Below are positions 1 to 64,000 of a stretch of DNA of 64,000 nucleotides, in pieces. The position numbers and the translations under genes are program-made. The stretch lies in the NCBI GenBank assembly GCA_963701015.1, contig OY969556.1, forward strand, positions 4,025,509-4,089,508, written 5' to 3'. The stretch comes from an uncultured Bacteroidota bacterium (lineage in GTDB: Bacteria > Bacteroidota > Bacteroidia > Bacteroidales > DTGW01). How positions within the stretch are numbered: position 1 is the stretch's first letter; every line of letters begins with the position of its first letter. The notes below the pieces were generated by a model. The model worked only from the letters and a program-made list of their open reading frames with translations. It did no database searches and was not told the DNA's origin.

Positions 1-245
1 AATGTTATTGCATTTATTGTCGGAGGATATGATTCGGGATGTGCATATATAGATATAACAATGTTCATAATATATAGAATTATTTTTAATTGTTAAAAAT
101 AAAATTAATTACAAAATTTAAAAAAAATATTGGCAGCATATATAGATAAAAAAAATTTGTTTAGTTAATAAATTTAAATAAAATCTAAAATTATGGAATT
201 TGGTAAAAACAATCCAATGGCTTAAAATGAATTATATATATAGTA

Positions 246-1136
246 TCAGCATTCATTTAATGAACTTACGTAATTTATAAATTCTTTATCATTTTCGTCA
301 ATATATTTTTCGTAAAACCCATTACCACGGATTGATATTGGATGCTGAGGATGGATAATTACAGGTGAAACGGAAATAAATGCTGCCCAATAACTAAATG
401 AACTACCTGCAGAAGTAATTATTACCTTGCATTTACTCAATTTGCACAGGTCAACAATGTCTGAATCTGATTCGGTCAAACAACAATTACTAATTTTTAA
501 AATTTCTTCTAACTCAAATTTATGACCATCTGAAAAAATAATTACTTTTAAGTTTTTATTCGCTATTATTCTTAATTTTATAATAGTGTCAATAAAATAA
601 TTTAGAGGTGTACGTACTACTCCTACTTTTGAAAAATCTTCATTATCTCTTAATAGTCTGAAATCGCCCATGCGTATATGTACACCAATGCAATTCCCAT
701 TAAATATATTTATTTTAGCCAATAATAGAGGATTAATCATATTATAGAATTGTTTAATAATAGTATCACGAATTGGCCTTATGCCAGAAAAATAATCAGA
801 CCAATGGGGCATTTTATCGTAAACGATTAAGGAATTAGGTTTTAATTCATTTAACCCTATGTTAAATTGCTGCTTTTGTTTAAAAATTAATAATAGTAGT
901 AATTGTAAATAATTAATTATATATTTTGATTTAAAATAATTGTAATATATCCTTTTTGATTTTTCGCGACGAATATAGGGACCAATATGAAAATCAATCC
1001 AGCCATAACTATATAATTCCATTTCCCTTTCATTTGCAAATACCAAGGCATGAGCCCATACCAATAACTTATTTGCTAAACCAGCGTTAGGGAGTTTTGC
1101 TAAAATAATTGAGTTTTTATTATAAATACTAATCAT
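246..1136 (-). CDS. putative glycosyltransferase, GT11/fucosyltransferase-like fold
   Basis: 296-aa ORF. It has an HxRxGD-type motif (GVHIRMGDF) and a C-terminal SAGSSFSYWAAF, resembling the HIRRGDY and SNSSFSWWGAWL motifs of the clear GT11 at 13081-13959. Confidence 0.5.
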   Translation of the reverse strand: MISIYNKNSIILAKLPNAGLANKLLVWAHALVFANEREMELYSYGWIDFHIGPYIRREKSKRIYYNYFKSKYIINYLQLLLLLIFKQKQQFNIGLNELKPNSLIVYDKMPHWSDYFSGIRPIRDTIIKQFYNMINPLLLAKINIFNGNCIGVHIRMGDFRLLRDNEDFSKVGVVRTPLNYFIDTIIKLRIIANKNLKVIIFSDGHKFELEEILKISNCCLTESDSDIVDLCKLSKCKVIITSAGSSFSYWAAFISVSPVIIHPQHPISIRGNGFYEKYIDENDKEFINYVSSLNEC

Positions 1137-1171
1137 ATAATATTTGCATAAATAATTTGTAAAGTTTTAGC

Positions 1172-1909
1172 TTAATCTGCTTTTACAAATATGGCATCAC
1201 ACCATAGAATTCGGGTTAAATTATAATATGGATTATAAATATCCTCAAGATAAAACCCATTATTTTGTAAAAATTCTGTGATTTTATAAAACAAAGGTTG
1301 GTTCTCATATTGCTCTATAAAATATGCCTCAGTATATATAAGCTTTATTGCCCCTTTAGTTAGTAATTCTGTTGCTCCTCTCAATATACTTAACTCTGAA
1401 CCTTGAACATCTAATTTGAGAATATCAATTCGCTCTATTTTCTGCTGTTGGCAAAAATTGTCAAGTGTATTTACTTCAACATCAATTATTGACTTGTTTT
1501 TGCATTGAGCATCGGATGAGGCTCCTATGATAGTTGGCTTCAAAAGTGAATTTGTATCTGAACTTTCATTAACATAAAAACTCAATGAGCCTTGTTTTTC
1601 AGATAAAGCAATACGATTAAGTTGAATGTTTTTTTGGTATGAAAAACGAAAATCAAAAATATCGGCATTTTCAGGAAAAGGTTCGAAGGCAAAAATTTTT
1701 GAATTAGGAAATAATGAATTATACTTTTGAGTTATATCACCTCTATTTGATCCAACATCAAATATTGTAATATTTCCCTTTCCAATAATTGATTTTTGTG
1801 TATCGAATGCATCTTTCTTAAATTCGCCTTTTTGTAACTTCTTTAAGCTACCATTGCCTATTAATTGAAATCCAAATTTGGAAATACGACTATTTATTTT
1901 TTGAATCAT
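1172..1909 (-). CDS. FkbM-family SAM-dependent methyltransferase
   Basis: 245-aa ORF with FDVGSNRGD...IFAFEPFPEN, typical of the FkbM family. Its start overlaps the upstream ORF by 4 nt (operon coupling). Confidence 0.8.
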   Translation of the reverse strand: MIQKINSRISKFGFQLIGNGSLKKLQKGEFKKDAFDTQKSIIGKGNITIFDVGSNRGDITQKYNSLFPNSKIFAFEPFPENADIFDFRFSYQKNIQLNRIALSEKQGSLSFYVNESSDTNSLLKPTIIGASSDAQCKNKSIIDVEVNTLDNFCQQQKIERIDILKLDVQGSELSILRGATELLTKGAIKLIYTEAYFIEQYENQPLFYKITEFLQNNGFYLEDIYNPYYNLTRILWCDAIFVKAD

Positions 1910-2676
1910 AAATAATTTTTTAAGATTTCATACGCTTGAATTGCCCTTGCTTTATAACTATAATCAAAATTAATACTTTTGTTGTATGCCAAAACCCTCA
2001 ATTTATTGACGGCATCAGTAGAAAGGCTTAATAATTCTACAACTTTTTCTCTACATCCTTCAGTAGTATTATAAAGAAATATTTCTTTCCCATTTTCAAA
2101 AAACATTCTATGTTCAGGGGTATCAGGGGCCAATTGAATACCACCAACAGCCGGAATTTCAAATGTACGCATGTTATGTGATGCTAAATTGTGAATACGC
2201 ATAATGTTTAATTGCACCCTGTATTGCCGCATTACTTTGTAAAAATCGTTTCCATATATTGCCGGAAAAAGATTATTTTGCTTCGAAGAAACAAATTTCC
2301 CCCAATTATTACCATATATATCAAGTTTAATCCCTAATTTGTTAAGTTCTTTTATAAAACTGGCTCTGTCATTATCAGGGTTTCCCAAAAAACATGGTTT
2401 CACAATTTCTGGTACTTTCAAAATTTCATCAATGTTTATTTGGCTTAAATCATAACCAAAAGGTAAAAATTCAACAGGTTTATTTGTAAACTTAATTAAT
2501 TGCTTTTGTATTTCAAGGTTATAGGTAAAATGGATGTTGTATAACCCTATCGACTCGGTAACATTGCTGTTGCCGCTTCCCCTGCCCGTGAAAATAAATG
2601 GATTATCTGGATTATAATTGGCGAGTTTTATTCCCAATCGTTTTGCTTTTATAAGTGTTTCTGGCAGTACCTGCAT
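1906..2676 (-). CDS. CgeB-like glycosyltransferase (DUF3880 + Glyco_trans_1_2 type), apparently lacking its N-terminus
   Basis: 256-aa ORF with ...NYNPDNPF... and a C-terminal GT-B half. 78 further sense codons with family-like sequence (IYFDYL...KPEWIWVFKG) run upstream in the same frame to the TAG of the preceding gene, with no ATG/GTG/TTG among them. Confidence 0.6.
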   Translation of the reverse strand: MQVLPETLIKAKRLGIKLANYNPDNPFIFTGRGSGNSNVTESIGLYNIHFTYNLEIQKQLIKFTNKPVEFLPFGYDLSQINIDEILKVPEIVKPCFLGNPDNDRASFIKELNKLGIKLDIYGNNWGKFVSSKQNNLFPAIYGNDFYKVMRQYRVQLNIMRIHNLASHNMRTFEIPAVGGIQLAPDTPEHRMFFENGKEIFLYNTTEGCREKVVELLSLSTDAVNKLRVLAYNKSINFDYSYKARAIQAYEILKNYL

Positions 2677-2910
2677 GCCTTTAAAAACCCATATCCATTC
2701 AGGTTTATATTCTTCAATGGTTTGCCAAAGTACGTTATTTATTTTTTGATATATGTCACTAATACCTATACGATTCTTAACTTTGTTAAGAATTGATTGG
2801 TTTAAATAATCGAAATATATATTTTGTGCAGCAAATAATTTTATATCTGAATTTATTTTCTGAATATATTTAAAATAATATCGTTCAATGGACCAGTATA
2901 TAATCGGATC

Positions 2911-4086
2911 CTATAAATAAAATTCGCATTTTTCTAAAATTGTTGTTGTTAAAATATTTACAGTTTTCTGTATTGTCCAATCTGAAATTATTTTTAATGA
3001 GTTTTGTCCCATAATTTTCAATTTTTCTTTATTCAGTTCTTTTTCAATAATTTTATTAAATGCATTTTCATCATTAATATCAAATACATAACCATTATAA
3101 TTATTTTTAATTAAATCATTTGCGCAGCCAACCTTATTGCTTGCAATAATAGCTTTGCCACATGCCATAGCTTCATTAATAGTAAGCCCCCATGTTTCGC
3201 CGGGTCCTTTTGAAGGCAAGCACAATACATCACAAACGTAGTAAATACTGGGCATAACGGACTGGTTCTGAAAGCCTAAAAAATGCACATTTTTATTCTC
3301 TTTGGCCATTTGTTTTAGCTCTGTCTCTAATTTACCGCTGCCGGTAAATATTAAATGTAAGTTTTTGTTATTACTTTTGTTAAATACCTTTAATAAAAAA
3401 ATTGGATTTTTCTTGGGTTCTAATTTACCAACAAATAATATTACTATATCATTTTCAGATATGTCCAAATTTTTTGCTAACTTGTTTGATTCTTCAGTTC
3501 TATTCAATTGAAAGAACTTATTATCAACACAGTGGGGCGCCCAAATCAATTGTTTTTCCTTTAAACCATGCTTTAAATAGTATTTTTTATTTTCACTACC
3601 AACATAAAATGCATAATTTACATATCGGAATATAAACTTAAGTGAAATCCTACGGAAAATTGTTTTTATATTTTTCTTTTCGTCTAATAAATTTGAATCA
3701 CCTCTGAAGAAGATAGGTATTTTTCCTTTGAAACTTAATAAAACTCTTAAATGACTTATAAATGACCAACCATATATTAAAATAGCATTGGCTTCCCATG
3801 TTTCAATGTCCTTTAATAAACTTGGGTTGTTAATGCCCCAAAAATGATGTGTTCCTGGTTTCTTTGAAATATTCTTTTCAAAGGTATATTCATATCCTTC
3901 TAATAGAGGAATATCCCATTTTATTACTTTTCCAAAACCCGGATCAAATTTATTACTCAAACATTCTTCACCCCATGTATAAAAAACTTTTAATTGAATA
4001 GATGGATTATTTGCAATTTCCTTAAAGACTGGTGCATTATATTGAATAGGATGGCTGATTATTATTGCTAATTTCAAGTGGTTCAT
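2911..4086 (-). CDS. GT4-family (GT-B, group 1) glycosyltransferase
   Basis: 391-aa ORF with an EX7E-type C-terminal motif (GETWGLTINEAMACGKAIIAS). Confidence 0.8.
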   Translation of the reverse strand: MNHLKLAIIISHPIQYNAPVFKEIANNPSIQLKVFYTWGEECLSNKFDPGFGKVIKWDIPLLEGYEYTFEKNISKKPGTHHFWGINNPSLLKDIETWEANAILIYGWSFISHLRVLLSFKGKIPIFFRGDSNLLDEKKNIKTIFRRISLKFIFRYVNYAFYVGSENKKYYLKHGLKEKQLIWAPHCVDNKFFQLNRTEESNKLAKNLDISENDIVILFVGKLEPKKNPIFLLKVFNKSNNKNLHLIFTGSGKLETELKQMAKENKNVHFLGFQNQSVMPSIYYVCDVLCLPSKGPGETWGLTINEAMACGKAIIASNKVGCANDLIKNNYNGYVFDINDENAFNKIIEKELNKEKLKIMGQNSLKIISDWTIQKTVNILTTTILEKCEFYL

Positions 4087-4165
4087 TTAATTTATTTTTT
4101 GGTTTACTTTTTATATTGGGGTGCAAAATATTGAATAGGATGGCTTTGCAAGCTATATATTTTTT

Positions 4166-5110
4166 TCATCGTATATATTTCCTTATTTTTAAAGCATTTT
4201 CAAATCCTATAATTTTAGCAAATAGTTTAAAATTACGTCCCCCAACTGGTTCAATATTTTTAAAACCCAATTGTTTTATTCTTTCCTTGGCTTTTAAGCC
4301 CAATTCTGGATATTTATAATAAAAGCTATAGACAAAACCCGCATAATTTATCATCAGGGCATGTCGCACCCGCAATGAATCTTCAACCTGTAATATATGT
4401 TTTTCATATAATTTATAACTTAACAATCGCGATGCAACTTTATTCTTACTTAATTGCTGGCTTACACTCGCTTCAAGTCCCGATCGGTAATACACTTTTG
4501 CTTCAGGGCAAAACTTTATTCCCTTAACTTGCAAAAGTACCCTGCAAAAAAATTCCCCATCCTGATTAATAGCCAAGCTTTCATTCCATTTTCCGGCTTT
4601 TTCTATTAGGTTTTTATTTGTTAGCCAAACCGAAGTTTGTGCCATTCCTTTTCCCTCCCAACTAGCCAACAACCAATCCATGACATTAGCCCAGTCCTTA
4701 TCGAGAAATCGCTTTGGAAATTTTGCTTCCTCAGGTTTTATATAAAACCTGTCCCATTGGCATGAAACTATTATATCGTTACCGAATTTATCAAATAACT
4801 TTAATTGGTTTTCAATTTTGTTTGGGCTTAATAAATCATCGGCATCTAAATATTGTATATAATCCCCTTTCGAAAGTTCAAAAGCTTTATTCCTTGCAGC
4901 ACAAGCCCCTTTGTTTTCCTGATTGTAAACTTTTACTACATCCGATTCAAAACTTTTAGCAATTTCATAACTTTTATCGGTAGAGCCATCGTCCACTACA
5001 ACAATTTCCTTATTTGGCCAGGATTGGCCTAAAGCTGATTGCAAAGTTTCGGCAATATATTTTTCGGAATTGTAAAGTGGGATGAGTATGGAAACTAAGG
5101 GTTGTTGCAT
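4166..5110 (-). CDS. GT2-family glycosyltransferase
   Basis: 314-aa ORF with N-terminal SILIPLYNSEKYI...VVVDDGSTDKS and a DAD motif. Confidence 0.85.
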   Translation of the reverse strand: MQQPLVSILIPLYNSEKYIAETLQSALGQSWPNKEIVVVDDGSTDKSYEIAKSFESDVVKVYNQENKGACAARNKAFELSKGDYIQYLDADDLLSPNKIENQLKLFDKFGNDIIVSCQWDRFYIKPEEAKFPKRFLDKDWANVMDWLLASWEGKGMAQTSVWLTNKNLIEKAGKWNESLAINQDGEFFCRVLLQVKGIKFCPEAKVYYRSGLEASVSQQLSKNKVASRLLSYKLYEKHILQVEDSLRVRHALMINYAGFVYSFYYKYPELGLKAKERIKQLGFKNIEPVGGRNFKLFAKIIGFENALKIRKYIR

Positions 5111-5175
5111 GTGTTGAAGTTCTTGGAAAATTTAAAAATAAATTTGGGGCTTACTTAAACTAATTACTTAGCTTA

Positions 5176-5309
5176 ACTTTGACAGATTTACCTGCTTCAA
5201 AGATTTTCAGCTTTTATTACCCCAGCCCCTAAAGGGTGAAAGCTGAAAATCAGACTGTTCCCTTTAGGGATTAAGGGTAAAAACAGGAAGATTTTCTATC
5301 TGTCAAAGT
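5176..5309. mobile_element. MITE-like element, copy 1 (about 134 bp, perfect 12-bp terminal inverted repeats)
   Basis: ACTTTGACAGAT at 5176-5187 pairs with ATCTGTCAAAGT at 5298-5309. The interior holds two hairpin units and a GATTTTCAGCTTT/AAAGCTGAAAATC inverted repeat. A second copy, inverted relative to this one, lies at 49055-49188. Confidence 0.8.
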
Positions 5310-5399
5310 ACGATTAGTTTAAAAAGCTGTATTAAATTCAAGCAATTTCAAGTCATCTTTTAAAATTTAAAAATTAAGGCAGTTGTTCTATATTTTTAT

Positions 5400-5723
5400 T
5401 TAGCATAATGTAACCCCTTCCATTAAAGCGGTTTTAATTATTCCCCTGCAATCGTCTGGTTGCCCTATTAGTACATCTATTTTCTGATCTTCCAGTTTTT
5501 CTTTTAAATGTACCAGGTATCTGATTTTTTTCCTGTATAATAAAGTTGCTTCATCCGGTAAAGGGATAACCATAAGGTCAATGTCCCCTCCGCAGGCCTG
5601 GTCGTTAACACGTGAACCGAAAAGTATTACCCTGGCTTCTTTACCAAATTCATTCCAGGCCTCCTGTACAATTATTTCTTTTTCTTTAGCGCTAATTCGC
5701 ATAGGTTTTATAGTAAAAGTCAT
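5400..5723 (-). CDS. minimal nucleotidyltransferase (MNT-type, toxin-antitoxin-associated NTase fold)
   Basis: 107-aa ORF with the LFGSRVNDQACGGDIDLMV signature (GS...DxD). No adjacent HEPN partner ORF is visible. Confidence 0.7.
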   Translation of the reverse strand: MTFTIKPMRISAKEKEIIVQEAWNEFGKEARVILFGSRVNDQACGGDIDLMVIPLPDEATLLYRKKIRYLVHLKEKLEDQKIDVLIGQPDDCRGIIKTALMEGVTLC

Positions 5724-5915
5724 ATTTCAAACAAAGATAAAAAACATTCACTGAATTAATAAATTTACGTTTGCAATGTTTCTAATCTATAAATAACCCT
5801 TCGCAAACAAGTGTTTAAGTATGGAAACTAAGGGTTGTTGCATGTATTTAAAAAAAATTGTTCTTATACTGATTAATTGTCAAAAAGTATTAAAAATGTA
5901 CCAATTGAAAAACAT
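5563..5915. repeat. direct repeat DR-A, copy 1 (about 350 bp)
   Basis: Near-identical to 9342-9627, with weaker similarity continuing to about 9695. It covers the 5' 160 bp of the MNT gene, its upstream region and a copy of the GT2 gene start. Confidence 0.9.
5819..5845 (-). repeat. duplicated 5' end of the GT2 gene (copy 2 of 3)
   Basis: GTATGGAAACTAAGGGTTGTTGCATGT matches the true start region of the 4166-5110 gene at 5086-5112. A third copy lies at 9599-9627. Confidence 0.9.
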
Positions 5916-6990
5916 TGGGAAAAGTTAACACTTCCCCGCTATTGAGGGTCTATGTCTACAGGGCAAACGCATTAAAAACGACTGTATAGGGTTAATAAAT
6001 AGCATCTTATGGCATGTTTTACTTTTTTACCTCCCTGCCCTCCTTAAAAAGGAGGGTAAACTGAGTTGTGGACTGCGAATATGATCGCCCAGTTATAGCT
6101 CCTTTTAAAGTGGTTGGGGTTAATAAAAAACAAACAAATTTTAATGCGTTTGCCCTGGCTATGTTTATGCACATGTCTCTAAATCCCATATATTTCGCCC
6201 CAATGGGGCTATTAAAATTCATTTATATTATTCTTTAAACATATCATCACTAAGTGTTTTTTAATATTTTATTGGCTCCAGAGGGGTTAAATATTTATAG
6301 ATATAAACAATTATCCTGTTATTCTAGTCCCATGGGGACGAAATATTCAAGATGTGAGTATATCCATGTCTTGTAAAGGGGAGGAAACAAATTTATTTCT
6401 TTCTCCCTCTCCGTTTGGAGAGGGTTGGGGAGAGGTCAAATTCTTTTATTCCTCTTCTTTTTGGCTTGAACCAGTTGGAGGATTAAAGGAAAACGGTGGA
6501 CGGAAAAAGGATTGAAATAATGAGCGAGGGATGTCCACTTTTGAATTTATTCTCCTTCTTTTTGGCTTGAAACCCGAAGGGCTCAACGAAGTTAACCAAA
6601 AAGAAGCAAAACTTAGCGAAGCGTTCTCATGACCGAAGGGAGTAAAGTTCAAGTTTCAAGTTTCCCCTCCTTTTATAAGAACGGCAAAGCCCTCATGACC
6701 GAAGGGAATAACGGGTTGGGGTGGTTCTTAAGGCTCGCGGATGATCGGGCAATTTAACCTCACCCTTTCTCCCTCTCCAAAAGGAGAGGGAATAAAAATT
6801 TGAGTGCTGTCGTTCACGGTTGGTACGATCTGAAAGCCAATCAGCTCGTACAAAAGGGAACCCTCTACGCCAGCTGGGGCAGCTGGCAATGAGAATATCT
6901 AAAATTATTAGGCTCTGGCATACATGGATGGTGCGAGTTTGTTGGTCAGTCAAAGGTACTGACAACATGTTCGTGCCAGTTGGTTGCTAA
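5850..6990. repeat. GC-hairpin mosaic region (modular REP/BIME/BOX-like repeats)
   Basis: A dense series of short palindromic units shared with 20.1-28.6 kb, often in opposite orientation. Examples are CTCCCTCTCC..GGAGAGGGTTGGGGAGAGG and CTTAGCGAAGCGTTCTCATGACCGAAGGGAGT. ORFs here have nonsense-like low-complexity translations. Confidence 0.85.
5959..6157. repeat. 199-bp segment bounded by a perfect 19-bp inverted repeat
   Basis: CAGGGCAAACGCATTAAAA at 5959-5977 pairs with TTTTAATGCGTTTGCCCTG at 6139-6157. The 161-bp interior contains a CCCTCCTTAAAAAGGAGGG hairpin. Confidence 0.85.
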
Positions 6991-7098
6991 ACAGATGTGA
7001 AAATTATTTCTGAATCTTATTAATTTAATTTTTTTGGCTAAAACTAAGACACAGCCGACACATCCGTGCTAGAAAGTGTATTTGTCATCTATTATTTT

Positions 7099-8277
7099 TT
7101 ACTTTATTGATCCACCCCATATAACATTTTCGACATTGCGGGGTGGATGATTGCTTATTATTGTATAATTATTTAACCCGATGTTTTTGGATAATTTAAT
7201 TAATTGTTGCAAATCAGCAGGAGTAGCTGTTTCTTTTACCTCAAAAGCATGACTATTGTTTAAAACAAAATCAATTTCATGCCCGGTTTTCAAGGCATAA
7301 TAATTTAATATACCAAAATGATGCAACTGGTTGTAAATAGCATTTTCAAATAATACCCCACCCGAAACTTTTGCAAGTCGATTCAATATTCCATTGTCGC
7401 AAAAAAACACCTTTTTTGCCTTAACAATTTCACGGTCAGGGTTTTTTGACGTTACCGCAATACGTTGAATAATATAAGTTTTCTCAAACAATTCAATATA
7501 ATTTGTTACGGTTGGCTTAGACAAGCCTGTAAGAGCAGAAATTTTCGCAAAATCGAGTTTGGAAGCAGTACGAGAGGCCAACATGATTAATAAATTTCTT
7601 ATGTTGTTGGCATTCTTAAAATCAGAAAGCCACTTTATATCTATGTTAATGTACGAACTTATTAAATCTTCAAGAATATCTGTTTTTTGATTGATAGCAT
7701 CTGTTAGTACAACTTCGGGCATACCACCGAAATTTAAATATTCATTATAATATCCTTGTAGCCTTTCATAATCGTTTTGCTGAAATACCTGTTTGCTAAA
7801 GTTGAACGGAGTCCACGCAACTGATTTAAAAGTCAGGAATTCACCAAAGTCGAGTGGGTAAAGCTCAAATATTTTTTTCCTACCGGCTAATGATTCCGAA
7901 AAAAGGTTTTTTAAATAGTAAGAGCTCGAGCCTGTAATGATGAATTTAATACTATAATTGTCGTACAAATATTTTACAACGCTCGGCAGGTTTGGTAATA
8001 ATTGAGCCTCGTCAATTGCAATTGCCAATTGAGAGTCAAAATTTATGCCTCGCTGTTTTAGTGCCAATATTATGTTTTCGTAATTCGGGTCATTAAACAA
8101 ATTGCGGTTATCAAGTCGTTCTAAATCAAAATAAACACTGTTGTTTTGAAAATATTCGTCCAGCAATTTTTTTACCAGGGTAGTTTTACCAGTACGTCGT
8201 AAACCTGTAATTATGCTAACTTGTGGTTGTTTGGCATGTTCTACAAGCGCTGCATGTATTTTTCGTTCAAAAAACAT
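7099..8277 (-). CDS. AAA+ ATPase (AAA_14 + DUF4143 type)
   Basis: 392-aa ORF with Walker A (ITGLRRTGKTTL) and the architecture of the widespread DUF4143 ATP-binding proteins. Confidence 0.75.
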   Translation of the reverse strand: MFFERKIHAALVEHAKQPQVSIITGLRRTGKTTLVKKLLDEYFQNNSVYFDLERLDNRNLFNDPNYENIILALKQRGINFDSQLAIAIDEAQLLPNLPSVVKYLYDNYSIKFIITGSSSYYLKNLFSESLAGRKKIFELYPLDFGEFLTFKSVAWTPFNFSKQVFQQNDYERLQGYYNEYLNFGGMPEVVLTDAINQKTDILEDLISSYINIDIKWLSDFKNANNIRNLLIMLASRTASKLDFAKISALTGLSKPTVTNYIELFEKTYIIQRIAVTSKNPDREIVKAKKVFFCDNGILNRLAKVSGGVLFENAIYNQLHHFGILNYYALKTGHEIDFVLNNSHAFEVKETATPADLQQLIKLSKNIGLNNYTIISNHPPRNVENVIWGGSIK

Positions 8278-8517
8278 AGTCTGTAATTCTGTTTTTGATT
8301 TTCAAATTTACTAAAATAAAAATCATATTTTACTTTTAGTTGAATATTTAGTAAAATACAATATTACTTTTTTTGTAGCTATATATGTAGTATGGACAAC
8401 ATGTTGAGGTCAGGTTCCCTTTATTCCTTACCAATATTTTTGGCTTGCAAGCGATGCAAAATTTCAAGGGTGAAGTTATAAAATGCCTAGTAATTGTTGG
8501 CTTTAATTATAGCCAAT

Positions 8518-8598
8518 ATGTCCGCGCCAGCAAATGGATAATGAAGTTACAAACTTCAGGAATATATAGGCACTAGTTGCAGACTTGCGCCATACTGG
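8518..8598. repeat. about 82-bp direct repeat flanking the DUF4160/DUF2442 cassette (left copy)
   Basis: ATGTCCGCGCCAGCAAATGGATAATGAAGTTACAAACTTCAGGAATATATAGGCACTAGTTGCAGACTTGCGCCATACTGG is about 80% identical to 9224-9306. Confidence 0.8.
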
Positions 8599-8663
8599 CA
8601 TTTAACACTACAAATTGAGAAACCGAGGAAATTTATTTATCTTTGTATATAAAGATAGAGTTT

Positions 8664-8966
8664 ATGCCTAAATTGTATGAATATTTCGGATTGATTTTTC
8701 TATTTTACTCTCAAGAGCATGAACCGATTCATGTTCATGGGAAATATCAAGATAAGGAAAGTAAAGCTGAGATTATCTTTGAGAATGGGAAGTTTAAGGA
8801 AATTGTAATTAAAGATGTTCCAGGTAAAGCTCCATTAGATACACAAAATCTTAAAAAGTTCAAAAAAGTAATTGAATTGTACCGTGATGATATAGTTAGA
8901 AAATGGATTGACTTTTTTGTTTATAATATTGAGTTTCCATCTGAAAAAATAACAAAAAAAATATAA
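8664..8966 (+). CDS. DUF4160-family small protein
   Basis: The ORF has an EHEPIHVHGKY motif. The ATG at 8664 is preferred over the TTG at 8643. It sits 2 nt from the downstream DUF2442-like ORF. Confidence 0.65.
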   Translation: MPKLYEYFGLIFLFYSQEHEPIHVHGKYQDKESKAEIIFENGKFKEIVIKDVPGKAPLDTQNLKKFKKVIELYRDDIVRKWIDFFVYNIEFPSEKITKKI

Positions 8967-8968
8967 TT

Positions 8969-9211
8969 ATGGTCATATCGATTGATATAGCTGATTATGT
9001 AGGAGAATATAAAATTAAATTTTTATTCTCTGATGGAGTTGAGAAATTAATTGATTTCTCTGAGTTTTTAAAAGGAGCAAAGAATCCAATGACAAAAAAA
9101 TATCTTGATAAACAATTGTTCAAATCATATTCAATTAATTATGGAGATATAATTTGGAATGATTATGAAATGTGTTTCCCAATTTGGGATTTACATGAAG
9201 GGAAAATATAA
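8969..9211 (+). CDS. DUF2442-family small protein
   Basis: 80-aa ORF tightly coupled to the DUF4160 ORF. The same two-gene arrangement recurs at 25427-25877. Confidence 0.6.
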   Translation: MVISIDIADYVGEYKIKFLFSDGVEKLIDFSEFLKGAKNPMTKKYLDKQLFKSYSINYGDIIWNDYEMCFPIWDLHEGKI

Positions 9212-9223
9212 ACGCCGGCTAAA

Positions 9224-9306
9224 ATGTCCACGCAAGTAAAGGGATAATATTAAGTTATAAACTTCAAGAATATATAGGCACTAGTCGCAGATTTGTGCCA
9301 CACTAG
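9224..9306. repeat. about 82-bp direct repeat flanking the DUF4160/DUF2442 cassette (right copy)
   Basis: See 8518-8598. It contains a GGCAC...GTGCC stem. Confidence 0.8.
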
Positions 9307-9334
9307 TTATAAAAAGCGTAGTTGCAAACTACGC

Positions 9335-9502
9335 TTAGCTTGGGATAACCATAAGGTCAATGTCCCCTCCGCGGGCCTGGTCGTTAACACGTGAACCGAA
9401 AAGTATTACCCTGGCTTCTTTACCAAATTCATTCCAGGCCTCCTGTACAATTATTTCTTTTTCTTTAGCGCTAATTCGCATAGGTTTTATAGTAAAAGGC
9501 AT
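9335..9502 (-). pseudogene. truncated duplicate of the MNT nucleotidyltransferase gene (first about 54 codons)
   Basis: Encodes MPFTIKPMRISAKEKEIIVQEAWNEFGKEARVILFGSRVNDQARGGDIDLMVIPS*. It is near-identical to the 5' part of 5400-5723, and homology stops at 9342. Confidence 0.85.
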
Positions 9503-9695
9503 ATTTCAAACAAAGATAAAAAACATTCACTGAATTAATAAATTTACGTTTGCAATGTTTCTAATCTATAAATAACCCTTCGCAAACAAGTGTTTAAGCA
9601 TGGAAACTAAGGGTTGTTGCATGTGTTTTAAAAAAATTATCATTGTTACTGATTATTTGTAAAAAGTGTTATAAAAGTACAAATTGGTAAACTTA
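9342..9695. repeat. direct repeat DR-A, copy 2
   Basis: Aligns with 5563-5915. It includes the third copy of the GT2 gene start (9599-9627). Confidence 0.9.
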
Positions 9696-9706
9696 GTGAA
9701 TCTTTT

Positions 9707-9737
9707 CCCCTCCTGGGAGGGGATTGGGGTGGGTTTC
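9707..9737 (+). repeat. hairpin + TTGGGG unit (REP-like)
   Basis: CCCCTCCTGGGAGGGGATTGGGGTGGGTTTC. The same architecture occurs about 20 times in the window. Confidence 0.85.
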
Positions 9738-9759
9738 AATAGAAATTTAGACAAGCATA

Positions 9760-9903
9760 CTATACAAAACCCTGACAATATTTTAAAGAATTTACTACAA
9801 TTTGTCTAATTTCTTTTCTTGTAAATACGTCAATCCAATTAATTGTAGTAATTGTAATAAAATATAGTTTGTCGTCACTTGGAATTTTGTACTTCTCCTA
9901 CAT
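9760..9903 (-). pseudogene. relic of a Y1 (IS200/RAYT-like) tyrosine transposase N-terminus
   Basis: The minus strand reads ATG TAG then EKYKIPSDDKLYFITITTINWIDVFTRKEIRQIVVNSLKYCQ. This resembles the conserved N-terminal region of Bacteroidota Y1_Tnp/REP-associated transposases. There is a stop at codon 2, and the relic is truncated next to a REP-like unit. Confidence 0.55.
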
Positions 9904-10134
9904 AATAACTAAAAAATATGTAAAATAGGATAACTTTCGCTATTGTGAAAATTATTTCTGTATTTGAATAATTAAGAGCTATTTTGTTGAGCAGTCAAAG
10001 GCACTGACAGCATGTCCGCGCCATCGGGGGTAATTTTGCAATAGTTATAGCCTTTTTTTAATTATAATTTTATTCATAATTAAATTTTTATTCATGATAT
10101 GGACCTATAGTATAGTAATTAAATAACTACATAA

Positions 10135-11253
10135 TCATTTTTTTATTTTTAATGATTGCCTATTATTTATATAATTTACGCTTTCTTTTAAAAGTAATTT
10201 TACTTTATAAGTATGTTTTTCGGAAATGAAATAAATTAAATATGCAATAATCAAACCTATCATTAATTCAACAAAATAATATGAAATAGATTTAATACAT
10301 AAATTCTTACTCCTAGGGAATCCAAAGTATGACATTAATCCCATTAGTGGATAATGAGTCAAATATAAGCTATATGAAAATTTAGCTAATTTACTGCCTA
10401 ATTTGTCAATTGCAACTGAAAGTTTTTTCTTTGGAATTGTTGTAATTAAACTATATATTATAAAACTAGTAAATATAGCTATGAATATGATTGCAATATT
10501 ACGATTTAAGCCATTTAAATTATTAATTGTAATGCTTCTTGACTTTGAAAAAGTCTGAGATAACACAAAGGAAGCGAAAAGTAAGATAATTAGAATTACT
10601 ATTTTTAATTTCCTATATGAAATATTATTGCGAGGTAATAAAAATGCAAAAGCCCCCATGAACCAAATGAATAAAAATAATGGGTTTAATCTGATAAAAA
10701 TATATATACAAAATGCAAGAATTAAGAAGGGTAGAAGTATATAGGTATTATTTTTCCTGCAAATAACCATAATGCAACCCATTAATACATAAAACCATAC
10801 TTCGTATGACAATGACCATAAAACTACATTATAATTACAACCTGTAATTATACCCTGAGTAGCAAAGAAACTGCCCATTATATCAATATAAGGAATAGAT
10901 TTATTCATTATAATATCAATTATTACCACTAGTATTGTAGATGCAGCTAAAGGCAGTAAAATACGCACTACCCTATCTATTGAATAGGATTTTATATCTA
11001 CCTTATTGTTTAAGATTTTTTCAATTGAATTGCCCCCAACAAGAAAACCACTTAGTATAAAAAATACAACAACAGATTCTTCTCCAAACCTTGTAAGTAA
11101 ATAAAAGATTTGAACGTATAAATTATGCTGGGTTTGAGGAAGTAAACCGTATTCAACAAAGAACATACCCCTGTAATGTGCTGCCATAACAAGGAATGCT
11201 GAAATAAATCTTAATAAGTCGATCCAATAATAGTGTTTACTGCTTATATCCAT
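10135..11253 (-). CDS. acyltransferase family 3 membrane protein (O-acyltransferase)
   Basis: 372-aa polytopic ORF with an N-terminal WIDLLRFISAFLVMAAHY motif. Confidence 0.8.
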   Translation of the reverse strand: MDISSKHYYWIDLLRFISAFLVMAAHYRGMFFVEYGLLPQTQHNLYVQIFYLLTRFGEESVVVFFILSGFLVGGNSIEKILNNKVDIKSYSIDRVVRILLPLAASTILVVIIDIIMNKSIPYIDIMGSFFATQGIITGCNYNVVLWSLSYEVWFYVLMGCIMVICRKNNTYILLPFLILAFCIYIFIRLNPLFLFIWFMGAFAFLLPRNNISYRKLKIVILIILLFASFVLSQTFSKSRSITINNLNGLNRNIAIIFIAIFTSFIIYSLITTIPKKKLSVAIDKLGSKLAKFSYSLYLTHYPLMGLMSYFGFPRSKNLCIKSISYYFVELMIGLIIAYLIYFISEKHTYKVKLLLKESVNYINNRQSLKIKK

Positions 11254-11664
11254 AAACTAATCATTAATTTTAATGTTTAATATACGTTATATTATAATTT
11301 TAAATTAGAAACCTCTAAATATACAATTATTCGAATCACTTAAAAATCATTTGGGTAATAAAATGACTTTTTCCGATTACCCACATAATGTAATTTTTTA
11401 TTAAAATACTTGCTAATTCTGACACGGATATGTTGCCATTACATTGTCTTAAAATTCAAGATTCGTTGTAATTTCTTAGTTACGTCGTACTTTTCTTCCT
11501 GCTACTTGCGGTTTAATTACAACAAATATATACTATCCAGCAATTTGATAATGAAAACAACAGCAAATCATTTGCTTTTATTCTTCATCATTTTGGCTTA
11601 GACCAGTCGAAGCACAAATGGAAATTGGTAAACAGAAAAGGGATAGAAATAATGCACGAAGGCT

Positions 11665-11753
11665 GTCCACGGATTGTACGATACGAATGCCAATCTGCAC
11701 GAGCGGCGGTGACATATGCTGAAAGGTTGGCTTTGGGATGGTATATGTGGTGA
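11665..11753. repeat. 89-bp repeat family copy (inverted relative to 20579-20667)
   Basis: GTCCACGGATTGTACGATACGAATGCCAATCTGCACGAGCGGCGGTGACAT... aligns at about 75-80% with the reverse complement of 20579-20667. Confidence 0.75.
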
Positions 11754-12035
11754 CAAGATACTACTTTCAGTTGTGAACTAAGCAATGCTTTCTCAATACC
11801 AAAGGGAGTAATACGCTTCGTTAATTTGAAGGTAGATAGTTTGCATATTTAAGCTCGGCAACCCCGGGCTTTATATATTTTGAAATATTCCTTTACCAGC
11901 AAATAAACACGCAAAATTCGGTTTAAGTGTTATTTTGTTGGTTAAGGCACTTAAAACATTTCAATACCAACTGGTTACCTACTAACTTTTGAATTTCATT
12001 TTATAAGCCAAACTATAATTGCTCCTATTTCAAAG

Positions 12036-12779
12036 TTAAATTGATTTTATCATTTTGGCTGGTACTCCACCCCATAAAGTATTAGGAGGAACTGACTTTG
12101 TTAAAACACTTCCTGCAGCAATTACGGATCTTTCTCCAATTGTTACTCCAGGTAATATTGTGACTCCACTTCCAATCCAAGCGCCATTACCAATTATTAT
12201 TGCTTTTGATATTACTCCACCTTGCCATCGGGCATTAATTTCTGTTGTATAATCGTGGTCATGTGTATATATAACGCAATTAGGCCCTATTGCAACTTCA
12301 TCGCCAATACTTATATCGTCAGTAACATCTATAATTGTATTATCACCAATATTTGACCAACTTCCTATTATAAGTTTTCCGTAGTGATTTTTTTCTCTTG
12401 AAAAGATAGCACAATTGGTAGCAATACTTACATTATTTCCAAATTGCCATTTATTATTAATATATAATTTGCTTTGTGAGCCAAAACTACATTCCTTGAG
12501 TGTTTGCAATGACCCATTTGAACTAATATTTATTTCAATTGCTTTATCTAAGTTTGATCCATTACCTAATTCAAGGGTGGCTTTTTTAGATATTCTTAAA
12601 ATTACTTTAGGAGATAATATTGTATTTTTGCCGAGATATATCTTCCCTTTCCCTTCAACAATTATAGGTAAACTAAATTTTGTTTGGTTAATACCTTCAA
12701 TTTTAGATGCATTATATAACCAAAATAAATTGCGCATAAGCAATTTAATATAGTAAGTTATCAATTTTATAAGAATCAT
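12036..12779 (-). CDS. hexapeptide-repeat (LbH) O-acetyltransferase
   Basis: 247-aa ORF with C-terminal left-handed beta-helix repeats (IGDNTIIDV.., IGSGVTILPGVTIGERSVIAAGSVL). Confidence 0.8.
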   Translation of the reverse strand: MILIKLITYYIKLLMRNLFWLYNASKIEGINQTKFSLPIIVEGKGKIYLGKNTILSPKVILRISKKATLELGNGSNLDKAIEINISSNGSLQTLKECSFGSQSKLYINNKWQFGNNVSIATNCAIFSREKNHYGKLIIGSWSNIGDNTIIDVTDDISIGDEVAIGPNCVIYTHDHDYTTEINARWQGGVISKAIIIGNGAWIGSGVTILPGVTIGERSVIAAGSVLTKSVPPNTLWGGVPAKMIKSI

Positions 12780-13080
12780 AATAATTCATTTGTAAAAATT
12801 CCAAAATATAAAAAAATTATTTGCTTATTCATTTCTAGGGTTTTTGACGATATTTAATATTTTACTGTTGATATAATTAAACAATAGGTGGTTAAAAACG
12901 TTTAGTAATGTAATAGATTTAATCTTTAGAGCAATCATTTAAAACAAAAATAGCTTTATTTGGGTAAATTTGTTGCAAAGTGGATTAAATTGTTTTTAAG
13001 GAGTTTTCTCACTTTTATAAAAAGCAATTATAATTAAGACTACGGAAAATTGAATCATGACTAAATGAATAAAATATTTT

Positions 13081-13959
13081 CTAAATTTTTACCCAGCTAT
13101 CTGGCATAATATTATCTCCATTCTTGAACCATTTTTTTGGACCAACTACTATCTTATCTTTACCAACACCCAACCAAGCTCCCCACCAGCTGAAACTACT
13201 ATTGGCAATTATAAAATGTTTACATGCTGACATTAATCTTAAATCTTCATGAGGTGTTTGATTATTATAATCATCTATATATGTGGCATTGGCCAATTTT
13301 ATATTTTTTTTAGCCCATTCCGTATCATCTGAAAAAATAAAAAAATGAAGATTTTCTATGCGTTCATTTAAGTAATCAATCGCTTTATGGTAATAATCTA
13401 TATTGCAAAGTTCTAAATTCGTCACTGCATGCTTATCGGTTAAGTAATCACCTCTTCGAATATGCATACCTACTGCATTATCTTGGCATTGAATTTTATC
13501 CAATAGATTTTGATTGTGATTATCGGGTTGGTTCTTATGAGAGAAATCATTTCTGATGATTTGGGCATATTCATGAAAATACAATTCATTTTGCCAATAA
13601 CCATGGAGATAGCAAGTTCTCTTTAACCCAAACAATCGCTCGTCAAAGGTTCTATCTACTTCTGTTATAAAACTTCTGTATACAAGTGGCAGAATATATT
13701 TTTCAAATTGCCTTATTCTTCTTAGAATAAAATTTGGGCGTGTATATCGCAATATCTCTTGAACAGTTGCTATGTTTTCGTTTATATTAAAATTATTAAG
13801 CGCATACGTTCGTTTAGCAATATCCACATCAGGTTCATAACTGTAAAAAGACAAATCTAATTTAAAAGGTTTGTTAAGATATAACGACAAGCTTTTTGCA
13901 AATGCATACTGGAACATTTGGTTTCCCAAACCGTAATGTATTTTTACATATATCATCAT
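13081..13959 (-). CDS. GT11-family alpha-1,2-fucosyltransferase
   Basis: Carries the GLGNQMFQYAFAKSL, HIRRGDY and SNSSFSWWGAWL motifs. Confidence 0.85.
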   Translation of the reverse strand: MMIYVKIHYGLGNQMFQYAFAKSLSLYLNKPFKLDLSFYSYEPDVDIAKRTYALNNFNINENIATVQEILRYTRPNFILRRIRQFEKYILPLVYRSFITEVDRTFDERLFGLKRTCYLHGYWQNELYFHEYAQIIRNDFSHKNQPDNHNQNLLDKIQCQDNAVGMHIRRGDYLTDKHAVTNLELCNIDYYHKAIDYLNERIENLHFFIFSDDTEWAKKNIKLANATYIDDYNNQTPHEDLRLMSACKHFIIANSSFSWWGAWLGVGKDKIVVGPKKWFKNGDNIMPDSWVKI

Positions 13960-13964
13960 AAAAT

Positions 13965-14951
13965 TTAAATGAATAACCTGAATATTTTCTTAACCTTTAC
14001 ACCTATTGTTATTATTGGGCCAGTTTTTGAGTAAATTTTAAATATATACAAGGCACATTGTATCCATGATAATTCTAAGGCTCTTCTCATCAACCAAATC
14101 GTTTCATTAATGTGTTTCATACTTAGACCTCTGTAATGGTTTGTTACCACCATTAAAAAATTTGCGCGAAGAGCCTTGAGCATTTGGTCATATGAAATCT
14201 CACTATTGTTATATCTTAAATATTGAAAATGTTTAACTAACCATTTAATAAATTGAAAATAACCTTTTATAGTTTTATCTCTGTTTTTATAAGCATTCTT
14301 AGTAATATTAACATCACTTCTTCTCCAATATAAAATAGCATCGGGTATAATTTGAATACCATTTTCTTTAGAAAACAGGATAGAAGTAGCCCAATCTGCT
14401 GATTGTCCAAAATCGGTATTTACAAACCCTCCATTTGATTCATAGACTTTACGCGAAAATATATGATCAGGCATTGTGTTTCCCCTTTTACCAATTAGAA
14501 TATGATATGCCATTGATTCCGAAGATTCATAATCTGGCCCAATAGCTGAAGGCTTGCCACTCTTCCCATTTCCATCAATGACTGTTGTATTGAACCGAAA
14601 CACATCGACATGACATATTTTTTTTATTTCATAAAATTTTTCAACACAATTTGAATCCATTATATCGTCATCAGAAAACAACCAAATCCATTTTTCCGAT
14701 TTTGATAACTCCACACATCTATTCCACTGACCAACTAAATCCTTACTTCCTAAATTGTCCGAATACCTATGGTAAACTATTGGCAAATCATTAAATTCAT
14801 CAATAATGGATTTAAGATTATCAGGGCTGTTGTCATCACCAATGTATATGTTGAAATCCTTTCGCGTTTGTTTTCTTAATGATTCTATACTCTCACGAAA
14901 ATATTTTGCTTTATAGGCAGGTATAATTATGGCTAACTCAACATTATTCAT
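13965..14951 (-). CDS. GT2-family glycosyltransferase
   Basis: N-terminal IIIPAYKAKYF...YIGDDNSPD and a DDD motif. Confidence 0.8.
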   Translation of the reverse strand: MNNVELAIIIPAYKAKYFRESIESLRKQTRKDFNIYIGDDNSPDNLKSIIDEFNDLPIVYHRYSDNLGSKDLVGQWNRCVELSKSEKWIWLFSDDDIMDSNCVEKFYEIKKICHVDVFRFNTTVIDGNGKSGKPSAIGPDYESSESMAYHILIGKRGNTMPDHIFSRKVYESNGGFVNTDFGQSADWATSILFSKENGIQIIPDAILYWRRSDVNITKNAYKNRDKTIKGYFQFIKWLVKHFQYLRYNNSEISYDQMLKALRANFLMVVTNHYRGLSMKHINETIWLMRRALELSWIQCALYIFKIYSKTGPIITIGVKVKKIFRLFI

Positions 14952-14952
14952 T

Positions 14953-15777
14953 TCATAAAAAAAACTTAAATTTTTTTAAAAATTTATACACAAATAAATT
15001 TTCAATCCGTAATATCCGTCCTTTGTAAAATTCTAATTTTTTATACAGAGTGATTGGATCTCCAAGCATTTCATATATAAAGTCGGCATGTTTTTTACTT
15101 GCATAACTTTGTGCTTTAATAGTATATTCATTTGGAATATTAACGAACATTGAACTTTCCTTTATCCGGTAAAAAAAACCAACATAGTCCAATCTATATA
15201 CTACATTGGAATTTTTTTCATTTTTCAATATATTTATCCAAAACTCCCAATCTTCATGCCCGTCGCGCATTTCACCATCATATCCTCCAACTCTCTCCCA
15301 TTCTGATTTTCTAAAGAAGGCTGTACAAAAAATCAAATTAGTATATGCTAATGTTTTAAAATCAAATGGTGGCAGATTCCACACACCTGATTTACCTCCA
15401 AAGTATTCAGCTTTACAATAAACCAATTTTGTCTGCTTATTTTCTACAAAATGACGAACGGCAAGTAATAGATAATCTTTGCCAATTTTATCATCTGCAT
15501 CCAAAGGAAGTATCAACTCACCTTTTGCATTTTTAATCCCTTCATTTCTTGCACTTGGTAATCCACCATTTGTTTTAATTACATATTTAATACGTTTATC
15601 TTTTAAAATATATTGTCCAGCAACTTCTTCAGTTTCATCTGGCGAACCATCATTAACAATAATACATTCCCAGTTTTCATAGCTTTGTGCCAACACTGAA
15701 TCAATTGCAACGGGTAAATATTGTGCTTGCTTATAACAGGGTATAATAACCGAGACTAAATGTTCAATCATTGTCAA
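14953..15777 (-). CDS. GT2-family glycosyltransferase
   Basis: SVIIPCYKQAQYL...IIVNDGSPDET and LDADD motifs. Confidence 0.85.
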   Translation of the reverse strand: MTMIEHLVSVIIPCYKQAQYLPVAIDSVLAQSYENWECIIVNDGSPDETEEVAGQYILKDKRIKYVIKTNGGLPSARNEGIKNAKGELILPLDADDKIGKDYLLLAVRHFVENKQTKLVYCKAEYFGGKSGVWNLPPFDFKTLAYTNLIFCTAFFRKSEWERVGGYDGEMRDGHEDWEFWINILKNEKNSNVVYRLDYVGFFYRIKESSMFVNIPNEYTIKAQSYASKKHADFIYEMLGDPITLYKKLEFYKGRILRIENLFVYKFLKKFKFFL

Positions 15778-15779
15778 TA

Positions 15780-16550
15780 TTAATTATGAAATATTTTCTT
15801 AAAAAACTTTTTTGAATAATACCAAAATGGGTTTGTCATTAATTTTATCTTCAACTCTTCCATTTCTTCATAATCTTTCAAATAGGTACCGAACTGTTTC
15901 TGCAAAAAAAGTTTCTTTTCATTTTTTATTAGTTCATCATTTGATTGGTATGAGCTTATCCCAGTGTGGTTAAAAACAGTAACTTCGGTATTTACATATT
16001 TATAACTGGCATTTAATATACATACGGTATAAATAAAAAATTCCCAGTCTGATGTAATTTTATTTTGCTCGTTATACGGGTTTCTGTTCAACAATTCTCT
16101 TCTAATTAAGGTAGCCGGATGGGGTAATGTATCTTTTAATAAATAACCAAAAGTAATTAAGGGGGGATAATATTTTATCCATTTTCTCGTACCATCGTCA
16201 ACTAATAAATTTCCGTAAATCAAATCTTTATCATTCCCTCTATTCAGAAGTTTATATAAAGATTCATTGTCAACGAAATAATCGCCACTATTTAAAAAAA
16301 TGCAATATTCCCCAATTGCTTTTGCAATGCCTTTGTTCATGGCATTATAAATTCCCTTGTCGGGTTCGCTTACCCAGTAAGTTATTTTATCAAAATATTC
16401 TTTAATAATATCTATACTTCCATCGGTACTGGCTCCATCAATTATAATATATTCGTAATCGGTAAAAGTTTGAGTAACTACGCTTTCAATAGTTTTGTGA
16501 AGACCAGTGGCATTATTAAGGTTAATAGTTATAATGGAGAGTTTGGGCAT
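15780..16550 (-). CDS. GT2-family glycosyltransferase
   Basis: LSIITINLNNATGL...IIIDGASTDGS motif. Confidence 0.85.
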   Translation of the reverse strand: MPKLSIITINLNNATGLHKTIESVVTQTFTDYEYIIIDGASTDGSIDIIKEYFDKITYWVSEPDKGIYNAMNKGIAKAIGEYCIFLNSGDYFVDNESLYKLLNRGNDKDLIYGNLLVDDGTRKWIKYYPPLITFGYLLKDTLPHPATLIRRELLNRNPYNEQNKITSDWEFFIYTVCILNASYKYVNTEVTVFNHTGISSYQSNDELIKNEKKLFLQKQFGTYLKDYEEMEELKIKLMTNPFWYYSKKFFKKIFHN

Positions 16551-16737
16551 TAAATTACTTTTTCAATTATTATTGTACTATTTAAGGTATAATTAAATAA
16601 ATTCCGCATTTAATATGCAATTTTATAAATATTTTAATAATGGCAAATTGTGATAAAGATTATTAGAGCAAAAATAATTGTAATTTTGAATATATTAGCT
16701 CTGTTACATTTTTTTGAAGATATTTTTAAATTAATTT

Positions 16738-17823
16738 ATGGGAATAATTAGAATATTATTAGCAATTGCTGTAATATTGACTCATTCAGGACCAATTTAT
16801 GGATTTAATTATATTGACGGCTTAATGGCTGTACAATCCTTTTTTATAATTTCCGGGTTTTATATGTCTTTAATTTTGAATGAAAAATATAATGGTGTAA
16901 AATCATATAAACTTTTTATTTCAAATAGATTGTTAAGATTGTTTCCAACTTATTTTTTAATAATAATTATTACTTTAATTGTGGCAACTATATTTAACAA
17001 TTTGGGAATACAACAAATTATAATTTCAGGGTTTTCTAATTTAAATTTCTTTTCGAAGTTTTATTTGATTTTTATAAACACTTTTATTGTTGGCCAGGAT
17101 ACTACATTATTTCTTGGATTTAACCTAAATGGATCGTTACATTTTATAAAAGATTTTCATAATTCAAATCCACAGGTTTGGAAATTTTTAATTTGTCCTC
17201 AGGCTTGGTCATTGAGTTTAGAGTTAATGTTTTATGCAATTGCACCATTTTTAGTTAAAAAGGACCTACGTTTTATTTTAGTTATAATGATTTTATCATT
17301 CATATTACGGCTATTTATTTATAAAAATGGATTGTATTATGATCCTTGGACTTATCGGTTTTTCCCAATTGAGTTGTTTTTCTTTCTATTAGGGAATATT
17401 TCATACAGGATTTATAAGTATATAAAGGAAATAAAATTCCCAAAGGAATTTGGAATGGATATGCTCATATTTATTTTGCTTTTACTATTTCTTTTCAATT
17501 TTATATCTGTAAAATATTACATTAAACAATATGCTTTTTATTTATTTTTCACTTTAGCAATTCCATTTATTTTTCATTATTCTAAAAACTATAAATTTGA
17601 TAGATTTATAGGCGAATTATCATATCCAGTGTATTTATCTCATAGTTTCATAATTACTTTTTGCATCCCAATTCTTTTTCATTTCTTTGGGTATAATTCT
17701 TCTTTAAAAAGTATAATTGCAGTTGTAGGGTCAATTATTTTTTCCTATTTAATTATTTTACTTCTAGTAAAGAGAATAGATGTATATAGAGAAAAAAGAG
17801 TTCAAAAATTTCAACTTAAGTAA
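16738..17823 (+). CDS. acyltransferase family 3 membrane protein
   Basis: 361-aa polytopic ORF. It is the only plus-strand gene inside the glycan locus. Confidence 0.7.
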   Translation: MGIIRILLAIAVILTHSGPIYGFNYIDGLMAVQSFFIISGFYMSLILNEKYNGVKSYKLFISNRLLRLFPTYFLIIIITLIVATIFNNLGIQQIIISGFSNLNFFSKFYLIFINTFIVGQDTTLFLGFNLNGSLHFIKDFHNSNPQVWKFLICPQAWSLSLELMFYAIAPFLVKKDLRFILVIMILSFILRLFIYKNGLYYDPWTYRFFPIELFFFLLGNISYRIYKYIKEIKFPKEFGMDMLIFILLLLFLFNFISVKYYIKQYAFYLFFTLAIPFIFHYSKNYKFDRFIGELSYPVYLSHSFIITFCIPILFHFFGYNSSLKSIIAVVGSIIFSYLIILLLVKRIDVYREKRVQKFQLK

Positions 17824-17863
17824 ACAAAATGGTTATATAAGTTTTGCCAAAATTAAATAATTA

Positions 17864-18760
17864 TTATTTCAATCGTTCAAGAACTTGCTCAACATTTTTT
17901 GTAGCTATCAAATTTACATAAGGATAATGTAACCGTTTAGTATCTTCGGTTAATGTATTATTTTTTGAATTATATACGTACCATTTATAACCAAAAGAAA
18001 CAAAATTATCATAAAGTTCATAACAATTTGTACCTGCTGCAAATAAATTACTTTCAGTAAATTCAACCATAAAAACAGGCGCATCCTGCTTACTTAAAAG
18101 TTCTTTAGCCCCTTTTAAAACCTCCATTTCCCAACCTTCAACATCCATTTTAATAAGTGCAATATCTTTTGAATAGATATTATTTTCAGCAAGGTAACTA
18201 TCAAGTGTTGTTACATTAATTTCAATTTTTTTATCAAAACTAATTTCAGAATTTTGAGCAAATGTATTCCAGGCATCGTGGCCATCAGTTGAAACATTTA
18301 AAAATAATTTTCCTTTATTTGAAGATAAGCCAATGTTATAGGCGGTTATTATATTTTGGAATTCATTTAATTCAATATTCTCTTTTAATCGTGAAAATGT
18401 TATGGGTGTAGGTTCAAAGGCATATATTCTACCCTTAGGGGAAATAATTTGGGCTGCATGTAAAGAAAAAAGTCCAATGTTTGCGCCAATATCAATAAAA
18501 GTATCTGCAGGCTTGAGAAATTTTCTCAAAAATATTATTTCATCTTGTTCAAAACCTGTATAAATGAGATTTGATAAAATGCTGTCTTTATAAAAGTTAA
18601 TTTGTAATTTATCATTGAGTTTACCTACAAAACTTGTGTTATTTCCAAATAAGTTATTCCAATTATCTTCTTCAATTTTCTTTTTTTTAATATTTTGTTT
18701 TTTAATATAATTATTCGCTCGGTTAGCAATTGCATATGCAATTCTTAAATCTAAATTCAT
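17864..18760 (-). CDS. FkbM-family methyltransferase
   Basis: FIDIGANIGLFSL...IYAFEPTPITF motif. It lies directly downstream of wzt. Confidence 0.8.
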   Translation of the reverse strand: MNLDLRIAYAIANRANNYIKKQNIKKKKIEEDNWNNLFGNNTSFVGKLNDKLQINFYKDSILSNLIYTGFEQDEIIFLRKFLKPADTFIDIGANIGLFSLHAAQIISPKGRIYAFEPTPITFSRLKENIELNEFQNIITAYNIGLSSNKGKLFLNVSTDGHDAWNTFAQNSEISFDKKIEINVTTLDSYLAENNIYSKDIALIKMDVEGWEMEVLKGAKELLSKQDAPVFMVEFTESNLFAAGTNCYELYDNFVSFGYKWYVYNSKNNTLTEDTKRLHYPYVNLIATKNVEQVLERLK

Positions 18761-18774
18761 TTATTTTAAATTTT

Positions 18775-20112
18775 TTAAATAGTTTCTGAATTAATCCAAT
18801 CAATTTTTGGCATTATTACACCAGGCCTGTTGTCGGCATATTGTTTGTTAAGTCCATCAATGTTAATAATAGAAAAGGGATATATAACTTTTTCAAAGCT
18901 TATCCATTTTACATTATGTATTCCAATGGCAATATTAATAATATAGGAACCAGGTTTTAAAAAATTTGAAGGAATTATTGCAGTTGATTTATAATTTCCA
19001 ATTTCAAAAGTCTCTGTTCGTATAATATCATCATGAAAAGTTCTGAAAAGTGTAAGCCCACTTTTAGAATCAATTAAATCAAAACCTATTCTTAGCCCAC
19101 TTATTTTTTTCTTTACAAAATATTCATATTCAATAATTATTTCATCTTTTGTATAAAACTCATTAGCATTTGATCCTTTCTGATATATATTTAACTTTTT
19201 AAGTTTAAAATATTCATCATCTGGTAAATTTATTTCTGCCAAAGAATCTCTGCTTTCTTTATTATTATTGGCAGATGATAAATAATATTCAATACCTTCA
19301 TTAACATTACCATTATAAACTGTTGTTCCGTTTTGAAGTACATATAAATTATTGCATAAATTCGCAATAGCAGTCATATTATGGCTCACAAATATAACAG
19401 TTCGGCCTTGTCCCTGGCTTACTTCCTGCATTTTGCCAATGGCTTTTTTCTGGAACTCGGCATCGCCCACGGCCAATACTTCATCAACCACCAATATTTC
19501 CGGCTCCAAATGGGCTGCCACTGCAAAGCCCAGGCGCACGGTCATACCGCTACTGTAACGTTTTACGGGAGTGTCAATGTATTTTGCTACGCCGGCAAAA
19601 TCAACAATTTCGTCCAGCTTCTTGTCAATTTCCCACTTGCGCATGCCCATTATGGTTCCATTCACGTAAATGTTTTCGCGGCCGGTCATTTCGGGGTGAA
19701 AGCCCGTGCCAACTTCCAGTAGGCTGGCAATACGGCCTTTTACTTTTATACTGCCCGTGGTGGGAGAGGTTACCTTGGAGAGTATTTTTAGCAAGGTGCT
19801 TTTACCGGCACCGTTTTTGCCTATAATACCCAGCACTTCGCCCTGCTTAACTTCAAGGTTAATATCCTTTAAAGCCCAAACTAATTCGGCCTCCCCCCTG
19901 CCCCCTCCATGAGAGGGGGAGTTAGCCTTCCCCCCTTTGGGGGGATTGAGGGGGGCTAATATATTTGTCTGCCCTACTTTGGTATAAGGGTCGGGTTGCC
20001 CAAGCAGGTTCATGCGCCACCAGCGGTTAAGGTCGTGGCTAAGCGTGCCGGTGCCTATTTGCCCCAGGCGGTAAAGTTTCGAGAGGTTTTCAATTTTAAT
20101 TACGGTGGACAT
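18775..20112 (-). CDS. wzt: O-antigen/glycan ABC exporter ATP-binding protein Wzt, with a C-terminal glycan-binding-type domain
   Basis: Walker A GKNGAGKSTLLK, signature YSSGMTVRL and Walker B ILVVDE, plus an extra C-terminal domain of about 190 aa. It carries an in-frame GC-rich palindromic insertion at 19888-19956. Confidence 0.85.
   Translation of the reverse strand: MSTVIKIENLSKLYRLGQIGTGTLSHDLNRWWRMNLLGQPDPYTKVGQTNILAPLNPPKGGKANSPSHGGGRGEAELVWALKDINLEVKQGEVLGIIGKNGAGKSTLLKILSKVTSPTTGSIKVKGRIASLLEVGTGFHPEMTGRENIYVNGTIMGMRKWEIDKKLDEIVDFAGVAKYIDTPVKRYSSGMTVRLGFAVAAHLEPEILVVDEVLAVGDAEFQKKAIGKMQEVSQGQGRTVIFVSHNMTAIANLCNNLYVLQNGTTVYNGNVNEGIEYYLSSANNNKESRDSLAEINLPDDEYFKLKKLNIYQKGSNANEFYTKDEIIIEYEYFVKKKISGLRIGFDLIDSKSGLTLFRTFHDDIIRTETFEIGNYKSTAIIPSNFLKPGSYIINIAIGIHNVKWISFEKVIYPFSIINIDGLNKQYADNRPGVIMPKIDWINSETI
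19888..19956. repeat. REP-like double-hairpin unit inserted in frame within wzt
   Basis: CCCCCTC-catga-GAGGGGG and CCCCCC-ttt-GGGGGG followed by ATTGAGGGGGG. On the coding strand it is translated as ILAPLNPPKGGKANSPSHGGGRGEAE. Confidence 0.8.
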
Positions 20113-20775
20113 TGTGTAAATTACAAATTACAAAGGACAATTTGCAAAATTAGCGAATTTATACCAAAACGGAAAATGAAAAAGGGAAAAGGCCTCTCCC
20201 CAACGCTACTCCCTTCGGTCGTGAGAACGCTGCGCTTAGTTCTCCCAAGGAGAGGGAGAAAGATAAAAAATAATTTCTTAAAGTCCCTTTCTTTAGGAAA
20301 GGGTTGGGGATAGGCTACTTTAAAGAGCGGTGGCCAGATCATCCGCGTAAGCCAGCGTTGGCTTTGAGCGAGGGGTTTCGGATGATCTTGAATTTTACTC
20401 CCTTCGGTCATGAGAACGCTTCGCTAAGTTTTGCTTCTTTTTGTGTCAAGACAAAAAGAAGAGGAATAAAAGAAATTGGCCTCTCCCCAGCCCTCCCCTA
20501 AGGAGAGGGAGAAAGATAAAAAATTGTGAATTTACTTTTCTTTGCCTGCCATACATAGAAAAGGTAACAAAAGAAAAATCACTACGGATACCATCCCCAA
20601 GCCAATCTATTCGCACATGCCACCGCCACTTGTGCCGATTGGCTTTCGGATCGCACTATCCGTGGACGTCAACGCGCAAAGCAATTTAATGAATTATCTT
20701 CTTATCATGCGAAGCATGAAAGAGTGTGAGCCAGATCATCCGCGCGAGCCAGTGTTGGCTTTGAGCGAGGGGTAT
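20113..20775. repeat. GC-hairpin mosaic region upstream of wzt
   Basis: Contains a vestigial heptamer tract (20166-20192), the GATCATCCG...CGGATGATC long hairpin (twice), the 32-bp mini-insert (20208-20239, 20397-20428), hairpin+TTGGGG units and the 89-bp repeat (20579-20667). Confidence 0.85.
20145..20164 (-). promoter_or_regulatory. conserved promoter-like box (TAATTTTG on the coding strand), 33 nt upstream of the wzt ATG
   Basis: The plus strand reads CAAAATTAGCGAATTTATAC, so the coding strand carries TAATTTTG, which matches the Bacteroidota -7 consensus TAnnTTTG. The box recurs upstream of 5 other starts. Confidence 0.55.
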
Positions 20776-20841
20776 AGTTTCGAGAGGTTTTACCTTCGGT
20801 GAGAACGCTTCGCTTAGTTCAATTTTAATTACGGTTGACAT
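20776..20841 (-). pseudogene. duplicated 5' end of wzt (38 bp of CDS) interrupted by a 28-bp mini-insertion
   Basis: AGTTTCGAGAGGTTTT[ACCTTCGGTGAGAACGCTTCGCTTAGTT]CAATTTTAATTACGGTTGACAT compared with the uninterrupted 20075-20112. Confidence 0.9.
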
Positions 20842-20887
20842 TGTGTTAATTACAAATGACTAATTACTAATTACAAATTACAATTTA

Positions 20888-20907
20888 CAAAATTAGCGAA
20901 ATTATAA
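20888..20907 (-). promoter_or_regulatory. conserved promoter-like box copy
   Basis: CAAAATTAGCGAAATTATAA, 47 nt upstream of the relic wzt start. Confidence 0.45.
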
Positions 20908-20908
20908 T

Positions 20909-21141
20909 AAAACGGAAAATGGTTGGCGGAAAACGGTAAACGGAGTAAGGTAAAAGGGTAAACGGAGAAGGGAGAACGGAAAACGGTTGGCGGAAAACGG
21001 AAGAAGGGGAAAGGAAAACGGAAAACGGGGAATGGAGGAAGGAGGACGGAAAACGGTAAACGGAAAACGGTAAACGGAGAAGGGAAGACGGTAAACGGAG
21101 AAGGGAGAATGGAGGAAGGAAAACGAGGAATGGAGGAAGGA
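20909..21141. repeat. purine-rich heptamer minisatellite, array 1 (about 33 units)
   Basis: GGAAAAC/GGTAAAC/GGAGAAG/GGAGAAC units stay in a continuous 7-bp phase, with one 8-bp slip. Confidence 0.9.
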
Positions 21142-21183
21142 TAAATGAAACTGTCTTATTTGTTATTGAAACCCACCCCTTAG

Positions 21184-21199
21184 CCCCTCCCGGGAGGGG
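21184..21199 (-). terminator. candidate hairpin terminator or insulator (perfect 16-bp palindrome)
   Basis: CCCCTCCCGGGAGGGG lies 18 nt downstream of the stop of the 21218-22006 ORF. There is no clear U-tract. Confidence 0.3.
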
Positions 21200-21217
21200 A
21201 AATTGAATTATGTTTTT

Positions 21218-22565
21218 TCATTTTACCACCTCCCAATGCCCCCCTTTATCGGGGCCAATGCGTTTAATTGCTTTTCTGTCTTTTAATATTTTTAAATATC
21301 TTTGAATAGACCGTTCTGTAAGGGTCATTCTTTTTGCCAAATCGGAAGCTGATAATTGATTGTTTATTTTCAATAATTTAATTATTTCTATCTCATTTTC
21401 TACGACATTTTCTACGACATTTTCGGTGTCCTTATCGAATGTTTCAATATTTGCAGTCGTCTTTTGTTTGGTATAACTTAATTCAACAAAAAAACCGTTT
21501 GGAATTTCGTTGTAATCGAAATTCATTGTCGGGTATTGCCTAAGTTCATCACGTATCCGTTTAAACCCACTGCCATATTTTTCAATATCGCCGGTTAAAT
21601 AAAATGCTTCGGCCAGTAATTTATTTCGGGCATAGGCCTGATAATTATTGGTTTTTAAATCGGCAATAGTTAGATTGCCAAACAAAGTGCCGGGATTAAA
21701 AAAAGTAATGCTTTTGTCGAATATCTTAATTTGAATATCAACAGGGCTTAAATAATCGCGATGGATTAGCGAGTTTAATACCAATTCCCTGAGCGCTGGC
21801 AAGGGGTATTCAAATATTTCGGTTCGTTGTGTTGTTCTACCTGAAATTTCGAAAGCTACTTTTATTTGCGAAATTAAATATTTCATGGTTTCATCAACAG
21901 CCTCAAACAAGGGTAACCTCAACATTTTATCGTCAATAATAAGCGATGGGGTTTTAAAACGGCCTAAATGCACATTATACGAAATATCGGTTTTTGCAAA
22001 AAGCAAGTATGCTGCATTTGTAATTTTATTATTTGAAATGAACCTGAGTTTTTCGAGATTTTCAATCGTAGTCCCTTCTAAATTTAAAACGCCCGATAGT
22101 ATTTACTTTCTGTATAAATTTATCTACCTTTTTGAGGTCAATATCCACTAAATTTATATTATTTGCAGGATATGAATCCCATGAAACCTGCAGCGATTGC
22201 ATGCTTAAATCGGCTATCTCAAGTGCAGTCAACTGGTGATTCGAGTTTTTTACCCTTTTATAATAACGGCCTTTAAACGAAATTGGCTTTACCGGAAATT
22301 CATGAATAATTAAGGCAACTGTTTTTTTGCCTTTATAATTTATTAATTCAATATCAGGAATAATGGAGGGTTGTGTTTTTACTTTTATTTCGTTTATCCA
22401 TTTTTGAAAAGTTTCTTTGCCATACGTGAAGTTTTTATTAATACTTCCGTCATCGTTAATGCCAACAAATACTTTACCCCCTTTACAATTGGCATAGGCA
22501 ACCAAAGTTTCAATAACAGTATCGTTAAAGCCTGATTTATATTCTATGTGCTCGTTTTCAAGCAT
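21218..22565 (-). pseudogene. Schlafen/AlbA_2 + HATPase_c_4-like + wHTH putative regulator, split by a frameshift
   Basis: ORFs 22062-22565 (AlbA_2 N-terminus, HIEYKSGF...) and 21218-22006 join to read ...GRFKLEGTTIENLEKLRFISNNKITNAAYLLFAKTD if one T is removed from the run at about 22080-22090. Confidence 0.75.
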
Positions 22566-22598
22566 TAGGTAGTATTTTTTTTAACACTTTACCAATTA

Positions 22599-22618
22599 CA
22601 AAATTAGTGAATTTATAA
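22599..22618 (-). promoter_or_regulatory. conserved promoter-like box copy
   Basis: CAAAATTAGTGAATTTATAA, 34 nt upstream of the AlbA_2 ORF start. Confidence 0.5.
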
Positions 22619-22902
22619 TAAAACGGAAGACGGTAAACGGAGAAGGGAAAACGGAGAAGGGAGAACGAAAAACGGAGAATGGTAAACGGAGAAGGGAAAA
22701 CGGAAAACGAGGAATGGTAAACGGAGAAGGGAGAACGGAAAACGGAAAACGAAAAACGGAGAATGGTAAACGGAGAAGGGAGAACGGAAAACGGAAAACG
22801 GAAAACGGGGAATGGAAAACGGAGAAGGGAGAACGGAAAAAGGGAAACGGAGAAGGGAAATCGAAAAACGGAAAAGGGAAAACGGAGAAAGGAAAACGAG
22901 GA
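22619..22902. repeat. purine-rich heptamer minisatellite, array 2 (about 40 units)
   Basis: Same heptamer family, with a 49-bp higher-order repeat (GAGAATGGTAAACGGAGAAGGGAGAACGGAAAACGGAAAACGAAAAACG). Confidence 0.9.
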
Positions 22903-23099
22903 TAATTTTTTAAAAATTAGGGCAAAATTTCAAAATTATGCAAATTCGTATTCCACACTATTTACAGGTATTTGTCATCATTTACTTTAATTAAAAATAT
23001 CTATAGCTTTTTCAATTAAATAGGCTTTTATCTCTTCTTCATTAACAGCCGGTACAATATATTCAACAGGCTCGGAGTAATCAATGTCATTAAAATAGG

Positions 23100-23603
23100 C
23101 TAACTGGCACTGAATTGTTTCTCGGAAAATAAATCATTGTATATAGTTAAGGCCTTTTCTGAAACTTGTTTAATGGAATAAAATTTTCTTAAAATAAAAT
23201 ATAAATCAACATAATCTTTCCATTTCGATCGTCTGCTCATGGCAAATGCCTTCATAGCAGCTAATGTTAATAAATCAGGCATTTTTAAATACCCCTCAAA
23301 TTCACACGACGCAATTATTTGATAAGGGTACTGAAAAAAAGTAAATTTTACATCTTGAATAGTTACATTTAGCTGTTCATAAACCCTTCTGTTAACAATA
23401 TACTTTTTATGTAACGAATCAATCTTTTTAAGCAACCTTTTAGGTTGGATTTCATTTTGTTTAAACAAATCAAAATCAATAGATCTTCTATGGCCAATGT
23501 GTAATGCAATAGCAGTTCCTCCAACAAGATAAAATTCTCTTTTAAACAATTTCACCAATGGCAATAATTCTAATTGATCAGTATTTAAAATTTCTTTATG
23601 CAT
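23100..23603 (-). CDS. AbiEii/AbiGii-type nucleotidyltransferase toxin-like protein (3' end frameshifted)
   Basis: LVGGTAIALHIGHRRSIDFDLF motif. A further 37 codons (QLAYFNDIDYSEPVEYIVPAVNEEEIKAYLIEKAIDIFN*) continue in another frame down to 22987. Confidence 0.65.
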   Translation of the reverse strand: MHKEILNTDQLELLPLVKLFKREFYLVGGTAIALHIGHRRSIDFDLFKQNEIQPKRLLKKIDSLHKKYIVNRRVYEQLNVTIQDVKFTFFQYPYQIIASCEFEGYLKMPDLLTLAAMKAFAMSRRSKWKDYVDLYFILRKFYSIKQVSEKALTIYNDLFSEKQFSAS

Positions 23604-23871
23604 ATCGTGAGAAAAGAATAAAAAAGTAATTATAAATTTCAGGAAAGAAATTCATTTTCTTCCTACCTTGCATATTATTAAACACTTTTGCCACGTTTTC
23701 AATACCCATTATTGAAAAAAGTTTATGCACTGCATCTAATGAGCCATAATTTAAAATGTGTTCTACCAATAATTCGTGGCTTATATTCTCCTTTTCTTTT
23801 TCGGGTGTGTACCAAAAAAGGGAGCTGTTTTGGCGTATAAATGCTTTTAGTTCTTCAGTATTTTCAGGCAT
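23596..23871 (-). CDS. small partner protein of the AbiEii-like gene (putative antitoxin)
   Basis: 91-aa ORF overlapping the downstream NTase gene by 8 nt. Confidence 0.45.
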   Translation of the reverse strand: MPENTEELKAFIRQNSSLFWYTPEKEKENISHELLVEHILNYGSLDAVHKLFSIMGIENVAKVFNNMQGRKKMNFFPEIYNYFFILFSRYA

Positions 23872-23898
23872 CTAGATAGTATTAGAAATATAAAATTA

Positions 23899-24194
23899 CT
23901 AAAATATACTTGTAAACATTTTATATAAGGTAATTTTGCCTGCCCCGTTACGGCCAGTTATGCCCACACGGTCGTTTGTTTTATTTCAAAATTTAAATCC
24001 TTTAAAGCCCAAAAATCTTCCATTTCATCGTTGGCAATAAGCTGTCCGCCTTTAAATATTTGGCGGGTTTTAGATGCTATTTGCCGGACTTTATTGGCCA
24101 GAACATCGCGCAAAGCGGTATAACGCTCGTGCTTTTCGTGGCCTATAATATAACTTTTGCCCAGGTTCTCGGCTTTAATTACTGTATGGCTCAT
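23899..24194 (-). pseudogene. relic of a second, divergent wzt/tagH-type ABC ATPase gene (N-terminal about 90 codons, frameshifted and truncated)
   Basis: Encodes MSHTVIKAENLGKSYIIGH...FWALKDLNFEIKQ, then after a 1-nt shift DRVGITGRNGAGKITL (Walker A). Homology ends where the AbiE-like pair begins. Confidence 0.85.
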
Positions 24195-24240
24195 GAAGAC
24201 AATTACTAATTACTTATCACAAATGTCAAATGACAATTTG

Positions 24241-24260
24241 CAAAATTAGTGAATTTATAA
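24241..24260 (-). promoter_or_regulatory. conserved promoter-like box copy
   Basis: CAAAATTAGTGAATTTATAA, 47 nt upstream of the relic wzt' ATG. Confidence 0.5.
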
Positions 24261-24280
24261 CAAAACAGAAAATTGTAGTC

Positions 24281-24550
24281 GGAAGACGGAGAAGGGAAAA
24301 AGGTGGACGGAAAACGGAAAACGGAGAATGGAAAACGGAGGATGGTGGACGGAAAACGGAGAAGGGAAAACGGAAAACGGAGAATGGTAAACGGAGAAGG
24401 GAGAATGGTAAACGGAGAAGGGAGAATGGTAAACGGAGAAGGGAGAATGGTAAACGGAGAAGGGAGAACGGAAAACGAAAGACGGAGAATGGTAAACGGA
24501 GAAGGGAGAACGGAAAACGGAGAAAGGAAAACGGAAAACGGGGAAGAGAA
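24281..24550. repeat. purine-rich heptamer minisatellite, array 3 (about 38 units)
   Basis: Includes 3 perfect copies and 1 near-perfect copy of the 21-bp unit GGTAAACGGAGAAGGGAGAAT at 24386-24469. Confidence 0.9.
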
Positions 24551-24835
24551 ATAATATTTGTGAGATTGTTGTAATTTGAAACCCACCCTTTAGCCCCTCC
24601 CGGGAGGGGAAATATTTTTTCGTATCACACAAAGTGTGAAAGAGCGATGGCTTGATCATCCGAGCGAGCCTTAAGAACCACCCATTAGCCCCTCCTTTAA
24701 AAGGAGGGGAAACTGATTTGTTAACTTTACTCGACTTCGTCTAATGAACTAAGCGAAGCGTTCTCACGAGTTTTACGAGTAGCTTAGCCTTTGGCGTTCT
24801 CACGACCAAAGGGAATAAATCGCTTCGCTTAGACA
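24551..24835. repeat. conserved 285-bp GC-hairpin block (copy a)
   Basis: Collinear with 28126-28410, and partly with 26221-26345 and 21142-21215. It contains CCCCTCCCGGGAGGGG, TCACAC-aaa-GTGTGA, GATCATCCG... and CCCCTCCTTTAAAAGGAGGGG. Confidence 0.9.
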
Positions 24836-25400
24836 GCCCGCAGCTGAAATTGTATTTTTTTTATCACACTTTGTGTGAAAGAGCGTGAACCAGATCATCC
24901 GCGCGAGCCAGCGTGGGCATTGAGCGAGGGGTTTCGGATGATCTTGAATTTTACTCCCTTCGGTCATGAGAACGCTTCGCTAAGTTTTGCTTCTTTTTGG
25001 TTCATGCCAAAAAGAAGGGGAATGAATGCAAAAGATTTGCTGTTGTATTTATTATATGCAATGTTGGCTAGTAGCGATTTATTTTTCTTTGCTTGCCATG
25101 CAAAGAAAAGGTAACAAAACTTAGCGATATGGTTTACTCACTGTGGTCATGAGAACGCGTTGCTAAGTTCATGAACGAAGGGAGCAAAGGGGTTGGGGAT
25201 AGGCCTTTTGGCTTTCGGACCGCACCATCTGTGGACTCCCTACGCGCAAAGCTCAAAACTCTTTACAGTTTACAACCATTTACCGTTAACCGTTTTCCTT
25301 TTATCCGTCAAATGGTTCAAGCCAAAAATAAGAGGAATGCTGGAAAAAGCTTTATTTGTAAATTAAAATCAGCTTTAACCGCCTATCGAGGAAATGAAGT
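24836..25400. repeat. GC-hairpin mosaic region
   Basis: Same modules as 20113-20775, in similar order. Confidence 0.85.
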
Positions 25401-25426
25401 TGAATTTAACCATTTTCCCATTATTG

Positions 25427-25663
25427 TTAATATAACAATGCTTCAACTAAAATATCTTCATCAAGAATTTCCCAATGAATCCCTTCGCCACCACCAATAA
25501 ACCTATAATTTTCCCTATCTTTTTTGGAAGCATCGCGCAAACTGGGAAACCAATCAATTGGTACTGAAAGTTCTCTTCCATCGTCAAGTAAAATATGCAT
25601 CATTAAGTCTGAAAACCAAACTTTTGTTGCATTAGCCGATTTAATAATTGTTGTGATATTCAT
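25427..25663 (-). CDS. DUF2442-family small protein
   Basis: 78-aa ORF (ILLDDGRELSVPIDWFPSLRDAS...GIHWEILDEDI) that overlaps the upstream DUF4160 ORF. Confidence 0.65.
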   Translation of the reverse strand: MNITTIIKSANATKVWFSDLMMHILLDDGRELSVPIDWFPSLRDASKKDRENYRFIGGGEGIHWEILDEDILVEALLY

Positions 25664-25877
25664 TCCATTTAATATTAAGAAAGTCTAAATTTTGAATTAT
25701 TAAATTTCTTATTTCATGAATCTCTGAAGAATTAAAATGTTTTGATTTAATAATTTCAACAGGATTTAATAAAAATTTTGCGGTACCTTCTGCTTTTTCA
25801 ATATGAATATGTGCAGGAGAATGATCATTAACATAAAAGAAAAACCTGTATCCATTAATATTTAATATTGTTGGCAT
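25641..25877 (-). CDS. DUF4160-family small protein
   Basis: 78-aa ORF with a HSPAHIHIEKAEGTAKF motif. Confidence 0.65.
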   Translation of the reverse strand: MPTILNINGYRFFFYVNDHSPAHIHIEKAEGTAKFLLNPVEIIKSKHFNSSEIHEIRNLIIQNLDFLNIKWNEYHNNY

Positions 25878-25905
25878 AACAATTTAGATATTGTTTGACA
25901 AAACT

Positions 25906-25925
25906 CAAAATTAGCGAATAAAATA
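25906..25925 (-). promoter_or_regulatory. conserved promoter-like box copy (proximal)
   Basis: CAAAATTAGCGAATAAAATA, 29 nt upstream of the DUF4160 ATG. Confidence 0.5.
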
Positions 25926-25968
25926 ACTTATTGCCAATGACTAATTACTGATTATAAATGATAATTTT

Positions 25969-25988
25969 CAAAATTAGCGAATTTATAA
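25969..25988 (-). promoter_or_regulatory. conserved promoter-like box copy (distal, tandem)
   Basis: CAAAATTAGCGAATTTATAA, directly abutting array 4. Confidence 0.45.
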
Positions 25989-25989
25989 T

Positions 25990-26222
25990 AAAACGGAAAA
26001 AGGGAAACGCAGTAAGGAAAAAGGGAAAACGGAGAAGGGAGAAGGGAGAAAGGAAAACGGGAAAGGAAAACGGAAAACGGAAGACGGAAGACGGAAAACG
26101 GGGAATGGAGAATGGTAAACGGAGAACGGAAAACGGAAGACGGAAGACGGAGAAGGGAAAACGGAAGACGGAAGACGGAGAACGGAAAAAGGAAAAAGGA
26201 AAATGGAAAACGGGGAAGAGAA
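25990..26222. repeat. purine-rich heptamer minisatellite, array 4 (about 33 units)
   Basis: Same heptamer family (GGAAGAC, GGAAAAC, GGAGAAG ...). Confidence 0.9.
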
Positions 26223-26900
26223 ATAATATTTGTGAGATTGTTGTAATTTGAAACCCGCCCCAACCCCTCCCGGGAGGGGAAATATTTTTTCGTATCACAC
26301 GAAGTGTGAAAGAGCAGCGGCCGGATCATCCGCGCGAGCCAGCGTTGGCTTTTAGCGAGGGGTTTCGGATGATCTTGAATTTTTGCTTCTTTTTGGTTCA
26401 GGCCAAAAAGTAGAGGAATAAATGAAATTGGCCTCTCCCCAGCCCTCTCCTAAAGAGAGGGAGTAGGAAAGTATTAAAAAATTTGGTGCAAAATAAATTA
26501 TTTCATAAAACTTCTTTCTTTTGGAACTTAGCGAAACGGTCTCATGACCGAAGTGAGTAAAGGGGTTTGGGATAGGCACTTTGGCTTTCAGATCGCACTA
26601 TCCGTGGACGACAGCGCGCAATACTCAAGACTTTTAACTGTATAAAACCATTTACCATTCACCGTTTTCCTTTTATCTGTCAAATGGTTCAAGACAAAAA
26701 GAAGAGGAATAAAATTTAGGAGAATTGTGCTCTCAATCCCCCAGCCCCCTTTTCAAAGGGGGAAAGCCCTGCTTTACAGTATAAAACCATTTACCTTTCT
26801 CCGTTTTCCTTTTATCCGTCAAATGGTTCAGGCCAAAAAGTAGAGGAATGCAAAGCTTTTGTAATACGCGTTTAAACTATCTTCATGAACGAAGTGTATA
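26223..26900. repeat. conserved hairpin block (copy b) plus GC-hairpin mosaic
   Basis: 26223-26345 matches 24553-24670. It is followed by an empty site for the 32-bp mini-insert (T-run 26380-26384), hairpin+TTGGGG units and two AACCATTT...AAATGGTT units. Confidence 0.85.
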
Positions 26901-26967
26901 AACTCGTACAAGTTGGACATTATGTATAAATCACTAACATCTATCAACAAGCAACTTACAACCTCTT

Positions 26968-27837
26968 TTATACGGTATCAATAAAACTTCTTTCAGTACG
27001 GTTAAAGATAATTATACCTAAAAACAAAACCACCAGGGTAAAAACTGTAGTGTATATTATCCCGGTTGAACTATGGGTGCCTGAACCCAGGAATCCGTAT
27101 TTAAATGTTTCTAAAATTGGTGTCATAGGATTAGCCATAATGAAAGGGCGTAATTTGCCATGAATCATAGAAACAGGGTAAATTACAGGGGTTGCATACA
27201 TAAGTAATTGAACTCCAAATGTTATAAGAAATGTCAGGTCGCGGTATTTAGTTGTTAGCGAAGTGAAAATAATCCCGAATCCCAAGCCAAGTCCACCCAT
27301 CAATAAAATAAGATACGGTGTTAACAACATATAAATATTGGGATGAATTGACAAATTGTGTTTTAATAAATAATAAATAAATACAGCTAAAAACAAACCA
27401 AATTGGATGCCAAATTTTATTAATCCCGATAAAACTTTTGACATTGGTGAAACAAGCCTTGGGAAATAGACCTTACCAAAAACATTGGCATTATCGGTAA
27501 ATGTCTTAGATGTTATACTAAAGCATTCTGAAAAATAATTCCAAACAATAATACCTGCAAGATAGAATAGCATCATGGGAATACCATCGGTAGGCATTTT
27601 GGCAATATTACCGAAAACCACAATATATATAGCCGTGGTTAAAATAGGTTGAAGTATAAACCAAATTGGACCAAGAACGGTTTGTTTATAAACCGTAACA
27701 ATGTCACGTTTAACAAACATGGTAAGTAAGTCACGATACTGCCAAATTTCTTTCAGGTTAATATCGAGAAGATGTTTCTTAGGCTGTATTATTTGAGTCC
27801 ATTGCTCTTCCGTAGTATTAAATTTTTCTTCGGGCAT
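26968..27837 (-). CDS. wzm: ABC-2 type glycan/O-antigen exporter permease Wzm
   Basis: 289-aa ORF with 6 predicted TM segments and a typical N-terminus (...EIWQYRDLLTMFVKRDIVTVYKQTVLGPIWFILQP). Confidence 0.85.
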   Translation of the reverse strand: MPEEKFNTTEEQWTQIIQPKKHLLDINLKEIWQYRDLLTMFVKRDIVTVYKQTVLGPIWFILQPILTTAIYIVVFGNIAKMPTDGIPMMLFYLAGIIVWNYFSECFSITSKTFTDNANVFGKVYFPRLVSPMSKVLSGLIKFGIQFGLFLAVFIYYLLKHNLSIHPNIYMLLTPYLILLMGGLGLGFGIIFTSLTTKYRDLTFLITFGVQLLMYATPVIYPVSMIHGKLRPFIMANPMTPILETFKYGFLGSGTHSSTGIIYTTVFTLVVLFLGIIIFNRTERSFIDTV

Positions 27838-27886
27838 TCTATTTTAAATTACCTATTACAAATGATTGTTAACAAATGATAAATTG

Positions 27887-27906
27887 CAAAATTAAGGAAA
27901 TTAAAC
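27887..27906 (-). promoter_or_regulatory. conserved promoter-like box copy
   Basis: CAAAATTAAGGAAATTAAAC, 50 nt upstream of the wzm ATG. Confidence 0.5.
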
Positions 27907-27918
27907 CAAATCTGACAA

Positions 27919-28125
27919 TGGAAAAGGGAGTTCGGAAAACGGAAGACGGAAAAGAGAGAAGGGAAGTCAATTACAAATTACGAATGACAAATTGGAAAAC
28001 GGAAAACGGAAGACGGAAGACGGAGAAGGGAAAACGGATAAGGGAAATCAATGACAAATTACAAATTACGGATGACAAATTGGAAAACGGAAGACGGAGA
28101 AGGGAAAACGGAGAACGGGAAAAAG
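27919..28125. repeat. heptamer minisatellite, array 5 (about 29 units, interleaved with A/T heptamers)
   Basis: GGAAAAC/GGAAGAC/GGAGAAG runs are interrupted twice by ATTACAA-ATTACGA-ATGACAA type heptamers, in the same 7-bp phase. Confidence 0.9.
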
Positions 28126-28410
28126 AAATAAGATTTGTGAGAGGGGTGTAATTTGAAACCCACCTCAACCGCTTCCGGGAGGGGAAATAATTTTTCGTAT
28201 CACACGAAGTGTGAAAGAGCGCGAGCCTGATCATCCGCGCGAGCCTTAAGAACCACCCCTTAGCCCCTCCTTTTAAAGGAGGGGAAACTGATTTGTTAAC
28301 TTTACTCGACTTCGTCTCATGAACTAAGTGAAGCGTTCTCACGAGTTTTACGAGTAACTTAGCAACGCGTTCTCACGACCAAAGGGAGTAAAACGCTTCG
28401 CTAAGTTCTA
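28126..28410. repeat. conserved 285-bp GC-hairpin block (copy c)
   Basis: Collinear with 24551-24835. Confidence 0.9.
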
Positions 28411-28639
28411 AGGGAGAAAAGCCTTGCCTTACAATATAAAACCATTTACCGTTCACCGTTTTTCTTTTATCCGTCAAATGGTTCAAGCCAAAAAGAAGAG
28501 GAATGTTAGCAAAAGCTTTAATACTTTATTGGTATGGAATTTATTTTTTATTTTGTAACACACGCTAGTAGTGTCACCACAGCTACTATCAGTTGATGCT
28601 TTGTACGTAATGCAAATTAATTTCCACTCCCGGGAAGGG

Positions 28640-29770
28640 TTAGAGTAGTGGTTGTTCTAAATCTAATACTTCTTTTCGAATCCATATTTGGAAAAGGGGA
28701 TCAGAGAAAACATAACCTTTATTAGTCTTCAAAATCAAACCTTTATTCAATAGAGCATGTATGGTACGTGAAATATTAATCAATTTTACATCAATAGTCG
28801 AATAGGGTTTTAAGCTTTCAGCCAAAGCCAATAAAACTGTCCGTTGCTCACGACTGCCAGATATGTCTTCCCATAATTTTTCGAGATAACCTTTTTCTGA
28901 ATCCAAAAGTAAGGACAGAATTAAATCATAAGCTTTTTGGGTATCGTTGGGTAATTCATTAACCAATAGTAAATGCTGTAGCACAAGTGATGAATAGTAT
29001 GGGTGCCCTCCGGTAAAATCGAGTAATTTATCTATTAGCAGATTATTTACCTTAATTCCCGATAGGTTGAGTTTTGAAGTATAATATTTTTTATAGGTTT
29101 TAGAGTCAATACAGCCTATGTGAACAATACGGGCAAATCGATAAAAAGGCGATTTTGCAGTGGTAAACAATTGGTTCATCACCGATTCGTAGCTTCCTGA
29201 AAAAATATAACTAACATTTTTTTGGGTTTGCATTTTAGCCCGCAGCATTTTTGCAACGTCCGTTCCGCCAAGTTTCTCAATGTCCCCAAATTCATCAAGC
29301 CCTATAATTAATTGTTTTTGGTATTTTAATGAAAACTTATCGGCAAAGTCAATGCTGTTTTCAAGTAATTCCCAAGGATCACTTTCGGGTTTGGCATATT
29401 TCAGTACAAAATCAAATTCTTCAATAGTACTGCGTAATTCAACATTTTTAATCAGTTCGCCTAAGTTCTTTTTTACCAATTGAATAATATTTTCGAGTTT
29501 CTTATTTTCTAAAATCTTGGAAGTTAATTGTTCTGATAGTCTCGTAATGTCGCGGGTAGTAAAAATATCAAGGTATGCAGTAAATTCCCCTTCATTCTTC
29601 AATAAGTCCAATATTTTAAATACCAGTGAGGTTTTACCAAAACGTCTGGGCGCTATTAAAACAACACTTTGTCCATTTTTCAATAAATTGCAAAGTTCAG
29701 CGATTTCTTTTGTACGCCCAATAAAATCAATACCCGTTACCGGTTTCCCTACTTGTAATGAATGTGTCAT
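28640..29770 (-). CDS. AAA+ ATPase (archaeal-ATPase/Orc1-like P-loop protein)
   Basis: 376-aa ORF with Walker A (IAPRRFGKTSL) and Walker B (IIGLDEF). Confidence 0.6.
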   Translation of the reverse strand: MTHSLQVGKPVTGIDFIGRTKEIAELCNLLKNGQSVVLIAPRRFGKTSLVFKILDLLKNEGEFTAYLDIFTTRDITRLSEQLTSKILENKKLENIIQLVKKNLGELIKNVELRSTIEEFDFVLKYAKPESDPWELLENSIDFADKFSLKYQKQLIIGLDEFGDIEKLGGTDVAKMLRAKMQTQKNVSYIFSGSYESVMNQLFTTAKSPFYRFARIVHIGCIDSKTYKKYYTSKLNLSGIKVNNLLIDKLLDFTGGHPYYSSLVLQHLLLVNELPNDTQKAYDLILSLLLDSEKGYLEKLWEDISGSREQRTVLLALAESLKPYSTIDVKLINISRTIHALLNKGLILKTNKGYVFSDPLFQIWIRKEVLDLEQPLL

Positions 29771-29942
29771 AGTTTCATTTATTATTCAACAAATATAATA
29801 CAAAAAGTGTATGGTACAAAAAGTGTATGGTACAAAAAGTGTCTTTATAAAATTTGTGGAATAGTAAAAGGTTTAATACAATAAAAAAATAGGGCAAAAA
29901 ATTCAATATTTCTGTAATATATAGAAAGGCAGGGAAAGTAAT

Positions 29943-30485
29943 TTATTTATTGATAAGTATTTCTGAATTCTCAACAAAATTCGATTCCTGGATTCGTCTT
30001 AAACTTGAAGGGTGTATTTCTACCAGCAAAGATTGATTAATTGCATCGATTTGCAATAATGCTCTTTTCTTTCCTTTGTAAGTTACTAATGTACCACAGA
30101 ATCCGGTTAAAGCACCGCGATAGACTTCTACCATCTCCCCGTATTCAAATAAATCATAGCTAACTTCAAATTTCTCTGTAGATTTTAAAAGCATTTTCAG
30201 GAATTCAATTTGATAGTCGGGTATTTTTGCCGGTTGAAATTCGAAGGATACAAAACCCGCAACACCGTCAATTGCTCTTACAATATGATATTTCTTATAG
30301 TTGGTGCGAACAAAAACATACGATCGGAATAAAGGCATTTCAACCATTTTTTTTCTGTCATGCCACTGGCGAAGGGTTTTTTGTAATGGCAAATAGGCTT
30401 CAATGCCATGCTCACATAACCGGGCATAAGCAACCTTCTCACTTCGCGACCGCACATAAATTGCATACCAATGAAGTTGCAACAT
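29943..30485 (-). CDS. UpxY-family (NusG/RfaH-like) transcription antiterminator
   Basis: WYAIYVRSRSEKVAYARL...PLFRSYVFVR plus a C-terminal KOW-like region. The ATG at 30485 is preferred over the longer ORF. Its position at the head of the glycan locus fits the family. Confidence 0.8.
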   Translation of the reverse strand: MLQLHWYAIYVRSRSEKVAYARLCEHGIEAYLPLQKTLRQWHDRKKMVEMPLFRSYVFVRTNYKKYHIVRAIDGVAGFVSFEFQPAKIPDYQIEFLKMLLKSTEKFEVSYDLFEYGEMVEVYRGALTGFCGTLVTYKGKKRALLQIDAINQSLLVEIHPSSLRRIQESNFVENSEILINK

Positions 30486-30637
30486 ATAACTAATTTTGGG
30501 GATGGTAAATATAAGTAATAATGTGCTGATTTGCCAATGAAACAATGCGCCAATGATTAAGTAGTAATTGAATTAGGATATAGAAAATTCGCTTACTGTT
30601 ATCATTTTAATTTACAATTAGTGCATTAGCAAATTGT

Positions 30638-31531
30638 TTAATTAACCATATCTTTTCTAATTTGGGCAACTATTGATTTTATTCCCTTCAGGTCGGTTTG
30701 ATCTACAGTAAAATCGATTTTGTGTGCATTGATAAGTTTGTTAAGCGTATCAATACTTACATCACCTTTTTCGTAGTAAATTTCAAATTTGCTAAAAGTT
30801 TTGTCAAGTGCTTTTAACATCAATATATATTTTGTAATGTTAGGGTCGCTTTGGTAATTGCTTAAAAGTGAAATAAGTGTGCGCAATGAATATTTTTGGA
30901 AAGCAATACGTTCAACTATTTCCTGGTTTGATACATTGTCGTCAGCAACTTTTGTAGCTATATAAAGCGCTTCAATCCATCCTCCCACTATAATCATGGC
31001 TGATATAGCCTGACGGTCGTTTTCGTTTAGGAAATGACTTGCCGAAACATAAATGTCCATGGCATATTTTGAGAGCGAATCGCGATTGGAAATATTTTTT
31101 TCCATTTTTTTAATGGCAATAGCAAACTGATTATCTGGAATACCAAGCTGTTGCGATAGCTTATGAATGACTGAAAAGTACAACAATGTTTTTTGATTCT
31201 GACCGAACATTTTGTTGTAACTCAGGTCAACGCCATAAATACCCATATTTAAAGCCGCTTTGGCACTGGTCTCGTAAAGATTTACATTTTCAACCGGATT
31301 TAAAATGTCAGGATTATAAACTGCACCAGCTTTTTCGAATATCTTGTACATCTCGCTTGGAAGATACATTTGGTAAAAAATGCTTTTGGCTTTTCGTACG
31401 CTTTCAACAGTGGTTTTTGTAGAGTCGGTATCATAAATTGCTTTATTGTCAGACGATTCGTTATGGCACGATGTTGCAATTAACAAAATAGCCACTAACC
31501 CTATCAATAAAAATTCCTTTACACTGCTCAT
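30638..31531 (-). CDS. hypothetical lipoprotein
   Basis: Signal/lipobox (LLIATSC). I recognise no family. Confidence 0.5.
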   Translation of the reverse strand: MSSVKEFLLIGLVAILLIATSCHNESSDNKAIYDTDSTKTTVESVRKAKSIFYQMYLPSEMYKIFEKAGAVYNPDILNPVENVNLYETSAKAALNMGIYGVDLSYNKMFGQNQKTLLYFSVIHKLSQQLGIPDNQFAIAIKKMEKNISNRDSLSKYAMDIYVSASHFLNENDRQAISAMIIVGGWIEALYIATKVADDNVSNQEIVERIAFQKYSLRTLISLLSNYQSDPNITKYILMLKALDKTFSKFEIYYEKGDVSIDTLNKLINAHKIDFTVDQTDLKGIKSIVAQIRKDMVN

Positions 31532-31859
31532 AGTACGTTTATTTTGTGCCAATAAATATAGCAATTTCACATTGGAATTCAAAGATAAAAATCAATTGCT
31601 AGTTTTCATGGTAGGATGAATAATATTTTTTGGAGAAATGCGATTGATTTTTGGCCTTTAGGTTTTAGTGTTTACATTACGACTGATTTAAACAACACAA
31701 ATTGGATATTAATAGGTTTGAAGTTTATGATAACATAATAATTACAGAAAATCTGAAAAAAACATTATCTGAATTAACAAGTGTTGTATTATTTAAGTAT
31801 TATAGAATAATTATGAGAATCGGACTTTAAGGAATTTAGAAGGTAATAATAAATAGTTC

Positions 31860-32240
31860 TTAATTTGTAAGTACACTAAATATAAATGGAACATTTGAAA
31901 GTTTTTCGTAATCTTTACCGGTTTCTAAAGCGTCTTCATCTTCTTCATTATACACCCAGTTCACAGTCACTTCTATACCCTTGTCTAAAGGTTCCTGCAA
32001 CATGCAAATTATTTCAAAAATGTTTTTTGACGAAGTTGAGTTGGCATATTCTAATTCGAAGGTTATTGTAGTTGATTTGTTTGGGTTTTTAAAATAATCT
32101 TTCAACCATTCCATTATTGGTACATAAAACGAAACTGCATTTTCAGGCAAGGACCGGCCAATAATTTGATATATTTCTTTATTCTTATCAAGAATAACTT
32201 TTGGTGTTAATTTTGTGGGCTCAATATATAACGGCTCCAT
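31860..32240 (-). CDS. SiaC-like DUF1987 protein (partner-switching component)
   Basis: 126-aa ORF with an N-terminus (IEPTKLTPKVILD...IIGRSLPENAVSFY.PI.EWL) typical of DUF1987. Confidence 0.65.
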   Translation of the reverse strand: MEPLYIEPTKLTPKVILDKNKEIYQIIGRSLPENAVSFYVPIMEWLKDYFKNPNKSTTITFELEYANSTSSKNIFEIICMLQEPLDKGIEVTVNWVYNEEDEDALETGKDYEKLSNVPFIFSVLTN

Positions 32241-32342
32241 AATGTTAATTATTAATGGTTTGGCAAATATAAGCTATATTATCTAATTTGATTTAAAATT
32301 TAAATTATTAAAATAATCGGCAATAATAACAGATAAAAGATA

Positions 32343-34403
32343 TTAAAATTTACATATAGCCTGAATGCCAATTTGTGTTTTGCAATTTCCATTTATTTGT
32401 GCAGGGCCAGTTCCTATACAATTCCTGTCGGAATAAAATATTTCACTGTATTTGGCAATAATTGTAAGTTTATATATAGGTCGCCAATTCAGGAGAAAAC
32501 AAATTGCAGATCCTTTTCCACTATACGCCGGAACGCTATATGAATACTTTAAATCGCTTTCGATTGAATATATCCGGCAATTATAATTATCGGTATAAAA
32601 AGCTATATATTTTGCATTGATTGATAACTTGGTTTTATTGGGCTTCCACAGAATATCCTGAGAAAATAAGAATCCATTTTGAAATGGTGATTCTGCTTTT
32701 GCATAAGCCGATATTTCAATTCTGTTTCGAATTTCAAATGACTCAGAAATTTTATAATTTTCCTGGAAACGATAATGTTGCAGATTTGTGGTTACTGTAA
32801 TTGGTGGATTTGGAGGAATTGAAGTTGTATCAATCATTTTGTTTATTATGGTATAACGAACTGAAAATGATAAATTCTCATTTTGATTATAATTACAGGC
32901 AATGGAATAATTTGAACCTGAAGAAGGCTGACTAATCTGGTATTTCAGCCAGGGATATTTAAAGAAATCAGCATATGCATTAATCTTCCAATTCGTTGAA
33001 GGTATATATTCTAAAGCATAATATAATCCATTTTCGTTGGTTGGCTGTCCGGTTTGACCAAATGCATTGGCGAAAGGTGACCAAAAAGCCGGCTGGTAAT
33101 GTCGGTAAACAGCAGCTATGGATAATTCCGAAGCCAGTTGACTGGTTATCCCATTCATTGCAGCAACAGCATTTTTATCATTTTTAGCAACTTCACCAAA
33201 AGTTTCGAATATTTTTGATTTATATATATAATCTATGGATGTTATTGAAACAGCATTACCTGAAAATGCATATTTATTGTATAACTCATTTGTCTTCTCA
33301 ACTTGAGCATCATAATGAATATTACAAAATGTTGCTCCAATTCGCAGTCTGCCAAAATAATAATTTATATTACTTCCAAAAACTCTTTCGCCTAATGATT
33401 TTTCATCTGCCACTTCACCTGGCAAGGCATGAACTCCTGAGTTTTGAAAAGTTGAAACAGATATAACTTTACCCGTGCTATCAATTGAAGTAATATTAGC
33501 GTCAATTTTTTTATTACTGAAAAAAGTTGAAATATTTAAACCTATAACTTTTACAGTACTTGCAATGCCGCGCATAAACCCATTTTCGTTATACGAAGCA
33601 AAATGGTCGAAACCTTGCGAAAACTTATTTATATTAATTGTCATTGTTCCTCTTCCAGGAGCAAATCCATTCCAAAATACAAGACCCTGGCCGAATTTTA
33701 CGTTATAATCGCCAATAATTATATTCTTAATATATTTTTTTGAACGATATTGTAAATACCCCGATGCAAAATCGAAAGTTTTATTATTGCTAAACCAAAT
33801 TTCACCCTGATCTTTTTCAGTGGTCAAACCTGCCTGAATATTTGAATTATATTCAAGTTGGTACTTGGTCATAACTTTATATGAATTACCCAAATAGTAT
33901 GAATTTGGACTTTTTGCCTTAATAGAATCCGAAACATTTCTATACCCATTTTGAAGTTCAATTATACGTGATGTGCCTGCCATAAACATTTGATTTAAGC
34001 CTTTATGAACATTTCCCAGATTTAAATTTTCATTATCAACTGTTATATAAGGTAAAATTTCCTCGATTGTTTCAACAGGCAAACCGTCAACACCATTTAG
34101 TTCAAATACTGACAGAAATGAACCATGTTTTTCTTTATATTCTATTATATTATTTATCTGAAATGGAGTCAGCATTCCGAGTTTTTCAAAATCATCCGCA
34201 ACTGCTTTATTTAAGTCAATTGGATGGTTATGCAAGTATTCAAGTGATTCAATAAAACTACTGGCATCAATAGAATTCTCAGCATTTTCGGCTGCATTTT
34301 CAATTGTTTCATCTTTATATTTTGAATTATCCTGTGCTTTTAAATTGTTTTTAATAATAAACAATATTGAAATGAGGATTATATATTGTTTAATCGGGAT
34401 CAT
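32343..34403 (-). CDS. helix-hairpin-helix (ComEA-like) domain protein with a large predicted outer-membrane beta-barrel region
   Basis: Signal peptide, an HhH-like segment (DFEKLGMLTPFQINNIIEYKEKHGSF), then about 550 aa of alternating aromatic-rich beta-strand-like sequence ending in F. Confidence 0.5.
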   Translation of the reverse strand: MIPIKQYIILISILFIIKNNLKAQDNSKYKDETIENAAENAENSIDASSFIESLEYLHNHPIDLNKAVADDFEKLGMLTPFQINNIIEYKEKHGSFLSVFELNGVDGLPVETIEEILPYITVDNENLNLGNVHKGLNQMFMAGTSRIIELQNGYRNVSDSIKAKSPNSYYLGNSYKVMTKYQLEYNSNIQAGLTTEKDQGEIWFSNNKTFDFASGYLQYRSKKYIKNIIIGDYNVKFGQGLVFWNGFAPGRGTMTININKFSQGFDHFASYNENGFMRGIASTVKVIGLNISTFFSNKKIDANITSIDSTGKVISVSTFQNSGVHALPGEVADEKSLGERVFGSNINYYFGRLRIGATFCNIHYDAQVEKTNELYNKYAFSGNAVSITSIDYIYKSKIFETFGEVAKNDKNAVAAMNGITSQLASELSIAAVYRHYQPAFWSPFANAFGQTGQPTNENGLYYALEYIPSTNWKINAYADFFKYPWLKYQISQPSSGSNYSIACNYNQNENLSFSVRYTIINKMIDTTSIPPNPPITVTTNLQHYRFQENYKISESFEIRNRIEISAYAKAESPFQNGFLFSQDILWKPNKTKLSINAKYIAFYTDNYNCRIYSIESDLKYSYSVPAYSGKGSAICFLLNWRPIYKLTIIAKYSEIFYSDRNCIGTGPAQINGNCKTQIGIQAICKF

Positions 34404-34408
34404 ATATA

Positions 34409-35233
34409 TTAGAATGAAACCAACAAGTCAAATGAAGGCGTAGTACCAAGTTCAGGATGATTGGCAAAACCAAAACCTGCAATATATTTTTTCCAATGAT
34501 ACCCAATCCCGAAACTATATGGAATTGTTCCGGTTGATATACCAATTCTTAATGCCAATGAATTTATGGGATTATATTCAATTCCAATTTTTATAAATGG
34601 TTTTTGAATATAATTATATTCTGCTTCGGCCATTATGCAAATTTCTGACTTAATTGTATAAGCTCCCCCAAATTGCACAATCGAAGGAAGTGAGACTTCT
34701 GTATTTGTATTTTCTTTTTTAAGAATTGGATTAAAGACATGAAACCCTATTTTTATATTTTCAGTAAGTAATGAAATAATTCCTGCTTCAAAAGTTATCC
34801 GTTTATCCTGATGAGTAGAATTTGCTATAGTTGAACTGAAATAATCGAGTTGTACGCCTGCCATGATATTCTTTCCAAGCTTGCTCGAAAATGCCATTCC
34901 AAGTTTCATTTCGTGGTATAACGAATATCCGAAATAATTCATTTGCAAACCCATAGTTCCAGGTTTTATAGGACATGCAAATGCAAGCGAACTTAGGCTC
35001 AATTCTTTCATTAAAAACCTTTGTTCATGATATAAGCCTAAATTATCTGTACTTAATTGGGCTAGTCCTGCCTGATTATGAGAAACCGACCAGACATCAG
35101 AATTTGTTACACCACAACCCGATAATGACATAGAACGGCTTCCAACATAATAATCGTTAAAAGCATAAATTGTAAAATTCTCAAAAATGATTAATAAAAT
35201 GCAAACTGCATTTTTTAAAAATTGAATTCCCAT
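34409..35233 (-). CDS. PorV/PorQ-like outer-membrane beta-barrel protein
   Basis: 274-aa ORF with SRSMSLSGCGVTNSDVWSVSHNQAGLA, similar to the PorQ-family N-terminal motif, and a C-terminal F. Confidence 0.45.
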   Translation of the reverse strand: MGIQFLKNAVCILLIIFENFTIYAFNDYYVGSRSMSLSGCGVTNSDVWSVSHNQAGLAQLSTDNLGLYHEQRFLMKELSLSSLAFACPIKPGTMGLQMNYFGYSLYHEMKLGMAFSSKLGKNIMAGVQLDYFSSTIANSTHQDKRITFEAGIISLLTENIKIGFHVFNPILKKENTNTEVSLPSIVQFGGAYTIKSEICIMAEAEYNYIQKPFIKIGIEYNPINSLALRIGISTGTIPYSFGIGYHWKKYIAGFGFANHPELGTTPSFDLLVSF

Positions 35234-35446
35234 TCGTTATAAAATTGTAACGAAACTCCTCAGAATCCTTATATTTATAGGATATTACACAAAACGGACA
35301 GCACTGTTTCGAATCATTCAATATAAAAATATAAAATGAAAATTAATTTTCCAAAAAAATATTTATGATAATTAATTGAATTGGATTTTGGTAAAAACAA
35401 AAAATCCGACTTTTTGCCGGACTTTCAGTGCTTTATTCTTGGGCTC

Positions 35447-38400
35447 TTATTCTTTTACAAATTTAAAAATATGAGCGTTATCCTTATCATTGTAGTGAAG
35501 TATGTATATGCCGGTCTGTAGTAACCGGATATTTATATTTTCTTGCGCATTATTAATTTGTTCCGATAAAATATTTCTTCCATTTAAATCAGTAATAATT
35601 ATTGTTGCCTGATTATCTGATTTGCGTGAAAAAGTAAGATAATCTTTTGCAGGATTAGGGAATATGCTGATTTCTGATAGTTTAGATTGATCAACACTCA
35701 CAATACTTGAATTAAATGATTGTTCAGTTGCCCAATTCCCACCAGCATAGCAATTGTCAATGGCTTGTACGCTCCAGTAATAATTACCTTTCGGAAGATT
35801 GTTGACAATATAGCTATTATTTTGTCCAACATTTCCCAAAGCTACAATTCGCCTAAACCCATTAACCGGGTCTGACATAGGATTGATAATATCAGCACCT
35901 CCCGGAGTTGTTCCAATTCTAATATTATAACTTAATCCATTGGAAGGAGTTTCATTATCAGTAGACTTGTTCCATTGGAAATTAACGGTATTATTGTTAT
36001 ATGAGGCCACAAGACTTGATGGTGCTGTTGGAACAGTATTCGAAATCCTCGGTGCATTATTTTTATATAATTTCGAAGCCAAGTTTAGAACATCATCTCC
36101 TGAAATAAATAAATCTGTTTTTCCATCTTTATCGAAATCGGCAACAGCGGCAGAGCAATTAAATACTTGTGTTAATGAATCGATACTTCTGCCAATTTCC
36201 TGAAATGTCCCATCCTGGTTGTTTTCGAAATATCTCGAAAAGCCATTGCCAACTAAAAGAATATCCTGATAACCATCATTATTAATATCGGCCCATAAAG
36301 CAGAGCCAGAAATAATGCCAGGCAGTGGAACATTGGTTTGTTCTGTAAATGTACCATCGCCATTATTTTCCCATATTTGAGAAATAATTGCATTTTCACT
36401 TAATCCGGAAAGTAAAATATCTAAATTACCATCGTTGTTATAATCACCCCATGCTACTGAACTATAACCTACACCTGGTAAATTAATATTTACTTGCGAA
36501 AAAGTACCATCGCCATTGTTTTTATACAAATATGAAACAGCGCTATCATCAGTGGTGAAACCAGTTAGCAGAATATCGGGATATCCGTCGTTATTGAAAT
36601 CGCCCCAAGCAACGGAACTGTAATAAACCCCGGTTAAATTAGCACTGGTATTTTCGCTAAATGTGCCGTCGCCATTATTCTGGTATAATTTTGAAATTGC
36701 AGCGGAACCGTTCCATCCGGTAAGTAAAATATCCTGATGCCCATCGTTATTGTAATCGCTCCAGGCAACTGATCCTTTTGATACATTTGCCAAAACAATA
36801 TTTTTTTGCTCGGTAAAAGTACCATTGCCATTATTTTTGTAAACTTTTGATGTTTGCAGCCTAGTGGTAGTTGCAGAAGTTGAACTTCCGGTAACTAATA
36901 TATCTGCTAAATTATCATTGTTAAAATCACCCCAGGCTACGGAACTATTGCTATAACCAATGGTATCAATATTTGTTCCACTAAATGTGCCATCGCCATT
37001 ATTTTTGTACAACTTGAATACATTTCCGCCACTGGATTTACCAGTAATCAATAAATCTAAATTCCCGTCATTATTATAATCGGCCCAGGCAACCGAACCT
37101 AATTTAACCCCCACAAATAAATTGGGCTGTTCTTTAAAAATATTTTCGGCTTGAAAAGTTGTATCGTTTTTGTAACCCAAACTTAAGTTATAATGAACAC
37201 CAGTGCCGTTATTGTAATATTCTAAAACATAAACTGTATAATTAAAGCCATCTTTTAAACTATCAATAAGTACCCTGGAATTTTTTCCTTTATAGGCACA
37301 ATACCAACCCGAAGTGTCCATAAGTTCTGTACCAGTTTTGTCATAGCCCTTTGCTGGCTTGAAAATAGAATCGGCTTTGTAATTCTGCAAATTTGTTGGG
37401 TAATAAATACTATCGCGTCTTGCCCCTTCAGCAATAAATACGATACAGGAATCACCATTTCCTCTTGTCCAATTTAATAAAGCACTATGAACCGATAAGC
37501 TTTTATAAGTTATATTAGAAGCCTGAACTGCCGAAATAGTAAATGATCCTTCAGTTGCCCATGCACCACCCATAAAACCATTGTCAATTGCCTGTACACT
37601 CCAGTAATATTTCCCGGCTGAAAGACTGTTTATGGAATAGCTGTTTGTATTAATTTTACCTGCAGCTACAATTCTTCTGAATCCTGTTTTAGCATCAGCC
37701 ATTGGGCTTAATATATCAATTCCTCCGGGAGTTGTTCCAATGCGTATATTATAACTTAATCCGTTTTGAGGTGTTTCATTATCAGTCGTTTTGTTCCATG
37801 AAAATGATACAATATCTCTGTTTGTACTTGTCTGTAAGTTTGTTGGCGCTATAGGTGGAGTATTTATAGTGTCCCTGGGCTTTGCTTTAAATATTCTTGT
37901 TTTATAAACCGAATCTTTGTTATTGTAACCTGATAAGAAAATATCTAAAATTCCATTATTGTTGTAATCGCCCCAAACGCCAGTTCCATATTCCACCCCA
38001 GGCAAAGTGTCGGCAATAGTGAAAGTTCCATCGCCATTATTTTTATATATCTCTGACATTCTGTTGTCACCTTTATAAGTTCTGCCAGTTAATAATATGT
38101 CAGTTTTGCCATCGTTATTAAAATCACCCCAGGCTGCTGAACCATGAGCTACTCCCGGCAAAACAATTCCTGTTTGTTCAGTGAATGTACCATTTCCATT
38201 ATTTCTATAAACTTTCGATATAATATTTGGCGCAGCATAGCCGGTTAAAAGAATATCCAAATAACCATCATTGTCATAATCACCCCAGGCAACTGAACTG
38301 TATTCAACGCCTGGAAGAACTATACTGGTCTGTTCTGTAAAATTGCCATTGCCGTTATTCTTATAAATTTTTGTAACAGACCTTGTACTATCATAACCTG

Positions 38401-39070
38401 TTAATAAAATATCGGAAAATCCATCATTATTGTAATCGCCCCAGGCAACTGAACCAAAATCAACTCCATCAAGTACAATATTAAATTGTTCGGTGAAATT
38501 GTTGTTGCCATTGTTTCTGTAAATTTTTGAAATATATCTTCCTTTGGCAGTATAACCGGTAATTAAAATATCCTGACGGCCATCATTATTATAATCACAC
38601 CATGAAGCAGTTGCTTGCGTAACGCCTTTTAAAAATATTTTATGCTGCCTGTTAAAAGTATTATTGCCAACATTCTTGTACACTCTTGCAACATAACCTG
38701 AATCGGAACTACCAACTGTAAGTATATCTAATCGTCCGTCGTTATTATAATCACCCCAGGTAACAGCACCATTGGTGACGAATAACAGTGTGTCCTCAAT
38801 GTTTGTTTGATTCTGCAAAAAACCAAAAGTATCGCGCTTGTAAACTTCCGTTAAATTACCATCGTTGTATCCCGTAATAATAAAGCCTAAATATCCACTG
38901 TTTGAGTAATCGCCCCATTGAAAACTGGTATGATTTACTTCAGTTAGAGTATCAGCATAATATAAAGGTGTATAAAGTGATTGGGCTTTTGAATTATTGA
39001 AAAAACTTAATGAAAGAACCAGAATTGTAAGAATACAAGTCAGTAACTTTTTAAAATTTGGTTTAACCAT
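35447..39070 (-). CDS. FG-GAP/VCBS-repeat giant protein with two FN3-like domains and a T9SS C-terminal sorting domain
   Basis: Over 20 WGDYNNDGxxDILLTG repeats. Two paralogous FN3-like segments (...SFSWNKTTDNETPQNGLSYNIRIGTTPGG...). The C-terminus (ISIFPNPAKDYLTF...GIYILHY...) is typical of type A T9SS cargo. Confidence 0.85.
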   Translation of the reverse strand: MVKPNFKKLLTCILTILVLSLSFFNNSKAQSLYTPLYYADTLTEVNHTSFQWGDYSNSGYLGFIITGYNDGNLTEVYKRDTFGFLQNQTNIEDTLLFVTNGAVTWGDYNNDGRLDILTVGSSDSGYVARVYKNVGNNTFNRQHKIFLKGVTQATASWCDYNNDGRQDILITGYTAKGRYISKIYRNNGNNNFTEQFNIVLDGVDFGSVAWGDYNNDGFSDILLTGYDSTRSVTKIYKNNGNGNFTEQTSIVLPGVEYSSVAWGDYDNDGYLDILLTGYAAPNIISKVYRNNGNGTFTEQTGIVLPGVAHGSAAWGDFNNDGKTDILLTGRTYKGDNRMSEIYKNNGDGTFTIADTLPGVEYGTGVWGDYNNNGILDIFLSGYNNKDSVYKTRIFKAKPRDTINTPPIAPTNLQTSTNRDIVSFSWNKTTDNETPQNGLSYNIRIGTTPGGIDILSPMADAKTGFRRIVAAGKINTNSYSINSLSAGKYYWSVQAIDNGFMGGAWATEGSFTISAVQASNITYKSLSVHSALLNWTRGNGDSCIVFIAEGARRDSIYYPTNLQNYKADSIFKPAKGYDKTGTELMDTSGWYCAYKGKNSRVLIDSLKDGFNYTVYVLEYYNNGTGVHYNLSLGYKNDTTFQAENIFKEQPNLFVGVKLGSVAWADYNNDGNLDLLITGKSSGGNVFKLYKNNGDGTFSGTNIDTIGYSNSSVAWGDFNNDNLADILVTGSSTSATTTRLQTSKVYKNNGNGTFTEQKNIVLANVSKGSVAWSDYNNDGHQDILLTGWNGSAAISKLYQNNGDGTFSENTSANLTGVYYSSVAWGDFNNDGYPDILLTGFTTDDSAVSYLYKNNGDGTFSQVNINLPGVGYSSVAWGDYNNDGNLDILLSGLSENAIISQIWENNGDGTFTEQTNVPLPGIISGSALWADINNDGYQDILLVGNGFSRYFENNQDGTFQEIGRSIDSLTQVFNCSAAVADFDKDGKTDLFISGDDVLNLASKLYKNNAPRISNTVPTAPSSLVASYNNNTVNFQWNKSTDNETPSNGLSYNIRIGTTPGGADIINPMSDPVNGFRRIVALGNVGQNNSYIVNNLPKGNYYWSVQAIDNCYAGGNWATEQSFNSSIVSVDQSKLSEISIFPNPAKDYLTFSRKSDNQATIIITDLNGRNILSEQINNAQENINIRLLQTGIYILHYNDKDNAHIFKFVKE

Positions 39071-39371
39071 AAATCAATCAATTTTAACATATAACTTATA
39101 ATTCCCTTAATTAGTATGAACGCTTGAACCAATAAGGTATTTTAACTAAAATTCACAATAGTAATTCGCTAATTTTAGAATAAAAGTGTGGCAAAGTTAT
39201 CAAAAGACACGAGCAAATAGGCAGGTAATTTTATTTTTTAACAGAAAATGATTGTAAGTAAATGGTTTTATGAATTAAATTGGGCTATCAGGTTATTATG
39301 AAGATGTAGTTTATTTTTATATCATAAGCAATTTAAATTTATTTTTTGTAAAATTTCAAAGCGTATATTTT

Positions 39372-40106
39372 CTATTGTTCGTAGTTTCTTAATTCAAAAT
39401 TTTTGCCCAGGTACAGTTTTCTTACTTGTTCGTCTTCGGCTAATTCACGTGCTGTACCGTATTTCAAAATATCTCCTTCGTAAAGTAAATAGGCGCGGTC
39501 AGTAATAGATAGTGTTTCATGTACATTGTGATCGGTGATTAAAACGCCAATATTTTTAGTTTTGAGTTTTTTTACTATTTCCTGAATATCTTCAACCGCA
39601 ATAGGATCGACTCCCGCAAAAGGTTCGTCGAGTAAAATAAATTTTGGGTCAATAGCCAAAGCCCTTGCAATTTCAGTTCTTCGGCGTTCACCCCCAGAGA
39701 GCTGTATGCCCAAACTTTTTCGAATTTTTTGCAGACCAAATTCATTCAACAAGGTTTCAACTTTTGCCCTTTGTTCTTCCTTCGGAAGTTCAGTCATTTC
39801 AAGCACTGCATGAATATTGTCTTCTACACTCAATTGGCGGAATACTGAAGCCTCCTGGGCCAGGTAACCAATTCCTTTTTGAGCCCTTCGGTACATTGGT
39901 TCTTTGGTTATATTTTCGTCATTTAAAAATATTTTGCCTTCATTAGGAACAATAAGCCCAACAATCATATAAAATGAAGTTGTTTTTCCAGCACCATTTG
40001 GGCCAAGCAAACCAACTATTTCACCTTGTTCAACATGAAATGAAACGCCCTTTACAACAGTACGGTTCTTGTATTTTTTGACTAAATGTTCTGTTCGAAG
40101 TATCAT
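39372..40106 (-). CDS. lptB: LPS export ABC transporter ATP-binding protein LptB
   Basis: 244-aa ORF with Walker A GPNGAGKTT, signature LSGGERRR and typical LptB length and sequence. Confidence 0.85.
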   Translation of the reverse strand: MILRTEHLVKKYKNRTVVKGVSFHVEQGEIVGLLGPNGAGKTTSFYMIVGLIVPNEGKIFLNDENITKEPMYRRAQKGIGYLAQEASVFRQLSVEDNIHAVLEMTELPKEEQRAKVETLLNEFGLQKIRKSLGIQLSGGERRRTEIARALAIDPKFILLDEPFAGVDPIAVEDIQEIVKKLKTKNIGVLITDHNVHETLSITDRAYLLYEGDILKYGTARELAEDEQVRKLYLGKNFELRNYEQ

Positions 40107-40134
40107 ATTATATTTCTTTCAAAATAACAAAAAA

Positions 40135-40965
40135 TTATTGTTTTAATCTTCTTTTCAAAACCATTCCCGAAATTAAAATACTTGCAAAGTACAAAGTAAT
40201 TAGCGGTATTGCAACAATTGTCTGGCTAACAACATCGGGTGGTGTAATAATTGCTGCTAAAATTAAAATAACAACCACGGCATGCCGCCAATATTTCATC
40301 ATAAAGGCTGGTGTAAGAAGACCAATTGCTGATAGGAAATAAACTATAATTGGCAATTCAAATACTATGCCACAAGCTAGTACCACCATAGTAACATTGG
40401 AAACATAAGAAACAAAATTAATTTTATTTTCAATCTGGTCGCTAACACTATAGGTCGTTAGAAAATCAATTGAAAAGGGCAGTAACACAAAATAGCCAAA
40501 AAAAATGCCTACCAGAAACAAACTTGAACTATAAAATACAGCACCACGGGCGTTTTTCCTTTCTTTTGAATTCAAAGCAGGTGCAATAAATTTCCAAAAT
40601 TGATAAAAGATATATGGAAAAACCATTATAACTCCGGCAACCAATGAAACCCAAATGTGCATATTAAATTGCCCTCCCATGGTTATATTTTGCAAAGGCA
40701 TTGGATGCTGATTAATACACATATCAGGAATACTAAAATAGCGCTGTAACAAATGTCTCGTAGCTAAACCAATTTTGCATATAATACGGTTACTAATAAA
40801 ATCAGGATAACGTGGGCCAAGTAACACATGATCGAATATATAACTTTTATAAATAAACGCGAGAGTTGCTCCAATTATAACTGCCATAAGCGATCGGATA
40901 ATTACCCAGCGCAGTTCTTCCAGGTGTTGAAGAAATGACATTTCACGGGTATCCTTTTCAGCCAT
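40135..40965 (-). CDS. tatC: twin-arginine translocase subunit TatC
   Basis: MSFLQHLEELRWVIIRSL N-terminus and a 6-TM profile. Confidence 0.85.
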   Translation of the reverse strand: MAEKDTREMSFLQHLEELRWVIIRSLMAVIIGATLAFIYKSYIFDHVLLGPRYPDFISNRIICKIGLATRHLLQRYFSIPDMCINQHPMPLQNITMGGQFNMHIWVSLVAGVIMVFPYIFYQFWKFIAPALNSKERKNARGAVFYSSSLFLVGIFFGYFVLLPFSIDFLTTYSVSDQIENKINFVSYVSNVTMVVLACGIVFELPIIVYFLSAIGLLTPAFMMKYWRHAVVVILILAAIITPPDVVSQTIVAIPLITLYFASILISGMVLKRRLKQ

Positions 40966-41333
40966 TTTAGATTATTTTAAGCGTTGGCAAAAATATGTAA
41001 ATTTTCTTCAACTTTTAAAAAGTGGCTAATTGGTGATATTCATCATTATCTCCAACTTTGTCACTAAATTTCCGTTATATTATTTAAGGAATGAGTCAGG
41101 TAAATTAATTCCAGCAATAGAATTCTTTATAAAATTTAAACTTTTTTAAAGGTTTATTTAGTAGCATATTAACAATCACTTATTTAAAAAGAATACAAAC
41201 AAGTCTGTTTTTTATTTAAAATTCATTAAATTTGGATTAAAAGTTTAATTATAGGGAAATTTAAATATTAAATTTGCAATCCTTTTTAAAAAACCCGAAA
41301 ATTTTAAAATGAAAAGGTTGAACGAAATAAATT

Positions 41334-43524
41334 ATGGTTACTAAGGAAGATCAGTCGCTGCTTGAATATTTGAAGAAATATTTTGGGTTCTCCAGTTTTA
41401 AAGGAAATCAGGAAGCAATTATTCACAATGTGCTAGAAGGGAATGATACTTTTGTACTTATGCCAACAGGCGGAGGGAAATCATTGTGTTATCAGTTACC
41501 GGCTTTACTATTGGAAGGTACAGCTGTAATTATTTCTCCACTTATTGCCTTAATGAAAAATCAGGTTGATGCTATGCGCAGCTTTAGCGAGGAAGATGGA
41601 ATTGCACATTTTATGAATTCGTCTTTAACTAAAGCCCAGATAAATAAGGTTAAAGAAGATATTCTGTCAAAAAAAACCAAGCTATTGTATGTTGCGCCTG
41701 AGTCGTTAACGAAAGAAGAAAATATTCAATTTTTAAAACAAGTTGTTGTTTCTTTTTATGCAGTCGATGAGGCCCATTGTATATCAGAATGGGGGCATGA
41801 TTTCAGACCTGAATACAGGCGTATTCGGCCAATTATTAATCAAATAGCTAACGCTCCAATTATGGCGCTTACTGCAACAGCTACGCCAAAGGTACAAAGC
41901 GATATTCAAAAAACACTTGAAATGCTTGATGCCAAAGTGTTTAAATCTTCGTTTAACAGACCTAATTTATACTATGAAATAAGGCCAAAAATTGAAGCTT
42001 CAAAACAAATTATAAAATATATAAAAAATAACCACAACAAATCAGGAATAGTTTATTGCTTAAGCCGCAAAAAGGTTGAGGAACTTACTGAATTGCTGCA
42101 AGTGAATGGAATAAGGGCTTTGCCTTATCATGCGGGAATGGATGCAACTACACGTGCCACTAACCAGGATAAATTTCTGATGGAAGAAGCCGAAGTTATT
42201 GTTGCCACTATTGCATTTGGAATGGGAATTGATAAACCCGATGTAAGATTTGTTATTCATTACGATATTCCAAAAAGCCTTGAAGGATATTACCAGGAAA
42301 CAGGCCGTGCCGGTCGCGATGGTGGTGAAGGCCAGTGTATAACTTTTTACCGTTATCAGGATATTCAAAAGCTTGAAAAATTTATGCAGGGTAAACCGGT
42401 TGCTGAACAGGAAATTGGTAAACAATTGCTGCTCGAAACGGTTTCGTATGCTGAAACATCTCTTTGCCGGAGACGTTTTCTCTTGCATTACTTTGGAGAA
42501 ATATACGACCGTGAAAATTGCGAATGTTGCGACAATTGCGTTCACCCAAAAGTACAATTCGATGGTAAGGAATATGTTTTGCAGGTGCTGGAATGTGTGC
42601 TTGCTGTAAAAGAAAAATTTAAATCAGAACATATTGCCAACGTTTTGGCGGGGAATCTTAATACAGCAATTAAATCATACAAACACAACAAGCTCGAAAT
42701 ATTCGGTGCTGGAGGCGAAAAGAATGTGAAATTTTGGAATGCTGTTATAAGGCAAATGCTGGTTTCGCAATTGTTGCTAAAAGATATTGAAAATTACGGA
42801 CTTTTAAGATTGTCAGAAGCCGGGCTTAAATATTTAGATAACCCGGAAACACTCATGCTTTCGGAGGACCGATGATTATGAAGTTGAAAATGATGAAGAA
42901 CAAACCGTAGCCCTTTCAAAAACAACAACGGTTGACGAAGAGCTTTTGCACATTTTAAAAGATTTACGAAAGAAAATTGCCAAACAGAAGAACCTGCCGC
43001 CTTTTGTAATTTTTCAGGATCCTTCGTTGGAAGATATGGCCATCCAATACCCAATCAATAATGAAGAACTGCAAAATATTGTAGGCGTAGGTACCGGTAA
43101 AGCTCAAAGATATGGAAAGGAGTTTACTGAAATTATTAAAGCCTATGTTGAGGAAAAAGAAATAATCAGGCCTCAGGATATGGTGGTTAGGTCGGTTGTG
43201 AATAAATCGGGAATGAAAGTGTTTATTATTCAAAGCATCGACCGTAAAATGAACCTCGAAGATATTGCTTCGTCTAAAGGAATTACTTTAAATGACTTAT
43301 TGACCGAAATAGAAGCCATTGTTAACAGTGGAACGAAGCTGAATATCGATTATTATATTGATGAAATTTTAGACGAAGAACACCAGCAGGAAGTTTACGA
43401 CTATTTTCGCGAAGCTGAATCGGAATCTGTTGCCGATGCTTTAGCTGAATTAGGCGATGATGAATATTCCGAAGAAGATTTACGGTTAATGCGAATTAAG
43501 TTTCTGTCGGAAATGGGCAATTAA
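41334..43524 (+). pseudogene. recQ: ATP-dependent DNA helicase RecQ, interrupted by a +1 frameshift near 42870-42875
   Basis: ORF 41334-42875 holds the helicase core plus the RQC/Zn motif (CRRRFLLHYFGE...CCDNC). ORF 42946-43524 holds the HRDC region. Reading frame 2 is open from 42838 and gives ...DYEVENDEEQTVALSK...LHILKDLRKK. Confidence 0.8.
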
Positions 43525-43536
43525 ATTCATTGATAA

Positions 43537-44721
43537 TCAATACAACAGGTTATCGTAAGGATATCTTTTGATATGCACTTCTTTCACTTTCTGGTAAAGC
43601 ATTTCACGGAAAATATTCAGGTTGGTTTTTTCTATTGCCGATATAAACAAACAAGGTTGGTTCGATTTTGCAATCCAGCTGTTTTTCATTTCTTCCAATG
43701 TCCAATTTTCCCGGGTTACTGGAGTGAGGTCGTCCAAATCTTTTTGGATAAATTTAAAAGCATCAATTTTATTAAAAACCATAAAAATAGGTTTATTGGC
43801 TGCATCAATATCTTTTAAAGTTTCATTAACTGTATTAATTTGATCTTCAAATAATGGATGAGAAATATCCACTACGTGCAATAATATATCTGCCTCGCGC
43901 ACTTCATCTAATGTTGATTTAAACGATTCTACCAAATGATGTGGTAGTTTGCGTATAAAACCAACTGTATCGGATAATAAAAAAGGCAAATTTTCTACTA
44001 CTACTTTACGAACTGTAGTGTCGAGTGTGGCAAAAAGCTTGTTTTCGGCAAAAACATCACTTTTGCTCAAAAGGTTCATAATGGTTGATTTGCCAACATT
44101 GGTGTAACCAACAAGGCTTACACGCACAAGCTTGCCCCTGTTTTTTCGCTGTGTGGCCATTTGCTTGTCAATTTTTTTCAATTGATCTTTCAACCATGAA
44201 ATGCGTTCACGTATTACACGCCGGTCTGTTTCAATTTCAGTTTCACCCGGTCCACGTACACCAATACCTCCCTGCTGACGTTCGAGGTGTGTCCACATAC
44301 CAACAAGCCGTGGCAACAGATACTGTAACTGAGCAAGCTCAACCTGGGTTTTGGCGTGTGCAGTCTGTGCACGCTTGGCAAAAATATCGAGAATCAGGTT
44401 TGTTCGGTCAAGTACTTTACAACCCAATGATTTTTCAATATTACGGAGTTGACTTGGCGTAAGTTCGTCATCAAAAACAATGAAGTTAATAGTGTTTTCT
44501 TCAATATATTTTGCAATTTCAGCGAGTTTTCCTTCGCCAACAAAAGTTCGTGGATTTGGAAATTCGAGTCGTTGTGTAAATTGTTTTTTAACAATAGCTC
44601 CGGCTGTATCAACTAAAAATGCAAGTTCTTCCAAATATTCGGCTTCCAACTGCTCGTTTTGTTCCTGGTTTATTATCCCTACTAATACAGCAGTTTCTAT
44701 AACCGGCGTTGTTTCTATCAT
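43537..44721 (-). CDS. hflX: GTPase HflX
   Basis: HflX N-domain plus G domain (GYTNVGKSTIMN, DTVGF, NKID). Confidence 0.85.
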   Translation of the reverse strand: MIETTPVIETAVLVGIINQEQNEQLEAEYLEELAFLVDTAGAIVKKQFTQRLEFPNPRTFVGEGKLAEIAKYIEENTINFIVFDDELTPSQLRNIEKSLGCKVLDRTNLILDIFAKRAQTAHAKTQVELAQLQYLLPRLVGMWTHLERQQGGIGVRGPGETEIETDRRVIRERISWLKDQLKKIDKQMATQRKNRGKLVRVSLVGYTNVGKSTIMNLLSKSDVFAENKLFATLDTTVRKVVVENLPFLLSDTVGFIRKLPHHLVESFKSTLDEVREADILLHVVDISHPLFEDQINTVNETLKDIDAANKPIFMVFNKIDAFKFIQKDLDDLTPVTRENWTLEEMKNSWIAKSNQPCLFISAIEKTNLNIFREMLYQKVKEVHIKRYPYDNLLY

Positions 44722-44830
44722 TTATAAATATAAAGAATTTTGTACAAAGATATGTTTTCCATTACAATCAAATTGCATCGAGTTTCACTACATGAAAATA
44801 ATGGCTTATTAAGCAGTTTTGTGTTGGATA

Positions 44831-46714
44831 TTATTTTTCAGCCAATAATTTTTCTAATTGATCCAACAGTTCATTCATTTTTGCAATGGTTTGCAATATT
44901 GGCTCAGGCGATGTCATATCAACCCCGGCCTTTTTTAAAATTTCAATTGGATAATCGGAACTGCCCGACTTCAGGAAGTTTAAATATTTATCAATTGCAG
45001 GCTGTTTTTCATTAATTATTTTTTTAATCAATACTTGCGAAGCCGCAAAACTTGTTGCATACTGATAAACATAAAAATTATAATAAAAATGTGGAATTCG
45101 CGCCCAGGTATAAGTTTCTTCCTCATCAATAACCATATCGGGACCTAAATATTTATCAGTAATATTTTTATATAATGCAGTCAGCGATTCTGCAGTTAAA
45201 GGTTCTCCTTTTTCAAGCATTTCATGCGCATCTTTTTCGAATTCGGCAAACATAACCTGTCGGTAGAAAGTAGATGTGATATTTGAAATATACTTTTCAA
45301 GCAAGGCTAGTTTTTCATCTTTCGAACTTGCATTTTTAATCAAATAATCAAGTAACATTGCTTCGTTGCAAGTGGATGCTACTTCTGCAACAAATATTGA
45401 ATAATCGGAATAAATGTATGGCTGTGTTTTTTCGGAATATAACGAATGCATGTTGTGTCCCATTTCATGGGCAAGTGTAAAAACATCACTCAATTGACCG
45501 CTCCAATTGAGCAAAACGTAAGGATGAGTTCCATACGTTGTTCCAGAGGAATAGGCACCATTCATTTTTCCTTTGGTTTCATAAACGTCTATCCAACGGT
45601 TATCAAAAGCAAAATTGAGATTTTTAATATAATCTTCACCCAAAGGTTTTAATGCTTCTCGAACAATTTCAACACTTTTATCATAACTATATTCTTTTTT
45701 AACATCGGGAAATAATGTTACATTAAAATCATAAGGATGAATTTCAGATAACCCGAGTATTTTCTTACGCAAGCGTATCCAACGGTGCAACGGTTCAAGA
45801 TTGCTATCGACAGTTGAAATTAAGTTGTTATAAACTGAAACAGGTATGTTATTTACACTTAAGGCCGCTTCGAGTGAAGAACTGTATTTTCGGGCTTTTG
45901 CAGTAAAAATAGTGGTTTTAACCTGACCGCTATATAAAGATGCTAATGTATTGCTGAATTCTTTGTACGGTTTATAAAATGCCTTGTATGCCTTTTCACG
46001 ATAAGCCCTGTCGGTGCTATAAATTGCAGCATAATATCGGCCTTGCGAAAGTTGTATCTCTTTTCCATCCGTTCCGGTAATAGTAGGATAAGGGAAATCG
46101 GCATTAGTAAATACCTCAAAAGTGTTTTCAGGAATTTGGGTAACTTCCCCGGCCATTGCTAATAAAGCTTCCTGATCTTTTGGCAAAATATGGGCTTTCA
46201 TCCTTTGCAGCGATTCGAAATCGTGTTTGTAAATTTTTAATTCAACATTTTCGACCATGAATGAATCTATTCTTTCTTCAGGAATGCTTAAAAGCTCAGG
46301 TTGAAGAAATGAACCTGTTGTACTTACTTTTAAATTCAATTGGTTTATCCTATCGAAGCGACCTAAATTAGTTGAGTTAGACAGATCGAGATTTTTTGAA
46401 CTTGAAGCATATAAATACAGTTTTCCAATTTTAATTGAAATTTCTTCATCGAATTTTAAAGCGGCTAAAAGTTCATTTGCAGATGAACCTAGCTTTCCTT
46501 CAAAATTTTTATAGTTTTTAAAATTTTCGCTAACCCATACAAAATCTTTTTCCCATAATTCATCACTTGCATAAATATCTGCAAGGTTCCAAGTATATTT
46601 CGGGTCAATTTTATCGTGGGTTGGTAGTTCAGCACTGCTTTGTGCTGAAGAATTGTTTGCCATCCAAATACAAGAGGTCATAAAAGTTAATATTTTCAAA
46701 TTAAAACTGTTCAT
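44831..46714 (-). CDS. pepF: M3B oligoendopeptidase F
   Basis: 627-aa ORF with the HEMGH zinc motif and a signal peptide. Confidence 0.8.
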   Translation of the reverse strand: MNSFNLKILTFMTSCIWMANNSSAQSSAELPTHDKIDPKYTWNLADIYASDELWEKDFVWVSENFKNYKNFEGKLGSSANELLAALKFDEEISIKIGKLYLYASSSKNLDLSNSTNLGRFDRINQLNLKVSTTGSFLQPELLSIPEERIDSFMVENVELKIYKHDFESLQRMKAHILPKDQEALLAMAGEVTQIPENTFEVFTNADFPYPTITGTDGKEIQLSQGRYYAAIYSTDRAYREKAYKAFYKPYKEFSNTLASLYSGQVKTTIFTAKARKYSSSLEAALSVNNIPVSVYNNLISTVDSNLEPLHRWIRLRKKILGLSEIHPYDFNVTLFPDVKKEYSYDKSVEIVREALKPLGEDYIKNLNFAFDNRWIDVYETKGKMNGAYSSGTTYGTHPYVLLNWSGQLSDVFTLAHEMGHNMHSLYSEKTQPYIYSDYSIFVAEVASTCNEAMLLDYLIKNASSKDEKLALLEKYISNITSTFYRQVMFAEFEKDAHEMLEKGEPLTAESLTALYKNITDKYLGPDMVIDEEETYTWARIPHFYYNFYVYQYATSFAASQVLIKKIINEKQPAIDKYLNFLKSGSSDYPIEILKKAGVDMTSPEPILQTIAKMNELLDQLEKLLAEK

Positions 46715-46807
46715 GTCTGTTGTTTTACAACGTATTTTATTGTGAATTAGAATTTTTATTGATTTTAAATTAGCACATTGCTAAAACGAGTTCCCTGCAC
46801 ATATGGT

Positions 46808-48940
46808 TTATACCCTAACACCAATTACCATTATATCATCTACCTGGTCAAGTTCGCCTCGCCAGTCAGTGATAGTTTTATCGAGCAATTCTTTTTGATT
46901 TTCCATTGGTTCATTTTGCAAACCTGCTAAAAGTTGTTTGAATTTTTTACTCATAAATTTTTTACCACTTTCGCCACCAAATTGGTCAATATATCCGTCG
47001 GAAAATATATATAACGAATCACCTTTTTGCAATTGCAGTTCATTATTTGTAAAAGGTATATTCAATTTATCGTGGAAACCAACTGGCATACGGTCAGCAT
47101 TGGTTTCAATAATTTCCGAATTGCGGATTAATATTAATGGATTAAAAGCTCCTGCAAATTGAACAGTTGCAGCATCTTTATCAATCATACAAAGTGCTAC
47201 ATCCATACCATCTTTTGTTTCTTCCGTTTTGCCTCGCTGATGAAGTGCATTTACAATTAAATGGCGTAATTGGTCAAGCATATGAGCTGCATTGGAAAAA
47301 TCGCCTTTTGTAACAATTTCATTCAACATAGTAATACCCAACATGCTCATAAAAGCTCCGGGCACACCGTGACCAGTACAGTCGGCAGCTGCAATAATAA
47401 CTTTATTGTCTTTTTGGTTTATCCAATAAAAGTCGCCACTGACTATATCTCGAGGCTTGTATAAAATGAAATACTGAAGTCCATAATCTTCCAATATTTT
47501 GGTAGAAGGCAATACCGCACGCTGAATTCGGCTTGCATAGTGGATACTATCAGTAATTTCTTTTTTCTGTTGGAATATTTGGTCGCGTTGGAGCTTAATT
47601 TCATCGTTTTGTTGCGCCAGCAAAATATTTGCCTTTTTCTTTTCTGCAAATTGCCTATAAAGGACAAATGAAAAACCTATTACCAAAAGCGCTATCAAAG
47701 CAACTCCCAATAAAAGTATATTTTTCCGTTTGGCTTCCAAATCCTTTTTTTCTAAATCCTTTTTATTCAATAATATTTCCTTATCTTTTTTGTCCGATTC
47801 GTATTTAGTTTGAAGTTCCTGCATTTGTTTTAAGTAATCTTCACCCATTAGGGAATCTTTAATTGTGCTAAAAGATTGGTAGTCATTATATGCCATTTTA
47901 TAATTACCCAATGCATATTGTGCATTGGCTATTTGCTTATATGTATCGGAGATTTCTTTTTTAAGTTTTTGGGCTTTAAATATTTTAATGGCTTCAGAAT
48001 AATAATTCAATGCAGTTTGGTAATTTTTATCAGATGAATGTACTGTTCCTATTGCTTTAAGTGAATTTGCCATATTTACAATATCTCCCATTTGTTTGTA
48101 TGTACTATAGGCACTTTGTGCAAACCGGAGGGCTTGTTCATTGCTGCCCATTTCTAAATATACAACTGAAAGATTATTTTCTACCCTGGCTATATTGGTC
48201 GGAATTTTTATTTCTTCAAATAATTTTAAAGCACCTTTTAAGTTATCTAATGATTTGGCATAATTTTTTTTCTTTTGATAAATCAGGCCAATGTTAATCA
48301 TAACCATGCCCATATAACTTTTATCACCTGCTTTTTCAAACAACTTAAAGCCTTCCTGGTAACTTTTTAAAGCATTATCATTATCATGGAGTATATAATC
48401 ATAAATTAGTCCAATATTGCTTAAAGCCAAACCTGTTTGCAGAGGATATCCCAGTTCTTCATATATACTTTGACTTTCCTGAAAACATTTGATAGCTTTT
48501 TGATAATTACCTTGTTGTTTGTATATTACTCCAAGATAGTTAAGAACATAGGCAGTTTGTTTTTTTAATTTTAATTCCCTTGATATATTTAATGAACTTA
48601 AATTATAATCAAGCGCTTTCGTTAAATCTCCTTTTTGATAATAGCCCATTCCAAGCCCATTATAAGCATAAGCCAATTCCTTTTCATTATTATATTTTTT
48701 ACTTAATTCAAGGGCTTGTTGTGCAAACTCTATAGCTTTATCATTTGAATAATTCAGTTCTTCATAGCTTAAGTCATTAAGAATATGTGCTTTACTAGAA
48801 TCGGGTGCGGTCTTTAAAACATTCAACAAACTATCAATATATTCTGTTCCCTTTGCAGGATATACAATACCTAAAATTATACTGCATAGCAATAAGAACT
48901 TTATTTTTTTAAATTTTATAGAATCTAATAAAATCAACAC
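46808..48940 (-). CDS. TPR-repeat, membrane-anchored SpoIIE/PP2C-family phosphatase
   Basis: N-terminal TPR array, one TM segment, a coiled coil, and a C-terminal PP2C domain (SGDFYW...AADCTGHGVPGAFMSM...DGYIDQ...DDIMVIGVRV). GTG start. Confidence 0.8.
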   Translation of the reverse strand: MLILLDSIKFKKIKFLLLCSIILGIVYPAKGTEYIDSLLNVLKTAPDSSKAHILNDLSYEELNYSNDKAIEFAQQALELSKKYNNEKELAYAYNGLGMGYYQKGDLTKALDYNLSSLNISRELKLKKQTAYVLNYLGVIYKQQGNYQKAIKCFQESQSIYEELGYPLQTGLALSNIGLIYDYILHDNDNALKSYQEGFKLFEKAGDKSYMGMVMINIGLIYQKKKNYAKSLDNLKGALKLFEEIKIPTNIARVENNLSVVYLEMGSNEQALRFAQSAYSTYKQMGDIVNMANSLKAIGTVHSSDKNYQTALNYYSEAIKIFKAQKLKKEISDTYKQIANAQYALGNYKMAYNDYQSFSTIKDSLMGEDYLKQMQELQTKYESDKKDKEILLNKKDLEKKDLEAKRKNILLLGVALIALLVIGFSFVLYRQFAEKKKANILLAQQNDEIKLQRDQIFQQKKEITDSIHYASRIQRAVLPSTKILEDYGLQYFILYKPRDIVSGDFYWINQKDNKVIIAAADCTGHGVPGAFMSMLGITMLNEIVTKGDFSNAAHMLDQLRHLIVNALHQRGKTEETKDGMDVALCMIDKDAATVQFAGAFNPLILIRNSEIIETNADRMPVGFHDKLNIPFTNNELQLQKGDSLYIFSDGYIDQFGGESGKKFMSKKFKQLLAGLQNEPMENQKELLDKTITDWRGELDQVDDIMVIGVRV

Positions 48941-49054
48941 CTACAAATTTTTTAAGTTACTTTATTAAATTGATATCAGTTTAAGTAAATGTATCAAAGT
49001 TAATAAAATTTTTTCGGCAGCATTTTTTGTTTAAAATAAAAACTACTTAATTCT

Positions 49055-49188
49055 ACTTTAACAGATTCGAAAACAAACTGTTTTTACCCTTAGTCCCTAA
49101 AGGGAACAGTTTGATTTTCAGCTTTCACCCTTTAGGGTTTGGGGTAAATAAAGCTGAAAATCATAGAAGACAGTTAATGTGTTAAAGT
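49055..49188. mobile_element. MITE-like element, copy 2 (inverted relative to copy 1)
   Basis: The ends are ACTTTAACAGAT and ATGTGTTAAAGT (1 mismatch). The interior aligns with the reverse complement of 5188-5297. TA dinucleotides flank it on both sides. Confidence 0.8.
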
Positions 49189-49265
49189 AGGATTAAATTT
49201 TTATAACATTCAACTTAATAATGGTTTATAAATATAAACCTATTTTTGTATTTAATACTTTGTTC

Positions 49266-50792
49266 ATGAAAATTTTCAAATCAAATCAAGTTAAATTAAT
49301 TGATGATTACACCATCAAGAATGAACCTGTTAAGTCAATTGAATTGATGGAGCGGGCTGCATTTCAATGTGTTTCGTGGATAATGTCAAACTATAGTCGT
49401 TCTATCTGTTTTAAAATTTTTGCAGGGTTTGGAAACAATGGCGGTGATGGATTAGCAATTGCAAGAATATTATTAATGAACGATTATAAAGTTGAAGTTT
49501 ATTTGATCCAAGCGGGTTCAAAATTATCAACTGATTGTATGTTGAATTTAGAAGCCTTGCAAAAATTAGGGTTTAGTCAGATTCTTGAAATTAATAAAGA
49601 AATTGATTTACCACAAATTGACCGGGATGATATTATTATTGATGCATTATTTGGGTCAGGCTTGAGCAGGCCATTGGAAGGAATTTTTGAAACTACAGTC
49701 CATTATTTAAATAAAATAAATTGTGAGAAAATTGCAATAGACATCCCATCCGGCCTCAATGGAGAAGGAATTGCAATACATGAAACAGTTTTTAAAGCAA
49801 ATCATACTTTAACTTTTCAATTCCCATTTTTGTCATTCTTTTTTGCTGAAAATACTGAATATATAGGTGAATATCATGTTCTTGATATTGGTTTGCATCC
49901 TGATGCAATTAAAAACATGCAATCTGAATTTATATTATCTGAACAAAATGATATAACATATAATCAAAGGTCGAAATTTGGCCACAAAGGAACATTTGGT
50001 CATGGTTTACTAATTGCCGGAAGTAAAGGAATGGCCGGCGCTGCTGTATTATCATCGAAAGCTGCGTTGCATAGTGGTTGCGGATTGGTTACACTGCATG
50101 CTCCGAAGCATGTTACATCTATTTTACAAACATCATTCCCCGAAGCTTTGGTTTCAATTGATAAAAGTGTTGATTTCCCATTCGAATTACCTTATATCTC
50201 AAAATATACTGCAATTGCAATTGGACCTGGAATTGGAGTTTCTGAAAAAAGCAAAAATATTCTCAGACAACTTTTAAATCAATGGAAAAAGCCTTTGGTA
50301 ATTGATGCTGACGCCTTAAATATTATAGCTTCGGAGAAAGAGATGTTAAAAATGATTCCGGATAATTCAATTTTAACTCCTCACCCTAGAGAATTTGACA
50401 GATTATTTGGGGTTTCAACAAATAGTTCTGAAAGGCTTCAAAAACAAATAAATGCATCTGCTGAACATAAAATTATAATTGTTTTGAAGGGGAAATATAC
50501 TACAATATCTTTACCCAATGGAACTTGTTATATAAATTCAACTGGGAATTCAGGAATGGCAACTGCCGGAAGTGGCGATGTGCTGACTGGTATAATAGTT
50601 TCGCTGCTTGCTCAAGGTTATAAGCCTGAACAAGCTGCAATTACAGGAGTATATTTGCATGGTTTGGCAGGAGATGAAGCTAAAGTATCACTTGGAGAGG
50701 AGTATATGGTGGCATCTGATATAATAAGAGCAATTTCAAAAGCGTTTAATAAATTAAAGTACAACACAAAGATTTTGCAAACAATACTTTGA
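49266..50792 (+). CDS. nnr: bifunctional NAD(P)H-hydrate repair enzyme Nnr (epimerase + ADP-dependent dehydratase)
   Basis: YjeF-N (GNNGGDGLAIAR) and YjeF-C (GPGIG...GSGDVLTG) domains. The ATG at 49266 is preferred. Confidence 0.85.
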   Translation: MKIFKSNQVKLIDDYTIKNEPVKSIELMERAAFQCVSWIMSNYSRSICFKIFAGFGNNGGDGLAIARILLMNDYKVEVYLIQAGSKLSTDCMLNLEALQKLGFSQILEINKEIDLPQIDRDDIIIDALFGSGLSRPLEGIFETTVHYLNKINCEKIAIDIPSGLNGEGIAIHETVFKANHTLTFQFPFLSFFFAENTEYIGEYHVLDIGLHPDAIKNMQSEFILSEQNDITYNQRSKFGHKGTFGHGLLIAGSKGMAGAAVLSSKAALHSGCGLVTLHAPKHVTSILQTSFPEALVSIDKSVDFPFELPYISKYTAIAIGPGIGVSEKSKNILRQLLNQWKKPLVIDADALNIIASEKEMLKMIPDNSILTPHPREFDRLFGVSTNSSERLQKQINASAEHKIIIVLKGKYTTISLPNGTCYINSTGNSGMATAGSGDVLTGIIVSLLAQGYKPEQAAITGVYLHGLAGDEAKVSLGEEYMVASDIIRAISKAFNKLKYNTKILQTIL

Positions 50793-50840
50793 AATTAGGA
50801 ATATAAGCGTTGTATACACTTTTATAAATTGATTTTTAAA

Positions 50841-51938
50841 ATGAAAAGACTGGTAGTTAGTTTATTGATAAGTTGTTTTTTATATACTATTAATTTTGGG
50901 CAAGGGATCAATTTGGTTCAAAAAGTTGGGGAAAGACCAATAAAATCTCAGGAAGACCAGTTTATTTATTGCCTGCCCCGCACATCACTCTCTATCAGGG
51001 TTTACTCAAGCAGAAAGATTACATTGTGTGGCCCTTATTTTGCTTATGCTGAAGAAATGCTAGGAATTAAAGGCGTTCCTGCTGAGAATATGGTTGAATG
51101 GCATATTGATAGTATTCGTATTTTTCCTTTCAATGAACCCGATCCTTCTGAATTTTATTCAATTACAACAGAAAAAGGTTTTAGACCAGGTTCATTTTTT
51201 GATTTGAACAAAGCTGATTTTATTATAGATCCGTCCATTCCTGACCAATTGAACTCAGAAAACTTTTCCGATCACAACCAAAATAAAAAACTGCCCTACG
51301 CATTTAAGGAACTTACTATGCAAGGTTCATATACTACAACTGCCGATACATTTTATAAAACAATTTTAAAAGACTCAATGTATATACGTGTACCGATAAT
51401 CAGACAAAGAACCGAAGTCCGTACATTAAAAGATAAAGCAAAAGAAGCAGCTGATATTATAATGAGAATAAGGCAACGTCGTTTTGATTTAATTATGTCA
51501 GAAGATGTGGCGTTGCCTGAAGCAAATTCATTCAAACTCGACCTGGATGAATTGCGTGAAATGGAAGATTCATATACTGCTTTATTTATTGGAAAACGAA
51601 TGGCGGAGCAACATTTAGATATTTATTATTTTTCTCCGTCAGCAAATACAACCAATGAAAATCAATTTGAATTGTTCCGTTTTTCTTCAAAAGGTGGGAT
51701 TGGTGATAAAACCAATGCTGAAGTAACCCCTGTAGTTATTATGTTTGAGAAAGATGGCGATACAAAAGTATTAAACGATTGGTTGAAAAATGCCGATAAG
51801 CCTCAGAAAGACCATTTATTTTATAGAATTCCCGATAATGCAATGGTAAATGTTTTATGGAAAGGCAATATTTTAGCTTCACAAAAGCTACTATTTTATC
51901 AATTTGGAACAACCGTTCCTTTTCCAGTAAAACCTTAA
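50841..51938 (+). CDS. hypothetical secreted protein or lipoprotein
   Basis: Has a signal peptide. I do not confidently recognise a family (possibly DUF4831-like). Confidence 0.45.
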   Translation: MKRLVVSLLISCFLYTINFGQGINLVQKVGERPIKSQEDQFIYCLPRTSLSIRVYSSRKITLCGPYFAYAEEMLGIKGVPAENMVEWHIDSIRIFPFNEPDPSEFYSITTEKGFRPGSFFDLNKADFIIDPSIPDQLNSENFSDHNQNKKLPYAFKELTMQGSYTTTADTFYKTILKDSMYIRVPIIRQRTEVRTLKDKAKEAADIIMRIRQRRFDLIMSEDVALPEANSFKLDLDELREMEDSYTALFIGKRMAEQHLDIYYFSPSANTTNENQFELFRFSSKGGIGDKTNAEVTPVVIMFEKDGDTKVLNDWLKNADKPQKDHLFYRIPDNAMVNVLWKGNILASQKLLFYQFGTTVPFPVKP

Positions 51939-51944
51939 TAAATG

Positions 51945-52898
51945 TTAAAAAATTGCCTGGGCAATTTGCTTAACATTGTCAGAAATGCCATAAGTGTAAA
52001 AATGTATAGCCGGAGCGCCATTTGAAATTAATTCCTTCGATTGTATAATGGCCCATTTTATCCCAACTTCTTTAACATCCTGGTTGTTTTTGCATTTTTC
52101 TAATTCTTTATAAAACTCCTGGGGAATATCGCAACTAAAAATCTGTGGAACTAGTTTTATATCATTAAGTGTGGATAATGGTTTAATACCAGGAACAATT
52201 GGAACAGTAATACCAATTTCACGACATTTTTTTACGAATTCAAAAAACTTATTATTGTCAAAAAATAACTGTGTTACAATATAATCAGCTCCGGCATCAA
52301 CTTTTTCTTTTAAATATTTTAAGTCAACATCCATGTTTGGCGCTTCAATATGTTTTTCGGGATAACCGGCAACACCTACGCTAAAATTGGTTGGAACAGG
52401 GTTTTTTAAAGTTGGGTCGAGATAAATTCCTTTATTCATATCCATTATCTGGCGAACCATTCCACTTGTATTGGCATGACCATTTTTTTCAGGCATAAAT
52501 ACCTTCTGGCCTTTCGGGGCATCGCCACGTAACAATAAAAGATTATCAAGACCAAGAAAATGGAAATCAATCAAAAGGTCTTCAATATCATCTTTTGTAT
52601 GGCCTCCGCAAATTAAGTGAGGCACAACGGTTATATTATATCTGAATTTAATTGCAGCAGAAAGCGCCACGTTCCCTGGACGTTTACGAACAACTTTTTT
52701 TTCTATTGTTCCATCAAAATTTGTATTAAAAACTGTTTCGTGCTGGTGGTACGTAATGTTAATGTTGATAGGATTAAATTCTATTAACGGATCAATGGCT
52801 TTGTAAATATCGTCAATGCTTCGACCTTTTAATGGAGGAAGTAATTCAAAAGAAAAAAGAGTTTTTTTGGTGGAAGCCAATTGATCTGAAATTTTCAT
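51945..52898 (-). CDS. metF: methylenetetrahydrofolate reductase
   Basis: FSFELLPPLKG N-terminus, 317 aa, typical MetF. Confidence 0.85.
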   Translation of the reverse strand: MKISDQLASTKKTLFSFELLPPLKGRSIDDIYKAIDPLIEFNPININITYHQHETVFNTNFDGTIEKKVVRKRPGNVALSAAIKFRYNITVVPHLICGGHTKDDIEDLLIDFHFLGLDNLLLLRGDAPKGQKVFMPEKNGHANTSGMVRQIMDMNKGIYLDPTLKNPVPTNFSVGVAGYPEKHIEAPNMDVDLKYLKEKVDAGADYIVTQLFFDNNKFFEFVKKCREIGITVPIVPGIKPLSTLNDIKLVPQIFSCDIPQEFYKELEKCKNNQDVKEVGIKWAIIQSKELISNGAPAIHFYTYGISDNVKQIAQAIF

Positions 52899-53019
52899 AT
52901 TCTATTTGTATTTTAAATTCAATTCAAAATTTAACTTAATGCTAATTAATTTTGAATGCAATTTTAGGGTTAATAAAATAAATATGCAAATTCGATTTAT
53001 TAAAGAAAGTGAGTAGGAT

Positions 53020-54189
53020 TTAAGAAGGTATCAGGTTACTATGATTTTGCTTAAATTTTGGAATTGTGATTTTAAATATACTTCCCTGGCCTTTTGTGCT
53101 TTCAGCTTCAATTTTACCATAGTTGAGTTGAATAAACTCATTGCATAAAATCAATCCTAATCCTGTTCCTCTTTCTTTTTCAGTTCCGAGTGTAGTATAA
53201 TCATTGCTTAAGCTGAATAAATTCGTAAGTTTTAAAGGATCAATCCCAACGCCATTGTCAATAACTTCTAAAATTACATTTTCATTTGAGTTCTCTGATT
53301 TAATTGTAATAACACCTTTACGTGGAGTAAATTTTATGGCGTTTGAAATGAGGTTTCGAATTACAGTGCGGATCATATTCTGGTCAGCATAAACATATAT
53401 ATCAGTCGGTATTTTTTGATTTATTTTAATTTCTTTCTTTGATGCAATTCCTTGTAATAGATTCACAGACTCTAAGGTTATATTGTTTAAGTTAAATATA
53501 ACAGGATTAATGTCAATTTTACGTGTATTTGCCCTAGCCCAATCTAATAAATTTTCCAATAGTTGATGCCCATGGTTGGCTGCTTTTGACATATATTCAA
53601 TATATTCCTTAATTTTTTGTTCATTATATCTTTCAAAATTAGTAAGTAAAAGAGTAGAAAACCCAACCAATGAATTAAACGGGCTACGCAAGTCATGTGC
53701 AATAATAGAAAGGAACTTCATTTTAGCAAGGTTCGATTCTTTAAGTTTATTTTCAATATCAATTCGTTCAGAAATATCAAATCCAATTCCAATAAAACCA
53801 GACAATATCCCATCTTTAATTATTTTTGAAAAGTAAGCGGTAAACGGAAATTGGCTGCCATCCTTGTGAATAGCGGTTAGTTCTTTGGCATGAAAATTTC
53901 CCCTGTTTTGTTCTTTTAAATAAAGTTTTCTGATATGGATAAGACTTTCAGCAGTTATTATGTCTTTTAAATAAATGCCATCTTCCATTTCATTTTCAGT
54001 AAACTTGAATTTTTCGATACAGGTATTATTAAGGAAAGTAAAGCGTTCGTTCATGTCTATCAGGAAAACAATCTCGGGCAAATCCCTGAGAATCGAGAAT
54101 TCCCTTTCTTTAAGGGTTTTATTTTCAGCTTCAAGTAACTTAATTTTTCGTTCAAGTTCCTCACAAACATATTGCAAGTCAGCAACCAT
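53020..54189 (-). CDS. PAS-domain sensor histidine kinase
   Basis: PAS segment, then HisKA (FLSIIAHDLRSP) and HATPase_c (GTGLGL). Confidence 0.8.
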   Translation of the reverse strand: MVADLQYVCEELERKIKLLEAENKTLKEREFSILRDLPEIVFLIDMNERFTFLNNTCIEKFKFTENEMEDGIYLKDIITAESLIHIRKLYLKEQNRGNFHAKELTAIHKDGSQFPFTAYFSKIIKDGILSGFIGIGFDISERIDIENKLKESNLAKMKFLSIIAHDLRSPFNSLVGFSTLLLTNFERYNEQKIKEYIEYMSKAANHGHQLLENLLDWARANTRKIDINPVIFNLNNITLESVNLLQGIASKKEIKINQKIPTDIYVYADQNMIRTVIRNLISNAIKFTPRKGVITIKSENSNENVILEVIDNGVGIDPLKLTNLFSLSNDYTTLGTEKERGTGLGLILCNEFIQLNYGKIEAESTKGQGSIFKITIPKFKQNHSNLIPS

Positions 54190-54354
54190 AAGGTCAATTA
54201 TAATTTCCGTTCGAGTAAATTACGCTTTTGTATAAAACAAATCAAAGTTTAAAAAAAATGTTCTTAGAATGAAACTATTTTGACCAAAATAAGGATTTAA
54301 TTCAAAATATTTTCTTAAGCTATGAATGTCAGTAGTTTAAGTACTTGATAAGTT

Positions 54355-55212
54355 TTATCTGAAATGATAATTTTTATTTGTTGGGCTGAATTCATCCCAT
54401 TCAAATTGCTTGTTTATTTGAAGGTTGTTGTACGAATACGAACCATAAAGTCCTTTATTGTCGAAGATGTCAATTTGTACTGGCATTAAAATAGACTTAT
54501 CAAGGTATAAAACCATTTTTGAGGCATACGAATTTGGGATTTTAATTACCTGGCCTGGTTTAACATCGTTATAATTTTCTATTTTAGGATTATTTTCTAA
54601 TATCATATAATCATTGGTGTACATACATTTTGCAATAGTAGTAAGGTTTTCATTTGCCTGAACAGTGTAATTAATAAACTGAAAATTGTTGTTGTATAAC
54701 ACAATTTTATAACAATCCTTGCCATCTTTAATTTCAGAACCTTCCAGTTCAATTTTAATATCATCGGGATGTGATTTTATAATAGCTTCAATTACGTTTG
54801 AAAAATATGTAAATCCAGCTTCGAAAATTGTATGGTGATGGTTTTCACGCACCCGTTTCCCTTTCGGGTCAAGGGAAACTTGTATCCAGGGAAACCCAAT
54901 AGTTGCAATAAGCAATTTATTATTATTGGTACCTTCCACATATAATGCATCAAGTTTTATTCCAATAAATGATTGTCGTACATAAATTTTAACAGGTGAA
55001 TTATTAATTTTGAAAAACGATTTTTTTACAACCATTTTACCTTTAATACGTTCACTCATTACTGCATTATATTCAATAGTATTTACCTTTTCCGAATTTT
55101 CAATCATTGATTGTAGTAACTTTACAGCATCGTCAGTTGATTGCGAATTTATTGCAAAGCAAGAAATAATTATTGAAAATATCAGTAATAGAACGATTTT
55201 CAAAAATTTCAT
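54355..55212 (-). CDS. hypothetical secreted protein with a LysM-like segment
   Basis: Signal peptide and a LysM-like stretch (NENLTTIAKCMYTNDYMILENNP...VKPGQVIKIP). Confidence 0.4.
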   Translation of the reverse strand: MKFLKIVLLLIFSIIISCFAINSQSTDDAVKLLQSMIENSEKVNTIEYNAVMSERIKGKMVVKKSFFKINNSPVKIYVRQSFIGIKLDALYVEGTNNNKLLIATIGFPWIQVSLDPKGKRVRENHHHTIFEAGFTYFSNVIEAIIKSHPDDIKIELEGSEIKDGKDCYKIVLYNNNFQFINYTVQANENLTTIAKCMYTNDYMILENNPKIENYNDVKPGQVIKIPNSYASKMVLYLDKSILMPVQIDIFDNKGLYGSYSYNNLQINKQFEWDEFSPTNKNYHFR

Positions 55213-55333
55213 GATAGTAATTTAATTTTTTTTCGTTTGCAAATATAAAAGAAATGTCATTGTTACGTTAAATCTATTTCAACCTGATTGGCACTCTTTA
55301 AAAAAATTGTAATTTAGCTTATAAATTAATCTT

Positions 55334-55906
55334 ATGATTAACGATTTAGTATTAAGAAACAGAAGTTATAGAAGGTTTTTTCAGGAAGAACTTATTCCGA
55401 AGCAAATATTATTGGAATTGGTTGACCTGGCAAGGTTATCAGCTTCTGCCAAAAATATGCAATCATTAAAATATATTCTCTCAAATGATACAAAGAAGAA
55501 TAATTTAATTTTTCCCACACTTGCTTGGGCTGCATACTTAAAAGATTGGGATGGTCCGGTGGAAGGGGAGCAACCATCTGCTTATATCATTATATTAAAC
55601 GACAACACTTTATCAACCAATTATTTTTGCGACCATGGAATTGCTTCTCAAAGTATTTTATTAGGTGCAGTTGAAAAGGGATTAGGTGGTTGCATAATTG
55701 CCAGTATTGCCCGTGACAAGCTTAGAACGATTTTGCATATCCCTGAAAAATTTGAAATTGTGCAAATTATTGCACTTGGTAAACCTAAAGAAACTGTTGT
55801 TATTGAGCCATGTTACGAAAATGGCGATATTAAATATTGGCACGATGAAAATCAAATACATCATGTGCCTAAACGCTTATTAAATGAAATTATTTTAAAA
55901 TATTAA
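55334..55906 (+). CDS. nitroreductase-family protein
   Basis: RRSYRRF N-terminal motif, 190 aa. Confidence 0.75.
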   Translation: MINDLVLRNRSYRRFFQEELIPKQILLELVDLARLSASAKNMQSLKYILSNDTKKNNLIFPTLAWAAYLKDWDGPVEGEQPSAYIIILNDNTLSTNYFCDHGIASQSILLGAVEKGLGGCIIASIARDKLRTILHIPEKFEIVQIIALGKPKETVVIEPCYENGDIKYWHDENQIHHVPKRLLNEIILKY

Positions 55907-55929
55907 CCTTCACCCAAACCTTAATTATT

Positions 55930-58900
55930 ATGAAAATTCTTAAAATCCTAAAAATTACTTGCTTCATTGTAGTTTTGACAATTTCACAATTTACAATTGC
56001 TCAGGAAGGAAGTCCATTTCAAACAAATTTTATTCCAGACGATGAATCATTAACTGAGAATTATAGCATTTGTAACGATAAAGACGGTGTACTAATTATC
56101 GCTAATCGAAAGGGAATATTGACCTTCGATGCCGAAGATTGGAAACTAATTCAAACGCCAGAATTGCCTATTGTGGTTTCATTTGACCCAAAAAGCCAGA
56201 TTGTTTTTGTAGGTTGTAGAAATAGTTTAGGCTATTTGAATAAAAATTATTTTGGCGATTATGAATATATAAAACTTTCAGATAATCAGGTAGGAGCTGT
56301 TGTTCAAATTGCCTATGCAGGAAATTATGTTTATTTTATGAGTTCTACTTATATAACTCGTATAAATACACAAAATTTTAAAGATATTTTGCAATGGAAA
56401 TCTGCCGAAAAAACACCTTTACAAACTTTAATTCCACTTAAAGATAAAGTATTGGTTGATGTTGCTGGGATAGGTCTGGAATCAACCGATGATAAAGTTT
56501 TGAAACCATTTTTAAAAGACTTTTCTTTATCAGGAAAGGTACTGTTTGCTTTAAATTACGATGAAAGTTCAGTTTTATTAGGAGCTACCGATAACAAATG
56601 TTATTTATTTAATGGGGTAACAGTAAAACCTTTTATTCTACAAGATCAACAATATATTTCGGATGGGTCAATTGTTGATGCTAAAAATTTAGATAATGAT
56701 AAAATTGTTATTTCAACCGTAGGTGCAGGTTGTTTGGTTTTTGATAAAAAGACCGGGAAAACAGTATTTACAGCAAATTACCAGACCGGATTACCTGATG
56801 ATGAAATTTTTGCTTTGGCAACTGATAAAAATCATGGTGTATGGCTTGCACATTCTTATGGACTTACAAGAATTGATGCAGGTATTCCTGTTAAAAACTT
56901 TTCGTATTATAAAGGGCTTTCAGGTAACCTTCAATCAATTGAATTTTTAAATGGAAAGCTTTTTATAGGCTCTAGCAATGGCGTATATTATCTCGATAAA
57001 AAAAAGGATTACGTTGAATATACTGTAAAAGAAGCACAAAAAACTGAAACTTCTGCTTTGCCTGCTAAAAAGACTGAACAAACTGATGTATCAAAAGAAG
57101 CGTCAAAATCTGAACAAGTTCAGCCAAAAGAACAAAAGCGTGGTTTTTTCGGAAGATTATTTTCACGAAAATCGAAAAATGATGAAACAGTTGCAAAAGA
57201 AGAAGAAAAATCAACTGGTTCAGAAGAGGAAGCAGCGCCTAAAACTTCAATCTGGAATATATTGGGCGTAAATAAAGCAAAAGAGTCGCAAACGGAACGG
57301 CAGGACTTACAACATAAAGTATATAAAATATCATCTATTACCCATGTTTATAATAAAGTTCCTAATTTCGAACATAAGTGCAAGCAATTGTTGTTGTTTA
57401 ATGGCAAACTCATTGCAGTTAGTGTTGCAGGAATTTATGAAATAAATGAATTAAAAGCTACTCTTATATTACCTAATGTTGAGGTTAATTATATTTATGC
57501 TGAGCCGCAGACGAATACATTGTATTTATGTACAAAAACTGGAGTTTTAAAAGAAACGATTAATAAAGGTAAATGGGACGAAACAGAATTTCCTGGTCTT
57601 AAGAAGGAACCTGTATATTCATTTGCAAGGGATATTTTCGATAATTATTGGATAGGGGCAGAAAGTAAAACCTATAGAATTAAATTGAAAAAAGATGGAA
57701 GCCTGAAGGAATCTAAAACTTTTATATTTAATGTTGATTCACGCGAAAGGGTTATAGTTAGGATAATAAATAAAAAACCTGCATTCTTCCTTTCCTCTGG
57801 CATTTACTCAATATTCAATGATTCAGTTCAAATGAACCTGCCTCTATCGCATTACGTTGGAACTAATACTAAATATTTCTTTCCGCAGCAAGACAATACT
57901 TTCATTCGTAACGGGCAGGATTGGATTAGTTTATCAGCATCAAATGGAATTGATTCTGTAGTGCCTACATATTTGAATTTATTTGATAAAATAAATACTA
58001 TCTATAAAGATAATACTTCGAATTTATGGTTAATTAACGATAATTCAACAATTTATAAAGTTGACCAAAAGGGAATTGAACATTATTCAAGTGATTTTAA
58101 TGCATTTATTAAACATTTTTCAGGAGCATCCAATGTCCCTTTTTCATTATATGGTGTAGAGCTTGACAAAAAGAACCATCAGGTAAAAATTTATATCAGT
58201 GCACCGTTTTATGTAAGGCCTAATTCAAATCAATTTCAATATAAAATTGGCGATCAGGAATGGTCAGAATGGAGTTCTCAACCATATTTCGGCATATATT
58301 TGGCTAATTCAGGTAAATACGAAATTCATGTTAGGGCAAAAAATATATTTGGAAAAATTAGCGAAGAAAAAATATTACGATTCTCAATTAAAAAGCCATT
58401 TTACGAAACCGTTTGGTTTTATTTACTCTGTGTAATAGCATTGGTTTATTTAATTTATTTGTTCATTAAATTCAGAGAAAGGAATTTATTACACGAAAAA
58501 GAAGTGCTGGAACAAAAAGTTAAAGAACGAACCAAGCAAATTGAAGAACAAAAAGAAGAAATTGAAGCCCAGCGCGATAATTTGGCTGAAAAGAATGAAC
58601 AAATATTAATTCAAAAAGAGGCTATTATAATTCAGAGTGATAAAATTGCTTTGCAGAATCGTGAAATAAAGGATAGTATCCGATATGCCAAACGCCTTCA
58701 AACAGCTGTTTTACCTGATAATGATATTATAAGCAGTTTATTATCGGACTATTTTGTGCTTTTTAAACCAAAGGATATTGTGTCTGGTGATTTTTACTGG
58801 GTTAAATCTAAAAACGATAAAGTAATTGCAGTTGCCGCTGATTGCACAGGTCATGGCGTTCCCGGTGGATTCCTGAGTATGTTAGGAGTTTCGTTGTTAA

Positions 58901-59418
58901 ACGAAATTTCAGCAATAGATAAAGATTTTAAAGCTAATGAAATTTTGAACCTGCTTAGGGTTAGATTAAAAAGTACTTTAATTAAGGAAGGTCATGACCA
59001 AAATGAAACCAAAGATGGGATGGATATTGCACTGGTAATTATTGATAAAAAGCAAATGAAGGTTCAATATGCGGGAGCTAACAATCCATTATACCTTATA
59101 AGAAATAAAGAAATTATTGAATATAATGCTGATAAAATGCCTGTTGGATCATTTATTGCTGAAAAAGAATCGTTTACCAATAATGAAATTGACATTCAAC
59201 ATGGCGACCAATTGTTTATGTTTTCCGATGGATTCAGGGACCAGCTTGGTGGACCGAATGAAAAACGTATAAAATCGCCAGGGCTAAGAAATTTATTATT
59301 GGAGGTCAATGAAAATCCTATGAGGAAGCAAAAAGAGCTTATTGATAAATTTTTTGAAGATTGGCAAGGTGATTATGAGCAAGTTGATGATATTTTGATT
59401 TTTGGAATAAAAATATAA
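55930..59418 (+). CDS. two-component-regulator-propeller/Y_Y_Y domain protein fused to a SpoIIE/PP2C phosphatase
   Basis: Signal peptide, a large beta-propeller-like region, one TM segment, a coiled coil, and a C-terminal PP2C domain paralogous to that of 46808-48940. Confidence 0.75.
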   Translation: MKILKILKITCFIVVLTISQFTIAQEGSPFQTNFIPDDESLTENYSICNDKDGVLIIANRKGILTFDAEDWKLIQTPELPIVVSFDPKSQIVFVGCRNSLGYLNKNYFGDYEYIKLSDNQVGAVVQIAYAGNYVYFMSSTYITRINTQNFKDILQWKSAEKTPLQTLIPLKDKVLVDVAGIGLESTDDKVLKPFLKDFSLSGKVLFALNYDESSVLLGATDNKCYLFNGVTVKPFILQDQQYISDGSIVDAKNLDNDKIVISTVGAGCLVFDKKTGKTVFTANYQTGLPDDEIFALATDKNHGVWLAHSYGLTRIDAGIPVKNFSYYKGLSGNLQSIEFLNGKLFIGSSNGVYYLDKKKDYVEYTVKEAQKTETSALPAKKTEQTDVSKEASKSEQVQPKEQKRGFFGRLFSRKSKNDETVAKEEEKSTGSEEEAAPKTSIWNILGVNKAKESQTERQDLQHKVYKISSITHVYNKVPNFEHKCKQLLLFNGKLIAVSVAGIYEINELKATLILPNVEVNYIYAEPQTNTLYLCTKTGVLKETINKGKWDETEFPGLKKEPVYSFARDIFDNYWIGAESKTYRIKLKKDGSLKESKTFIFNVDSRERVIVRIINKKPAFFLSSGIYSIFNDSVQMNLPLSHYVGTNTKYFFPQQDNTFIRNGQDWISLSASNGIDSVVPTYLNLFDKINTIYKDNTSNLWLINDNSTIYKVDQKGIEHYSSDFNAFIKHFSGASNVPFSLYGVELDKKNHQVKIYISAPFYVRPNSNQFQYKIGDQEWSEWSSQPYFGIYLANSGKYEIHVRAKNIFGKISEEKILRFSIKKPFYETVWFYLLCVIALVYLIYLFIKFRERNLLHEKEVLEQKVKERTKQIEEQKEEIEAQRDNLAEKNEQILIQKEAIIIQSDKIALQNREIKDSIRYAKRLQTAVLPDNDIISSLLSDYFVLFKPKDIVSGDFYWVKSKNDKVIAVAADCTGHGVPGGFLSMLGVSLLNEISAIDKDFKANEILNLLRVRLKSTLIKEGHDQNETKDGMDIALVIIDKKQMKVQYAGANNPLYLIRNKEIIEYNADKMPVGSFIAEKESFTNNEIDIQHGDQLFMFSDGFRDQLGGPNEKRIKSPGLRNLLLEVNENPMRKQKELIDKFFEDWQGDYEQVDDILIFGIKI

Positions 59419-59420
59419 CG

Positions 59421-59810
59421 TTATTGATATTTTTCAAAAGCTTGTTCAATATTATTAAATAAAATGTCTGGATTAATTGGCTTAGCTATAAAAAAGTCAC
59501 AACCGGCATCCATGCTTTTTTTAATATACGAGTCAAATGAATATGCCGATTGGATGATGATTGGCATGTTTTTTTTTACTTTCTTAATTATTCGTGTTGC
59601 TTGCCATCCGTTCATGTCAGGCAGTTGAATGTCCATTAAAATAAGATCAATAGATTTATTTTCATGAACTGCATAAATAGCATCGGAAACATTAACAACA
59701 TGAAGTGTTTTAGCATTAGTATCTTCAAATAAGTCTATCAGAAACCGGGCGCTCATTTCATCATCTTCAACTATCAGGATAGTCTTATTGCTAAAATCAG
59801 GGTTATTCAT
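59421..59810 (-). CDS. stand-alone response-regulator receiver protein
   Basis: ILIVEDDE...LILMDIQLPDMNG...AKP motifs. Confidence 0.85.
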   Translation of the reverse strand: MNNPDFSNKTILIVEDDEMSARFLIDLFEDTNAKTLHVVNVSDAIYAVHENKSIDLILMDIQLPDMNGWQATRIIKKVKKNMPIIIQSAYSFDSYIKKSMDAGCDFFIAKPINPDILFNNIEQAFEKYQ

Positions 59811-60017
59811 TCAAAATTTGATTCAGTATTCTAGGGTTTTATCTAATAAAGACTTCAAATATAAAAATTATTATTAAATTTATAAGAGGTCTGATTTTAC
59901 AATATTATCTAACTTACATTGATATTCATATTTATTTCTATCATTTAACTTTATATTGTGCATAAATTTTCATAATTTTAAAATAGAAATTATTGAAATA
60001 ACTAACATTAAATAATA

Positions 60018-60413
60018 ATGAAATATAATTCAGGGCTTTATTTAAAAGGGAAAACAATATTAATTGTTGAAGACGATTATGTCTGCTCCCAGTTAATCAG
60101 GGAGCTTTTGGCTGACACTGAAGCTACAATTATACATGCATTAACTGCTGCCAAAGCTGTTGAAACAGTTGCAAAAAATACGCACATCGATTTAATTTTG
60201 ATGGATATTCAACTGCCTGACATGACCGGTTTACAGGCTGCACAAAGTATAAAAAATATAAACAAAAGTATTCCAATTGTGGTTCAAACTGCTTATGCTT
60301 TTGAATCGTACATGAAAAAAAGCAGGGAAATAGGTTGTGATGGATTTATTGTAAAACCTATTGATGCTCAAAAACTATATGAAGCAGTAAAAAAACATTT
60401 AGGAAAAAAATAA
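60018..60413 (+). CDS. stand-alone response-regulator receiver protein (paralog of 59421-59810)
   Basis: ILIVEDDY...LILMDIQLPDMTG...VKP. Divergently transcribed from its paralog. Confidence 0.85.
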   Translation: MKYNSGLYLKGKTILIVEDDYVCSQLIRELLADTEATIIHALTAAKAVETVAKNTHIDLILMDIQLPDMTGLQAAQSIKNINKSIPIVVQTAYAFESYMKKSREIGCDGFIVKPIDAQKLYEAVKKHLGKK

Positions 60414-60455
60414 AAGTTCCCGAAATTTATTTTATCAATAATAAATATTTCAATT

Positions 60456-60971
60456 TTATTTTGAAACGTAACAATTAATAATTTCACCAATATAGATATG
60501 ATGATAATCTTTCCCAGGATACAACCTGTGAATCAATTCTTTATTATGAAAATTTTCTGGTTTAAATACATCTGAATAAATTTTATGACAATCTATCACA
60601 AGCCTGGATTGTTCAAAACTTATACCACCATCTTTAGTAAATATAGGAATTAGCCCGGTCTCTTTAATCTTATCAACTTTTTTACCGGAATTTTGACCGC
60701 AATAGTTTAAAATATGTTTGAACTCCTCATTAAAAAAAGATACTGTAAAACTTGTTGCTTCTTCAATAAACTTAAGTGTATGCCGGTGAGGACGAATATA
60801 AATAATGGCAACTGGTTTGTTCCAAAGAATTCCAAATGAACCCCAACTAACTGTCATAGTGTTAAATGAATCTTTTTTCCCGGCAGTTATTAATGCCCAC
60901 TCATCATCTAATATCTTAAATACATTCTCATTCAGGCCTTTGACATCAATTTCTTTGAATTTTTCTATCAT
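60456..60971 (-). CDS. flavin reductase-like (FMN-binding split barrel) protein
   Basis: FKILDDEWALITAGK...FNTMTVSWG motif. An internal ATG is preferred as the start. Confidence 0.65.
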   Translation of the reverse strand: MIEKFKEIDVKGLNENVFKILDDEWALITAGKKDSFNTMTVSWGSFGILWNKPVAIIYIRPHRHTLKFIEEATSFTVSFFNEEFKHILNYCGQNSGKKVDKIKETGLIPIFTKDGGISFEQSRLVIDCHKIYSDVFKPENFHNKELIHRLYPGKDYHHIYIGEIINCYVSK

Positions 60972-61146
60972 AATATTCATTAAAAAACAAAATCTAAGGT
61001 AATTCAATTTGATTAATGTTTGAAAAAAAATCAGACGATTTTACCCATTTTTATTGAATATTATTGAATATTATTGAATGAATTGTATTTACGGTTAAAT
61101 TTATTTTTACTATATTTATTTTAAATCTGAAAATTCTAAAATTTAT

Positions 61147-61866
61147 ATGCTGGAGACAATTAAACCCGAAAAAATATTATTTCTTGATATTGAAACTGTT
61201 CCATTTCTGCCTTCATTTAATGAACTTTCAAATGATATTAAGGAATTTTGGGATAAAAAATCACAACATTTCAGAAAGGAAACTCAATCGGCTGAAGATG
61301 TTTATAATAGGGCTGGAATTTATGCCGAGTTTGGCAAAATAATTTGTATTTCATTTGGTATAATTCATTCTAAAAATAATATACGAATGCTTAGGCTTAA
61401 ATCAATTTGCATGGACGATGAATTCAAATTATTAAGTGAGTTTTCTTCATTGTTGATCAAAATGAATTCTGGCAAGGATTTAATTTTATGTGGACATAAT
61501 GGCAAAGAATTCGATTTCCCTTATTTATCACGACGAATGCTTATAAGTAATATTAAATTGCCATCCATTCTGGATATTGCTGGTAAAAAACCATGGGAAA
61601 CCCAATTTTTAGACACAATGGAAATGTGGAAATTTGGCGATTATAAGAATTATACTTCTTTAAATTTATTATCGTATTTGTTCAATATTCCTTCACCAAA
61701 AACAGATATTGATGGAAGTCAGGTTGCATCGGTCTATTGGAATGACCACGATTTGTCAAGGATTTCCAGATATTGTCAAAATGATGTTTTGGCCGTTGTT
61801 CAATTATTTTTAAAGTTTAAAGGTGAACCCATAATTTCAGATGAAAATATTGAGTTTGTTAGTTAA
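61147..61866 (+). CDS. RNase H-like 3'-5' exonuclease domain protein
   Basis: ILFLDIETVP and GHNGKEFDFPYL motifs (DEDD-type exonuclease I/II). Confidence 0.65.
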   Translation: MLETIKPEKILFLDIETVPFLPSFNELSNDIKEFWDKKSQHFRKETQSAEDVYNRAGIYAEFGKIICISFGIIHSKNNIRMLRLKSICMDDEFKLLSEFSSLLIKMNSGKDLILCGHNGKEFDFPYLSRRMLISNIKLPSILDIAGKKPWETQFLDTMEMWKFGDYKNYTSLNLLSYLFNIPSPKTDIDGSQVASVYWNDHDLSRISRYCQNDVLAVVQLFLKFKGEPIISDENIEFVS

Positions 61867-61979
61867 TATTATTGGAATATATTTCTAATTTATCAATTTA
61901 TAAAAGTTATTTTTCGTAAATTTAATCTACAAATAAGCTTAAATCGGCTTATTTAATTGCACATTTTACATTATATAGG

Positions 61980-63659
61980 ATGAAATGGTTAAATTATATT
62001 TTAGGAAATCAATTAAATCTAACACTTGAAAAGAGATTACTAATTATAATAAGCTTATCAGGAGCATTATTGTCATTTATAGCTATAATTATAAATTTCT
62101 TTTTAGTACTTGGTTTTTGGATTCAAGTTGTTGTTATTTCTGGTATAATTCTTTTGGGGAGCTTATATTATTTATTACGGTTTCAGAAATATCATGAAAT
62201 ATATAAATGGTTTGCAACATTTATTGGTTTCGTTTATATTGATTTTCTGTGGTTTGTGAATAATGGCTCATTTGGGCCAATTCCGTATTTGTTTGTCATT
62301 GTATTTATATCTTTTATATTTATTTGGAGAGGTTGGAAACTGGCAGTAATTATGTTATTTTTTGCCTTAAATTTTTATAGTTTGTTTTATATTGAATATC
62401 ATTATCCAAATATTATTGTTCCATATGCAAATTTAGAGACCAGATTTCTTGATTTTTATTTAGGATTTACTCTTTATTTGGGCATGATTTTAGCCTTGGT
62501 TATGTTTGCCCGAAATGTTTATGTAAAAGAAAAGGAATTGGCGGAAAATGCCGATAGGTTGAAATCGGCTTTTTTAGAAAATATGAGCCATGAAATTCGA
62601 ACGCCAATGAATGCAATTATGGGATTCGCTGGATTATTAAGAAGAAAAAATTTGGACGAAAAACGACGTGAAAATTATATAGAGATAATTAATAATAGTG
62701 GCACTTATTTGCTTCAATTAATAAACGATATAATTGATTACTCTAAAATTGAAGCTAATGTAGTTGAACTTAATATTAAAAATACTGATATACATATATT
62801 GTTGAATGAATTGAAATTGACTGTTGATCAATTGTTGCAAAAATATGAAAAGTCAAATATTTTATTTTCATATTCGATATTAAAACCTGATTTTGAGCTA
62901 TTTACAGATGCAAACAGGTTAAGACAAATATTATATAATTTAATTGTAAATGCTATAAAATTTACCGAAACCGGAACTATCAAACTAAATTGTATAATTG
63001 AAAAGGAAAGGGTTTTATTTTCAGTTAAAGATACCGGAATAGGGATCGAAGCTAGTTATAAAGATAAAATATTTGAACGCTTTGTTAAAGTAGATAAACA
63101 TTCAAATAATAAATTATATCGTGGTACAGGATTAGGTTTATCAATTTCAAAATACCTTGTTGAAAAACTTGGTGGAGAAATATGGGTAGATTCAACAATC
63201 GGGGAAGGTTCTGAATTTTGTTTTTTTATTCCTGTTATTGCAGTTGATTCAAACATTTCAGACATGAATTTAAAATCTTATGCTTACAATAAAATAAATT
63301 TTGATTCTAAAAGAATACTAATTGTTGAAGATGAAGAACAAAATATATCACTTTTATATGAATATCTTGAACCGACTAATATAAATTTATCTTTTGTAAA
63401 AACTGGTGCTGAAGTACTGGAAATTGTTAAAAAATATTCATTTGATATAATTTTAATGGATATTAAATTGCCCGATATTTCTGGTGCTGAGGTATTAAAA
63501 CAAATTAGAGAATTAAATTACAAAAAACCAATAATTGCACAGACAGCTTTTGCCTTAATTGGTGACAGTGAGAAATTTATTAAAATCGGATTTACAGATT
63601 GTATTTCAAAACCATACGGCGAAGAACAGCTTCTGGAATTACTAAAAAAATATTTATAA
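61980..63659 (+). CDS. hybrid sensor histidine kinase/response regulator with an N-terminal multi-TM sensor
   Basis: About 6 TM helices, HisKA (FLENMSHEIRTP), HATPase_c (GTGLGLSI) and a C-terminal receiver (ILIVEDEE...MDIKLPDISG). Confidence 0.8.
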   Translation: MKWLNYILGNQLNLTLEKRLLIIISLSGALLSFIAIIINFFLVLGFWIQVVVISGIILLGSLYYLLRFQKYHEIYKWFATFIGFVYIDFLWFVNNGSFGPIPYLFVIVFISFIFIWRGWKLAVIMLFFALNFYSLFYIEYHYPNIIVPYANLETRFLDFYLGFTLYLGMILALVMFARNVYVKEKELAENADRLKSAFLENMSHEIRTPMNAIMGFAGLLRRKNLDEKRRENYIEIINNSGTYLLQLINDIIDYSKIEANVVELNIKNTDIHILLNELKLTVDQLLQKYEKSNILFSYSILKPDFELFTDANRLRQILYNLIVNAIKFTETGTIKLNCIIEKERVLFSVKDTGIGIEASYKDKIFERFVKVDKHSNNKLYRGTGLGLSISKYLVEKLGGEIWVDSTIGEGSEFCFFIPVIAVDSNISDMNLKSYAYNKINFDSKRILIVEDEEQNISLLYEYLEPTNINLSFVKTGAEVLEIVKKYSFDIILMDIKLPDISGAEVLKQIRELNYKKPIIAQTAFALIGDSEKFIKIGFTDCISKPYGEEQLLELLKKYL

Positions 63660-63672
63660 TAAAGGTGTGCTT

Positions 63673-63984
63673 TTAAAATAGCGACGGCATTGCCATCTGA
63701 AATGGCACATTAATTCTGTTTAACTCGTTCTTTCGATAAACATAAACCAACCCATATTCAATGCATTTTTCACGGCGCAAGTCTTCTGGTAAATTTTTGT
63801 AAGTCAATTCAATTTCATCCCATAAATTTGCTACAACATCATCTGCAGTTTTACGCAGTTCAGTTAACTCATGAATATAACGCGAAGTGCTTTTCTGCAT
63901 TGTTTTATGCGCATGATAGGCATCTTTAAATTGTTCAAAACGAACTTTAACTAAAGCAATTGATGGATTGGTTATAGGGCTCAT
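63673..63984 (-). CDS. hypothetical protein
   Basis: 103-aa ORF with normal composition. I recognise no family. Confidence 0.35.
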   Translation of the reverse strand: MSPITNPSIALVKVRFEQFKDAYHAHKTMQKSTSRYIHELTELRKTADDVVANLWDEIELTYKNLPEDLRREKCIEYGLVYVYRKNELNRINVPFQMAMPSLF

Positions 63985-64000
63985 TCCTTTTTTTAATCGT

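Follow-up and report, generated by a model that had tools for sequence, protein, structure and literature searches.

How did the start of one glycosyltransferase gene come to be present in three copies, spread over inserted DNA, in a locus that appears to be a polysaccharide operon of the O-antigen, ABC-transporter type? The locus lies in the window, i.e. the whole stretch of 64 kb from an uncultured Bacteroidota bacterium that was analysed here. The original prediction was that two blocks had been inserted in tandem at the same site, the 5′ end of the GT2 gene, either with att-site duplication by site-specific integration or by serial homologous recombination.

Copies of the GT2 start

The GT2 glycosyltransferase gene was found intact on the minus strand (4166-5110; PF00535, E = 6.9e-37), with an N-terminus that can be aligned with those of its homologues. 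The repeated core has the minus-strand sequence ACATGCAACAACCCTTAGTTTCCATACT and consists of 2 nt of start context (AC) and nucleotides 1-26 of the GT2 ORF. It was matched three times, always on the minus strand: at 5085-5112 (c0, 0 mismatches), which is the functional start, at 5818-5845 (c1, 0 mismatches, identical to c0) and at 9597-9624 (c2, 1 mismatch). The chance expectation was 0 (100 dinucleotide-preserving shuffles), and the triplication of the GT2 start is therefore real; its three sites had been predicted correctly, with shifts of 1-3 nt that are immaterial. Identity between c0 and the third copy runs 3 nt beyond the core on the upstream side, to 9627. The core encodes the peptide MQQPLVSI(L), in which V6, S7, I8 and L9 are conserved across GT2 homologues. 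In c1 the start is fused to leader S of the MNT cassette, giving an 18-codon ORF.

The core adjoins three different sequences upstream and two downstream, with the junctions always at the same nucleotides, exactly as a site-specific system would predict. U0 (5113-5152), the spacer directly 5′ of the true GT2 start, has no relation to U1 (5846-5915, upstream of c1) or U2 (9628-9696, upstream of c2 on the acyltransferase side), both on the minus strand. In the closest GT2 relatives the operon is compact, with 3 nt between the gene and the neighbour that precedes it, so the 4.5 kb found at GT2 here are an insertion. The operon gene upstream of this zone is an Acyl_transf_3 gene (10135-11253, minus strand; Pfam). 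As had been proposed, the interval between the two genes is inserted non-operon DNA, and its blocks are delimited by direct repeats that include the GT2 start. Of all the window's ORFs of at least 70 aa, GT2 and wzt are the only ones whose start is copied elsewhere, the MNT duplicate aside.

Composition of the inserted DNA

Self-BLAST gave 95.4% identity over 346 nt between 5563-5907 and 9342-9686. The predicted direct repeat of ~350 nt is thus real, but it is a composite of two parts that differ in identity. The part formed by the core, leader S and the 5′ third of MNT carries 3 substitutions in 283 nt (98.9%; 5563-5845 vs 9342-9624), whereas U1, an old homologue of U2, is identical to it in 53 of 73 aligned columns (73%). 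The likeness of U1 and U2 is significant by itself (z = 7 against shuffles). Such a non-uniform age (99% vs 73%) is not predicted by a single in-place duplication.

The MNT cassette (5379-5817, minus strand; Pfam Polbeta/NTP_transf_2) comprises leader S (5724-5817), in which a TATCTTTG box is found, the MNT ORF (5400-5723) and a partner (toxin) ORF of which just 28 nt at the 5′ end are present (5379-5406), all on the same strand. The partner is full-length in L022, a locus of another genome. The cassette matches positions 487-890 of a second such locus, L021, over 404 nt without gaps at 85%, and weaker homology beyond this match reaches the core/S junction. In L021 the cassette lies behind an unrelated ATPase gene, and the core is absent. 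Next to U0 is a MITE (5153-5325; fold z = -6.2) with terminal inverted repeats (ACTTTGACAGAT...), of which a second, inverted copy was found at 49048-49188.

A second copy of leader S and the first 161 nt of MNT is present as a relic at 9342-9596 on the minus strand, with 2 substitutions relative to 5563-5817. The truncated MNT copy predicted at 9335-9502 was recovered as an ORF of 55 aa with weak NTP_transf_2/Polbeta matches. Directly after the relic is a terminator-like hairpin followed by a U-run (9317-9337, minus strand; fold -11.6 kcal/mol). The inner breakpoint of the second duplication (5563/9342) lies 161 nt into the MNT ORF and not in GT2, which makes the third GT2 start a passenger in the duplicated MNT upstream region. 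The interval was built up serially, as had been suggested, but the idea of two insertions at the same site is not supported, the second breakpoint being within MNT.

Block 2 had been described as one unit. It is a composite and not a single element, and the ATPase cassette, the DUF pair and the MITE/hairpin mosaic are separate parts. The mosaic takes up ~1 kb (5916-6932) and has pieces in common with the region at 20.2-26.5 kb. The AAA_14/DUF4143 ATPase cassette (7096-8371, minus strand; Pfam; PADLOC PDC-S01, E = 1.9e-64) is discrete, with an upstream region of ~94 nt, the ORF (7099-8277) and 3-4 nt past the stop. Homology to it stops at identical positions on both sides in L026, L027, L028 and L030 (82-85% nt identity), and in L029 one end agrees within about 15 nt. 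All five loci compared are polysaccharide loci unrelated to this one, from at least two further contexts. DUF4160 (8643-8966) and DUF2442 (8969-9211) form a TA-like module on the plus strand, with a weak match to the DhiT toxin model. This pair is bounded by its own direct repeats of 56-80 nt on the plus strand, R1 (8518-8599) and R2 (9224-9307), which match each other over 56 nt at 88% (D3). Small plus-strand repeats, D4a (6933-6978) and D10a (6996-7025), recur in reversed order as D10b (9944-9973) and D4b (9978-10023); identity of the D4, D10 and R repeats is 83-88%. The gene calls of the original prediction (MNT, AAA_14/DUF4143 ATPase, DUF4160, DUF2442 and Acyl_transf_3) were right by Pfam.

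Similar scars at wzt and in other genomes

The duplication of the wzt start, also predicted, is real and leaves the same type of scar. The proximal copy (about 20075-20170, minus strand) contains the true wzt start (first 38 nt) and a promoter-like upstream element. The distal copy of both (about 20777-20925, minus strand) is broken by a 26-nt MITE fragment, and a mosaic of roughly 600 nt lies between the two copies. In L026, ~150 nt of an epimerase-like gene are duplicated around the orthologous ATPase cassette (MKRALITNITGSY* at 9601 vs MKRALITGITGQDG at 11146); the context in L030 is the same. These scars have one form in common: an upstream region, together with the first ~9-13 codons of the gene that follows, stands on both sides of an insert. 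What is duplicated always comes from the target and represents the start of the gene on the downstream side of the insert, either alone or together with the region upstream of it. Its length is 28 nt at GT2, ~100 nt at wzt, ~150 nt in L026 and 283 to ~350 nt at MNT; these segments are mutually unrelated in sequence, the shortest measuring about 28 nt.

Related genomes also contain arrays of cassettes in one orientation with similar, repeat-rich spacers between them (L027 and L031), as does zone 2 of the window. Element E is present in three copies in the L027 array, heptamer blocks stand ahead of each cassette in L031, and zone 2 has 5-6 copies of an element made of a heptamer and TAATTTTG. 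These spacers supply portable homology.

Searches of the long ORFs across the 64 kb (out of a 4.47-Mb genome) detected no integrase, recombinase or transposase domain. The core showed no dyad symmetry (fold 0 kcal/mol). No tRNA or Rfam features were found, and there were no matches to plasmids, phages or viral contigs.

Origin of the duplications

We tentatively read the three GT2 starts as scars from small selfish cassettes that inserted twice, the second time within the first insert, each time with target duplication and independently of a recombinase. In event 1, a cassette with MNT, an antitoxin-type nucleotidyltransferase, would have entered GT2, the target of the first insertion, 26 nt inside the ORF, so that the 28-nt core came to flank it (c1 and c0); today this cassette appears cut 28 nt into its partner gene, with the MITE adjoining. 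In event 2, further DNA would have entered MNT 161 nt inside its ORF, leaving 283 nt of core, leader and MNT 5′ part on both flanks. This DNA would have comprised the ATPase cassette, the DUF4160/DUF2442 pair, hairpins and MITEs, and U1, probably a diverged version of the region 5′ of GT2. The inserted cassettes would be promoter-bearing, and the target stretch that they split would be duplicated at each insertion, whereby the start of the downstream gene stays intact.

The repeats may accordingly be segments of homology or overlap used in insertion rather than att sites of a dedicated integrase. Most likely, incoming DNA would have been circularised and have recombined with the chromosome by a single (Campbell-type) crossover; it would have carried one or more cassettes and a copy of the target segment, perhaps originating in a related genome that has a locus of this kind. 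Such a donor would explain U1 as a foreign allele of U2, and its divergence is plausible since metagenome relatives at about 82-86% nt identity exist. Selection would retain only those products in which the operon genes are intact, and blocks could be removed again by recombination between the repeats. The serial homologous recombination of the original prediction is viable and close to this account. Homologous recombination accounts for the spread of a repeat-flanked cassette but not for the origin of the first duplication, and 28 nt is at the lower limit of RecA-dependent exchange. U1 and U2 demand a complicated history, with a diverged donor that had a near-identical MNT cassette in the same position.

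If the blocks had instead accreted by site-specific integration, the 28-nt core would be an attB in the 5′ end of GT2, the integrase would be encoded elsewhere in the genome, and blocks 1 and 2 would be decayed non-autonomous CIME-like elements in tandem, each of which would have supplied a new start for the gene. The sharp boundaries of the three core copies, at identical nucleotides on either side, agree with this, the same S-MNT arm begins both blocks, and the order attL-block-attI-block-attR with a duplicated target gene end is the published CIME/ICE signature (PMC5704250). We nevertheless consider it unlikely, because no recombinase was found within 64 kb, the core has no dyad symmetry, and the closest relative of the MNT cassette has no core. 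The core-adjacent arm is wholly different between the blocks (U0 vs U1), block 2 is composed of cassettes found separately elsewhere with their own ends, and the high-identity repeat stops inside MNT and not at a second att. The wzt and L026 scars are unrelated sequences of very different lengths. Varied lengths, unrelated sequences and a window without recombinase would suit a duplication-insertion associated with replication or repair. The nascent strand might quit the target, copy a cassette elsewhere and re-enter upstream of its exit point (template switching), or two illegitimate end-joinings onto sister chromosomes might occur; both routes would yield an insert and a flanking target duplication of arbitrary length, with deletion products removed by selection. 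The junctions are hairpin-rich, unexplained filler lies between cassette ends and repeats in L026, and bacteria readily form microhomology-mediated duplications (PMC11111574). Such an origin is doubtful, however, since by itself it accounts neither for U1 as an old homologue of U2 nor for the identical ends of the ATPase cassette across contexts, and clear microhomology was absent at the junctions compared.

Small tandem duplications of a promoter and gene start might also have arisen spontaneously, possibly selected for promoter capture, and have been colonised later, a redundant copy being a site where cassettes and MITEs could land without harm. Tandem duplications are known to put a neighbour's promoter before a transferred gene (PMC11111574), promoters are widely reused (PMC3488235), and the 26-nt fragment within the distal wzt copy is a later MITE arrival. 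This order of events is quite improbable: the foreign DNA lies always exactly between two copies and never splits one, U1 precedes c1 where tandem duplication of the present arrangement would need U0, and identity varies along the 350-nt repeat. A collapsed or mis-joined repeat can hardly be the cause. Short-read assemblers may be misled by 283-nt repeats at 99% identity, but the copies are distinguished by substitutions and by different, diverged flanks, the source contig is 4.47 Mb long, and related organisms show this architecture in assemblies made independently.

The locus resembles the tandem accretion of ICEs and CIMEs via site-specific recombination, e.g. the ICESt1-type islands of Streptococcus (PMC5704250), in its tandem-stacked blocks, its decayed cargo without an integrase of its own and its intact target gene. 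It differs in that the repeats span a 5′ end and one boundary is inside an earlier-inserted gene, that no integrase was found in the 64 kb and the core has no recombinase-type symmetry, that the blocks combine cassettes which also occur independently, and that the sister scars are unrelated sequences of 28 to 350 nt. CALINs are clusters of attC sites without an integrase. Like integron arrays, zone 2, L027 and L031 hold small cassettes, mostly in the same orientation and often with TA or unknown genes, with precise ends and similar repeats between them. Unlike in integrons, these repeats are target- or promoter-derived or heptamer tandems and not structured attC sites, the cassettes bring their own promoter region of ~95 nt, and no IntI was seen in the window.

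A direct target duplication flanks the insert, as with transposons, but its length varies from 28 to 350 nt where transposons give a fixed 2-15 nt; the blocks have no transposase and no terminal inverted repeats, which only the MITE at 5153-5325 possesses. Campbell-type integration likewise places an insert between direct repeats of a shared segment, of any length above a minimum, needs no dedicated recombinase and is reversible; it requires incoming DNA that already has the target segment, and that intermediate is hypothetical here. Promoter propagation and reuse (PMC3488235, PMC3575422) and duplication-driven activation of transferred genes (PMC11111574) have been reported. As in promoter reuse, one upstream region, at times with first codons, stands before non-homologous genes, and as in duplication-driven activation, a promoter is set before inserted DNA by duplication. 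In contrast to the promoter spread and simple tandem units of those reports, the repeats described here stand on both sides of foreign cassettes and keep the operon gene downstream intact.

Triplicated GT2 start and the composite long repeat

The window (G+C 32%) contains a polysaccharide locus which, according to the window gene calls, lies on the minus strand throughout, from ~30.5 kb down to 0.2 kb. It includes a NusG/UpxY-like gene (29943-30545, minus), wzm (26968-27837, minus), wzt (18775-20112, minus), several GT2, GT1 and GT11 glycosyltransferases, FkbM methyltransferases and two Acyl_transf_3 genes. A Por_Secre_tail domain was found on one protein of the window and points to the Bacteroidota/FCB group. 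The collections contain no close relative: the closest GT2 from other genomes is 61% identical, and the best match among GTDB representatives is 47%. In the 61%-identical relative, the gene is located 3 nt from its neighbour in a compact operon, which shows the usual setting of such genes but not the uninterrupted acyltransferase-GT2 junction.

The start of the GT2 gene is carried by a 28-nt core, ACATGCAACAACCCTTAGTTTCCATACT on the minus strand, consisting of 2 nt of context and 26 nt of the GT2 ORF. The core encodes MQQPLVSI(L), and residues V6, S7, I8 and L9 of this N-terminus are conserved across the family. Three copies were found, all on the minus strand: the true GT2 start (c0, 5085-5112), an identical copy (c1, 5818-5845) and a copy with one mismatch (c2, 9597-9624). 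No match is expected by chance, as estimated on shuffled window sequence, and the three GT2 starts of the original prediction are thus confirmed. On the 3′ side, c0 runs on into GT2, and both c1 and c2 run into S, the leader upstream of the MNT ORF, making an 18-codon ORF.

The predicted long direct repeat does exist at 5563-5915 and 9342-9695, but it is composite rather than uniform. The core, S and the first 161 nt of MNT show only 3 differences in 283 nt between the two copies. U1 and U2, the 70-nt stretches preceding c1 and c2, are alike in 53 of 73 columns (73%; z = 7 above chance), so that identity falls from 99% to 73% at the core edge. Alignment detected no relatedness between U0, the sequence preceding c0, and U1 or U2, and nhmmer found no further U-like copies in the window. 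Because c1 is non-functional and yet the same as c0, the copies of the core, S and MNT start must be young, and the divergence of U1 and U2 would predate their formation. An old 350-680-nt duplication homogenised by gene conversion was rejected: U differs by 27%, yet the non-functional c1 equals c0. The third GT2 start was carried along as a passenger when DNA was inserted into MNT. This insertion duplicated the MNT start and copied the stretch upstream of it, which includes c1; on this reading the long repeat is the same scar, a gene start duplicated with or without its upstream region on both sides of an insert, applied to MNT. The predicted accretion of two blocks (blocks 1 and 2) is partly right: the structure is serial, but block 2 is composite and the second breakpoint lies inside MNT.

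Cassettes of the insertion zone

A metagenomic locus (L021) encodes an MNT protein 84% identical at the amino-acid level. Window 5379-5782 aligns with this locus ungapped at 85% nucleotide identity, and weaker homology with a 14-nt indel reaches the junction of core and S. The sequence preceding MNT in L021 is thus homologous to S, indicating that S is part of the cassette and not derived from GT2. A promoter-like TATCTTTG box lies within S. The possibility that S is a decayed continuation of GT2 past the core was rejected, since colinear alignment was at chance level (p about 0.1-0.14). The L021 match ends 28 nt into the partner ORF of the window MNT, which indicates that the toxin partner was lost in the window; the MNT domain is present and an intact HEPN or NTase_sub_bind partner, as in MNT-type toxin-antitoxin systems, is absent. 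A more distant relative (L022) retains a 154-aa NTase_sub_bind partner. In L021 the MNT cassette is located behind an unrelated ATPase gene, rejected on comparison as an orthologue of the window ATPase, and the core is absent.

Two similar 13-mers, GAAACACTGCAAA and GAACAACTGCAAA, lie at L021 487-499 and 881-893, at both ends of the MNT-cassette homology block, and the window cassette stops exactly within the second. The small element at 5153-5325 qualifies as a MITE, and another copy of it is found at 49048-49188. Together with its flanking sequence, this MITE is enclosed by a 22-nt A/T-rich direct repeat of 86% identity (5121-5142 and 5356-5377), one copy of which lies right beside the MNT cassette at its truncated end; in A/T-rich DNA this repeat may be due to chance.

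The ATPase of block 2 contains the Pfam domains AAA_14 and DUF4143, the latter of which is listed within the PD-(D/E)XK superfamily (PMC3424549). A full-length profile match to the PADLOC candidate defence system PDC-S01 (E = 1.9e-64, residues 1-348) suggests that it is a member of this candidate family, with a putative role in defence. Relatives with 84-90% amino-acid identity exist, and of 8000 candidates scored, 3069 proteins matched at E <= 1e-60. The ATPase cassette comprises ~94 nt of upstream sequence, the ORF and 3-4 nt past the stop, and was found at 7096-8371 in the window, 9729-11006 in L026, 9907-11182 in L027, 490-1766 in L030 and 137-1397 in L029. Nucleotide homology is limited at 8371 and 7095/7096, the same in L026, L027/L028 and L030, while L029 starts at 8357. 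A paralogous ATPase in L027 and L029 is arranged likewise, with 100 nt, the ORF and 3 nt. The cassette occurs in at least three unrelated contexts, every one of them a polysaccharide locus, and has no terminal repeats and no recombinase.

The remainder of block 2 contains a DUF4160/DUF2442 pair, flanked by its own 56-80-nt direct repeats of about 85-88% identity, and a hairpin/MITE mosaic of ~1 kb, pieces of which are common to the wzm-wzt zone. Given these separate cassettes, the DUF pair with its own repeats and the mosaic, block 2 is composite and not a single element. Spacers 5916-6932 and 9696-9943 were rejected as homologues of each other, as only the small repeats D4 and D10 match; the order of D4 and D10 is reversed between 6933-7025 and 9944-10023. 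The motif AGGYACT-N12-GYGCCA, often following ATGTCCGCGCCA, was observed on the plus strand only and in the 6.9-10.0 kb insertion zone only (6933-6978, 8390-8413, 8518-8529/8569-8594, 9224-9235/9277-9302 and 9978-10023). At 8389-8405 on the minus strand, AACATGTTGTCCATACT resembles the GT2 core minus its middle 12-13 nt (ACATG...TCCATACT), a likeness noticed after the fact which may be due to chance. At 5959-6157 an element carries terminal inverted repeats of 19 nt that match perfectly (CAGGGCAAACGCATTAAAA), with 161 nt between them and a GC-rich hairpin nested within.

Gene-start duplications at wzt and in other genomes

GT2 and wzt are the sole ORFs of the window whose start is present a second time. 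The first 38 nt of wzt, together with about 60-85 nt of a promoter-like element made of heptamer repeats and a TAATTTTG box, are duplicated around a mosaic of ~600 nt. The duplicated wzt start is the same kind of signature as that at GT2, as had been predicted. The promoter-like boxes, of the TAnnTTTG type, were read by eye and serve as leads only, a sigma-70 style scan being uninformative for this organism.

A similar arrangement was found in a different genome. The orthologous ATPase cassette of L026 is inserted with wzm on one side and an epimerase-like gene on the other. The latter gene is intact downstream of the cassette (MKRALITGITGQDG...), and its first ~11 codons (MKRALITNITGSY*), together with the heptamer block and the upstream region, are repeated on the upstream side. 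The context in L030 is the same. The inner breakpoint lies at +26 in the GT2 ORF, +38 in wzt, about +33 in the L026 gene and +161 in MNT; on comparison, no sequence or motif common to the GT2, MNT, wzt and L026 duplications was found.

One-directional cassette arrays with similar repeat-rich spacers occur in the related genomes L027 and L031 and in the second zone of the window. The L027 array has three copies of an element E. The L031 array (GCA_964470955.1, CAYYFF010000068.1, 2616-12236) carries four AAA_14/DUF4143 ATPase genes, a HipB/HipA pair and a ParE-like pair, and each spacer carries blocks of several heptamer tandem-repeat kinds followed by a TATATTTG-type box. In L027 (GCA_038213375.1, JBBQTB010000004.1), PDDEXK_2 (Rpn/YhgA-like) genes lie at 764-1642 and 18158-19006, at the ends of a glycosyltransferase cluster containing four paralogous ATPase cassettes, glycosyltransferase fragments and a 120-nt element in three copies (9748, 11257 and 12957).

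The wzm-wzt gap of the window is about 6.8 kb (zone 20113-28150). Its cargo comprises AbiEii (23100-23603), a split gene with Schlafen-AlbA_2 (22062-22565) and HATPase_c_4-HTH (21218-22006) parts, and MITE mosaics. An element of CCGTTTT-type heptamer tandem repeats with the TAATTTTG box is present in this zone in five copies, plus a variant upstream of wzm; all are in direct orientation, ahead of most cassettes of the zone.

Origin of the insertions

The repeats had been likened to att-site duplication by site-specific integration or to serial homologous recombination. The former matches the published scheme of tandem accretion for site-specific integrative elements and CIMEs (PMC5704250). The core agrees with accretion of CIMEs in being repeated (three copies against none by chance), and its boundaries are sharp and shared. 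However, the long ORFs of the 64 kb yielded no tyrosine or serine recombinase, so that an integrase would have to be encoded in the other 4.4 Mb of the genome. The core has no dyad symmetry: its fold of 0 kcal/mol is no better than that of shuffles, and no inverted repeat was found in the 28 nt. The arms adjoining the core (U0 and U1) are unrelated. The cargo is composite and separately mobile: L026, L027, L029 and L030 carry the ATPase cassette by itself, with ends of its own; the core is absent beside the MNT relative of L021, and the high-identity repeat ends inside MNT. The sister scars are unrelated sequences of other lengths. Att-site integration is therefore not supported, and the same observations favour recombinase-independent insertion with target duplication.

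Other known systems also differ from the window. In contrast to integrons and CALINs, there is no IntI-like ORF, the inter-cassette repeats are gene-start, promoter or heptamer sequences, and inspection by eye gave no convincing RYYYAAC...GTTRRRY pair of an attC site. Unlike DDE or other transposons, blocks 1 and 2 lack terminal inverted repeats and are flanked by repeats of 28 and 283-350 nt; neither terminal inverted repeats nor short target duplications were seen at the ends of block 1, block 2 or the ATPase cassette. A simple tandem duplication does not agree with copies 0.7 and 3.4 kb apart, with foreign DNA between them and identity that is not uniform. Neither a tRNA nor any Rfam family is present in the window, and an origin of the core or of the D4 motif from a tRNA or other RNA was rejected on this ground. 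Searches with the core and with a conserved 21-mer of MNT gave no match in metagenome or viral contigs, and the whole 4.5 kb had none in plasmid and phage collections.

In the most likely version of recombinase-independent insertion, incoming DNA, circularised and carrying the cassettes and a copy of the target segment, would have recombined with the chromosome by a single crossover. The direct repeats would then be the shared segment, and every observed repeat is at least 28 nt long. Such an event would need general recombination only, would be reversible, and would account for U1 as a foreign allele of U2. The divergence of U1 and U2 (73% identity) and of the small repeats D4, D10 and R (83-88%) is roughly in the range of metagenomic relatives (82-86%). 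The weak points are that spread is better explained than first origin, that the donor needs a near-identical MNT cassette in the same place, and that a segment of 28 nt is barely long enough for RecA. Template switching or two illegitimate joinings must be taken seriously as alternatives for the first events. Duplication first and colonisation later fits less well, as foreign DNA lies always exactly between the copies and U1, not U0, precedes c1. With recombinase-independent insertion, selection would be a natural filter: since the genes are 3 nt apart in the nearest relatives, we infer that only products with a rebuilt gene start would survive.

What the window shows in good resolution is an integrase-less insertion scar that recurs in polysaccharide loci of this lineage. 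There is a minority chance that the scar points to an undescribed mechanism of cassette mobility. In its full form this proposal appears unlikely: small cassettes with their own promoters, precise ends and no recognisable recombinase (AAA_14/DUF4143 ATPases, MNT and other toxin-antitoxin modules) would move in a way not described before in this Bacteroidota-like lineage, landing by preference in operon genes, inside the initial ~10-50 codons, or in repeat-rich spacers ahead of them, with a variable long target duplication regenerating the start and arrays building up in polysaccharide loci; the driving activity could come from the cassette ATPase-nuclease or from an enzyme acting in trans. Polysaccharide (O-antigen or capsule) loci are major determinants of phage/host interactions, and here toxin-antitoxin and candidate defence cassettes are colonising such an operon at no loss to its own genes, as every insertion leaves a gene start rebuilt behind it. 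Should the scar prove general, a repeat that consists of the upstream region and initial codons of the gene downstream and that encloses an insert would be a simple signature for finding integrase-less cassette insertions and ordering them in time. It would also indicate a route, homology-driven or by an unknown enzyme, for the spread of defence and toxin-antitoxin genes among related genomes. If it merely reflects ordinary recombination and selection, the locus is a nicely resolved but unremarkable case of island build-up.

Elsewhere in the window, RecQ is contained in two ORFs, 41334-42875 (helicase/RQC) and 42946-43524 (HRDC), with a frameshift near 42868-42875; either the split gene (41334-43524) is a pseudogene or the sequence contains an error.

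Follow-up and report, generated by a model that had tools for sequence, protein, structure and literature searches.

A probable REPtron remnant of TnpAY1 subclass 2.6 in a repeat-ridden polysaccharide locus of an uncultured Bacteroidota bacterium

The minus strand at 9748-10025 of the window (the whole stretch of DNA that was analyzed, 64 kb) very probably carries the remnant of a REPtron, i.e. a gene for a REP-associated tyrosine transposase (RAYT) and its flanking REP hairpins, of the Bacteroidota-specific TnpAY1 subclass 2.6 (RAYT group 5). We put the probability of this reading at roughly 0.88. The RAYT gene bears two independent lethal lesions, a nonsense codon at position 2 and the loss of its catalytic three quarters, and the fragment that is left, here called the relic, encodes nothing functional today. 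It is an ordinary decayed mobile-element gene and a new example of a known object, a decayed REPtron in a repeat-ridden polysaccharide locus. A pseudogene that is invisible to ORF callers and an orphaned REP are now on record, and the abundant CCCCTCC hairpins of the locus should not be credited to the relic's transposase.

Reading frame and lesions of the relic

Translation of window positions 9740-9915 on the minus strand yields FLVIM*EKYKIPSDDKLYFITITTINWIDVFTRKEIRQIVVNSLKYCQGFV*YACLNF (asterisks are stops), just as an earlier note on this DNA had read it, with an ATG followed by TAG and then open sequence at 9903-9760. The parts of the relic are as follows.

9903-9901 (-): ATG of the relic (translation)
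9900-9898 (-): TAG directly after the ATG (translation)
9898-9903 (-): ATG and TAG together, nonsense at ancestral codon 2 (translation and alignment register)
9897-9763 (-): open stretch of 45 codons (translation)
9772-9897 (-): 42 codons, EKYKIPSDDKLYFITITTINWIDVFTRKEIRQIVVNSLKYCQ, with homology to subclass 2.6 RAYTs over residues 3-44 of the latter (phmmer, family profile, NF047646)
9762-9760 (-): TAG closing the open stretch (translation)
9748-9771 (-): putative degenerate tail GFV*YACL (weak tblastn alignment)

Inside the 45 open codons there is no in-frame ATG, GTG or TTG, which is why the relic is absent from the mechanical list of open reading frames. This list is empty in the frame concerned, and the prediction that ORF callers would miss the relic was thus correct. 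In the phmmer alignments described below, residue 1 of the query corresponds to residue 3 of the matched proteins and most matches place query residues 1-42 on protein residues 3-44, so that the TAG sits at the exact place of ancestral codon 2. Relatives encode Ser (91 of 132) or Gly (35 of 132) at this position, and the TAG may derive from the Ser codon TCG in a single step (TCG to TAG).

Clear homology stops at ..KYCQ, that is at codon 44 (coordinate 9772). When the full-length proteins from loci L008 and L003 are used in tblastn, a weak alignment is carried on to 9748, corresponding to about residue 56. Here, GFV*YA-CL of the relic faces ..KGLIVFAYCL (residues ~47-56) with weak residual similarity, two small deletions and the stop at 9760-9762. 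The tail 9748-9771 is possibly the last trace of the RAYT gene, ending just before the HuH motif. For the remaining ~125-135 residues, nothing similar was found in the 64-kb window, neither by tblastn with the peptide and five full-length relatives nor by the family HMM in six frames. The relic does not contain the HuH motif NH[LIV]H, its similarity ending at about residue 44-56 with no other profile match in the window, and none of the six frames of the window contains the catalytic tyrosine motif YIH[QN]NP or the WQ motif. Since the fragment stops before the HuH motif and the window holds no C-terminal remnant, the RAYT gene is dead. A displaced 3' half elsewhere in the window was considered and rejected on the basis of tblastn and the six-frame HMM search; tblastn and the family HMM did not find a RAYT paralog within the 64 kb either. 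The good preservation of the 42 codons suggests that the decay is not ancient.

It is extremely unlikely that the gene still functions, be it by readthrough of the TAG, with the TAG as a mere sequencing error, or as a 45-residue DNA-binding or regulatory peptide. Such a reading could draw on the 42 homologous codons, which run without internal stop and keep all conserved residues, and on several relatives that retain the N-terminal ~45-57 residues yet lose the catalytic core. However, the same TAG is present in an independent assembly, Logan contig L161 (run ERR11718638), which is 100% identical to positions 9569-20233 of the window. No alternative in-frame start codon is available, and the HuH and Tyr motifs are missing from the whole window. 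Two short Logan contigs identical to the window were found in a search with two neighbouring proteins. A functional mini-protein, as might be read from the many short, N-terminal-only relatives among the phmmer matches, was rejected as mostly an effect of clustering at 50% identity: an excess of short relatives is expected when aberrant fragments form clusters of their own, and about 123 of the 139 genes detected in genome loci are full length.

In loci L013, L017 and L080 and proteins P0013, P0027 and P0082, the core from HuH to Tyr has been lost by truncation or internal deletion and the N-terminal ~45-57 residues have been kept. Some of the internally deleted relatives also retain the C-terminal tail. 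Loss just after ..YCQ..KGL recurs among the relatives, as in the relic.

Homology and family assignment

A phmmer search with the 45-residue peptide against 1.84 billion representative proteins returned 756 matches at E<=1e-3, the best of them at E=7.2e-11 with 64% identity. The closest relatives are 64-72% identical to the relic; scans of genome and metagenome collections gave no relative above 68% identity. Nor did these scans retrieve an orthologous intact locus at the relic's position, and the ancestral state at this position is therefore reconstructed rather than observed. From the same kinds of collections, 159 loci with relatives (758 kb) were gathered by means of an eight-sequence alignment, and a family profile of 182 positions was built from 118 intact proteins with HxH and Y.H.NP motifs. 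Out of 3570 six-frame fragments of the window, the relic matches this profile with 67 bits (E=2.9e-19, positions 3-44), while all 3569 others score E>1. The relic is ~69% identical to the family consensus and retains all invariant or near-invariant N-terminal columns (K4, Y5, F15, T17, T19, W23, D25, F27, R29 and C43). The suggestion that the peptide represents the strand-helix region at the N-terminus of a Y1/RAYT transposase of Bacteroidota is confirmed by phmmer and the family profile, and the pattern put forward for it, YF.TF....W.DVFTR......I..SL.YCQ, agrees with the family consensus YFVTLTVVDWIDVFTRKEYKEIVVDSLKYCQ.

The earlier note had looked to a match with PF01797 or a RAYT for a decision, and the outcome is mixed. 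PF01797 does not match the fragment, as Pfam gives no match at all for the 45-residue peptide. The RAYT model NF047646 does match and is the only NCBIfam model to do so, albeit at E=8.4e-4 with 19.2 bits versus a cut-off of 80 (peptide residues 7-42 on profile positions 7-42). Failure at both thresholds reflects the length of the fragment. A word-index homologue search with the peptide gave no candidate and phmmer against the PDB gave nothing. With PF01797 failing and NF047646 at 19 bits, the family assignment leans on phmmer, on the custom profile and on transitive homology. The longer phmmer hits (141-193 aa), among them the intact protein P0140, pass Pfam PF01797. Full-length homologues reach 66-99 bits on NF047646 (REP_Tyr_transpos) versus 20-29 bits on the transpos_IS200 model, P0140 (99.4 bits) being the only one of them to attain the 80-bit cut-off of the former. 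An IS200-type identity was rejected on account of these scores and of the Y.H.NP motif.

That an AT-rich intergenic translation resembles a short conserved motif by chance is vanishingly improbable. The shortness of the relic (45 aa), the lack of a Pfam match and the empty word-index search could be quoted in favor of chance. It is refuted by the phmmer result (E=7e-11 against 1.84e9 proteins, with 756 matches in one consistent register), by the family profile, on which the relic stands apart from every other fragment of the window, and by the correct cognate hairpin upstream of the relic.

The relatives are proteins of 176-196 aa with [SN]H[LIVA]H, (F/L)WQ and Y[IL]H[NQ]NP(V) motifs. They reside in Bacteroidota, including Bacteroidales, Marinilabiliales, Pedobacter, Mucilaginibacter, Hymenobacter and Flammeovirga, with the exception of one MAG labelled Janthinobacterium. 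Most of the sampled genomes contributed one locus each, and no IS ends were seen. Subclass 2.6 has been described as a Bacteroidetes group with a mean length of 179 aa and the motifs NH[LIV]H, WQ and YIH[QN]NP (Quentin et al., 2018, PMC6006769); it is equivalent to group 5 in the RAYT classification of Bertels et al. (2017, PMC5581495). Judged by their sequences, the relatives of the relic match this subclass. The relic derives from subclass 2.6 and is no functional member of it.

The cognate hairpin and its copies in the window

The intact relatives have short GC-rich hairpins on both flanks of the gene. In the MSDKYKI and MSEKYKIW clades, the N-termini of which are like that of the relic, the upstream unit is of the form (GCT)GGCGCG-stem-loop-stem-CGTGCC and the downstream unit is its reverse complement, GGCACG-stem-loop-stem-CGCGCC(AGC). 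Units of the GGCGCG..CGTGCC type were counted by regular expression combined with a stem check. At least 37 of 117 intact loci have such a unit no more than 250 nt from the gene, compared with only 10 units in the rest of these loci (466 kb). The comparison across genomes yields a usable consensus, GGCGCG-stem-loop-stem-CGTGCC, with the forward type upstream and the inverse type downstream of Bacteroidota group-5 RAYTs, which could aid the annotation of REPtrons in this phylum. A control that compared direct and inverted flank matches was set aside, as it is not independent when hairpins are palindromic. Owing to a G.T wobble among the foot pairs, the two strands of a unit are not identical. 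Enzymes of the HUH/Y1 superfamily act on single-stranded DNA, and a wobble that marks the strand would fit such a mode of action.

In the window, units of the GGCGCG..CGTGCC type amount to one full and three partial or degenerate copies. They are given here together with the leader of the relic.

9998-10025 (-): upstream cognate REP, forward type, GATGGCGCGGACAtgcTGTCAGTGCC (one-mismatch match and architecture in relatives)
9904-9997 (-): leader from the REP to the former RAYT start codon (sequence reading)
6940-6980 (-): degenerate second REP copy, ACTGGCACGAACAtgtTGTCAGTACC (repeat D7, 83% identity to 9978-10023)
8518-8531 (-): half REP with perfect 5' foot and stem, GCTGGCGCGGACAT, no 3' arm (sequence)
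9224-9237 (-): degenerate half REP, ACTTGCGTGGACAT, paralogous to the copy at 8518-8531 (repeats D3/D5)

The core of the upstream REP, GGCGCGGACAtgcTGTCAGTGCC at 10000-10022 (-), is one base off GGCGCGGACANNNTGTCCGTGCC, and 0 such matches are expected in shuffled sequences. Its stem GGACA/TGTCC is identical in loci L011 and L160. The hairpin lies 96 nt from the ATG of the relic, a distance that amounts to 43-216 nt in 26 intact loci, and it has the forward orientation of the upstream units of intact relatives. One pair of the stem is broken by an internal G/A mismatch, and the folding energy is -6.7 kcal/mol; restoring the C would bring it to -10.8 kcal/mol. The hairpin could instead be a dispersed copy that is there by chance; its orientation, its distance and its stem argue against this. 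Downstream of the relic, an inverted GGCACG..CGCGCC unit is missing and a CCCCTCC-type unit and a nucleotidyltransferase fragment are found instead. With the downstream REP missing, this locus displays only the upstream side of the two-sided arrangement of a REPtron.

The degenerate copy at 6940-6980 has the same C-to-A stem mutation as the copy at 10 kb and folds no better than shuffled sequence (-2.9 kcal/mol, z=-0.09). Of the leader, a segment of ~30 nt (9944-9973) recurs at 6996-7025 (repeat family D12).

Some further hairpins in the window partly resemble RAYT-flanking REPs. Repeats of ~75 nt at 20322-20396, 20719-20793, 24878-24952 and 26309-26383 (+) form a long hairpin, AGATCATCCG...CGGATGATCT, and carry GCTCGCGCGGATGATC on the minus strand, resembling the foot of a RAYT-type REP. 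A perfect 10-bp hairpin, GCTAAGCGTAGTTtgcAACTACGCT, is present as a single copy in the window at 9315-9339 (-) (-9.3 kcal/mol, z=-4.3); in its GCTnnGCG foot and its tgc loop it is similar to the hairpins that flank RAYTs in other lineages of Bacteroidota. Every foot-bearing unit found in the window is on the minus strand, which is also the strand that encodes the operon and the relic.

The CCCCTCC/GGAGGGG units

The earlier note located a hairpin with TTGGGG at 9707-9737, and its presence is confirmed. The plus-strand sequence at 9706-9733 is TCCCCTCC-tg-GGAGGGGA and then TTGGGGTGGG, and it belongs to a unit that recurs in the window.

9703-9739 (-): 37-nt CCCCTCC-type unit at the truncation junction, TTGAAACCCACCCCAATCCCCTCCCAGGAGGGGAAAA (comparison of copies)
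6039-6055, 6406-6423, 6772-6789, 9707-9722: CCCCTCC-type units of the first repeat island
19901-19944, 21184-21199, 24594-24709, 26264-26279, 26444-26460, 26745-26762, 28264-28284: CCCCTCC-type units of the second repeat island

The unit at the junction starts 9 nt past the last trace of the relic and folds at -6.6 kcal/mol. Altogether, the 64 kb contain 13 units in which a C-rich box (..CCCACCCC..) precedes CCCCTCC-loop-GGAGGGG, all of them within two islands of repeats, one at 6.0-9.7 kb and the other at 19.9-28.3 kb. Searched at gathering thresholds, Rfam did not match anywhere in the whole window, so that none of its hairpin units is a known RNA family.

The relic had been proposed to be what remains of the transposase that seeded the CCCCTCC/GGAGGGG and TTGGGG units, its decay explaining an orphaned repeat invasion. 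The vicinity of the junction unit to the end of the relic and the clustering of the 13 units in the same repeat-ridden islands are in line with this. In addition, RAYTs and REPs co-evolve as lineage-specific pairs according to Quentin et al. (PMC6006769), so a lineage-specific switch of substrate is conceivable. Still, we consider the proposal very unlikely. The 159 RAYT-bearing loci (758 kb) contain only ~6 CCCCTCC-type units, as opposed to 13 in the 64-kb window, and none of these loci has one at the usual RAYT-flanking position; a single unit lies 174 nt upstream in L065. The relatives are flanked by GGCGCG..CGTGCC hairpins and not by CCCCTCC units, and it is a hairpin of the former kind that the relic keeps, with both its position and its orientation being canonical. 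Moreover, the unit next to the relic recurs in degenerate form at ~5.94 kb, where it begins a paralogous nucleotidyltransferase segment, which implies that it travels with that segment rather than with the RAYT gene. The notion that the decayed RAYT was the origin of the adjacent REP-like units is thus not supported. The evidence points to the CCCCTCC/TTGGGG units as an independent family of repeats, distinct from the relic's cognate REP. On present evidence, the RAYT would not have acted on these units, which dominate the locus.

CCCCTCC-like units also turn up sporadically in loci of other Bacteroidota (L065, L126 and L141).

The truncation junction and a possible history

Directly beyond the junction unit lies a piece of another gene.

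9342-9702 (-): duplicated 5' piece of a nucleotidyltransferase gene, comprising its leader and 55 codons from the start (repeat D1, alignment, Pfam NTP_transf_2 on both copies)

Positions 9342-9641 and 5563-5862 form a 300-nt direct repeat with 98% identity; the rest is ~68% identical. The ~68% homology reaches ~100 nt further upstream. In both copies it begins at a CCCCTCC-type hairpin, and the hairpin of the copy at 5.5-6.0 kb is degenerate. The nucleotidyltransferase open reading frames are found at 5400-5723 (-) and 9335-9502 (-); of the two copies, the one at 9.3-9.6 kb is truncated and a pseudogene. The segment 9342-9702 lies where the last three quarters of the RAYT gene and the downstream REP would be expected. 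Its other end, at 9342, abuts the perfect hairpin GCTAAGCGTAGTTtgcAACTACGCT, where the truncated copy breaks off. In the patchwork between 8.3 and 10.1 kb, segment boundaries coincide with hairpin units. Repeat-mediated rearrangement is known for REP elements in enterobacteria, and the coincidence of boundaries and hairpins would fit such a process.

In reconstructing the history of the site, we infer the order of events, the mechanism of rearrangement and the substrate specificity of the lost enzyme. The ancestral REPtron would have consisted of an intact gene of ~185 codons followed by GGCACGGACA-NNN-TGTCCGCGCC, located in the interval from the acyltransferase gene (10135-11253) to the DUF4160/DUF2442 pair. 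By analogy with its family, the intact enzyme would have bound and cleaved single-stranded hairpins of the GGCGCG...CGTGCC type. One lesion is the nonsense codon at RAYT position 2. The other is the loss of everything from just before HuH to the stop codon, ~125-135 codons including the catalytic Tyr, and the downstream inverted REP was lost together with this 3' part. In place of the lost part there are now the unrelated 37-nt CCCCTCC-type unit and then the duplicated 5' piece of the nucleotidyltransferase gene. We take the truncation to result from a rearrangement (duplication/insertion or deletion) with an end point at a hairpin unit. What survives of the REPtron is the upstream REP at 10000-10022 with its one stem mismatch, the 96-nt leader, the ATG and ~44-56 N-terminal codons.

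Two wider readings go beyond this history, namely that the hairpins of subclass 2.6 make up one coherent REP class or that the RAYT gene was destroyed by a second, RAYT-independent hairpin family; that either holds we regard as doubtful. In the first case, the class may be defined by the feet 5'-GCTGGCGCG ... CGTGCC-3', a strand-marking G.T wobble and lineage-specific stems, and the window would then show the end state of such a REPtron. In the second case, the 37-nt CCCCTCC units may mediate duplications and deletions in the polysaccharide locus and may thereby have destroyed the RAYT gene; if so, one repeat family killed the mobilising enzyme of another.

Comparison with known systems

Like members of subclass 2.6, the relic has an upstream hairpin, and its N-terminal 42 residues align with profile positions 3-44; unlike them, it has neither the HuH, WQ and Tyr motifs nor a downstream hairpin, and its second codon is a stop. 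Quentin et al. (PMC6006769) report "atypical" secondary structures on the flanks of subclass 2.6 genes, with further copies in the genome, and the flanking hairpins of the relatives examined here likewise occur elsewhere in the respective genome. Whereas "atypical" comes without a consensus in the text consulted, the loci studied here share the feet GGCGCG and CGTGCC and the G.T wobble.

The E. coli enzyme TnpAREP (YafM, PDB 4ER8) and the family of the relic are both HUH single-tyrosine enzymes, and a family profile built from eleven members matches 4ER8 at E=1e-8 over the WQ...Y..NP region. The layout of the REPtron, with a gene bracketed by inverted hairpins, is also shared. E. coli REPs have the 5' guide tetranucleotide GTAG, whereas the Bacteroidota units have the feet GCTGGCGCG and CGTGCC and no GTAG. 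Subclass 2.6 has been reported not to conserve the residues that recognize GTAG (PMC6006769). With TnpA of the IS200/IS605 family (IS608; homologue PDB 2EC2), the family shares the Y1 HUH superfamily and Pfam PF01797, and the eleven-member profile matches the IS200-type transposase 2EC2 at E=0.006. The Tyr motif of the relic's homologues is Y..NP (Y.H.NP) and not the Y...Q of these transposases.

REP insertions into tnpAREP genes of subclass 2.4 (PMC6006769) are comparable insofar as a small hairpin repeat sits at the break of the frame. The relic differs in two respects: its gene never resumes, there being no 3' part in the window, and the unit at its junction comes from a family other than the gene's own REP.

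The surrounding polysaccharide locus

The relic sits in a minus-strand locus for polysaccharide biosynthesis, of the ABC-transporter-dependent kind, with the following marker genes.

18775-20112: Wzt
26968-27837: Wzm
29943-30545: UpxY-like NusG gene

Several glycosyltransferases, an acetyltransferase and two Acyl_transf_3 genes are also encoded, and toxin-antitoxin-like and defence-like genes as well as many small repeats are interspersed. The genes for Wzt and Wzm are separated by a gap of ~7 kb, which is filled by repeats and by AbiEii-toxin, Schlafen/AlbA_2 and HATPase_c_4/HTH genes. Four tandem arrays with a period of 7 nt (GAAAACG or GAGAAGG-like) are situated at about 22.5-23.0, 24.2-24.6, 25.9-26.3 and 27.9-28.1 kb, and each of them adjoins the same set of longer dispersed repeats. 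Closer to the relic, the DUF4160/DUF2442 pair at 8643-9211 (+) is bracketed by direct repeats of ~95 nt (8502-8596 and 9208-9304). These repeats are 64-88% identical, each carries one of the half REP feet (GCTGGCGCGGACAT and ACTTGCGTGGACAT, respectively), and the pair looks like a small cassette bounded by repeats.

Follow-up and report, generated by a model that had tools for sequence, protein, structure and literature searches.

The wzt gene of an uncultured Bacteroidota bacterium, which codes for the ATPase of an O-antigen/polysaccharide ABC transporter, carries within its ATPase domain (NBD) a 69-nt palindromic doublet of triplex motifs (TMs) that is apparently read through in frame. Sequence comparisons make it probable that this doublet is an old in-frame pair of class II TMs in a permissive loop of Wzt, that it is tolerated by the protein, and that its nucleic-acid structure has been maintained, acting most likely at the level of single-stranded DNA. 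All coordinates refer to the stretch of 64,000 nucleotides that was analyzed, termed the window.

Sequence and Architecture of the Doublet

The features of wzt, in the direction of transcription, are the following.

18775–20112, minus strand: wzt, O-antigen/polysaccharide ABC transporter ATPase, 445 aa (ORF, Pfam, and solved relatives)
20005–20043, minus strand: predicted cytosolic gate helix of the NBD, codons 24–36, in the extended β1-β2 connection (AF2)
19888–19956, minus strand: 69-nt (23-codon) palindromic doublet of TMs, residues 53–75, APLNPPKGGKANSPSHGGGRGEA (sequence)
19929–19955, plus (template) strand: unit B, class II TM, TCCCCCC ttt GGGGGGA ttg AGGGGGG; 7 of 7 triads allowed, 0 mismatches
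19920–19928, no strand: 9-nt spacer between units A and B, agttagcct on the plus strand, holding one of the three differences from the relative L002 (sequence)
19891–19919, minus (coding) strand: unit A, class II TM, CCCCCTC tcatg GAGGGGG cag GGGGGAG; 7 of 7 triads allowed, 0 mismatches
19846–19884, minus strand: strand β2, LVWALKDINLEVK, codons 77–89, directly after the insert (AF2)
19795–19821, minus strand: Walker A, GKNGAGKST, codons 98–106 (columns invariant in the homologue alignment)

The double hairpin that the initial annotation had placed at 19888–19956 exists as described. Hairpin 1 is CCCCCTC-catga-GAGGGGG (19901–19919) and hairpin 2 is (T)CCCCCC-ttt-GGGGGG(A) (19929–19945), followed by ttgAGGGGGG up to 19955, and in both the 7-nt stems are 100% complementary. 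In agreement with the initial annotation, the segment is in frame, contains no stop, and precedes Walker A (residues 98–106) in the N-terminal region of the ATPase domain; it comprises exactly 23 codons. What had been missed is a third tract belonging to hairpin 1, CTCCCCC at 19891–19897 (GGGGGAG on the minus strand), so that the segment consists of two complete units in inverted orientation. In the ITxF definition, a class II TM has pyrimidine-purine-purine (Y-R-R) blocks on one strand with stems of 6–15 nt and short loops (1–6 nt), the third block running antiparallel to the purine arm and forming the triads G.G:C, A.A:T, or T.A:T with at most one mismatch. Both units have this layout, with blocks of 7/5/7/3/7 nt in unit A and 7/3/7/3/7 nt in unit B, loops within the limits of ITxF, and allowed triads only, and motifs of this kind are over-represented in the window relative to scrambled sequence (see below).

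As DNA, the hairpins of units A and B have folding energies of -7.4 and -7.1 kcal/mol, respectively. Six of the 22 G or C runs of at least 5 nt in the window, namely four of 6 nt and two of 5 nt, are packed into 63 nt of the doublet. Its two outer third tracts can form Watson-Crick pairs with one another, and ViennaRNA, which considers Watson-Crick pairs only, gives a three-way junction as the fold of lowest energy for either strand. The region folds as RNA with -51 kcal/mol; compared with shuffled sequences, however, RNA and DNA folding energies reach z-scores of only -1.5 to -1.9. Since sequences rich in C-runs and G-runs of any kind fold well, plain folding energy does not discriminate, and an architecture-specific scan was therefore used in place of thermodynamics. 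An Rfam search of the doublet region gave no match at the gathering score; the only weak match, mir-1896 (E 0.026), is considered a chance match to a GC hairpin.

An independent Logan assembly of run ERR11718638 gives the identical wzt sequence, and the same doublet recurs, in the same frame and between diverged flanks, in two further data sets, of which one is a JGI metagenome and the other an ENA MAG (L002 and L003). The doublet is therefore not an assembly artefact, and the misassembly that the initial annotation had wished to see excluded is practically negligible as an explanation. For such a chimeric join through a repeat one might point to the error-prone nature of GC-rich homopolymer hairpins and to the end of the Logan contig 121 nt upstream of wzt, in a repeat-rich spacer.

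Position of the Doublet in the Wzt Protein

Wzt is made up of an N-terminal NBD and a C-terminal carbohydrate-binding domain. Pfam ABC_tran matches residues 81–212 (3.5e-23, 83 bits), and the match to Wzt_C is weak, with 29.2 bits just below the gathering score of 30.4. The AF2 model contains a β-sandwich C-domain and matches the full-length WzmWzt structure 7k2t_A (E 5e-35, 433 columns). The best solved relative is Wzt from Aquifex aeolicus (AaWzt; 8dku/7k2t, E 2e-65), whose alignment begins at residue 76 of the window Wzt. Both proteins have a gate helix, as defined in A. aeolicus WzmWzt, in an extended β1-β2 connection, an A-loop Tyr, Walker A, and a C-terminal carbohydrate-binding domain (PMC6379404). 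An ABC NBD with such a gate helix together with a C-terminal carbohydrate-binding domain identifies the protein as a Wzt, and all its catalytic motifs are invariant in the homologue alignment.

In the AF2 model, β1 (residues 3–15) is followed by the gate helix (24–36), a coil with pLDDT<50 (40–75), and β2 (77–89). The doublet thus lies in the variable distal part of the β1-β2 connection, after the gate helix and before β2, where the structure model, proposed earlier as a check, places the insert in low-confidence coil. Between the gate helix and β2, AaWzt has about 6 residues and typical Bacteroidota homologues have about 22, compared with about 39 in the window Wzt. Examples of tryptic peptides that span the insert are VGQTNILAPLNPPK and ANSPSHGGGR.

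A Derived Segment in a Permissive Linker

The initial annotation had expected, as in related Wzt proteins, a linker of about 10 aa of the DRSTKGDSEY type, and the homologues bear this out: the linker has 10–11 residues, of the DRSTKGxSEY or DRTQKAEKGE type, in 189 of 199 Wzt homologues and exactly 10 residues at 77 of 80 metagenome loci, and none of these 80 has a TM. Given this distribution, the alignment identifies the 69-nt segment as derived and not as an ancestral linker; it replaced part of the canonical 10–11 codons, with a net gain of about 16. Presence of the same peptide in orthologues had been named as the sign of an ancestral linker, and P0002 and P0003 do carry it, but it is missing from P0005, which is their sister, and from about 95% of the family, which argues against ancestry.

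Linker length varies across the Wzt family, and other insertions are found at the same site. P0004 (locus L004) has a different TM doublet that is alike in layout, is likewise 69 nt long, and codes for the unrelated peptide APPRPSPKGRGIIPPSGGKRGAA, and the nearest relative of P0004, P0063 (91% NBD identity; locus L090, 80% nucleotide identity over the whole gene), possesses the canonical linker. L094 carries an insert of 214 nt, the last 33 nt of which are 88% identical to the TM unit of L002/L003 that corresponds to unit A of the window, L095 an unrelated 135-nt palindrome, and four other lineages G-poor simple repeats. The frame and the absence of stops are retained in four different insert sequences. 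A TM doublet in another clade and further repeats at the same site mark the linker as an insertion hot spot, and the aligned loci thus demonstrate an unusually permissive position that has frequently received repeats. P0058, with the linker ILSSSPGGGGREEA, may represent one more TM case, the third or the fourth.

The idea that the canonical linker DNA attracts triplex elements as a polypurine tract was discarded, its purine fraction (0.61 versus 0.55 in the rest of the NBD) being unremarkable. A target-site duplication was likewise rejected: ATTAG is present at both ends in the window, but not in L002 or L004. A peptide search with a 72-aa concatenate of the three open frames yielded 23 word-sharing candidates, none with E<=10, a weak negative as P0001 itself was not returned. 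A protein search with the linker segment of P0004 gave short fragments only, with P0004 itself absent and P0151 and P0220 found.

Age and Conservation of the Doublet

In L002 the same doublet lies inside a complete ORF of 434 codons (445 in the window). Outside the insert, the NBDs of the window and of L002 differ with pS 0.57, dS 1.08, and dN 0.063. With dS ~1.1 and dN/dS ~0.06 in two insert-bearing lineages, the protein has remained under purifying selection. According to the sequence comparison the insertion is old and took place before the split from L002 and L003. A recent insertion derived from the genome's own repeats was dismissed on the same grounds, and because the exact sequence is single-copy both in the window and in the only reference genome that contains it.

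The doublet itself has hardly changed in this time. Between the window and L002, which form the one intact pair available for this comparison (L003 is 5'-truncated), only 3 of 69 nt differ, as compared with 18.1% in the NBD (binomial P = 7e-4), and third codon positions are changed in 1 of 23 codons versus 95 of 237 (40%) in the NBD. The three differences are confined to the spacer and one loop (TCATG to TTTTG), all six tracts are kept, and 21 of 23 residues of the peptide are identical between P0001 and P0002, while the codons immediately abutting the doublet are heavily diverged. The comparison of this pair demonstrates that stems and third tracts stayed nearly unchanged while neighboring synonymous sites became saturated, and the confinement of the changes to loop and spacer points to a constraint at the nucleic-acid level. 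A three-way junction, which is also possible in mRNA, explains the conservation of the outer tracts equally well as triplexes do. Low divergence could also stem from self-correction of the quasi-palindrome or from repeated acquisition of one element, without selection.

Triplex Motifs in the Polysaccharide Locus

The scan for class II TMs detects 15 units in the window, whereas 50 shuffles that preserve dinucleotides yield 0 each. No triad mismatch occurs in 11 of the 15. In 14 of the units taken together, an arm G faces G in the third tract in 73 of 75 cases, and an arm A faces A or T in 27 of 28. The mirror reading scores 0.97; a direct-repeat reading reaches 0.56, and non-cognate arms reach 0.69. 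Apart from units A and B, all are located outside the ORFs of at least 150 aa (13 units), and the architecture shared with intergenic repeats, which the initial annotation had recognized from two examples (9706–9731 and 26736–26762 in the scan), extends to 11 more. The intergenic TMs found by the scan are the following.

6028–6056, minus strand: CCCTCCTT ttt AAGGAGGG ca GGGAGGTA
6405–6435, plus strand: CCCTCTCC gttt GGAGAGGG ttg GGGAGAGG
6758–6791, minus strand: TCCCTCTCC tttt GGAGAGGGA gaa AGGGTGAGG
9706–9731, plus strand: TCCCCTC ctgg GAGGGGA t TGGGGTG (first example of the initial annotation)
20285–20313, plus strand: CCCTTTC tttag GAAAGGG ttg GGGATAG, about 170 nt upstream of the wzt start
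21174–21199, minus strand: CCCCTC ccgg GAGGGG ctaa GGGGTG
24584–24609, minus strand: one triad mismatch
24676–24709, minus strand: CCCCTCCTT tta AAGGAGGGG ctaa TGGGTGGTT
26256–26279, minus strand: one triad mismatch
26433–26471, minus strand: CCCTCTC tttag GAGAGGG ctg GGGAGAG, with a weak second TM reading of the same hairpin on the plus strand
26736–26762, minus strand: CCCCCTT tgaa AAGGGGG ct GGGGGAT (second example)
28251–28284, minus strand: CCCCTCCTT taa AAGGAGGGG ctaa GGGGTGGTT

No second copy of the exact doublet was detected in the window, and among 185,579 reference genomes its exact pattern was found at one locus, which is the MAG contig of L003; a MITE with multiple identical copies was rejected on account of this single locus.

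All 15 TMs fall within 6028–28284, i.e., within the polysaccharide locus, and none occurs in the 36 kb of housekeeping genes of the window. They flank the "guest" genes AAA_14/DUF4143, AbiEii, and SLFN-AlbA_2. The partner permease is encoded in the same locus:

26968–27837, same strand as wzt: wzm, ABC2_membrane ORF, 6.9 kb upstream of wzt and not adjacent to it

The 6.9-kb gap that splits wzm from wzt is filled with TMs and guest genes; in the relative L007, wzm adjoins wzt. No Y1/RAYT or other transposase was found among 41 of the 43 ORFs of at least 150 aa of the 64-kb window (the contig has ~4.47 Mb). The flanks of L002–L006 and L009 contain no further TM, which, as these flanks are short (2–9 kb), says little on those genomes. 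The window also codes for a T9SS sorting domain, which, like the names of the nearest Wzt proteins, indicates a member of the Bacteroidota.

Comparison with Known Repeat Elements

TMs and their palindromic doublets have been described as a class, with proof of triplex formation by CD and NMR for the E. coli version (PMC4666352). The window units share with BoxC/PIT/TMECO elements (Hoyne et al., 2000; Holder et al., 2015, PMC4666352) the order of C-rich arm, loop, G-rich arm, short loop, and mirrored G-rich block, as well as the triads G.G:C, A.A:T, and T.A:T. Both are multi-copy, far above shuffled expectation, and present on both strands and in inverted ("palindromic") pairs; they show no associated transposase and are sited in regions that differ between relatives. 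Several properties set them apart. The window host is a member of the Bacteroidota with about 31% GC, whereas BoxC/PIT/TMECO hosts are a proteobacterium or a cyanobacterium. Triplex formation was demonstrated only with E. coli TMECO oligonucleotides, whereas the window units are putative triplex formers. Their stems are varied and 6–9 nt long, in contrast to the 9-nt TMECO consensus 5'-CCCTCNCCC N3-6 GGGNGAGGG N3 GGGNGAGGG, which the wzt stems (CCCCCTC and TCCCCCC) do not match and to which no window unit provides a 9-nt match; 7-nt stems are regarded by Holder et al. (PMC4666352) as prone to genome-wide chance matches. TMECO elements are "always located intergenically" in E. coli K-12, whereas the doublet occupies codons 53–75 of a conserved gene, in frame and apparently translated. 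To judge from blocks and triads, the doublet and TMECO belong to the same class and to different families. In the summary of the work of Hoyne and Maher given in PMC4666352, the E. coli elements had neither promoter nor terminator activity and no effect in vivo. In the searchable part of the literature, no earlier report of an intragenic TM was found.

With REP/BIME/REPIN elements the window units have in common that they are short GC-rich imperfect palindromes, often in inverted pairs and scattered between genes. The label "REP-like" of the initial annotation is only loosely right. The doublet does belong to one structural repeat class with the intergenic units, but that class follows the class II TM rule, and the REP hallmarks that were checked are absent: reading of the sequences reveals no conserved 5' GTAG-type head, stem sequences differ instead of defining a multi-copy family, and REPs have no counterpart of the third mirror tract. 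REPs are moreover extragenic by definition, unlike the wzt doublet. In its layout the element is BoxC/PIT-like rather than a REP.

Parallels for the location are the Rickettsia RPEs and other intragenic insertions of MITE or ERIC elements (Ogata et al., 2000, 2002; PMC10969869). Like them, the doublet is a short palindromic repeat placed in frame in a conserved, housekeeping-type gene and presumably read through as extra peptide where the fold tolerates it, and the host gene is under purifying selection. RPEs, however, are ~100–150 bp long, form sequence-defined families with a conserved peptide, and are numerous per genome, whereas the doublet has 69 bp and obeys a structural rule without consensus, its exact sequence is single-copy in the data examined, and it is more conserved than the flanking gene instead of decaying. 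A sequence-conserved multi-copy family, which in MITEs would come with TIRs and TSDs, is not apparent.

Discussion

We propose that two class II (purine-motif) intrastrand triplex motifs were inserted in frame long ago as a palindromic pair, which would now be read through as a 23-residue disordered loop rich in Pro, Gly, and Lys. The transporter probably still works, because the rest of the domain is under strong purifying selection in two insert-bearing lineages, and the structure-forming ability of the nucleic acid itself seems to have been maintained. Its action would most likely be at the level of single-stranded DNA. If one reasons from enterobacterial TMs and from the wzm-wzt region of the window, which is rearranged and strewn with TMs, the doublet would represent a structure-prone site that promotes recombination or rearrangement in the NBD, the conserved "anchor" of a variable O-antigen locus, and not a protein feature. 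In a further-reaching version, possible but on balance unlikely, the doublet would be a selected DNA-level device (triplex or three-way junction) in this anchor, promoting pausing, breakage, or recombination and thereby aiding exchange of the downstream serotype cassette (carbohydrate-binding domain and glycosyltransferases); related motifs would repeatedly colonize the loop across Bacteroidota because it is the only site of the anchor where the protein tolerates them.

Some of the evidence may be read at the level of mRNA, where GC hairpins or a three-way junction about 155–225 nt into the ORF might slow or gate ribosomes after synthesis of the gate helix and before that of the RecA-like core, or adjust the expression of wzt or the stability of its mRNA. 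Hairpins and junctions form in RNA, purine-motif triplexes do not (PMC4666352), and the RNA fold of -51 kcal/mol, the junction as minimum-energy fold on both strands, all six tracts conserved between the window and L002, and the like orientation of both independent doublets (window and L004) relative to the coding strand all fit; the last point is little informative, as the doublet is palindromic in layout. Given the weak z-scores (-1.5 to -1.9), the lack of an Rfam family match, and intergenic relatives that lie on both strands and follow a mirror rule with A-to-T swaps that is meaningless for RNA pairing, we regard this explanation as rather unlikely. The initial annotation had left the choice between a tolerated insertion and a compromised gene, and tolerance is favored. 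It is true that the insert adjoins the position that aligns with His31, a residue of the electropositive substrate pocket of AaWzt, that wzm is 6.9 kb away behind defense genes and repeats, and that related copies are degenerate (L003 5'-truncated, L094 interrupted by stops, L095 with an internal deletion), so that insert and separation from wzm might have disabled the transporter with the ORF not yet decayed. This is improbable, however, in view of intact ORFs of 445 codons in the window and 434 in L002, an NBD dN/dS of ~0.06 across a dS of ~1.1 since the insertion, invariant catalytic motifs, frame and freedom from stops in four different inserts, and a loop that is predicted to be disordered (pLDDT<50) and is variable in length in the family.

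Genes for surface structures are classic targets of phase variation, and known G/C switches usually need runs of at least 7 nt. Slipped-strand mispairing in the homopolymers might toggle wzt off and on, as six runs lie within 63 nt in the 5' part of a surface-polysaccharide export gene and TMs are tied to local instability (PMC4666352), but the runs are short (5–6 nt), their lengths are identical in the window, the independent Logan assembly, L002, and L003, and out-of-frame variants were not seen; such a contingency switch is very improbable. Even less credit is given to an evolved protein feature, i.e., a selected flexible Pro/Gly/Lys-rich linker with incidental DNA symmetry. Its peptide is conserved in 21 of 23 residues, and one may speculate from the WzmWzt structure (PMC6379404) that positive charges by the gate helix contact the lipid-linked substrate. 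However, conservation extends to synonymous positions (1 of 23 changed versus 40% in the flanks), two perfect inverted 7-triad motifs are not expected under selection for a peptide, P0004 has an unrelated peptide with the same DNA architecture at this site, and 95% of the family lack such a linker.

The reading of the doublet as an old, tolerated TM pair maintained for its nucleic-acid structure bears on a poorly understood class of elements, which was reported as strictly intergenic in E. coli and whose link to instability is statistical only. In wzt, a TM doublet is found inside an essential-type ATPase domain, is apparently translated, and recurs at the same loop in separate lineages; its synonymous positions have been conserved while the flanks diverged to saturation. 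This extends the phenomenon of "coding palindromes", known from Rickettsia, to Bacteroidota and to another class of element, and offers a natural system in which the function of a peptide can be told apart from that of a DNA or RNA structure. For annotation it means that odd Pro/Gly-rich low-complexity loops in conserved proteins can be footprints of repeats. For the Wzt family it means that the NBD loop after the gate helix accepts 16–36 extra residues, which may be useful for engineering or tagging WzmWzt transporters.

An inverted pair of triplex motifs within wzt

On the plus strand, the segment 19888-19956 reads ggcCTCCCCCctgCCCCCTCcatgaGAGGGGGagttagcctTCCCCCCtttGGGGGGAttgAGGGGGGc and contains two perfect hairpins with stems of 7 nt each, and 6 of the 22 runs of at least five G or C residues in the 64-kb window fall into it. 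It corresponds to exactly 23 codons (residues 53-75) of wzt, which encodes the ATPase of an O-antigen/polysaccharide ABC transporter. As the initial annotation had described, this double hairpin is in frame and devoid of stop codons, leaving the ORF of 445 codons intact, and the gene is identical in an independent Logan assembly (run ERR11718638), which argues against misassembly. The doublet is real, and it is a palindromic (inverted) pair of class II purine-motif intrastrand triplex motifs (TMs), each consisting of a pyrimidine arm, a loop, a purine arm, a linker, and a third, G-rich tract:

18775-20112, minus strand: wzt, 445 codons, Pfam ABC_tran and weak Wzt_C match
19891-19919, minus (coding) strand: unit A, class II TM
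between units A and B: spacer of 9 nt
19929-19955, plus (template) strand: unit B, class II TM

The best solved relative of the wzt product is Wzt from A. aeolicus (E 2e-65), whose alignment starts at query residue 76, directly past the doublet. Stop codons are rare in GC-rich TM units and therefore in-frame survival of the doublet is not in itself improbable; of the six frames, three are open for the doublet of the window and five for those of the related loci L002 and L004.

Architecture and class of the motif

All C-rich perfect hairpins of the window were tabulated as a starting set. In the wzt hairpins and in intergenic units alike, a G-rich tract mirroring the purine arm follows after a linker of 1-5 nt, with A or T opposite A of the purine arm, for example in CCCTCTCC gttt GGAGAGGG ttg GGGAGAGG, CCCCTCCTT taa AAGGAGGGG ctaa GGGGTGGTT, or CCCTTTC tttag GAAAGGG ttg GGGATAG. 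The architecture common to both, which had been recognized initially as a hairpin followed by TTGGGG, thus goes further, and at the sequence level it is the triad rule of the antiparallel purine-motif triple helix (G.G:C, A.A:T, T.A:T). Scanning with this rule detects 15 units in the window and none in any of 50 dinucleotide-preserving shuffles, with units A and B of wzt each conforming at 7/7 positions. Of the 75 arm G positions in 14 units, 73 face a G in the third tract, and the arm A positions face A (13), T (14), or C (1). The mirror reading reaches 0.97; reading the third tract as a direct repeat gives 0.56, and pairing it with non-cognate arms 0.69.

This class is already known as 'potential intrastrand triplex' (PIT) elements or BoxC of Hoyne and Maher and as TMECO (CCCTCNCCC N3-6 GGGNGAGGG N3 GGGNGAGGG), for which triplex formation has been demonstrated by CD and NMR and which also occurs in inverted ('palindromic') pairs (Holder et al., 2015; PMC4666352). 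For the wzt units, triplex formation is predicted. With stems of 7 nt and a different sequence, they are not TMECO itself, and whereas TMECO is always intergenic in E. coli K-12 (PMC4666352), the wzt doublet resides inside a coding sequence. The initial term 'REP-like' applies only loosely, and identity with REP is rejected, as the units lack the conserved head and possess a third tract. TMECO has no link to mobile-element genes (PMC4666352), and a scan of 41 of the 43 window ORFs of at least 150 aa yielded no transposase. In-frame palindromic repeats as such are known from RPEs (PMC10969869).

The insert is derived and lies in a loop predicted to be disordered

Nearly all of the 120 best homologues of the ATPase domain (NBD) read VN-DRTQKAEKGE-LVAALRD or VN-DRSxKGxSEY-VWALKD in this region. 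When they are pooled with 80 metagenome loci, the linker comprises 10-11 residues in 189 of 199 sequences, in agreement with the short linker expected initially; among the metagenome loci it has exactly 10 residues in 77 of 80, and none of the 80 carries a TM there. The same interval spans 27 residues in the window wzt, a net gain of about 16 codons, and by this comparison the doublet is the derived state.

Based on 52 sequences, an AlphaFold2 model with a mean pLDDT of 76.5 matches full-length WzmWzt 7k2t (E 5e-35) and places the insert in coil:

residues 3-15: beta1
residues 24-36: helix
residues 40-75: coil, pLDDT below 50
residues 77-89: beta2

In A. aeolicus, the cytosolic gate helix arises from the extended beta1-beta2 connection and adjoins a proposed substrate pocket of Tyr14, Lys12, Arg20, and His31 (PMC6379404). 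The insert follows this helix. Bacteroidota already have about 16 residues more than Aquifex in that stretch, and the last residue of the insert adjoins the position aligned with A. aeolicus His31.

Recurrent insertions at the same linker

The linker is a hot spot for insertions. A second doublet, in the Wzt homologue P0004 (three assemblies, loci L004-L006), reads GCCCCACCCC ga CCCTCCCC aaa GGGGAGGG ggatcat CCCCCC ttcg GGGGGG aaaga GGGGGG ctgcc; it differs in sequence from that of the window, and layout, 69-nt length, and position are alike. P0063, the closest relative of P0004 (91% NBD identity), has a canonical linker, and L004 is 80% identical in DNA to locus L090 over the whole gene, with a common downstream gene and 51 additional nt at the linker. 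Judged from these sequences, the P0004 doublet arose in another clade, either independently or by transfer. In locus L094, a decayed wzt remnant carries a 214-nt linker insert (315-528) with stops and a TM at its 3' end; the last 33 nt, CTCCCCCTC cttg GGAGGGGG tc GGGGGGAGGC a/GAATAT, are 88% identical, junction included, to the TM unit of L002 and L003 that matches window unit A. Locus L095 contains at 266-400 an unrelated GC-rich palindrome of 135 nt (CACAGGGCACAGGGCGCAGAGC...), translated in frame as a linker of 46 residues, and its wzt additionally lacks an internal stretch behind Walker A. G-poor, C/A-rich simple-repeat expansions, such as ACTCACTACTCACCACTCAC and AACCTCAACCTCAACCTCA, occupy the same linker in four lineages (L007 with P0005, L092 with P0008, L018, and L085), and P0058, with the linker ILSSSPGGGGREEA, is a candidate for another TM case. 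Non-canonical linkers begin N-x-L, not N-D-R, except in P0004, P0169, and P0220.

Survival of insertions at this linker is explained by permissiveness of the loop; in addition, the linker may be targeted, or inserts may have spread through recombination among the strongly conserved NBDs. The linker DNA as a special polypurine target was rejected, its composition not being special, and no conserved target-site duplication was found at the linker insertions.

Age, tolerance, and conservation at the nucleotide level

The same doublet occurs at the identical site in L002 (P0002; JGI metagenome, 88% identity) and in L003 (P0003; ENA MAG). Outside the insert, the NBDs of the window and L002 differ at 18.1% of nucleotides (pS 0.57, dS 1.08, dN 0.063), and the C-terminal domains are essentially unrelated (dN 0.85). 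Given this deep divergence and the common doublet, the insertion is older than that split. The substitution pattern indicates strong purifying selection on the NBD throughout, with the insert in place; of the two initial alternatives this favors a tolerated insert over a compromised gene, and the initial interpretation was essentially right.

In the one intact pair, window and L002, only 3 of 69 doublet positions differ (P = 7e-4 against the NBD rate), with 1 of 23 third codon positions changed versus 95 of 237 in the NBD. The spacer accounts for one change and a single loop for the other two (TCATG to TTTTG, His to Phe); the six C/G tracts are invariant, and the abutting codons on both sides are heavily diverged. 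The L003 doublet is identical to that of L002 despite a 5' loss: at 3885-4030 (ENA MAG contig_130192, shared with L009), the first ~9 wzt codons are replaced by unrelated sequence with a stop directly upstream, and the called gene starts at Met35, without beta1 and gate helix, a state that may reflect genuine truncation or an error of long-read assembly.

If selection acted only on the peptide of a disordered loop, synonymous changes should have accumulated; something therefore seems to act on the doublet at the nucleic-acid level, candidates being selection for structure, template switching that corrects the quasi-palindrome against itself, or acquisition of one element more than once. RNA does not form purine-motif triplexes (PMC4666352), which would point to single-stranded DNA as the level of action. 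For palindromic pairs only, there is an alternative to the triplex reading: the outer third tracts of the doublet (CTCCCCCC on the left, GGGGGG on the right) are complementary to each other, and the three-way junction formed by their pairing is the minimum-energy fold of either strand (-21 kcal/mol as DNA), so that, on the basis of folding, an mRNA-level role may exist. For the PIT elements of E. coli, earlier functional assays gave negative results (PMC4666352).

The doublet within the polysaccharide locus

The first 31 kb of the window form a polysaccharide locus, which in minus-strand gene order comprises:

29943-30545: NusG-like regulator
28640-29770: AAA ATPase
26968-27837: wzm, the partner permease gene
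20113-26967: wzm-wzt spacer, 6.9 kb
23100-23603: guest gene in the spacer, AbiEii
22062-22565: guest gene in the spacer, SLFN/AlbA_2
21218-22006: guest gene in the spacer, HATPase_c_4/HTH

Beyond wzt follow genes for FkbM methyltransferases, acyltransferases, GT1, GT2, and GT11. All 15 TMs lie within 6028-28284, and none in the 36 kb of housekeeping genes (28285-64000). They surround inserted non-glycan genes, namely AAA_14/DUF4143 (7099-8277, flanked by TMs at 6028-6791 and 9706), AbiEii, and SLFN-AlbA_2 with HATPase_c_4, and they fill the wzm-wzt spacer along with 7-nt tandem arrays rich in purines and further repeat modules. In L007, wzm abuts wzt; guests in the gap of other relatives are AlbA_2 (L003) or PIN and NTase toxin-antitoxin genes (L004, L005).

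Five (GGAAAAC)n arrays (20909-21125, 22620-22898, 24286-24546, 25990-26213, and 27994-28128) form modules about 1.6-1.9 kb apart; most have a conserved AT-rich box (..TTTGCAAAATTAGCGAATTTATA..) ahead, and all except the 22620 array are followed by a TM in reverse orientation. ORFs 22714-22905 and 22763-22990 are mere translations of one array. A long-hairpin repeat family, CCAGATCATCCGCG...CGGATGATCTTG, is present in four copies of 72-92% identity (20322-20396, 20719-20793, 24878-24952, and 26309-26383), and the spacer holds several further repeat families of 40-195 nt.

The wzt gene itself is a mosaic. Its NBD has ~50% GC (GC3 0.53) and is 83-91% conserved in relatives, versus ~25% GC (GC3 0.13) and 20-30% conservation for the C-terminal carbohydrate-binding domain; the break near 19335-19380 recurs in all relatives examined (L002, L003, L004, and L007). 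This recurrence suggests that serotype-specific cassettes have been swapped onto a conserved NBD 'anchor'.

Within the searchable part of the literature, where 21 papers were found to mention intrastrand triplexes, the location of a triplex-motif pair in a conserved gene, its repeated occurrence at one Wzt loop in several Bacteroidota lineages, and the nucleotide-level conservation of the doublet appear to be new. TMECO is associated with locally rearranged regions (PMC4666352), and the window TMs likewise mark a rearranging region. Because the locus matches this picture of Holder et al., the doublet, if active at all, would act as a DNA site prone to structure formation within a recombining polysaccharide locus.

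Follow-up and report, generated by a model that had tools for sequence, protein, structure and literature searches.

A wzm-wzt junction filled with accessory genes and wzt relics in a Bacteroidota polysaccharide locus

Wzm and Wzt are the permease and the ATPase of one export pump. In the 64-kb stretch of DNA analysed here (the window), from an uncultured member of the Bacteroidota, their genes are separated by 6,855 bp. What fills this gap, and how did it come to be there? The original prediction described a gene pair, normally adjacent, that has been split by an accretion of accessory cassettes and gene relics. Adjacency is the commonest state but no rule: among 72 informative related loci, the gap is ≤150 bp in 47, 151-1000 bp in 12 and >1 kb in 5, and in 8 no wzt is found within 3 kb or more of wzm. 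The split itself and all of its proposed elements are confirmed (Table 1), with an intact DUF4160/DUF2442 pair, a divergent wzt relic, an AbiEii-type pair and a frameshifted Schlafen/AlbA_2 gene identified by Pfam and alignment.

Table 1. Features at the head of the polysaccharide locus, in operon order
Feature	Coordinates	Strand	Basis
UpxY-family (NusG-like) antiterminator, heads the polysaccharide locus	29943..30545	-	NCBIfam antiterm_UpxY, Pfam NusG
ATPase_2/AAA_35 accessory gene between UpxY and wzm	28640..29770	-	Pfam
Leader unit before wzm: MITE-like repeats, GC hairpin element, short heptamer arrays 27994-28128	27838..28520	-	
wzm, ABC-2 permease	26968..27837	-	Pfam ABC2_membrane 1e-17
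Spacer 1: MITE-like repeat cluster, hairpin, heptamer array 25990-26213, promoter core 25969-25986	25878..26967	-	
DUF4160 protein, DhiT-like toxin candidate, intact	25641..25877	-	Pfam DUF4160 5e-15, full profile covered
DUF2442 protein, DhiA-like antitoxin candidate, intact	25427..25663	-	Pfam DUF2442 3e-18
Spacer 2: MITE-like repeat cluster, hairpin element, heptamer array 24286-24546, promoter core 24241-24258	24195..25426	-	
Relic B: B-type wzt, codons 1 to ~97-98, one frameshift	23900..24194	-	alignment
AbiEii partner gene, 91 aa, distant DUF6922-like antitoxin candidate	23596..23871	-	Pfam DUF6922 E=0.078
AbiEii-family nucleotidyltransferase pseudogene	22987..23603	-	Pfam AbiEii 5.5e-13 (match 23100-23603)
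Schlafen leader unit: heptamer array 22620-22898, promoter core 22599-22616	22566..22986	-	
Schlafen/AlbA_2 - HATPase_c_4 - HTH regulator pseudogene	21218..22565	-	Pfam
Relic A leader unit: GC hairpin element, heptamer array 20909-21133, promoter core 20888-20905	20842..21217	-	
Relic A: A-type wzt start, 66 bp	20776..20841	-	sequence comparison, L002
MITE-like repeat cluster and short leader directly before intact wzt, promoter core 20145-20162	20113..20775	-	
wzt, intact, A-type	18775..20112	-	Pfam ABC_tran 3.5e-23; weak Wzt_C

Anatomy of the interval

Every unit of the interval lies on the operon strand. Cassette and relic DNA makes up ∼44% of it and heptamer arrays 14%, the remainder being mostly MITE-like repeats. 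Three of the four cassette units are pseudogenes or relics, the sole intact cassette being the DUF4160/DUF2442 pair, with the toxin gene first and a 23-nt overlap. DUF4160 and DUF2442 make up the validated type II toxin-antitoxin pair DhiTA of Dickeya dadantii, also toxin first and overlapping (PMC8198452). The window pair shares the Pfam domains, the order and the overlap, but is very distant (18 bits against NCBIfam DhiT, cut-off 100), and its toxin is only predicted.

The nucleotidyltransferase pair is present as described, but the AbiEii gene is itself frameshifted, near codon 164; its last ∼40 codons run on to 22987 in the other frame, and L017 has an intact homologue, to which the repaired protein aligns at 60% over 200 aa. 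The 91-aa partner is 43% identical to its L017 counterpart, and its DUF6922 alignment spans 4-51 of the 52 profile positions. The Schlafen gene is disrupted by a single frameshift near 22065-22100, with SLFN_AlbA_2 (22062-22565, 5e-21) in one frame and HATPase_c_4 and HTH (21218-22006) in the other; the repaired protein matches the copy in L002, the closest relative, at 46% over 448 aa.

The junction had been cast as a landing pad for toxin-antitoxin and defence-like genes in a glycan-export operon whose essentiality is an assumption. Accessory genes do collect here, but only DUF4160/DUF2442 forms an intact pair and PADLOC finds no complete defence system. The landing zone extends beyond the junction: the ATPase_2/AAA_35 gene, a weak PADLOC match to PDC-S27, stands before wzm, and a second accessory patch lies at 5.4-8.3 kb of the window. 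The antiterminator at the head of the locus is a clear UpxY match (142 bits, NCBIfam cut-off 100). NusG is upstream of wzm in relatives too, and in L082 it lies ∼500 bp from wzm, without the ATPase_2/AAA_35 gene between them.

A promoter module recurs in the interval beyond chance: ATAAATTCRCTAATTTTG occurs in five copies, against 0.17 expected, and is confined to the wzm-wzt region. The 64 kb contain five heptamer arrays, all of them at 20.9-28.1 kb; the array at 24286-24546 has a 21-bp super-period, and the hairpin of spacer 1 reads CCCCTCCCGGGAGGGG (26264-26279). Composite blocks of 310-496 nt are common to the leader units at 75-82% identity (27914-28405 matches 24352-24832 at 80% over 496 nt), suggesting that the units were copied as blocks and, given this level of identity, not recently. 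The leader unit with its arrays is found in none of 86 related loci, L002 included. A Bacteroidota-type -7 box, TAnnTTTG, stands 36-57 nt before the ATG of every unit except the AbiEii pair, and the wzm leader has a -7-like box at 27887-27894. As the box-to-ATG distance matches that of the other first genes in the window, it is plausible that the units are self-promoted. The claim that each unit has its own copy of the module holds for the others, but not for the AbiEii pair, which directly follows relic B.

The intact wzt and its two relics

The intact wzt is, by sequence, the partner typical of this wzm lineage: its N-terminal region is 73-93% identical to that of relatives with a similar Wzm, and Wzm itself is 79-84% identical to that of L002, L082, L084 and L085. 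The gene is sharply divided in composition, with a nucleotide-binding domain of 50% GC and a C-terminal domain of 25% GC meeting at ∼nt 720. DNA identity to L002 (85%) covers the nucleotide-binding domain only and ends at the domain boundary; the Wzt_C match (29.2 bits) is slightly below the Pfam cut-off of 30.4.

Relic B is of a subtype foreign to this pump. Past its frameshift it reads as far as the Walker A motif GRNGAGK and ends just after. Against the intact Wzt its identity is 36%, and against the Wzt of any locus whose wzm is A-type it is ≤41%; Wzt N-terminal fragments with the JGI name LPS transport ATP-binding protein match it at 74-84%. Its subtype stands beside an A-type wzm in none of 64 loci, and its partner in L231 is a Wzm of just 35% identity to that of the window; relic B was probably never a partner of this pump. 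On a further contig, a DUF4160 gene with an adjacent 87-aa ORF stands ∼330 bp upstream of a B-type wzt.

Relic A is a wzt-start relic as predicted, but a mosaic and no plain duplicate: wzt codons 1-8 are followed by a 27/28-nt MITE-derived piece and ∼18 nt of wzt, joined to a MITE interior. It is 91% identical to L002 at 8480-8545, the real wzt 5' end there, and at 15948-16013; in its L002-type 5' end, the 28-nt repeat piece breaks the frame. Relic A looks like the damaged 5' end of the resident wzt, swapped for a clean one. The proposal that an incoming wzt displaced the resident is thus half right: it fits relic A but not relic B, which is foreign, beside an intact wzt that is lineage-typical.

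The junction in relatives and its origin

Four close relatives with 79-84% Wzm identity, none conspecific, were compared. The junction is empty, with the genes adjacent, in L082/L083 and L085/L086; it holds a PDDEXK_3 gene in L084 and, in L002, a Schlafen pseudogene together with a DegT fragment and a PDDEXK_3-like relic, both read by eye. Two empty and two differently filled junctions among the four bear out the idea of repeated insertion and support accretion at an insertion hot spot. In remoter Bacteroidota and one Planctomycete, the gap carries 23S_rRNA_IVP, DUF6922, RhuM, PDDEXK_3 or a nucleotidyltransferase pair; the small accessory genes in the gaps of L005, L017, L021, L049, L079 and L231 are always on the operon strand. 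Partial wzt copies recur as well. L002 has a 640-bp repeat (97% identity) containing the first ∼100 nt of wzt, and in L230 a 281-bp wzt 5' repeat (88%) lies on both sides of an AbiEii pair. The wzt-B relics in L230 and L232/L233, from other metagenomes, end like relic B, within ∼10 nt of the same codon, and abut different toxin-antitoxin pairs: the window has DUF6922-like/AbiEii, L230 an AbiEii pair at 27% identity and L232 DUF2281/PIN.

The interval is best read, with a probability of about 55%, as debris that recombination has left at the conserved head of a variable polysaccharide locus under UpxY control, and not as a designed arrangement. UpxY, wzm and the nucleotide-binding half of wzt, which is unusually rich in GC, are conserved from lineage to lineage, whereas the C-terminal domain of wzt and the glycosyltransferases downstream vary; with exchange of this variable part, recombination endpoints would fall repeatedly inside the wzt 5' end or immediately ahead of it. 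Imprecise or one-sided events could duplicate this end, yielding two relics, and trap a foreign block from a B-type locus, comprising the wzt-B 5' fragment and the abutting AbiEii pair; candidate events are integration of circularised fragments by a single crossover, illegitimate joins anchored in homology, and unequal crossing-over among leader units of ∼0.4-0.5 kb. The DUF4160/DUF2442 pair perhaps came with the same block, and a Schlafen-type gene would also have been trapped. Each new unit would also gain, in front of it, a copy of the leader unit, made up of a hairpin repeat, a heptamer array, a TAATTTTG box and an AT-rich leader. Such insertions may persist because (i) all are co-oriented with the operon, (ii) UpxY-type antitermination, through read-through, and internal promoters would keep wzt and downstream genes expressed, and (iii) the intact toxin-antitoxin pair would penalise deletion, an addiction effect.

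This reading is favoured by the empty or differently filled junctions at 79-84% Wzm identity, the decay of three of the four cassettes, the GC step in wzt where L002 homology ends, the wzt 5' duplications flanking inserted DNA in L230 and L002, the lack of the relic-B subtype beside A-type wzm, the B-type wzt near a DUF4160 gene, the co-oriented gap genes of the six remoter loci, and the co-oriented units with their boxes and block-copied leaders under UpxY. Counting against it, the leader unit is absent from 86 related loci and its copies are not recent, Schlafen genes stand upstream of the wzt 5' end in L002 as in the window, so that some of the layout may be inherited, and three toxin-antitoxin pairs abut wzt-B within ∼10 nt, where random endpoints should be less regular. 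This regularity would suit small, site-specific toxin-antitoxin cassettes that enter a B-type wzt directly behind its Walker A codons (the relics of the window, L230 and L232/L233 all end past GAGKSTLLK, each beside different cargo), bring a replacement 5' end that regenerates the host gene, leave the old end as a relic and depend on a recombinase in trans. The L230 repeat runs from the ATG to the Walker A endpoint at only 88% identity, fitting an element-borne copy, and the antitoxin starts 0-30 nt past the relic stop or junction in each case. This explanation is unlikely nonetheless: neither an integrase nor another recombinase is present in the interval, on L230 or on L232, the junctions do not demonstrably fall on one nucleotide, L232 and L233 share theirs so that just three cases are independent, the expected regenerated wzt-B is missing from the window, and relic A and the L002 repeat end elsewhere (∼nt 45 and ∼nt 100). 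Less probable still is that the cassettes are old residents with locus-specific roles and only recent decay, with the Schlafen-HTH protein, for example, perhaps acting as a regulator of the locus and the modules perhaps serving as independently tunable or phase-variable promoters of wzm and wzt. The Schlafen-type gene does lie between wzm and wzt in L002, directly before a wzt 5' end of the same type; short 7-bp repeats precede wzt in L232 and L233 as well, and the leader units are not new. Against this, half of the close relatives, at ∼80% Wzm identity, have an empty junction, the Schlafen proteins of the window and L002 are only 42-49% identical (83% for Wzm) and both disrupted, relics and frameshifts point to decay, and L002 lacks heptamer arrays.

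With five arrays of ∼250 bp and many dispersed repeats, the interval might also owe its order to misassembly, the arrays and MITEs having joined unrelated segments between wzm and wzt. Four contigs of a separate Logan assembly of run ERR11718638, which may or may not be the source of the window contig, are 100% identical to 9569-20233, 21395-22693, 22771-24403 and 26271-28023 (including L001 at wzm, L228 at relic B and L229 at the intact wzt) and continue into the arrays beside them. The unique segments therefore reproduce, as do the three frameshifts, AbiEii's in L228 and Schlafen's in L227 among them. These contigs end at repeats, and the segment order across the arrays is given by the long source contig alone. 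That contig measures 4.47 Mb, repeats of ∼250 bp are easily spanned if it was built from long reads, and filled junctions and wzt 5' relics are independently present in relatives, which leaves a chimeric assembly very improbable.

Comparison with known systems

The loci of the E. coli O8/O9a and Klebsiella type are ABC-transporter-dependent O-antigen or glycan loci with a modular Wzt. They share with the window the Wzm permease, a Wzt ATPase with conserved nucleotide-binding and variable C-terminal domains, and downstream glycosyltransferases and an FkbM-type methyltransferase; the composition step and loss of homology in the window wzt fit exchange of the specificity part. In those loci wzm and wzt are adjacent; the 6.9-kb gap here is devoid of biosynthetic genes and occupied solely by selfish or accessory genes, relics and repeats.

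Chromosomal integron cassette arrays, for example the Vibrio superintegrons with their many toxin-antitoxin cassettes, resemble the interval in their tandem co-oriented small accessory units, recurring repeat and toxin-antitoxin pairs, which perhaps stabilise the array. The interval differs in having no integrase, attI or attC; integron cassettes are mostly promoterless with a 3' attC, whereas the repeat here is 5' of the cassettes and bears a promoter-like box, and several of the units here are relics of the host gene alongside. Islands at tRNA genes, and e14/phage 21 at icd, also leave a displaced partial copy of the target opposite the intact gene, most clearly paralleled in L230; here, however, the duplication affects a protein-coding gene at its 5' end, the cargo of one toxin-antitoxin pair measures just ∼1.1 kb and no recombinase is linked.

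The UpxY/UpxZ capsular loci of Bacteroides are likewise headed by a UpxY-family antiterminator in a long, nearly uni-directional polysaccharide operon. They differ in exporting by Wzx/Wzy, and no UpxZ or invertible promoter is identified at the window locus; to our knowledge, the Bacteroides model has no internal repeated promoter modules bearing heptamer arrays. By analogy with these loci, processive antitermination may explain how a polysaccharide operon tolerates co-oriented insertions between the two genes of its pump.

A polysaccharide export operon with a filled wzm-wzt junction

By its Pfam and NCBIfam matches, the region, which lies on the minus strand, forms the head of a polysaccharide locus from a Bacteroidota bacterium. 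The homologues of Wzm carry the JGI name LPS transport permease, and a contig of 4.47 Mb bears the window's Wzm on record. In NCBIfam, Wzt is matched best by the TagH and galactan Wzt/RfbE models (E-values of 1e-57 to 1e-53, both below the equivalog cut-offs), and the C-terminal glycan-binding domain Wzt_C reaches 29.2 bits against a gathering score of 30.4 (PF14524). An FkbM methyltransferase, acyltransferases, three GT2 and one GT11 glycosyltransferases and further transferases are encoded 3' of wzt, in a window of 32% GC. The closest genome match is the MAG "uncultured Bacteroidetes MFD02138.bin.2.39" (L002 hereafter), with a Wzm identity of 83%. Two tandem repeats lie elsewhere in the window: a perfect 16-bp unit in 2.8 copies (TACAAAAAGTGTATGG; 29799-29842) between the UpxY and ATPase_2 genes, and a 156-bp unit (38236-38529; 1.9 copies, 73% matches) within a 1207-aa FG-GAP/Por_Secre_tail gene, which probably mirrors the repeat structure of that protein.

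Features of the locus head, of the wzm-wzt interval and of a second accessory patch (window positions)
Feature	Position	Strand	Match or state
UpxY-family antiterminator (NusG paralogue), 5' end of locus	29943-30545	-	NCBIfam NF033644, 142 bits vs cut-off 100
ATPase_2/AAA_35 accessory gene, between UpxY and wzm	28640-29770	-	
wzm, ABC-2 permease	26968-27837	-	PF01061, 1.1e-17, 64.7 bits, cut-off 26.9
DUF4160 and DUF2442 genes, toxin candidate first, 23-nt overlap			Pfam, above threshold; intact
Relic B, fragment of a divergent second wzt	23900-24194		
AbiEii nucleotidyltransferase			PF08843, 49.8 bits vs 22.5; PADLOC AbiEii models down to 1.4e-06; frameshifted
Schlafen regulator			Pfam SLFN_AlbA_2, with HATPase_c_4/HTH in a second frame
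Relic A, 66-bp fragment of a wzt start	20776-20841		
wzt, Wzt/TagH-type ABC ATPase	18775-20112	-	PF00005, 3.5e-23
NTP_transf_2 (MNT-like) gene, second patch, within the glycosyltransferase block	5400-5723		
MITE cluster with the interval's repeat families, second patch	~6396-6840		
AAA_14/DUF4143 ATPase, second patch	7099-8277		PADLOC candidate system PDC-S01, E 2e-64

The gap between wzm and wzt measures 6,855 bp, and the two genes are non-adjacent, unlike those of a typical Wzm/Wzt exporter operon. Cassette and relic coding sequence makes up ∼44% of the interval and four heptamer arrays ∼14%; the remainder is mostly MITE-like repeats, whose families recur at about 6.4-6.8 kb of the window and in L002. 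The gene calls that the original prediction made here, including the second frame of the Schlafen regulator, are all borne out by Pfam. Open reading frames running through the arrays (GKRRRENGK... or SPFSV...) are low-complexity repeat translations and were rejected as genes.

The DUF4160/DUF2442 pair resembles the type II toxin-antitoxin system DhiTA, in which a DUF4160 toxin and a DUF2442 antitoxin have the same gene organisation (PMC8198452). The likeness consists in the domain pair, the toxin-first order and the gene overlap (PMC8198452), whereas the window's DUF4160 protein lies far below the equivalog level for DhiT (NF048015, 18.2 bits vs a cut-off of 100) and is best called a putative toxin. 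The AbiEii gene is present as predicted but is not intact: its tail extends in another frame to 22987, where it aligns with an intact homologue (L017), and the frameshift is also found in a Logan contig. The partner protein, of 91 aa, matches only DUF6922, and that below threshold (E 0.078), and Pfam, NCBIfam and PADLOC searches give no match to an AbiEi-type winged-helix antitoxin; the pair holds a member of the AbiEii toxin family of the type IV AbiE toxin-antitoxin or abortive-infection systems without an AbiEi-type partner. A frameshift likewise breaks the three-domain architecture of the Schlafen regulator, which has no single intact open reading frame, in the Logan contig as well.

Four Logan contigs, assembled separately from run ERR11718638, which may or may not be the window contig's own run, are 100% identical to 9569-20233, 21395-22693, 22771-24403 and 26271-28023. 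Both the unique segments and the three frameshifts (Schlafen gene, AbiEii, relic B) are therefore reproduced. These contigs end inside the heptamer arrays, so that the order of the segments is supplied by the long contig only. Nothing suggests that the interval is a chimeric assembly.

A repeated leader unit with promoter-like boxes

wzm, DUF4160, relic B and relic A each stand behind a composite leader unit. The full form of this unit combines a GC hairpin with a heptamer array of 220-280 bp (CCGTTTT, CCCTTCT or CCGTTTA on the coding strand), the core TTATAAATTCRCTAATTTTG and an AT-rich leader with (TGTAATT)n. Such a module had been predicted for every unit, but the copies at the Schlafen gene and at the intact wzt are partial, the former without the hairpin element and the latter a stub without hairpin and with a short array remnant, and the AbiEii pair lacks its own copy altogether. 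Five copies of the core are present where 0.17 would be expected, all of them in this part of the 64 kb, and all five heptamer arrays of the window lie between 20.9 and 28.1 kb. The leader units have blocks of 310-496 nt in common at 75-82% identity, which indicates that they were copied as blocks, and not recently.

The -7 promoter consensus of Bacteroidota is TAnnTTTG. The box TAATTTTG, found 36-57 nt upstream of each ATG, fits this consensus; other first genes of the window have comparable boxes 27-65 nt upstream, which operon-internal genes lack. This placement makes it plausible that the units are self-promoted through their own putative promoter boxes. A scan for sigma-70 promoters and terminators, a method ill-suited to Bacteroidota, rises barely above shuffled sequence.

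Neither the leader unit nor the arrays occur in any of 86 related loci, L002 included. The promoter core ATAAATTCRCTAATTTTG has at least 140 single matches in JGI metagenome contigs and IMG/VR; none of those listed has heptamer repeats upstream, and they were rejected as module copies, being chance matches to an AT-rich 18-mer. An E-value scan of Rfam gives no match in 18-31 kb and a tRNA scan finds no tRNA in the whole window, which gives no grounds for seeing known RNAs in the repeats or a role for a tRNA attachment site. Tandem repeats of 7 bp directly 5' of a wzt start also occur in two unrelated contigs, as CAGAATA x3 (L232, ~490-540) and CAACTGA-like x3 (L233, ~480-510); their counterpart in the window is the TGTAATT-type repeat at 20848-20891.

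The junction in relatives and the origin of the wzt relics

That wzm and wzt are normally adjacent, as the original prediction assumed, is a common but not a universal arrangement: of 72 informative related loci, 47 have the wzt start no more than 150 bp from wzm. The closest relatives by Wzm fall into four lineages with 79-84% identity. The junction is empty, with adjacent wzm and wzt, in two of them (L082/L083 and L085/L086); it holds a PDDEXK_3 gene in L084. In L002 it is filled by a C-terminal piece of DegT (by eye), a Schlafen gene interrupted by a premature stop and a PDDEXK_3-like relic (by eye). Over 16 kb, L002 carries two genes of the Schlafen type and, as a third copy, a 3' fragment. 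In farther loci, the gap is occupied by 23S_rRNA_IVP (L005, L079), DUF6922 (L017), RhuM (L021), a nucleotidyltransferase pair (L049) or PDDEXK_3 (L231). The gap genes of these farther loci and of L084 are all on the operon strand, and the hosts are Bacteroidota and one Planctomycete. The 23S_rRNA_IVP genes encode four-helix-bundle proteins.

Filled and empty junctions among relatives mark the wzm-wzt junction as a recurrent landing site, of which the window is an extreme case, and agree with the repeated insertion that had been proposed. It is not the sole landing site; accessory genes also sit in the UpxY-wzm gap and in the patch at 5.4-8.3 kb. The further proposal of a landing pad for toxin-antitoxin and defence-like genes holds as far as recurrent landing goes. 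Three of the four cassette units are dead, and PADLOC finds no complete defence system, only domain-level matches (AbiEii alone; Schlafen partial to Argonaute-associated models).

Relic A had been read as a 66-bp duplicate of the intact wzt start, and this was rejected on comparison with L002. It is a mosaic of wzt codons 1-8, a frame-shifting 27/28-nt MITE-derived piece and ∼18 nt of wzt, joined to MITE interior. This mosaic is, at 91% identity, the actual wzt 5' end in L002. There, a second copy lies in a direct repeat of 640 bp (97%; 7935-8574 and 15404-16042) that covers the Schlafen 3' end, the PDDEXK_3-like relic and the sequence upstream of wzt and stops ∼100 nt into the gene; its second copy, 7.5 kb farther downstream, is a relic of the wzt 5' end. 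The window's intact wzt is without the 27/28-nt piece. Apparently, a damaged resident wzt 5' end gave way to a clean one that brought its own leader.

Relic B is of a different kind. It has one frameshift, then reads through GITGRNGAGK, and is 36% identical to the intact Wzt; the prediction of a divergent second wzt holds. Wherever a locus has a wzm of the window's type (A-type), the identity of its Wzt to relic B does not exceed 41%, whereas another subtype (B-type), which in L231 adjoins a Wzm only 35% identical to the window's, reaches 67-84%. Relic B probably never partnered the window's wzm. In other metagenomes, B-type wzt is cut within ∼10 nt of the same place, right after GAGKSTLLK, with a different toxin-antitoxin pair directly after it. 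L230 (165-1821) has a relic, a 101-aa gene, an AbiEii 27% identical to the window's and then a full wzt, whose first 281 bp are an 88% direct repeat of the relic; L232 (572-1480) and L233 (514-815) have one common junction followed directly by DUF2281/PIN. On a further contig, a DUF4160 gene and an adjoining 87-aa ORF lie ∼330 bp upstream of a B-type wzt. With its foreign subtype and these recurring junctions, the segment from relic B through AbiEii looks like a block imported from a B-type locus, to which the DUF4160 pair perhaps also belonged. The homologue search with relic B returned short proteins only; many are not relics but frameshift or contig-end artefacts at the A-run in the GAGK codons, probably P0126 among them, and these were left out of the evidence.

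The intact Wzt is, by sequence, of the lineage-typical type, its N-terminal 130 residues being 73-93% identical to those of relatives. The displacement of a resident wzt by an incoming one therefore suits relic A but not relic B, the remnant of a foreign subtype. The gene itself is compositionally chimeric: the first ∼720 nt, encoding the nucleotide-binding domain, have 50% GC (GC3 55%) and the C-terminal domain 25% (GC3 13%). DNA homology to L002 (85%) ends at this step, at 19369, and relatives have the same offset (44-50% vs 34-37%). An in-frame insertion, APLNPPKGGKANSPS, derived from a GC-rich palindromic repeat, occupies the variable loop before Walker A (~19910-19960; Wzt residues ~53-68); it is common to the window and L002 and absent from L082, L084 and L085.

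Proposed recombination at the conserved locus head

The observation is confirmed and its interpretation partly supported: the interval is most likely a variant of a known phenomenon, a glycan locus with a hot spot for accessory genes and recombination. The conserved head (UpxY, wzm and the 5' half of wzt) would serve as the anchor for swapping the variable part, and imprecise or single-crossover events would leave the relics, the duplications and the trapped cassettes behind as by-products. Several features may make the insertions tolerable: every unit is co-oriented with the operon, UpxY antitermination and internal promoters could limit polarity on downstream genes, and the one intact pair, of the DhiTA type (PMC8198452), could penalise deletion.

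The main rival is site-specific integration with replacement of the wzt 5' end, to which the recurring wzt-B relic junction lends weight, but a recombinase is absent and the cases are few. The interval also differs from an integron cassette array, with its tyrosine recombinase IntI and attI site, in that no recombinase-family gene is among the listed Pfam and NCBIfam matches at 17.8-30.5 kb, and in that attC forms the 3' end of a cassette whereas the recurring repeat, with its promoter-like box, is 5' of each cassette. In a bolder version, tiny toxin-antitoxin cassettes would use the 5' end of wzt, from the ATG up to a point just beyond Walker A, as a portable site of attachment or homology, with insertion regenerating wzt and leaving a 5' relic, and with different cargos (two distant AbiEii pairs and the DUF2281/PIN pair) at one junction across Bacteroidota; in the window's genome, the promoter-bearing heptamer-array repeat would act in a similar way, giving rise without a recombinase to a cassette array within an operon for glycan export. 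This is unlikely. Two features are left over by the hot-spot explanation: the junction of wzt relic and toxin-antitoxin pair that recurs, and the promoter unit with its heptamer array.

Few parts of bacterial genomes vary as much as surface-glycan loci, and surface glycans are common phage receptors. The hot spot suggests that in Bacteroidota the conserved locus head (UpxY, wzm, wzt 5' end), besides being where crossovers exchange serotypes, also traps toxin-antitoxin and defence-like genes, with relics of host genes as footprints. Annotation pipelines would call truncated ABC ATPases and split regulators in such an interval. If the junction of wzt 5' relic and toxin-antitoxin pair is targeted, it would represent an undescribed spread of tiny selfish cassettes without a recombinase of their own; if it is debris only, it would still keep a useful, dated trace of the recombination that a glycan locus has undergone.
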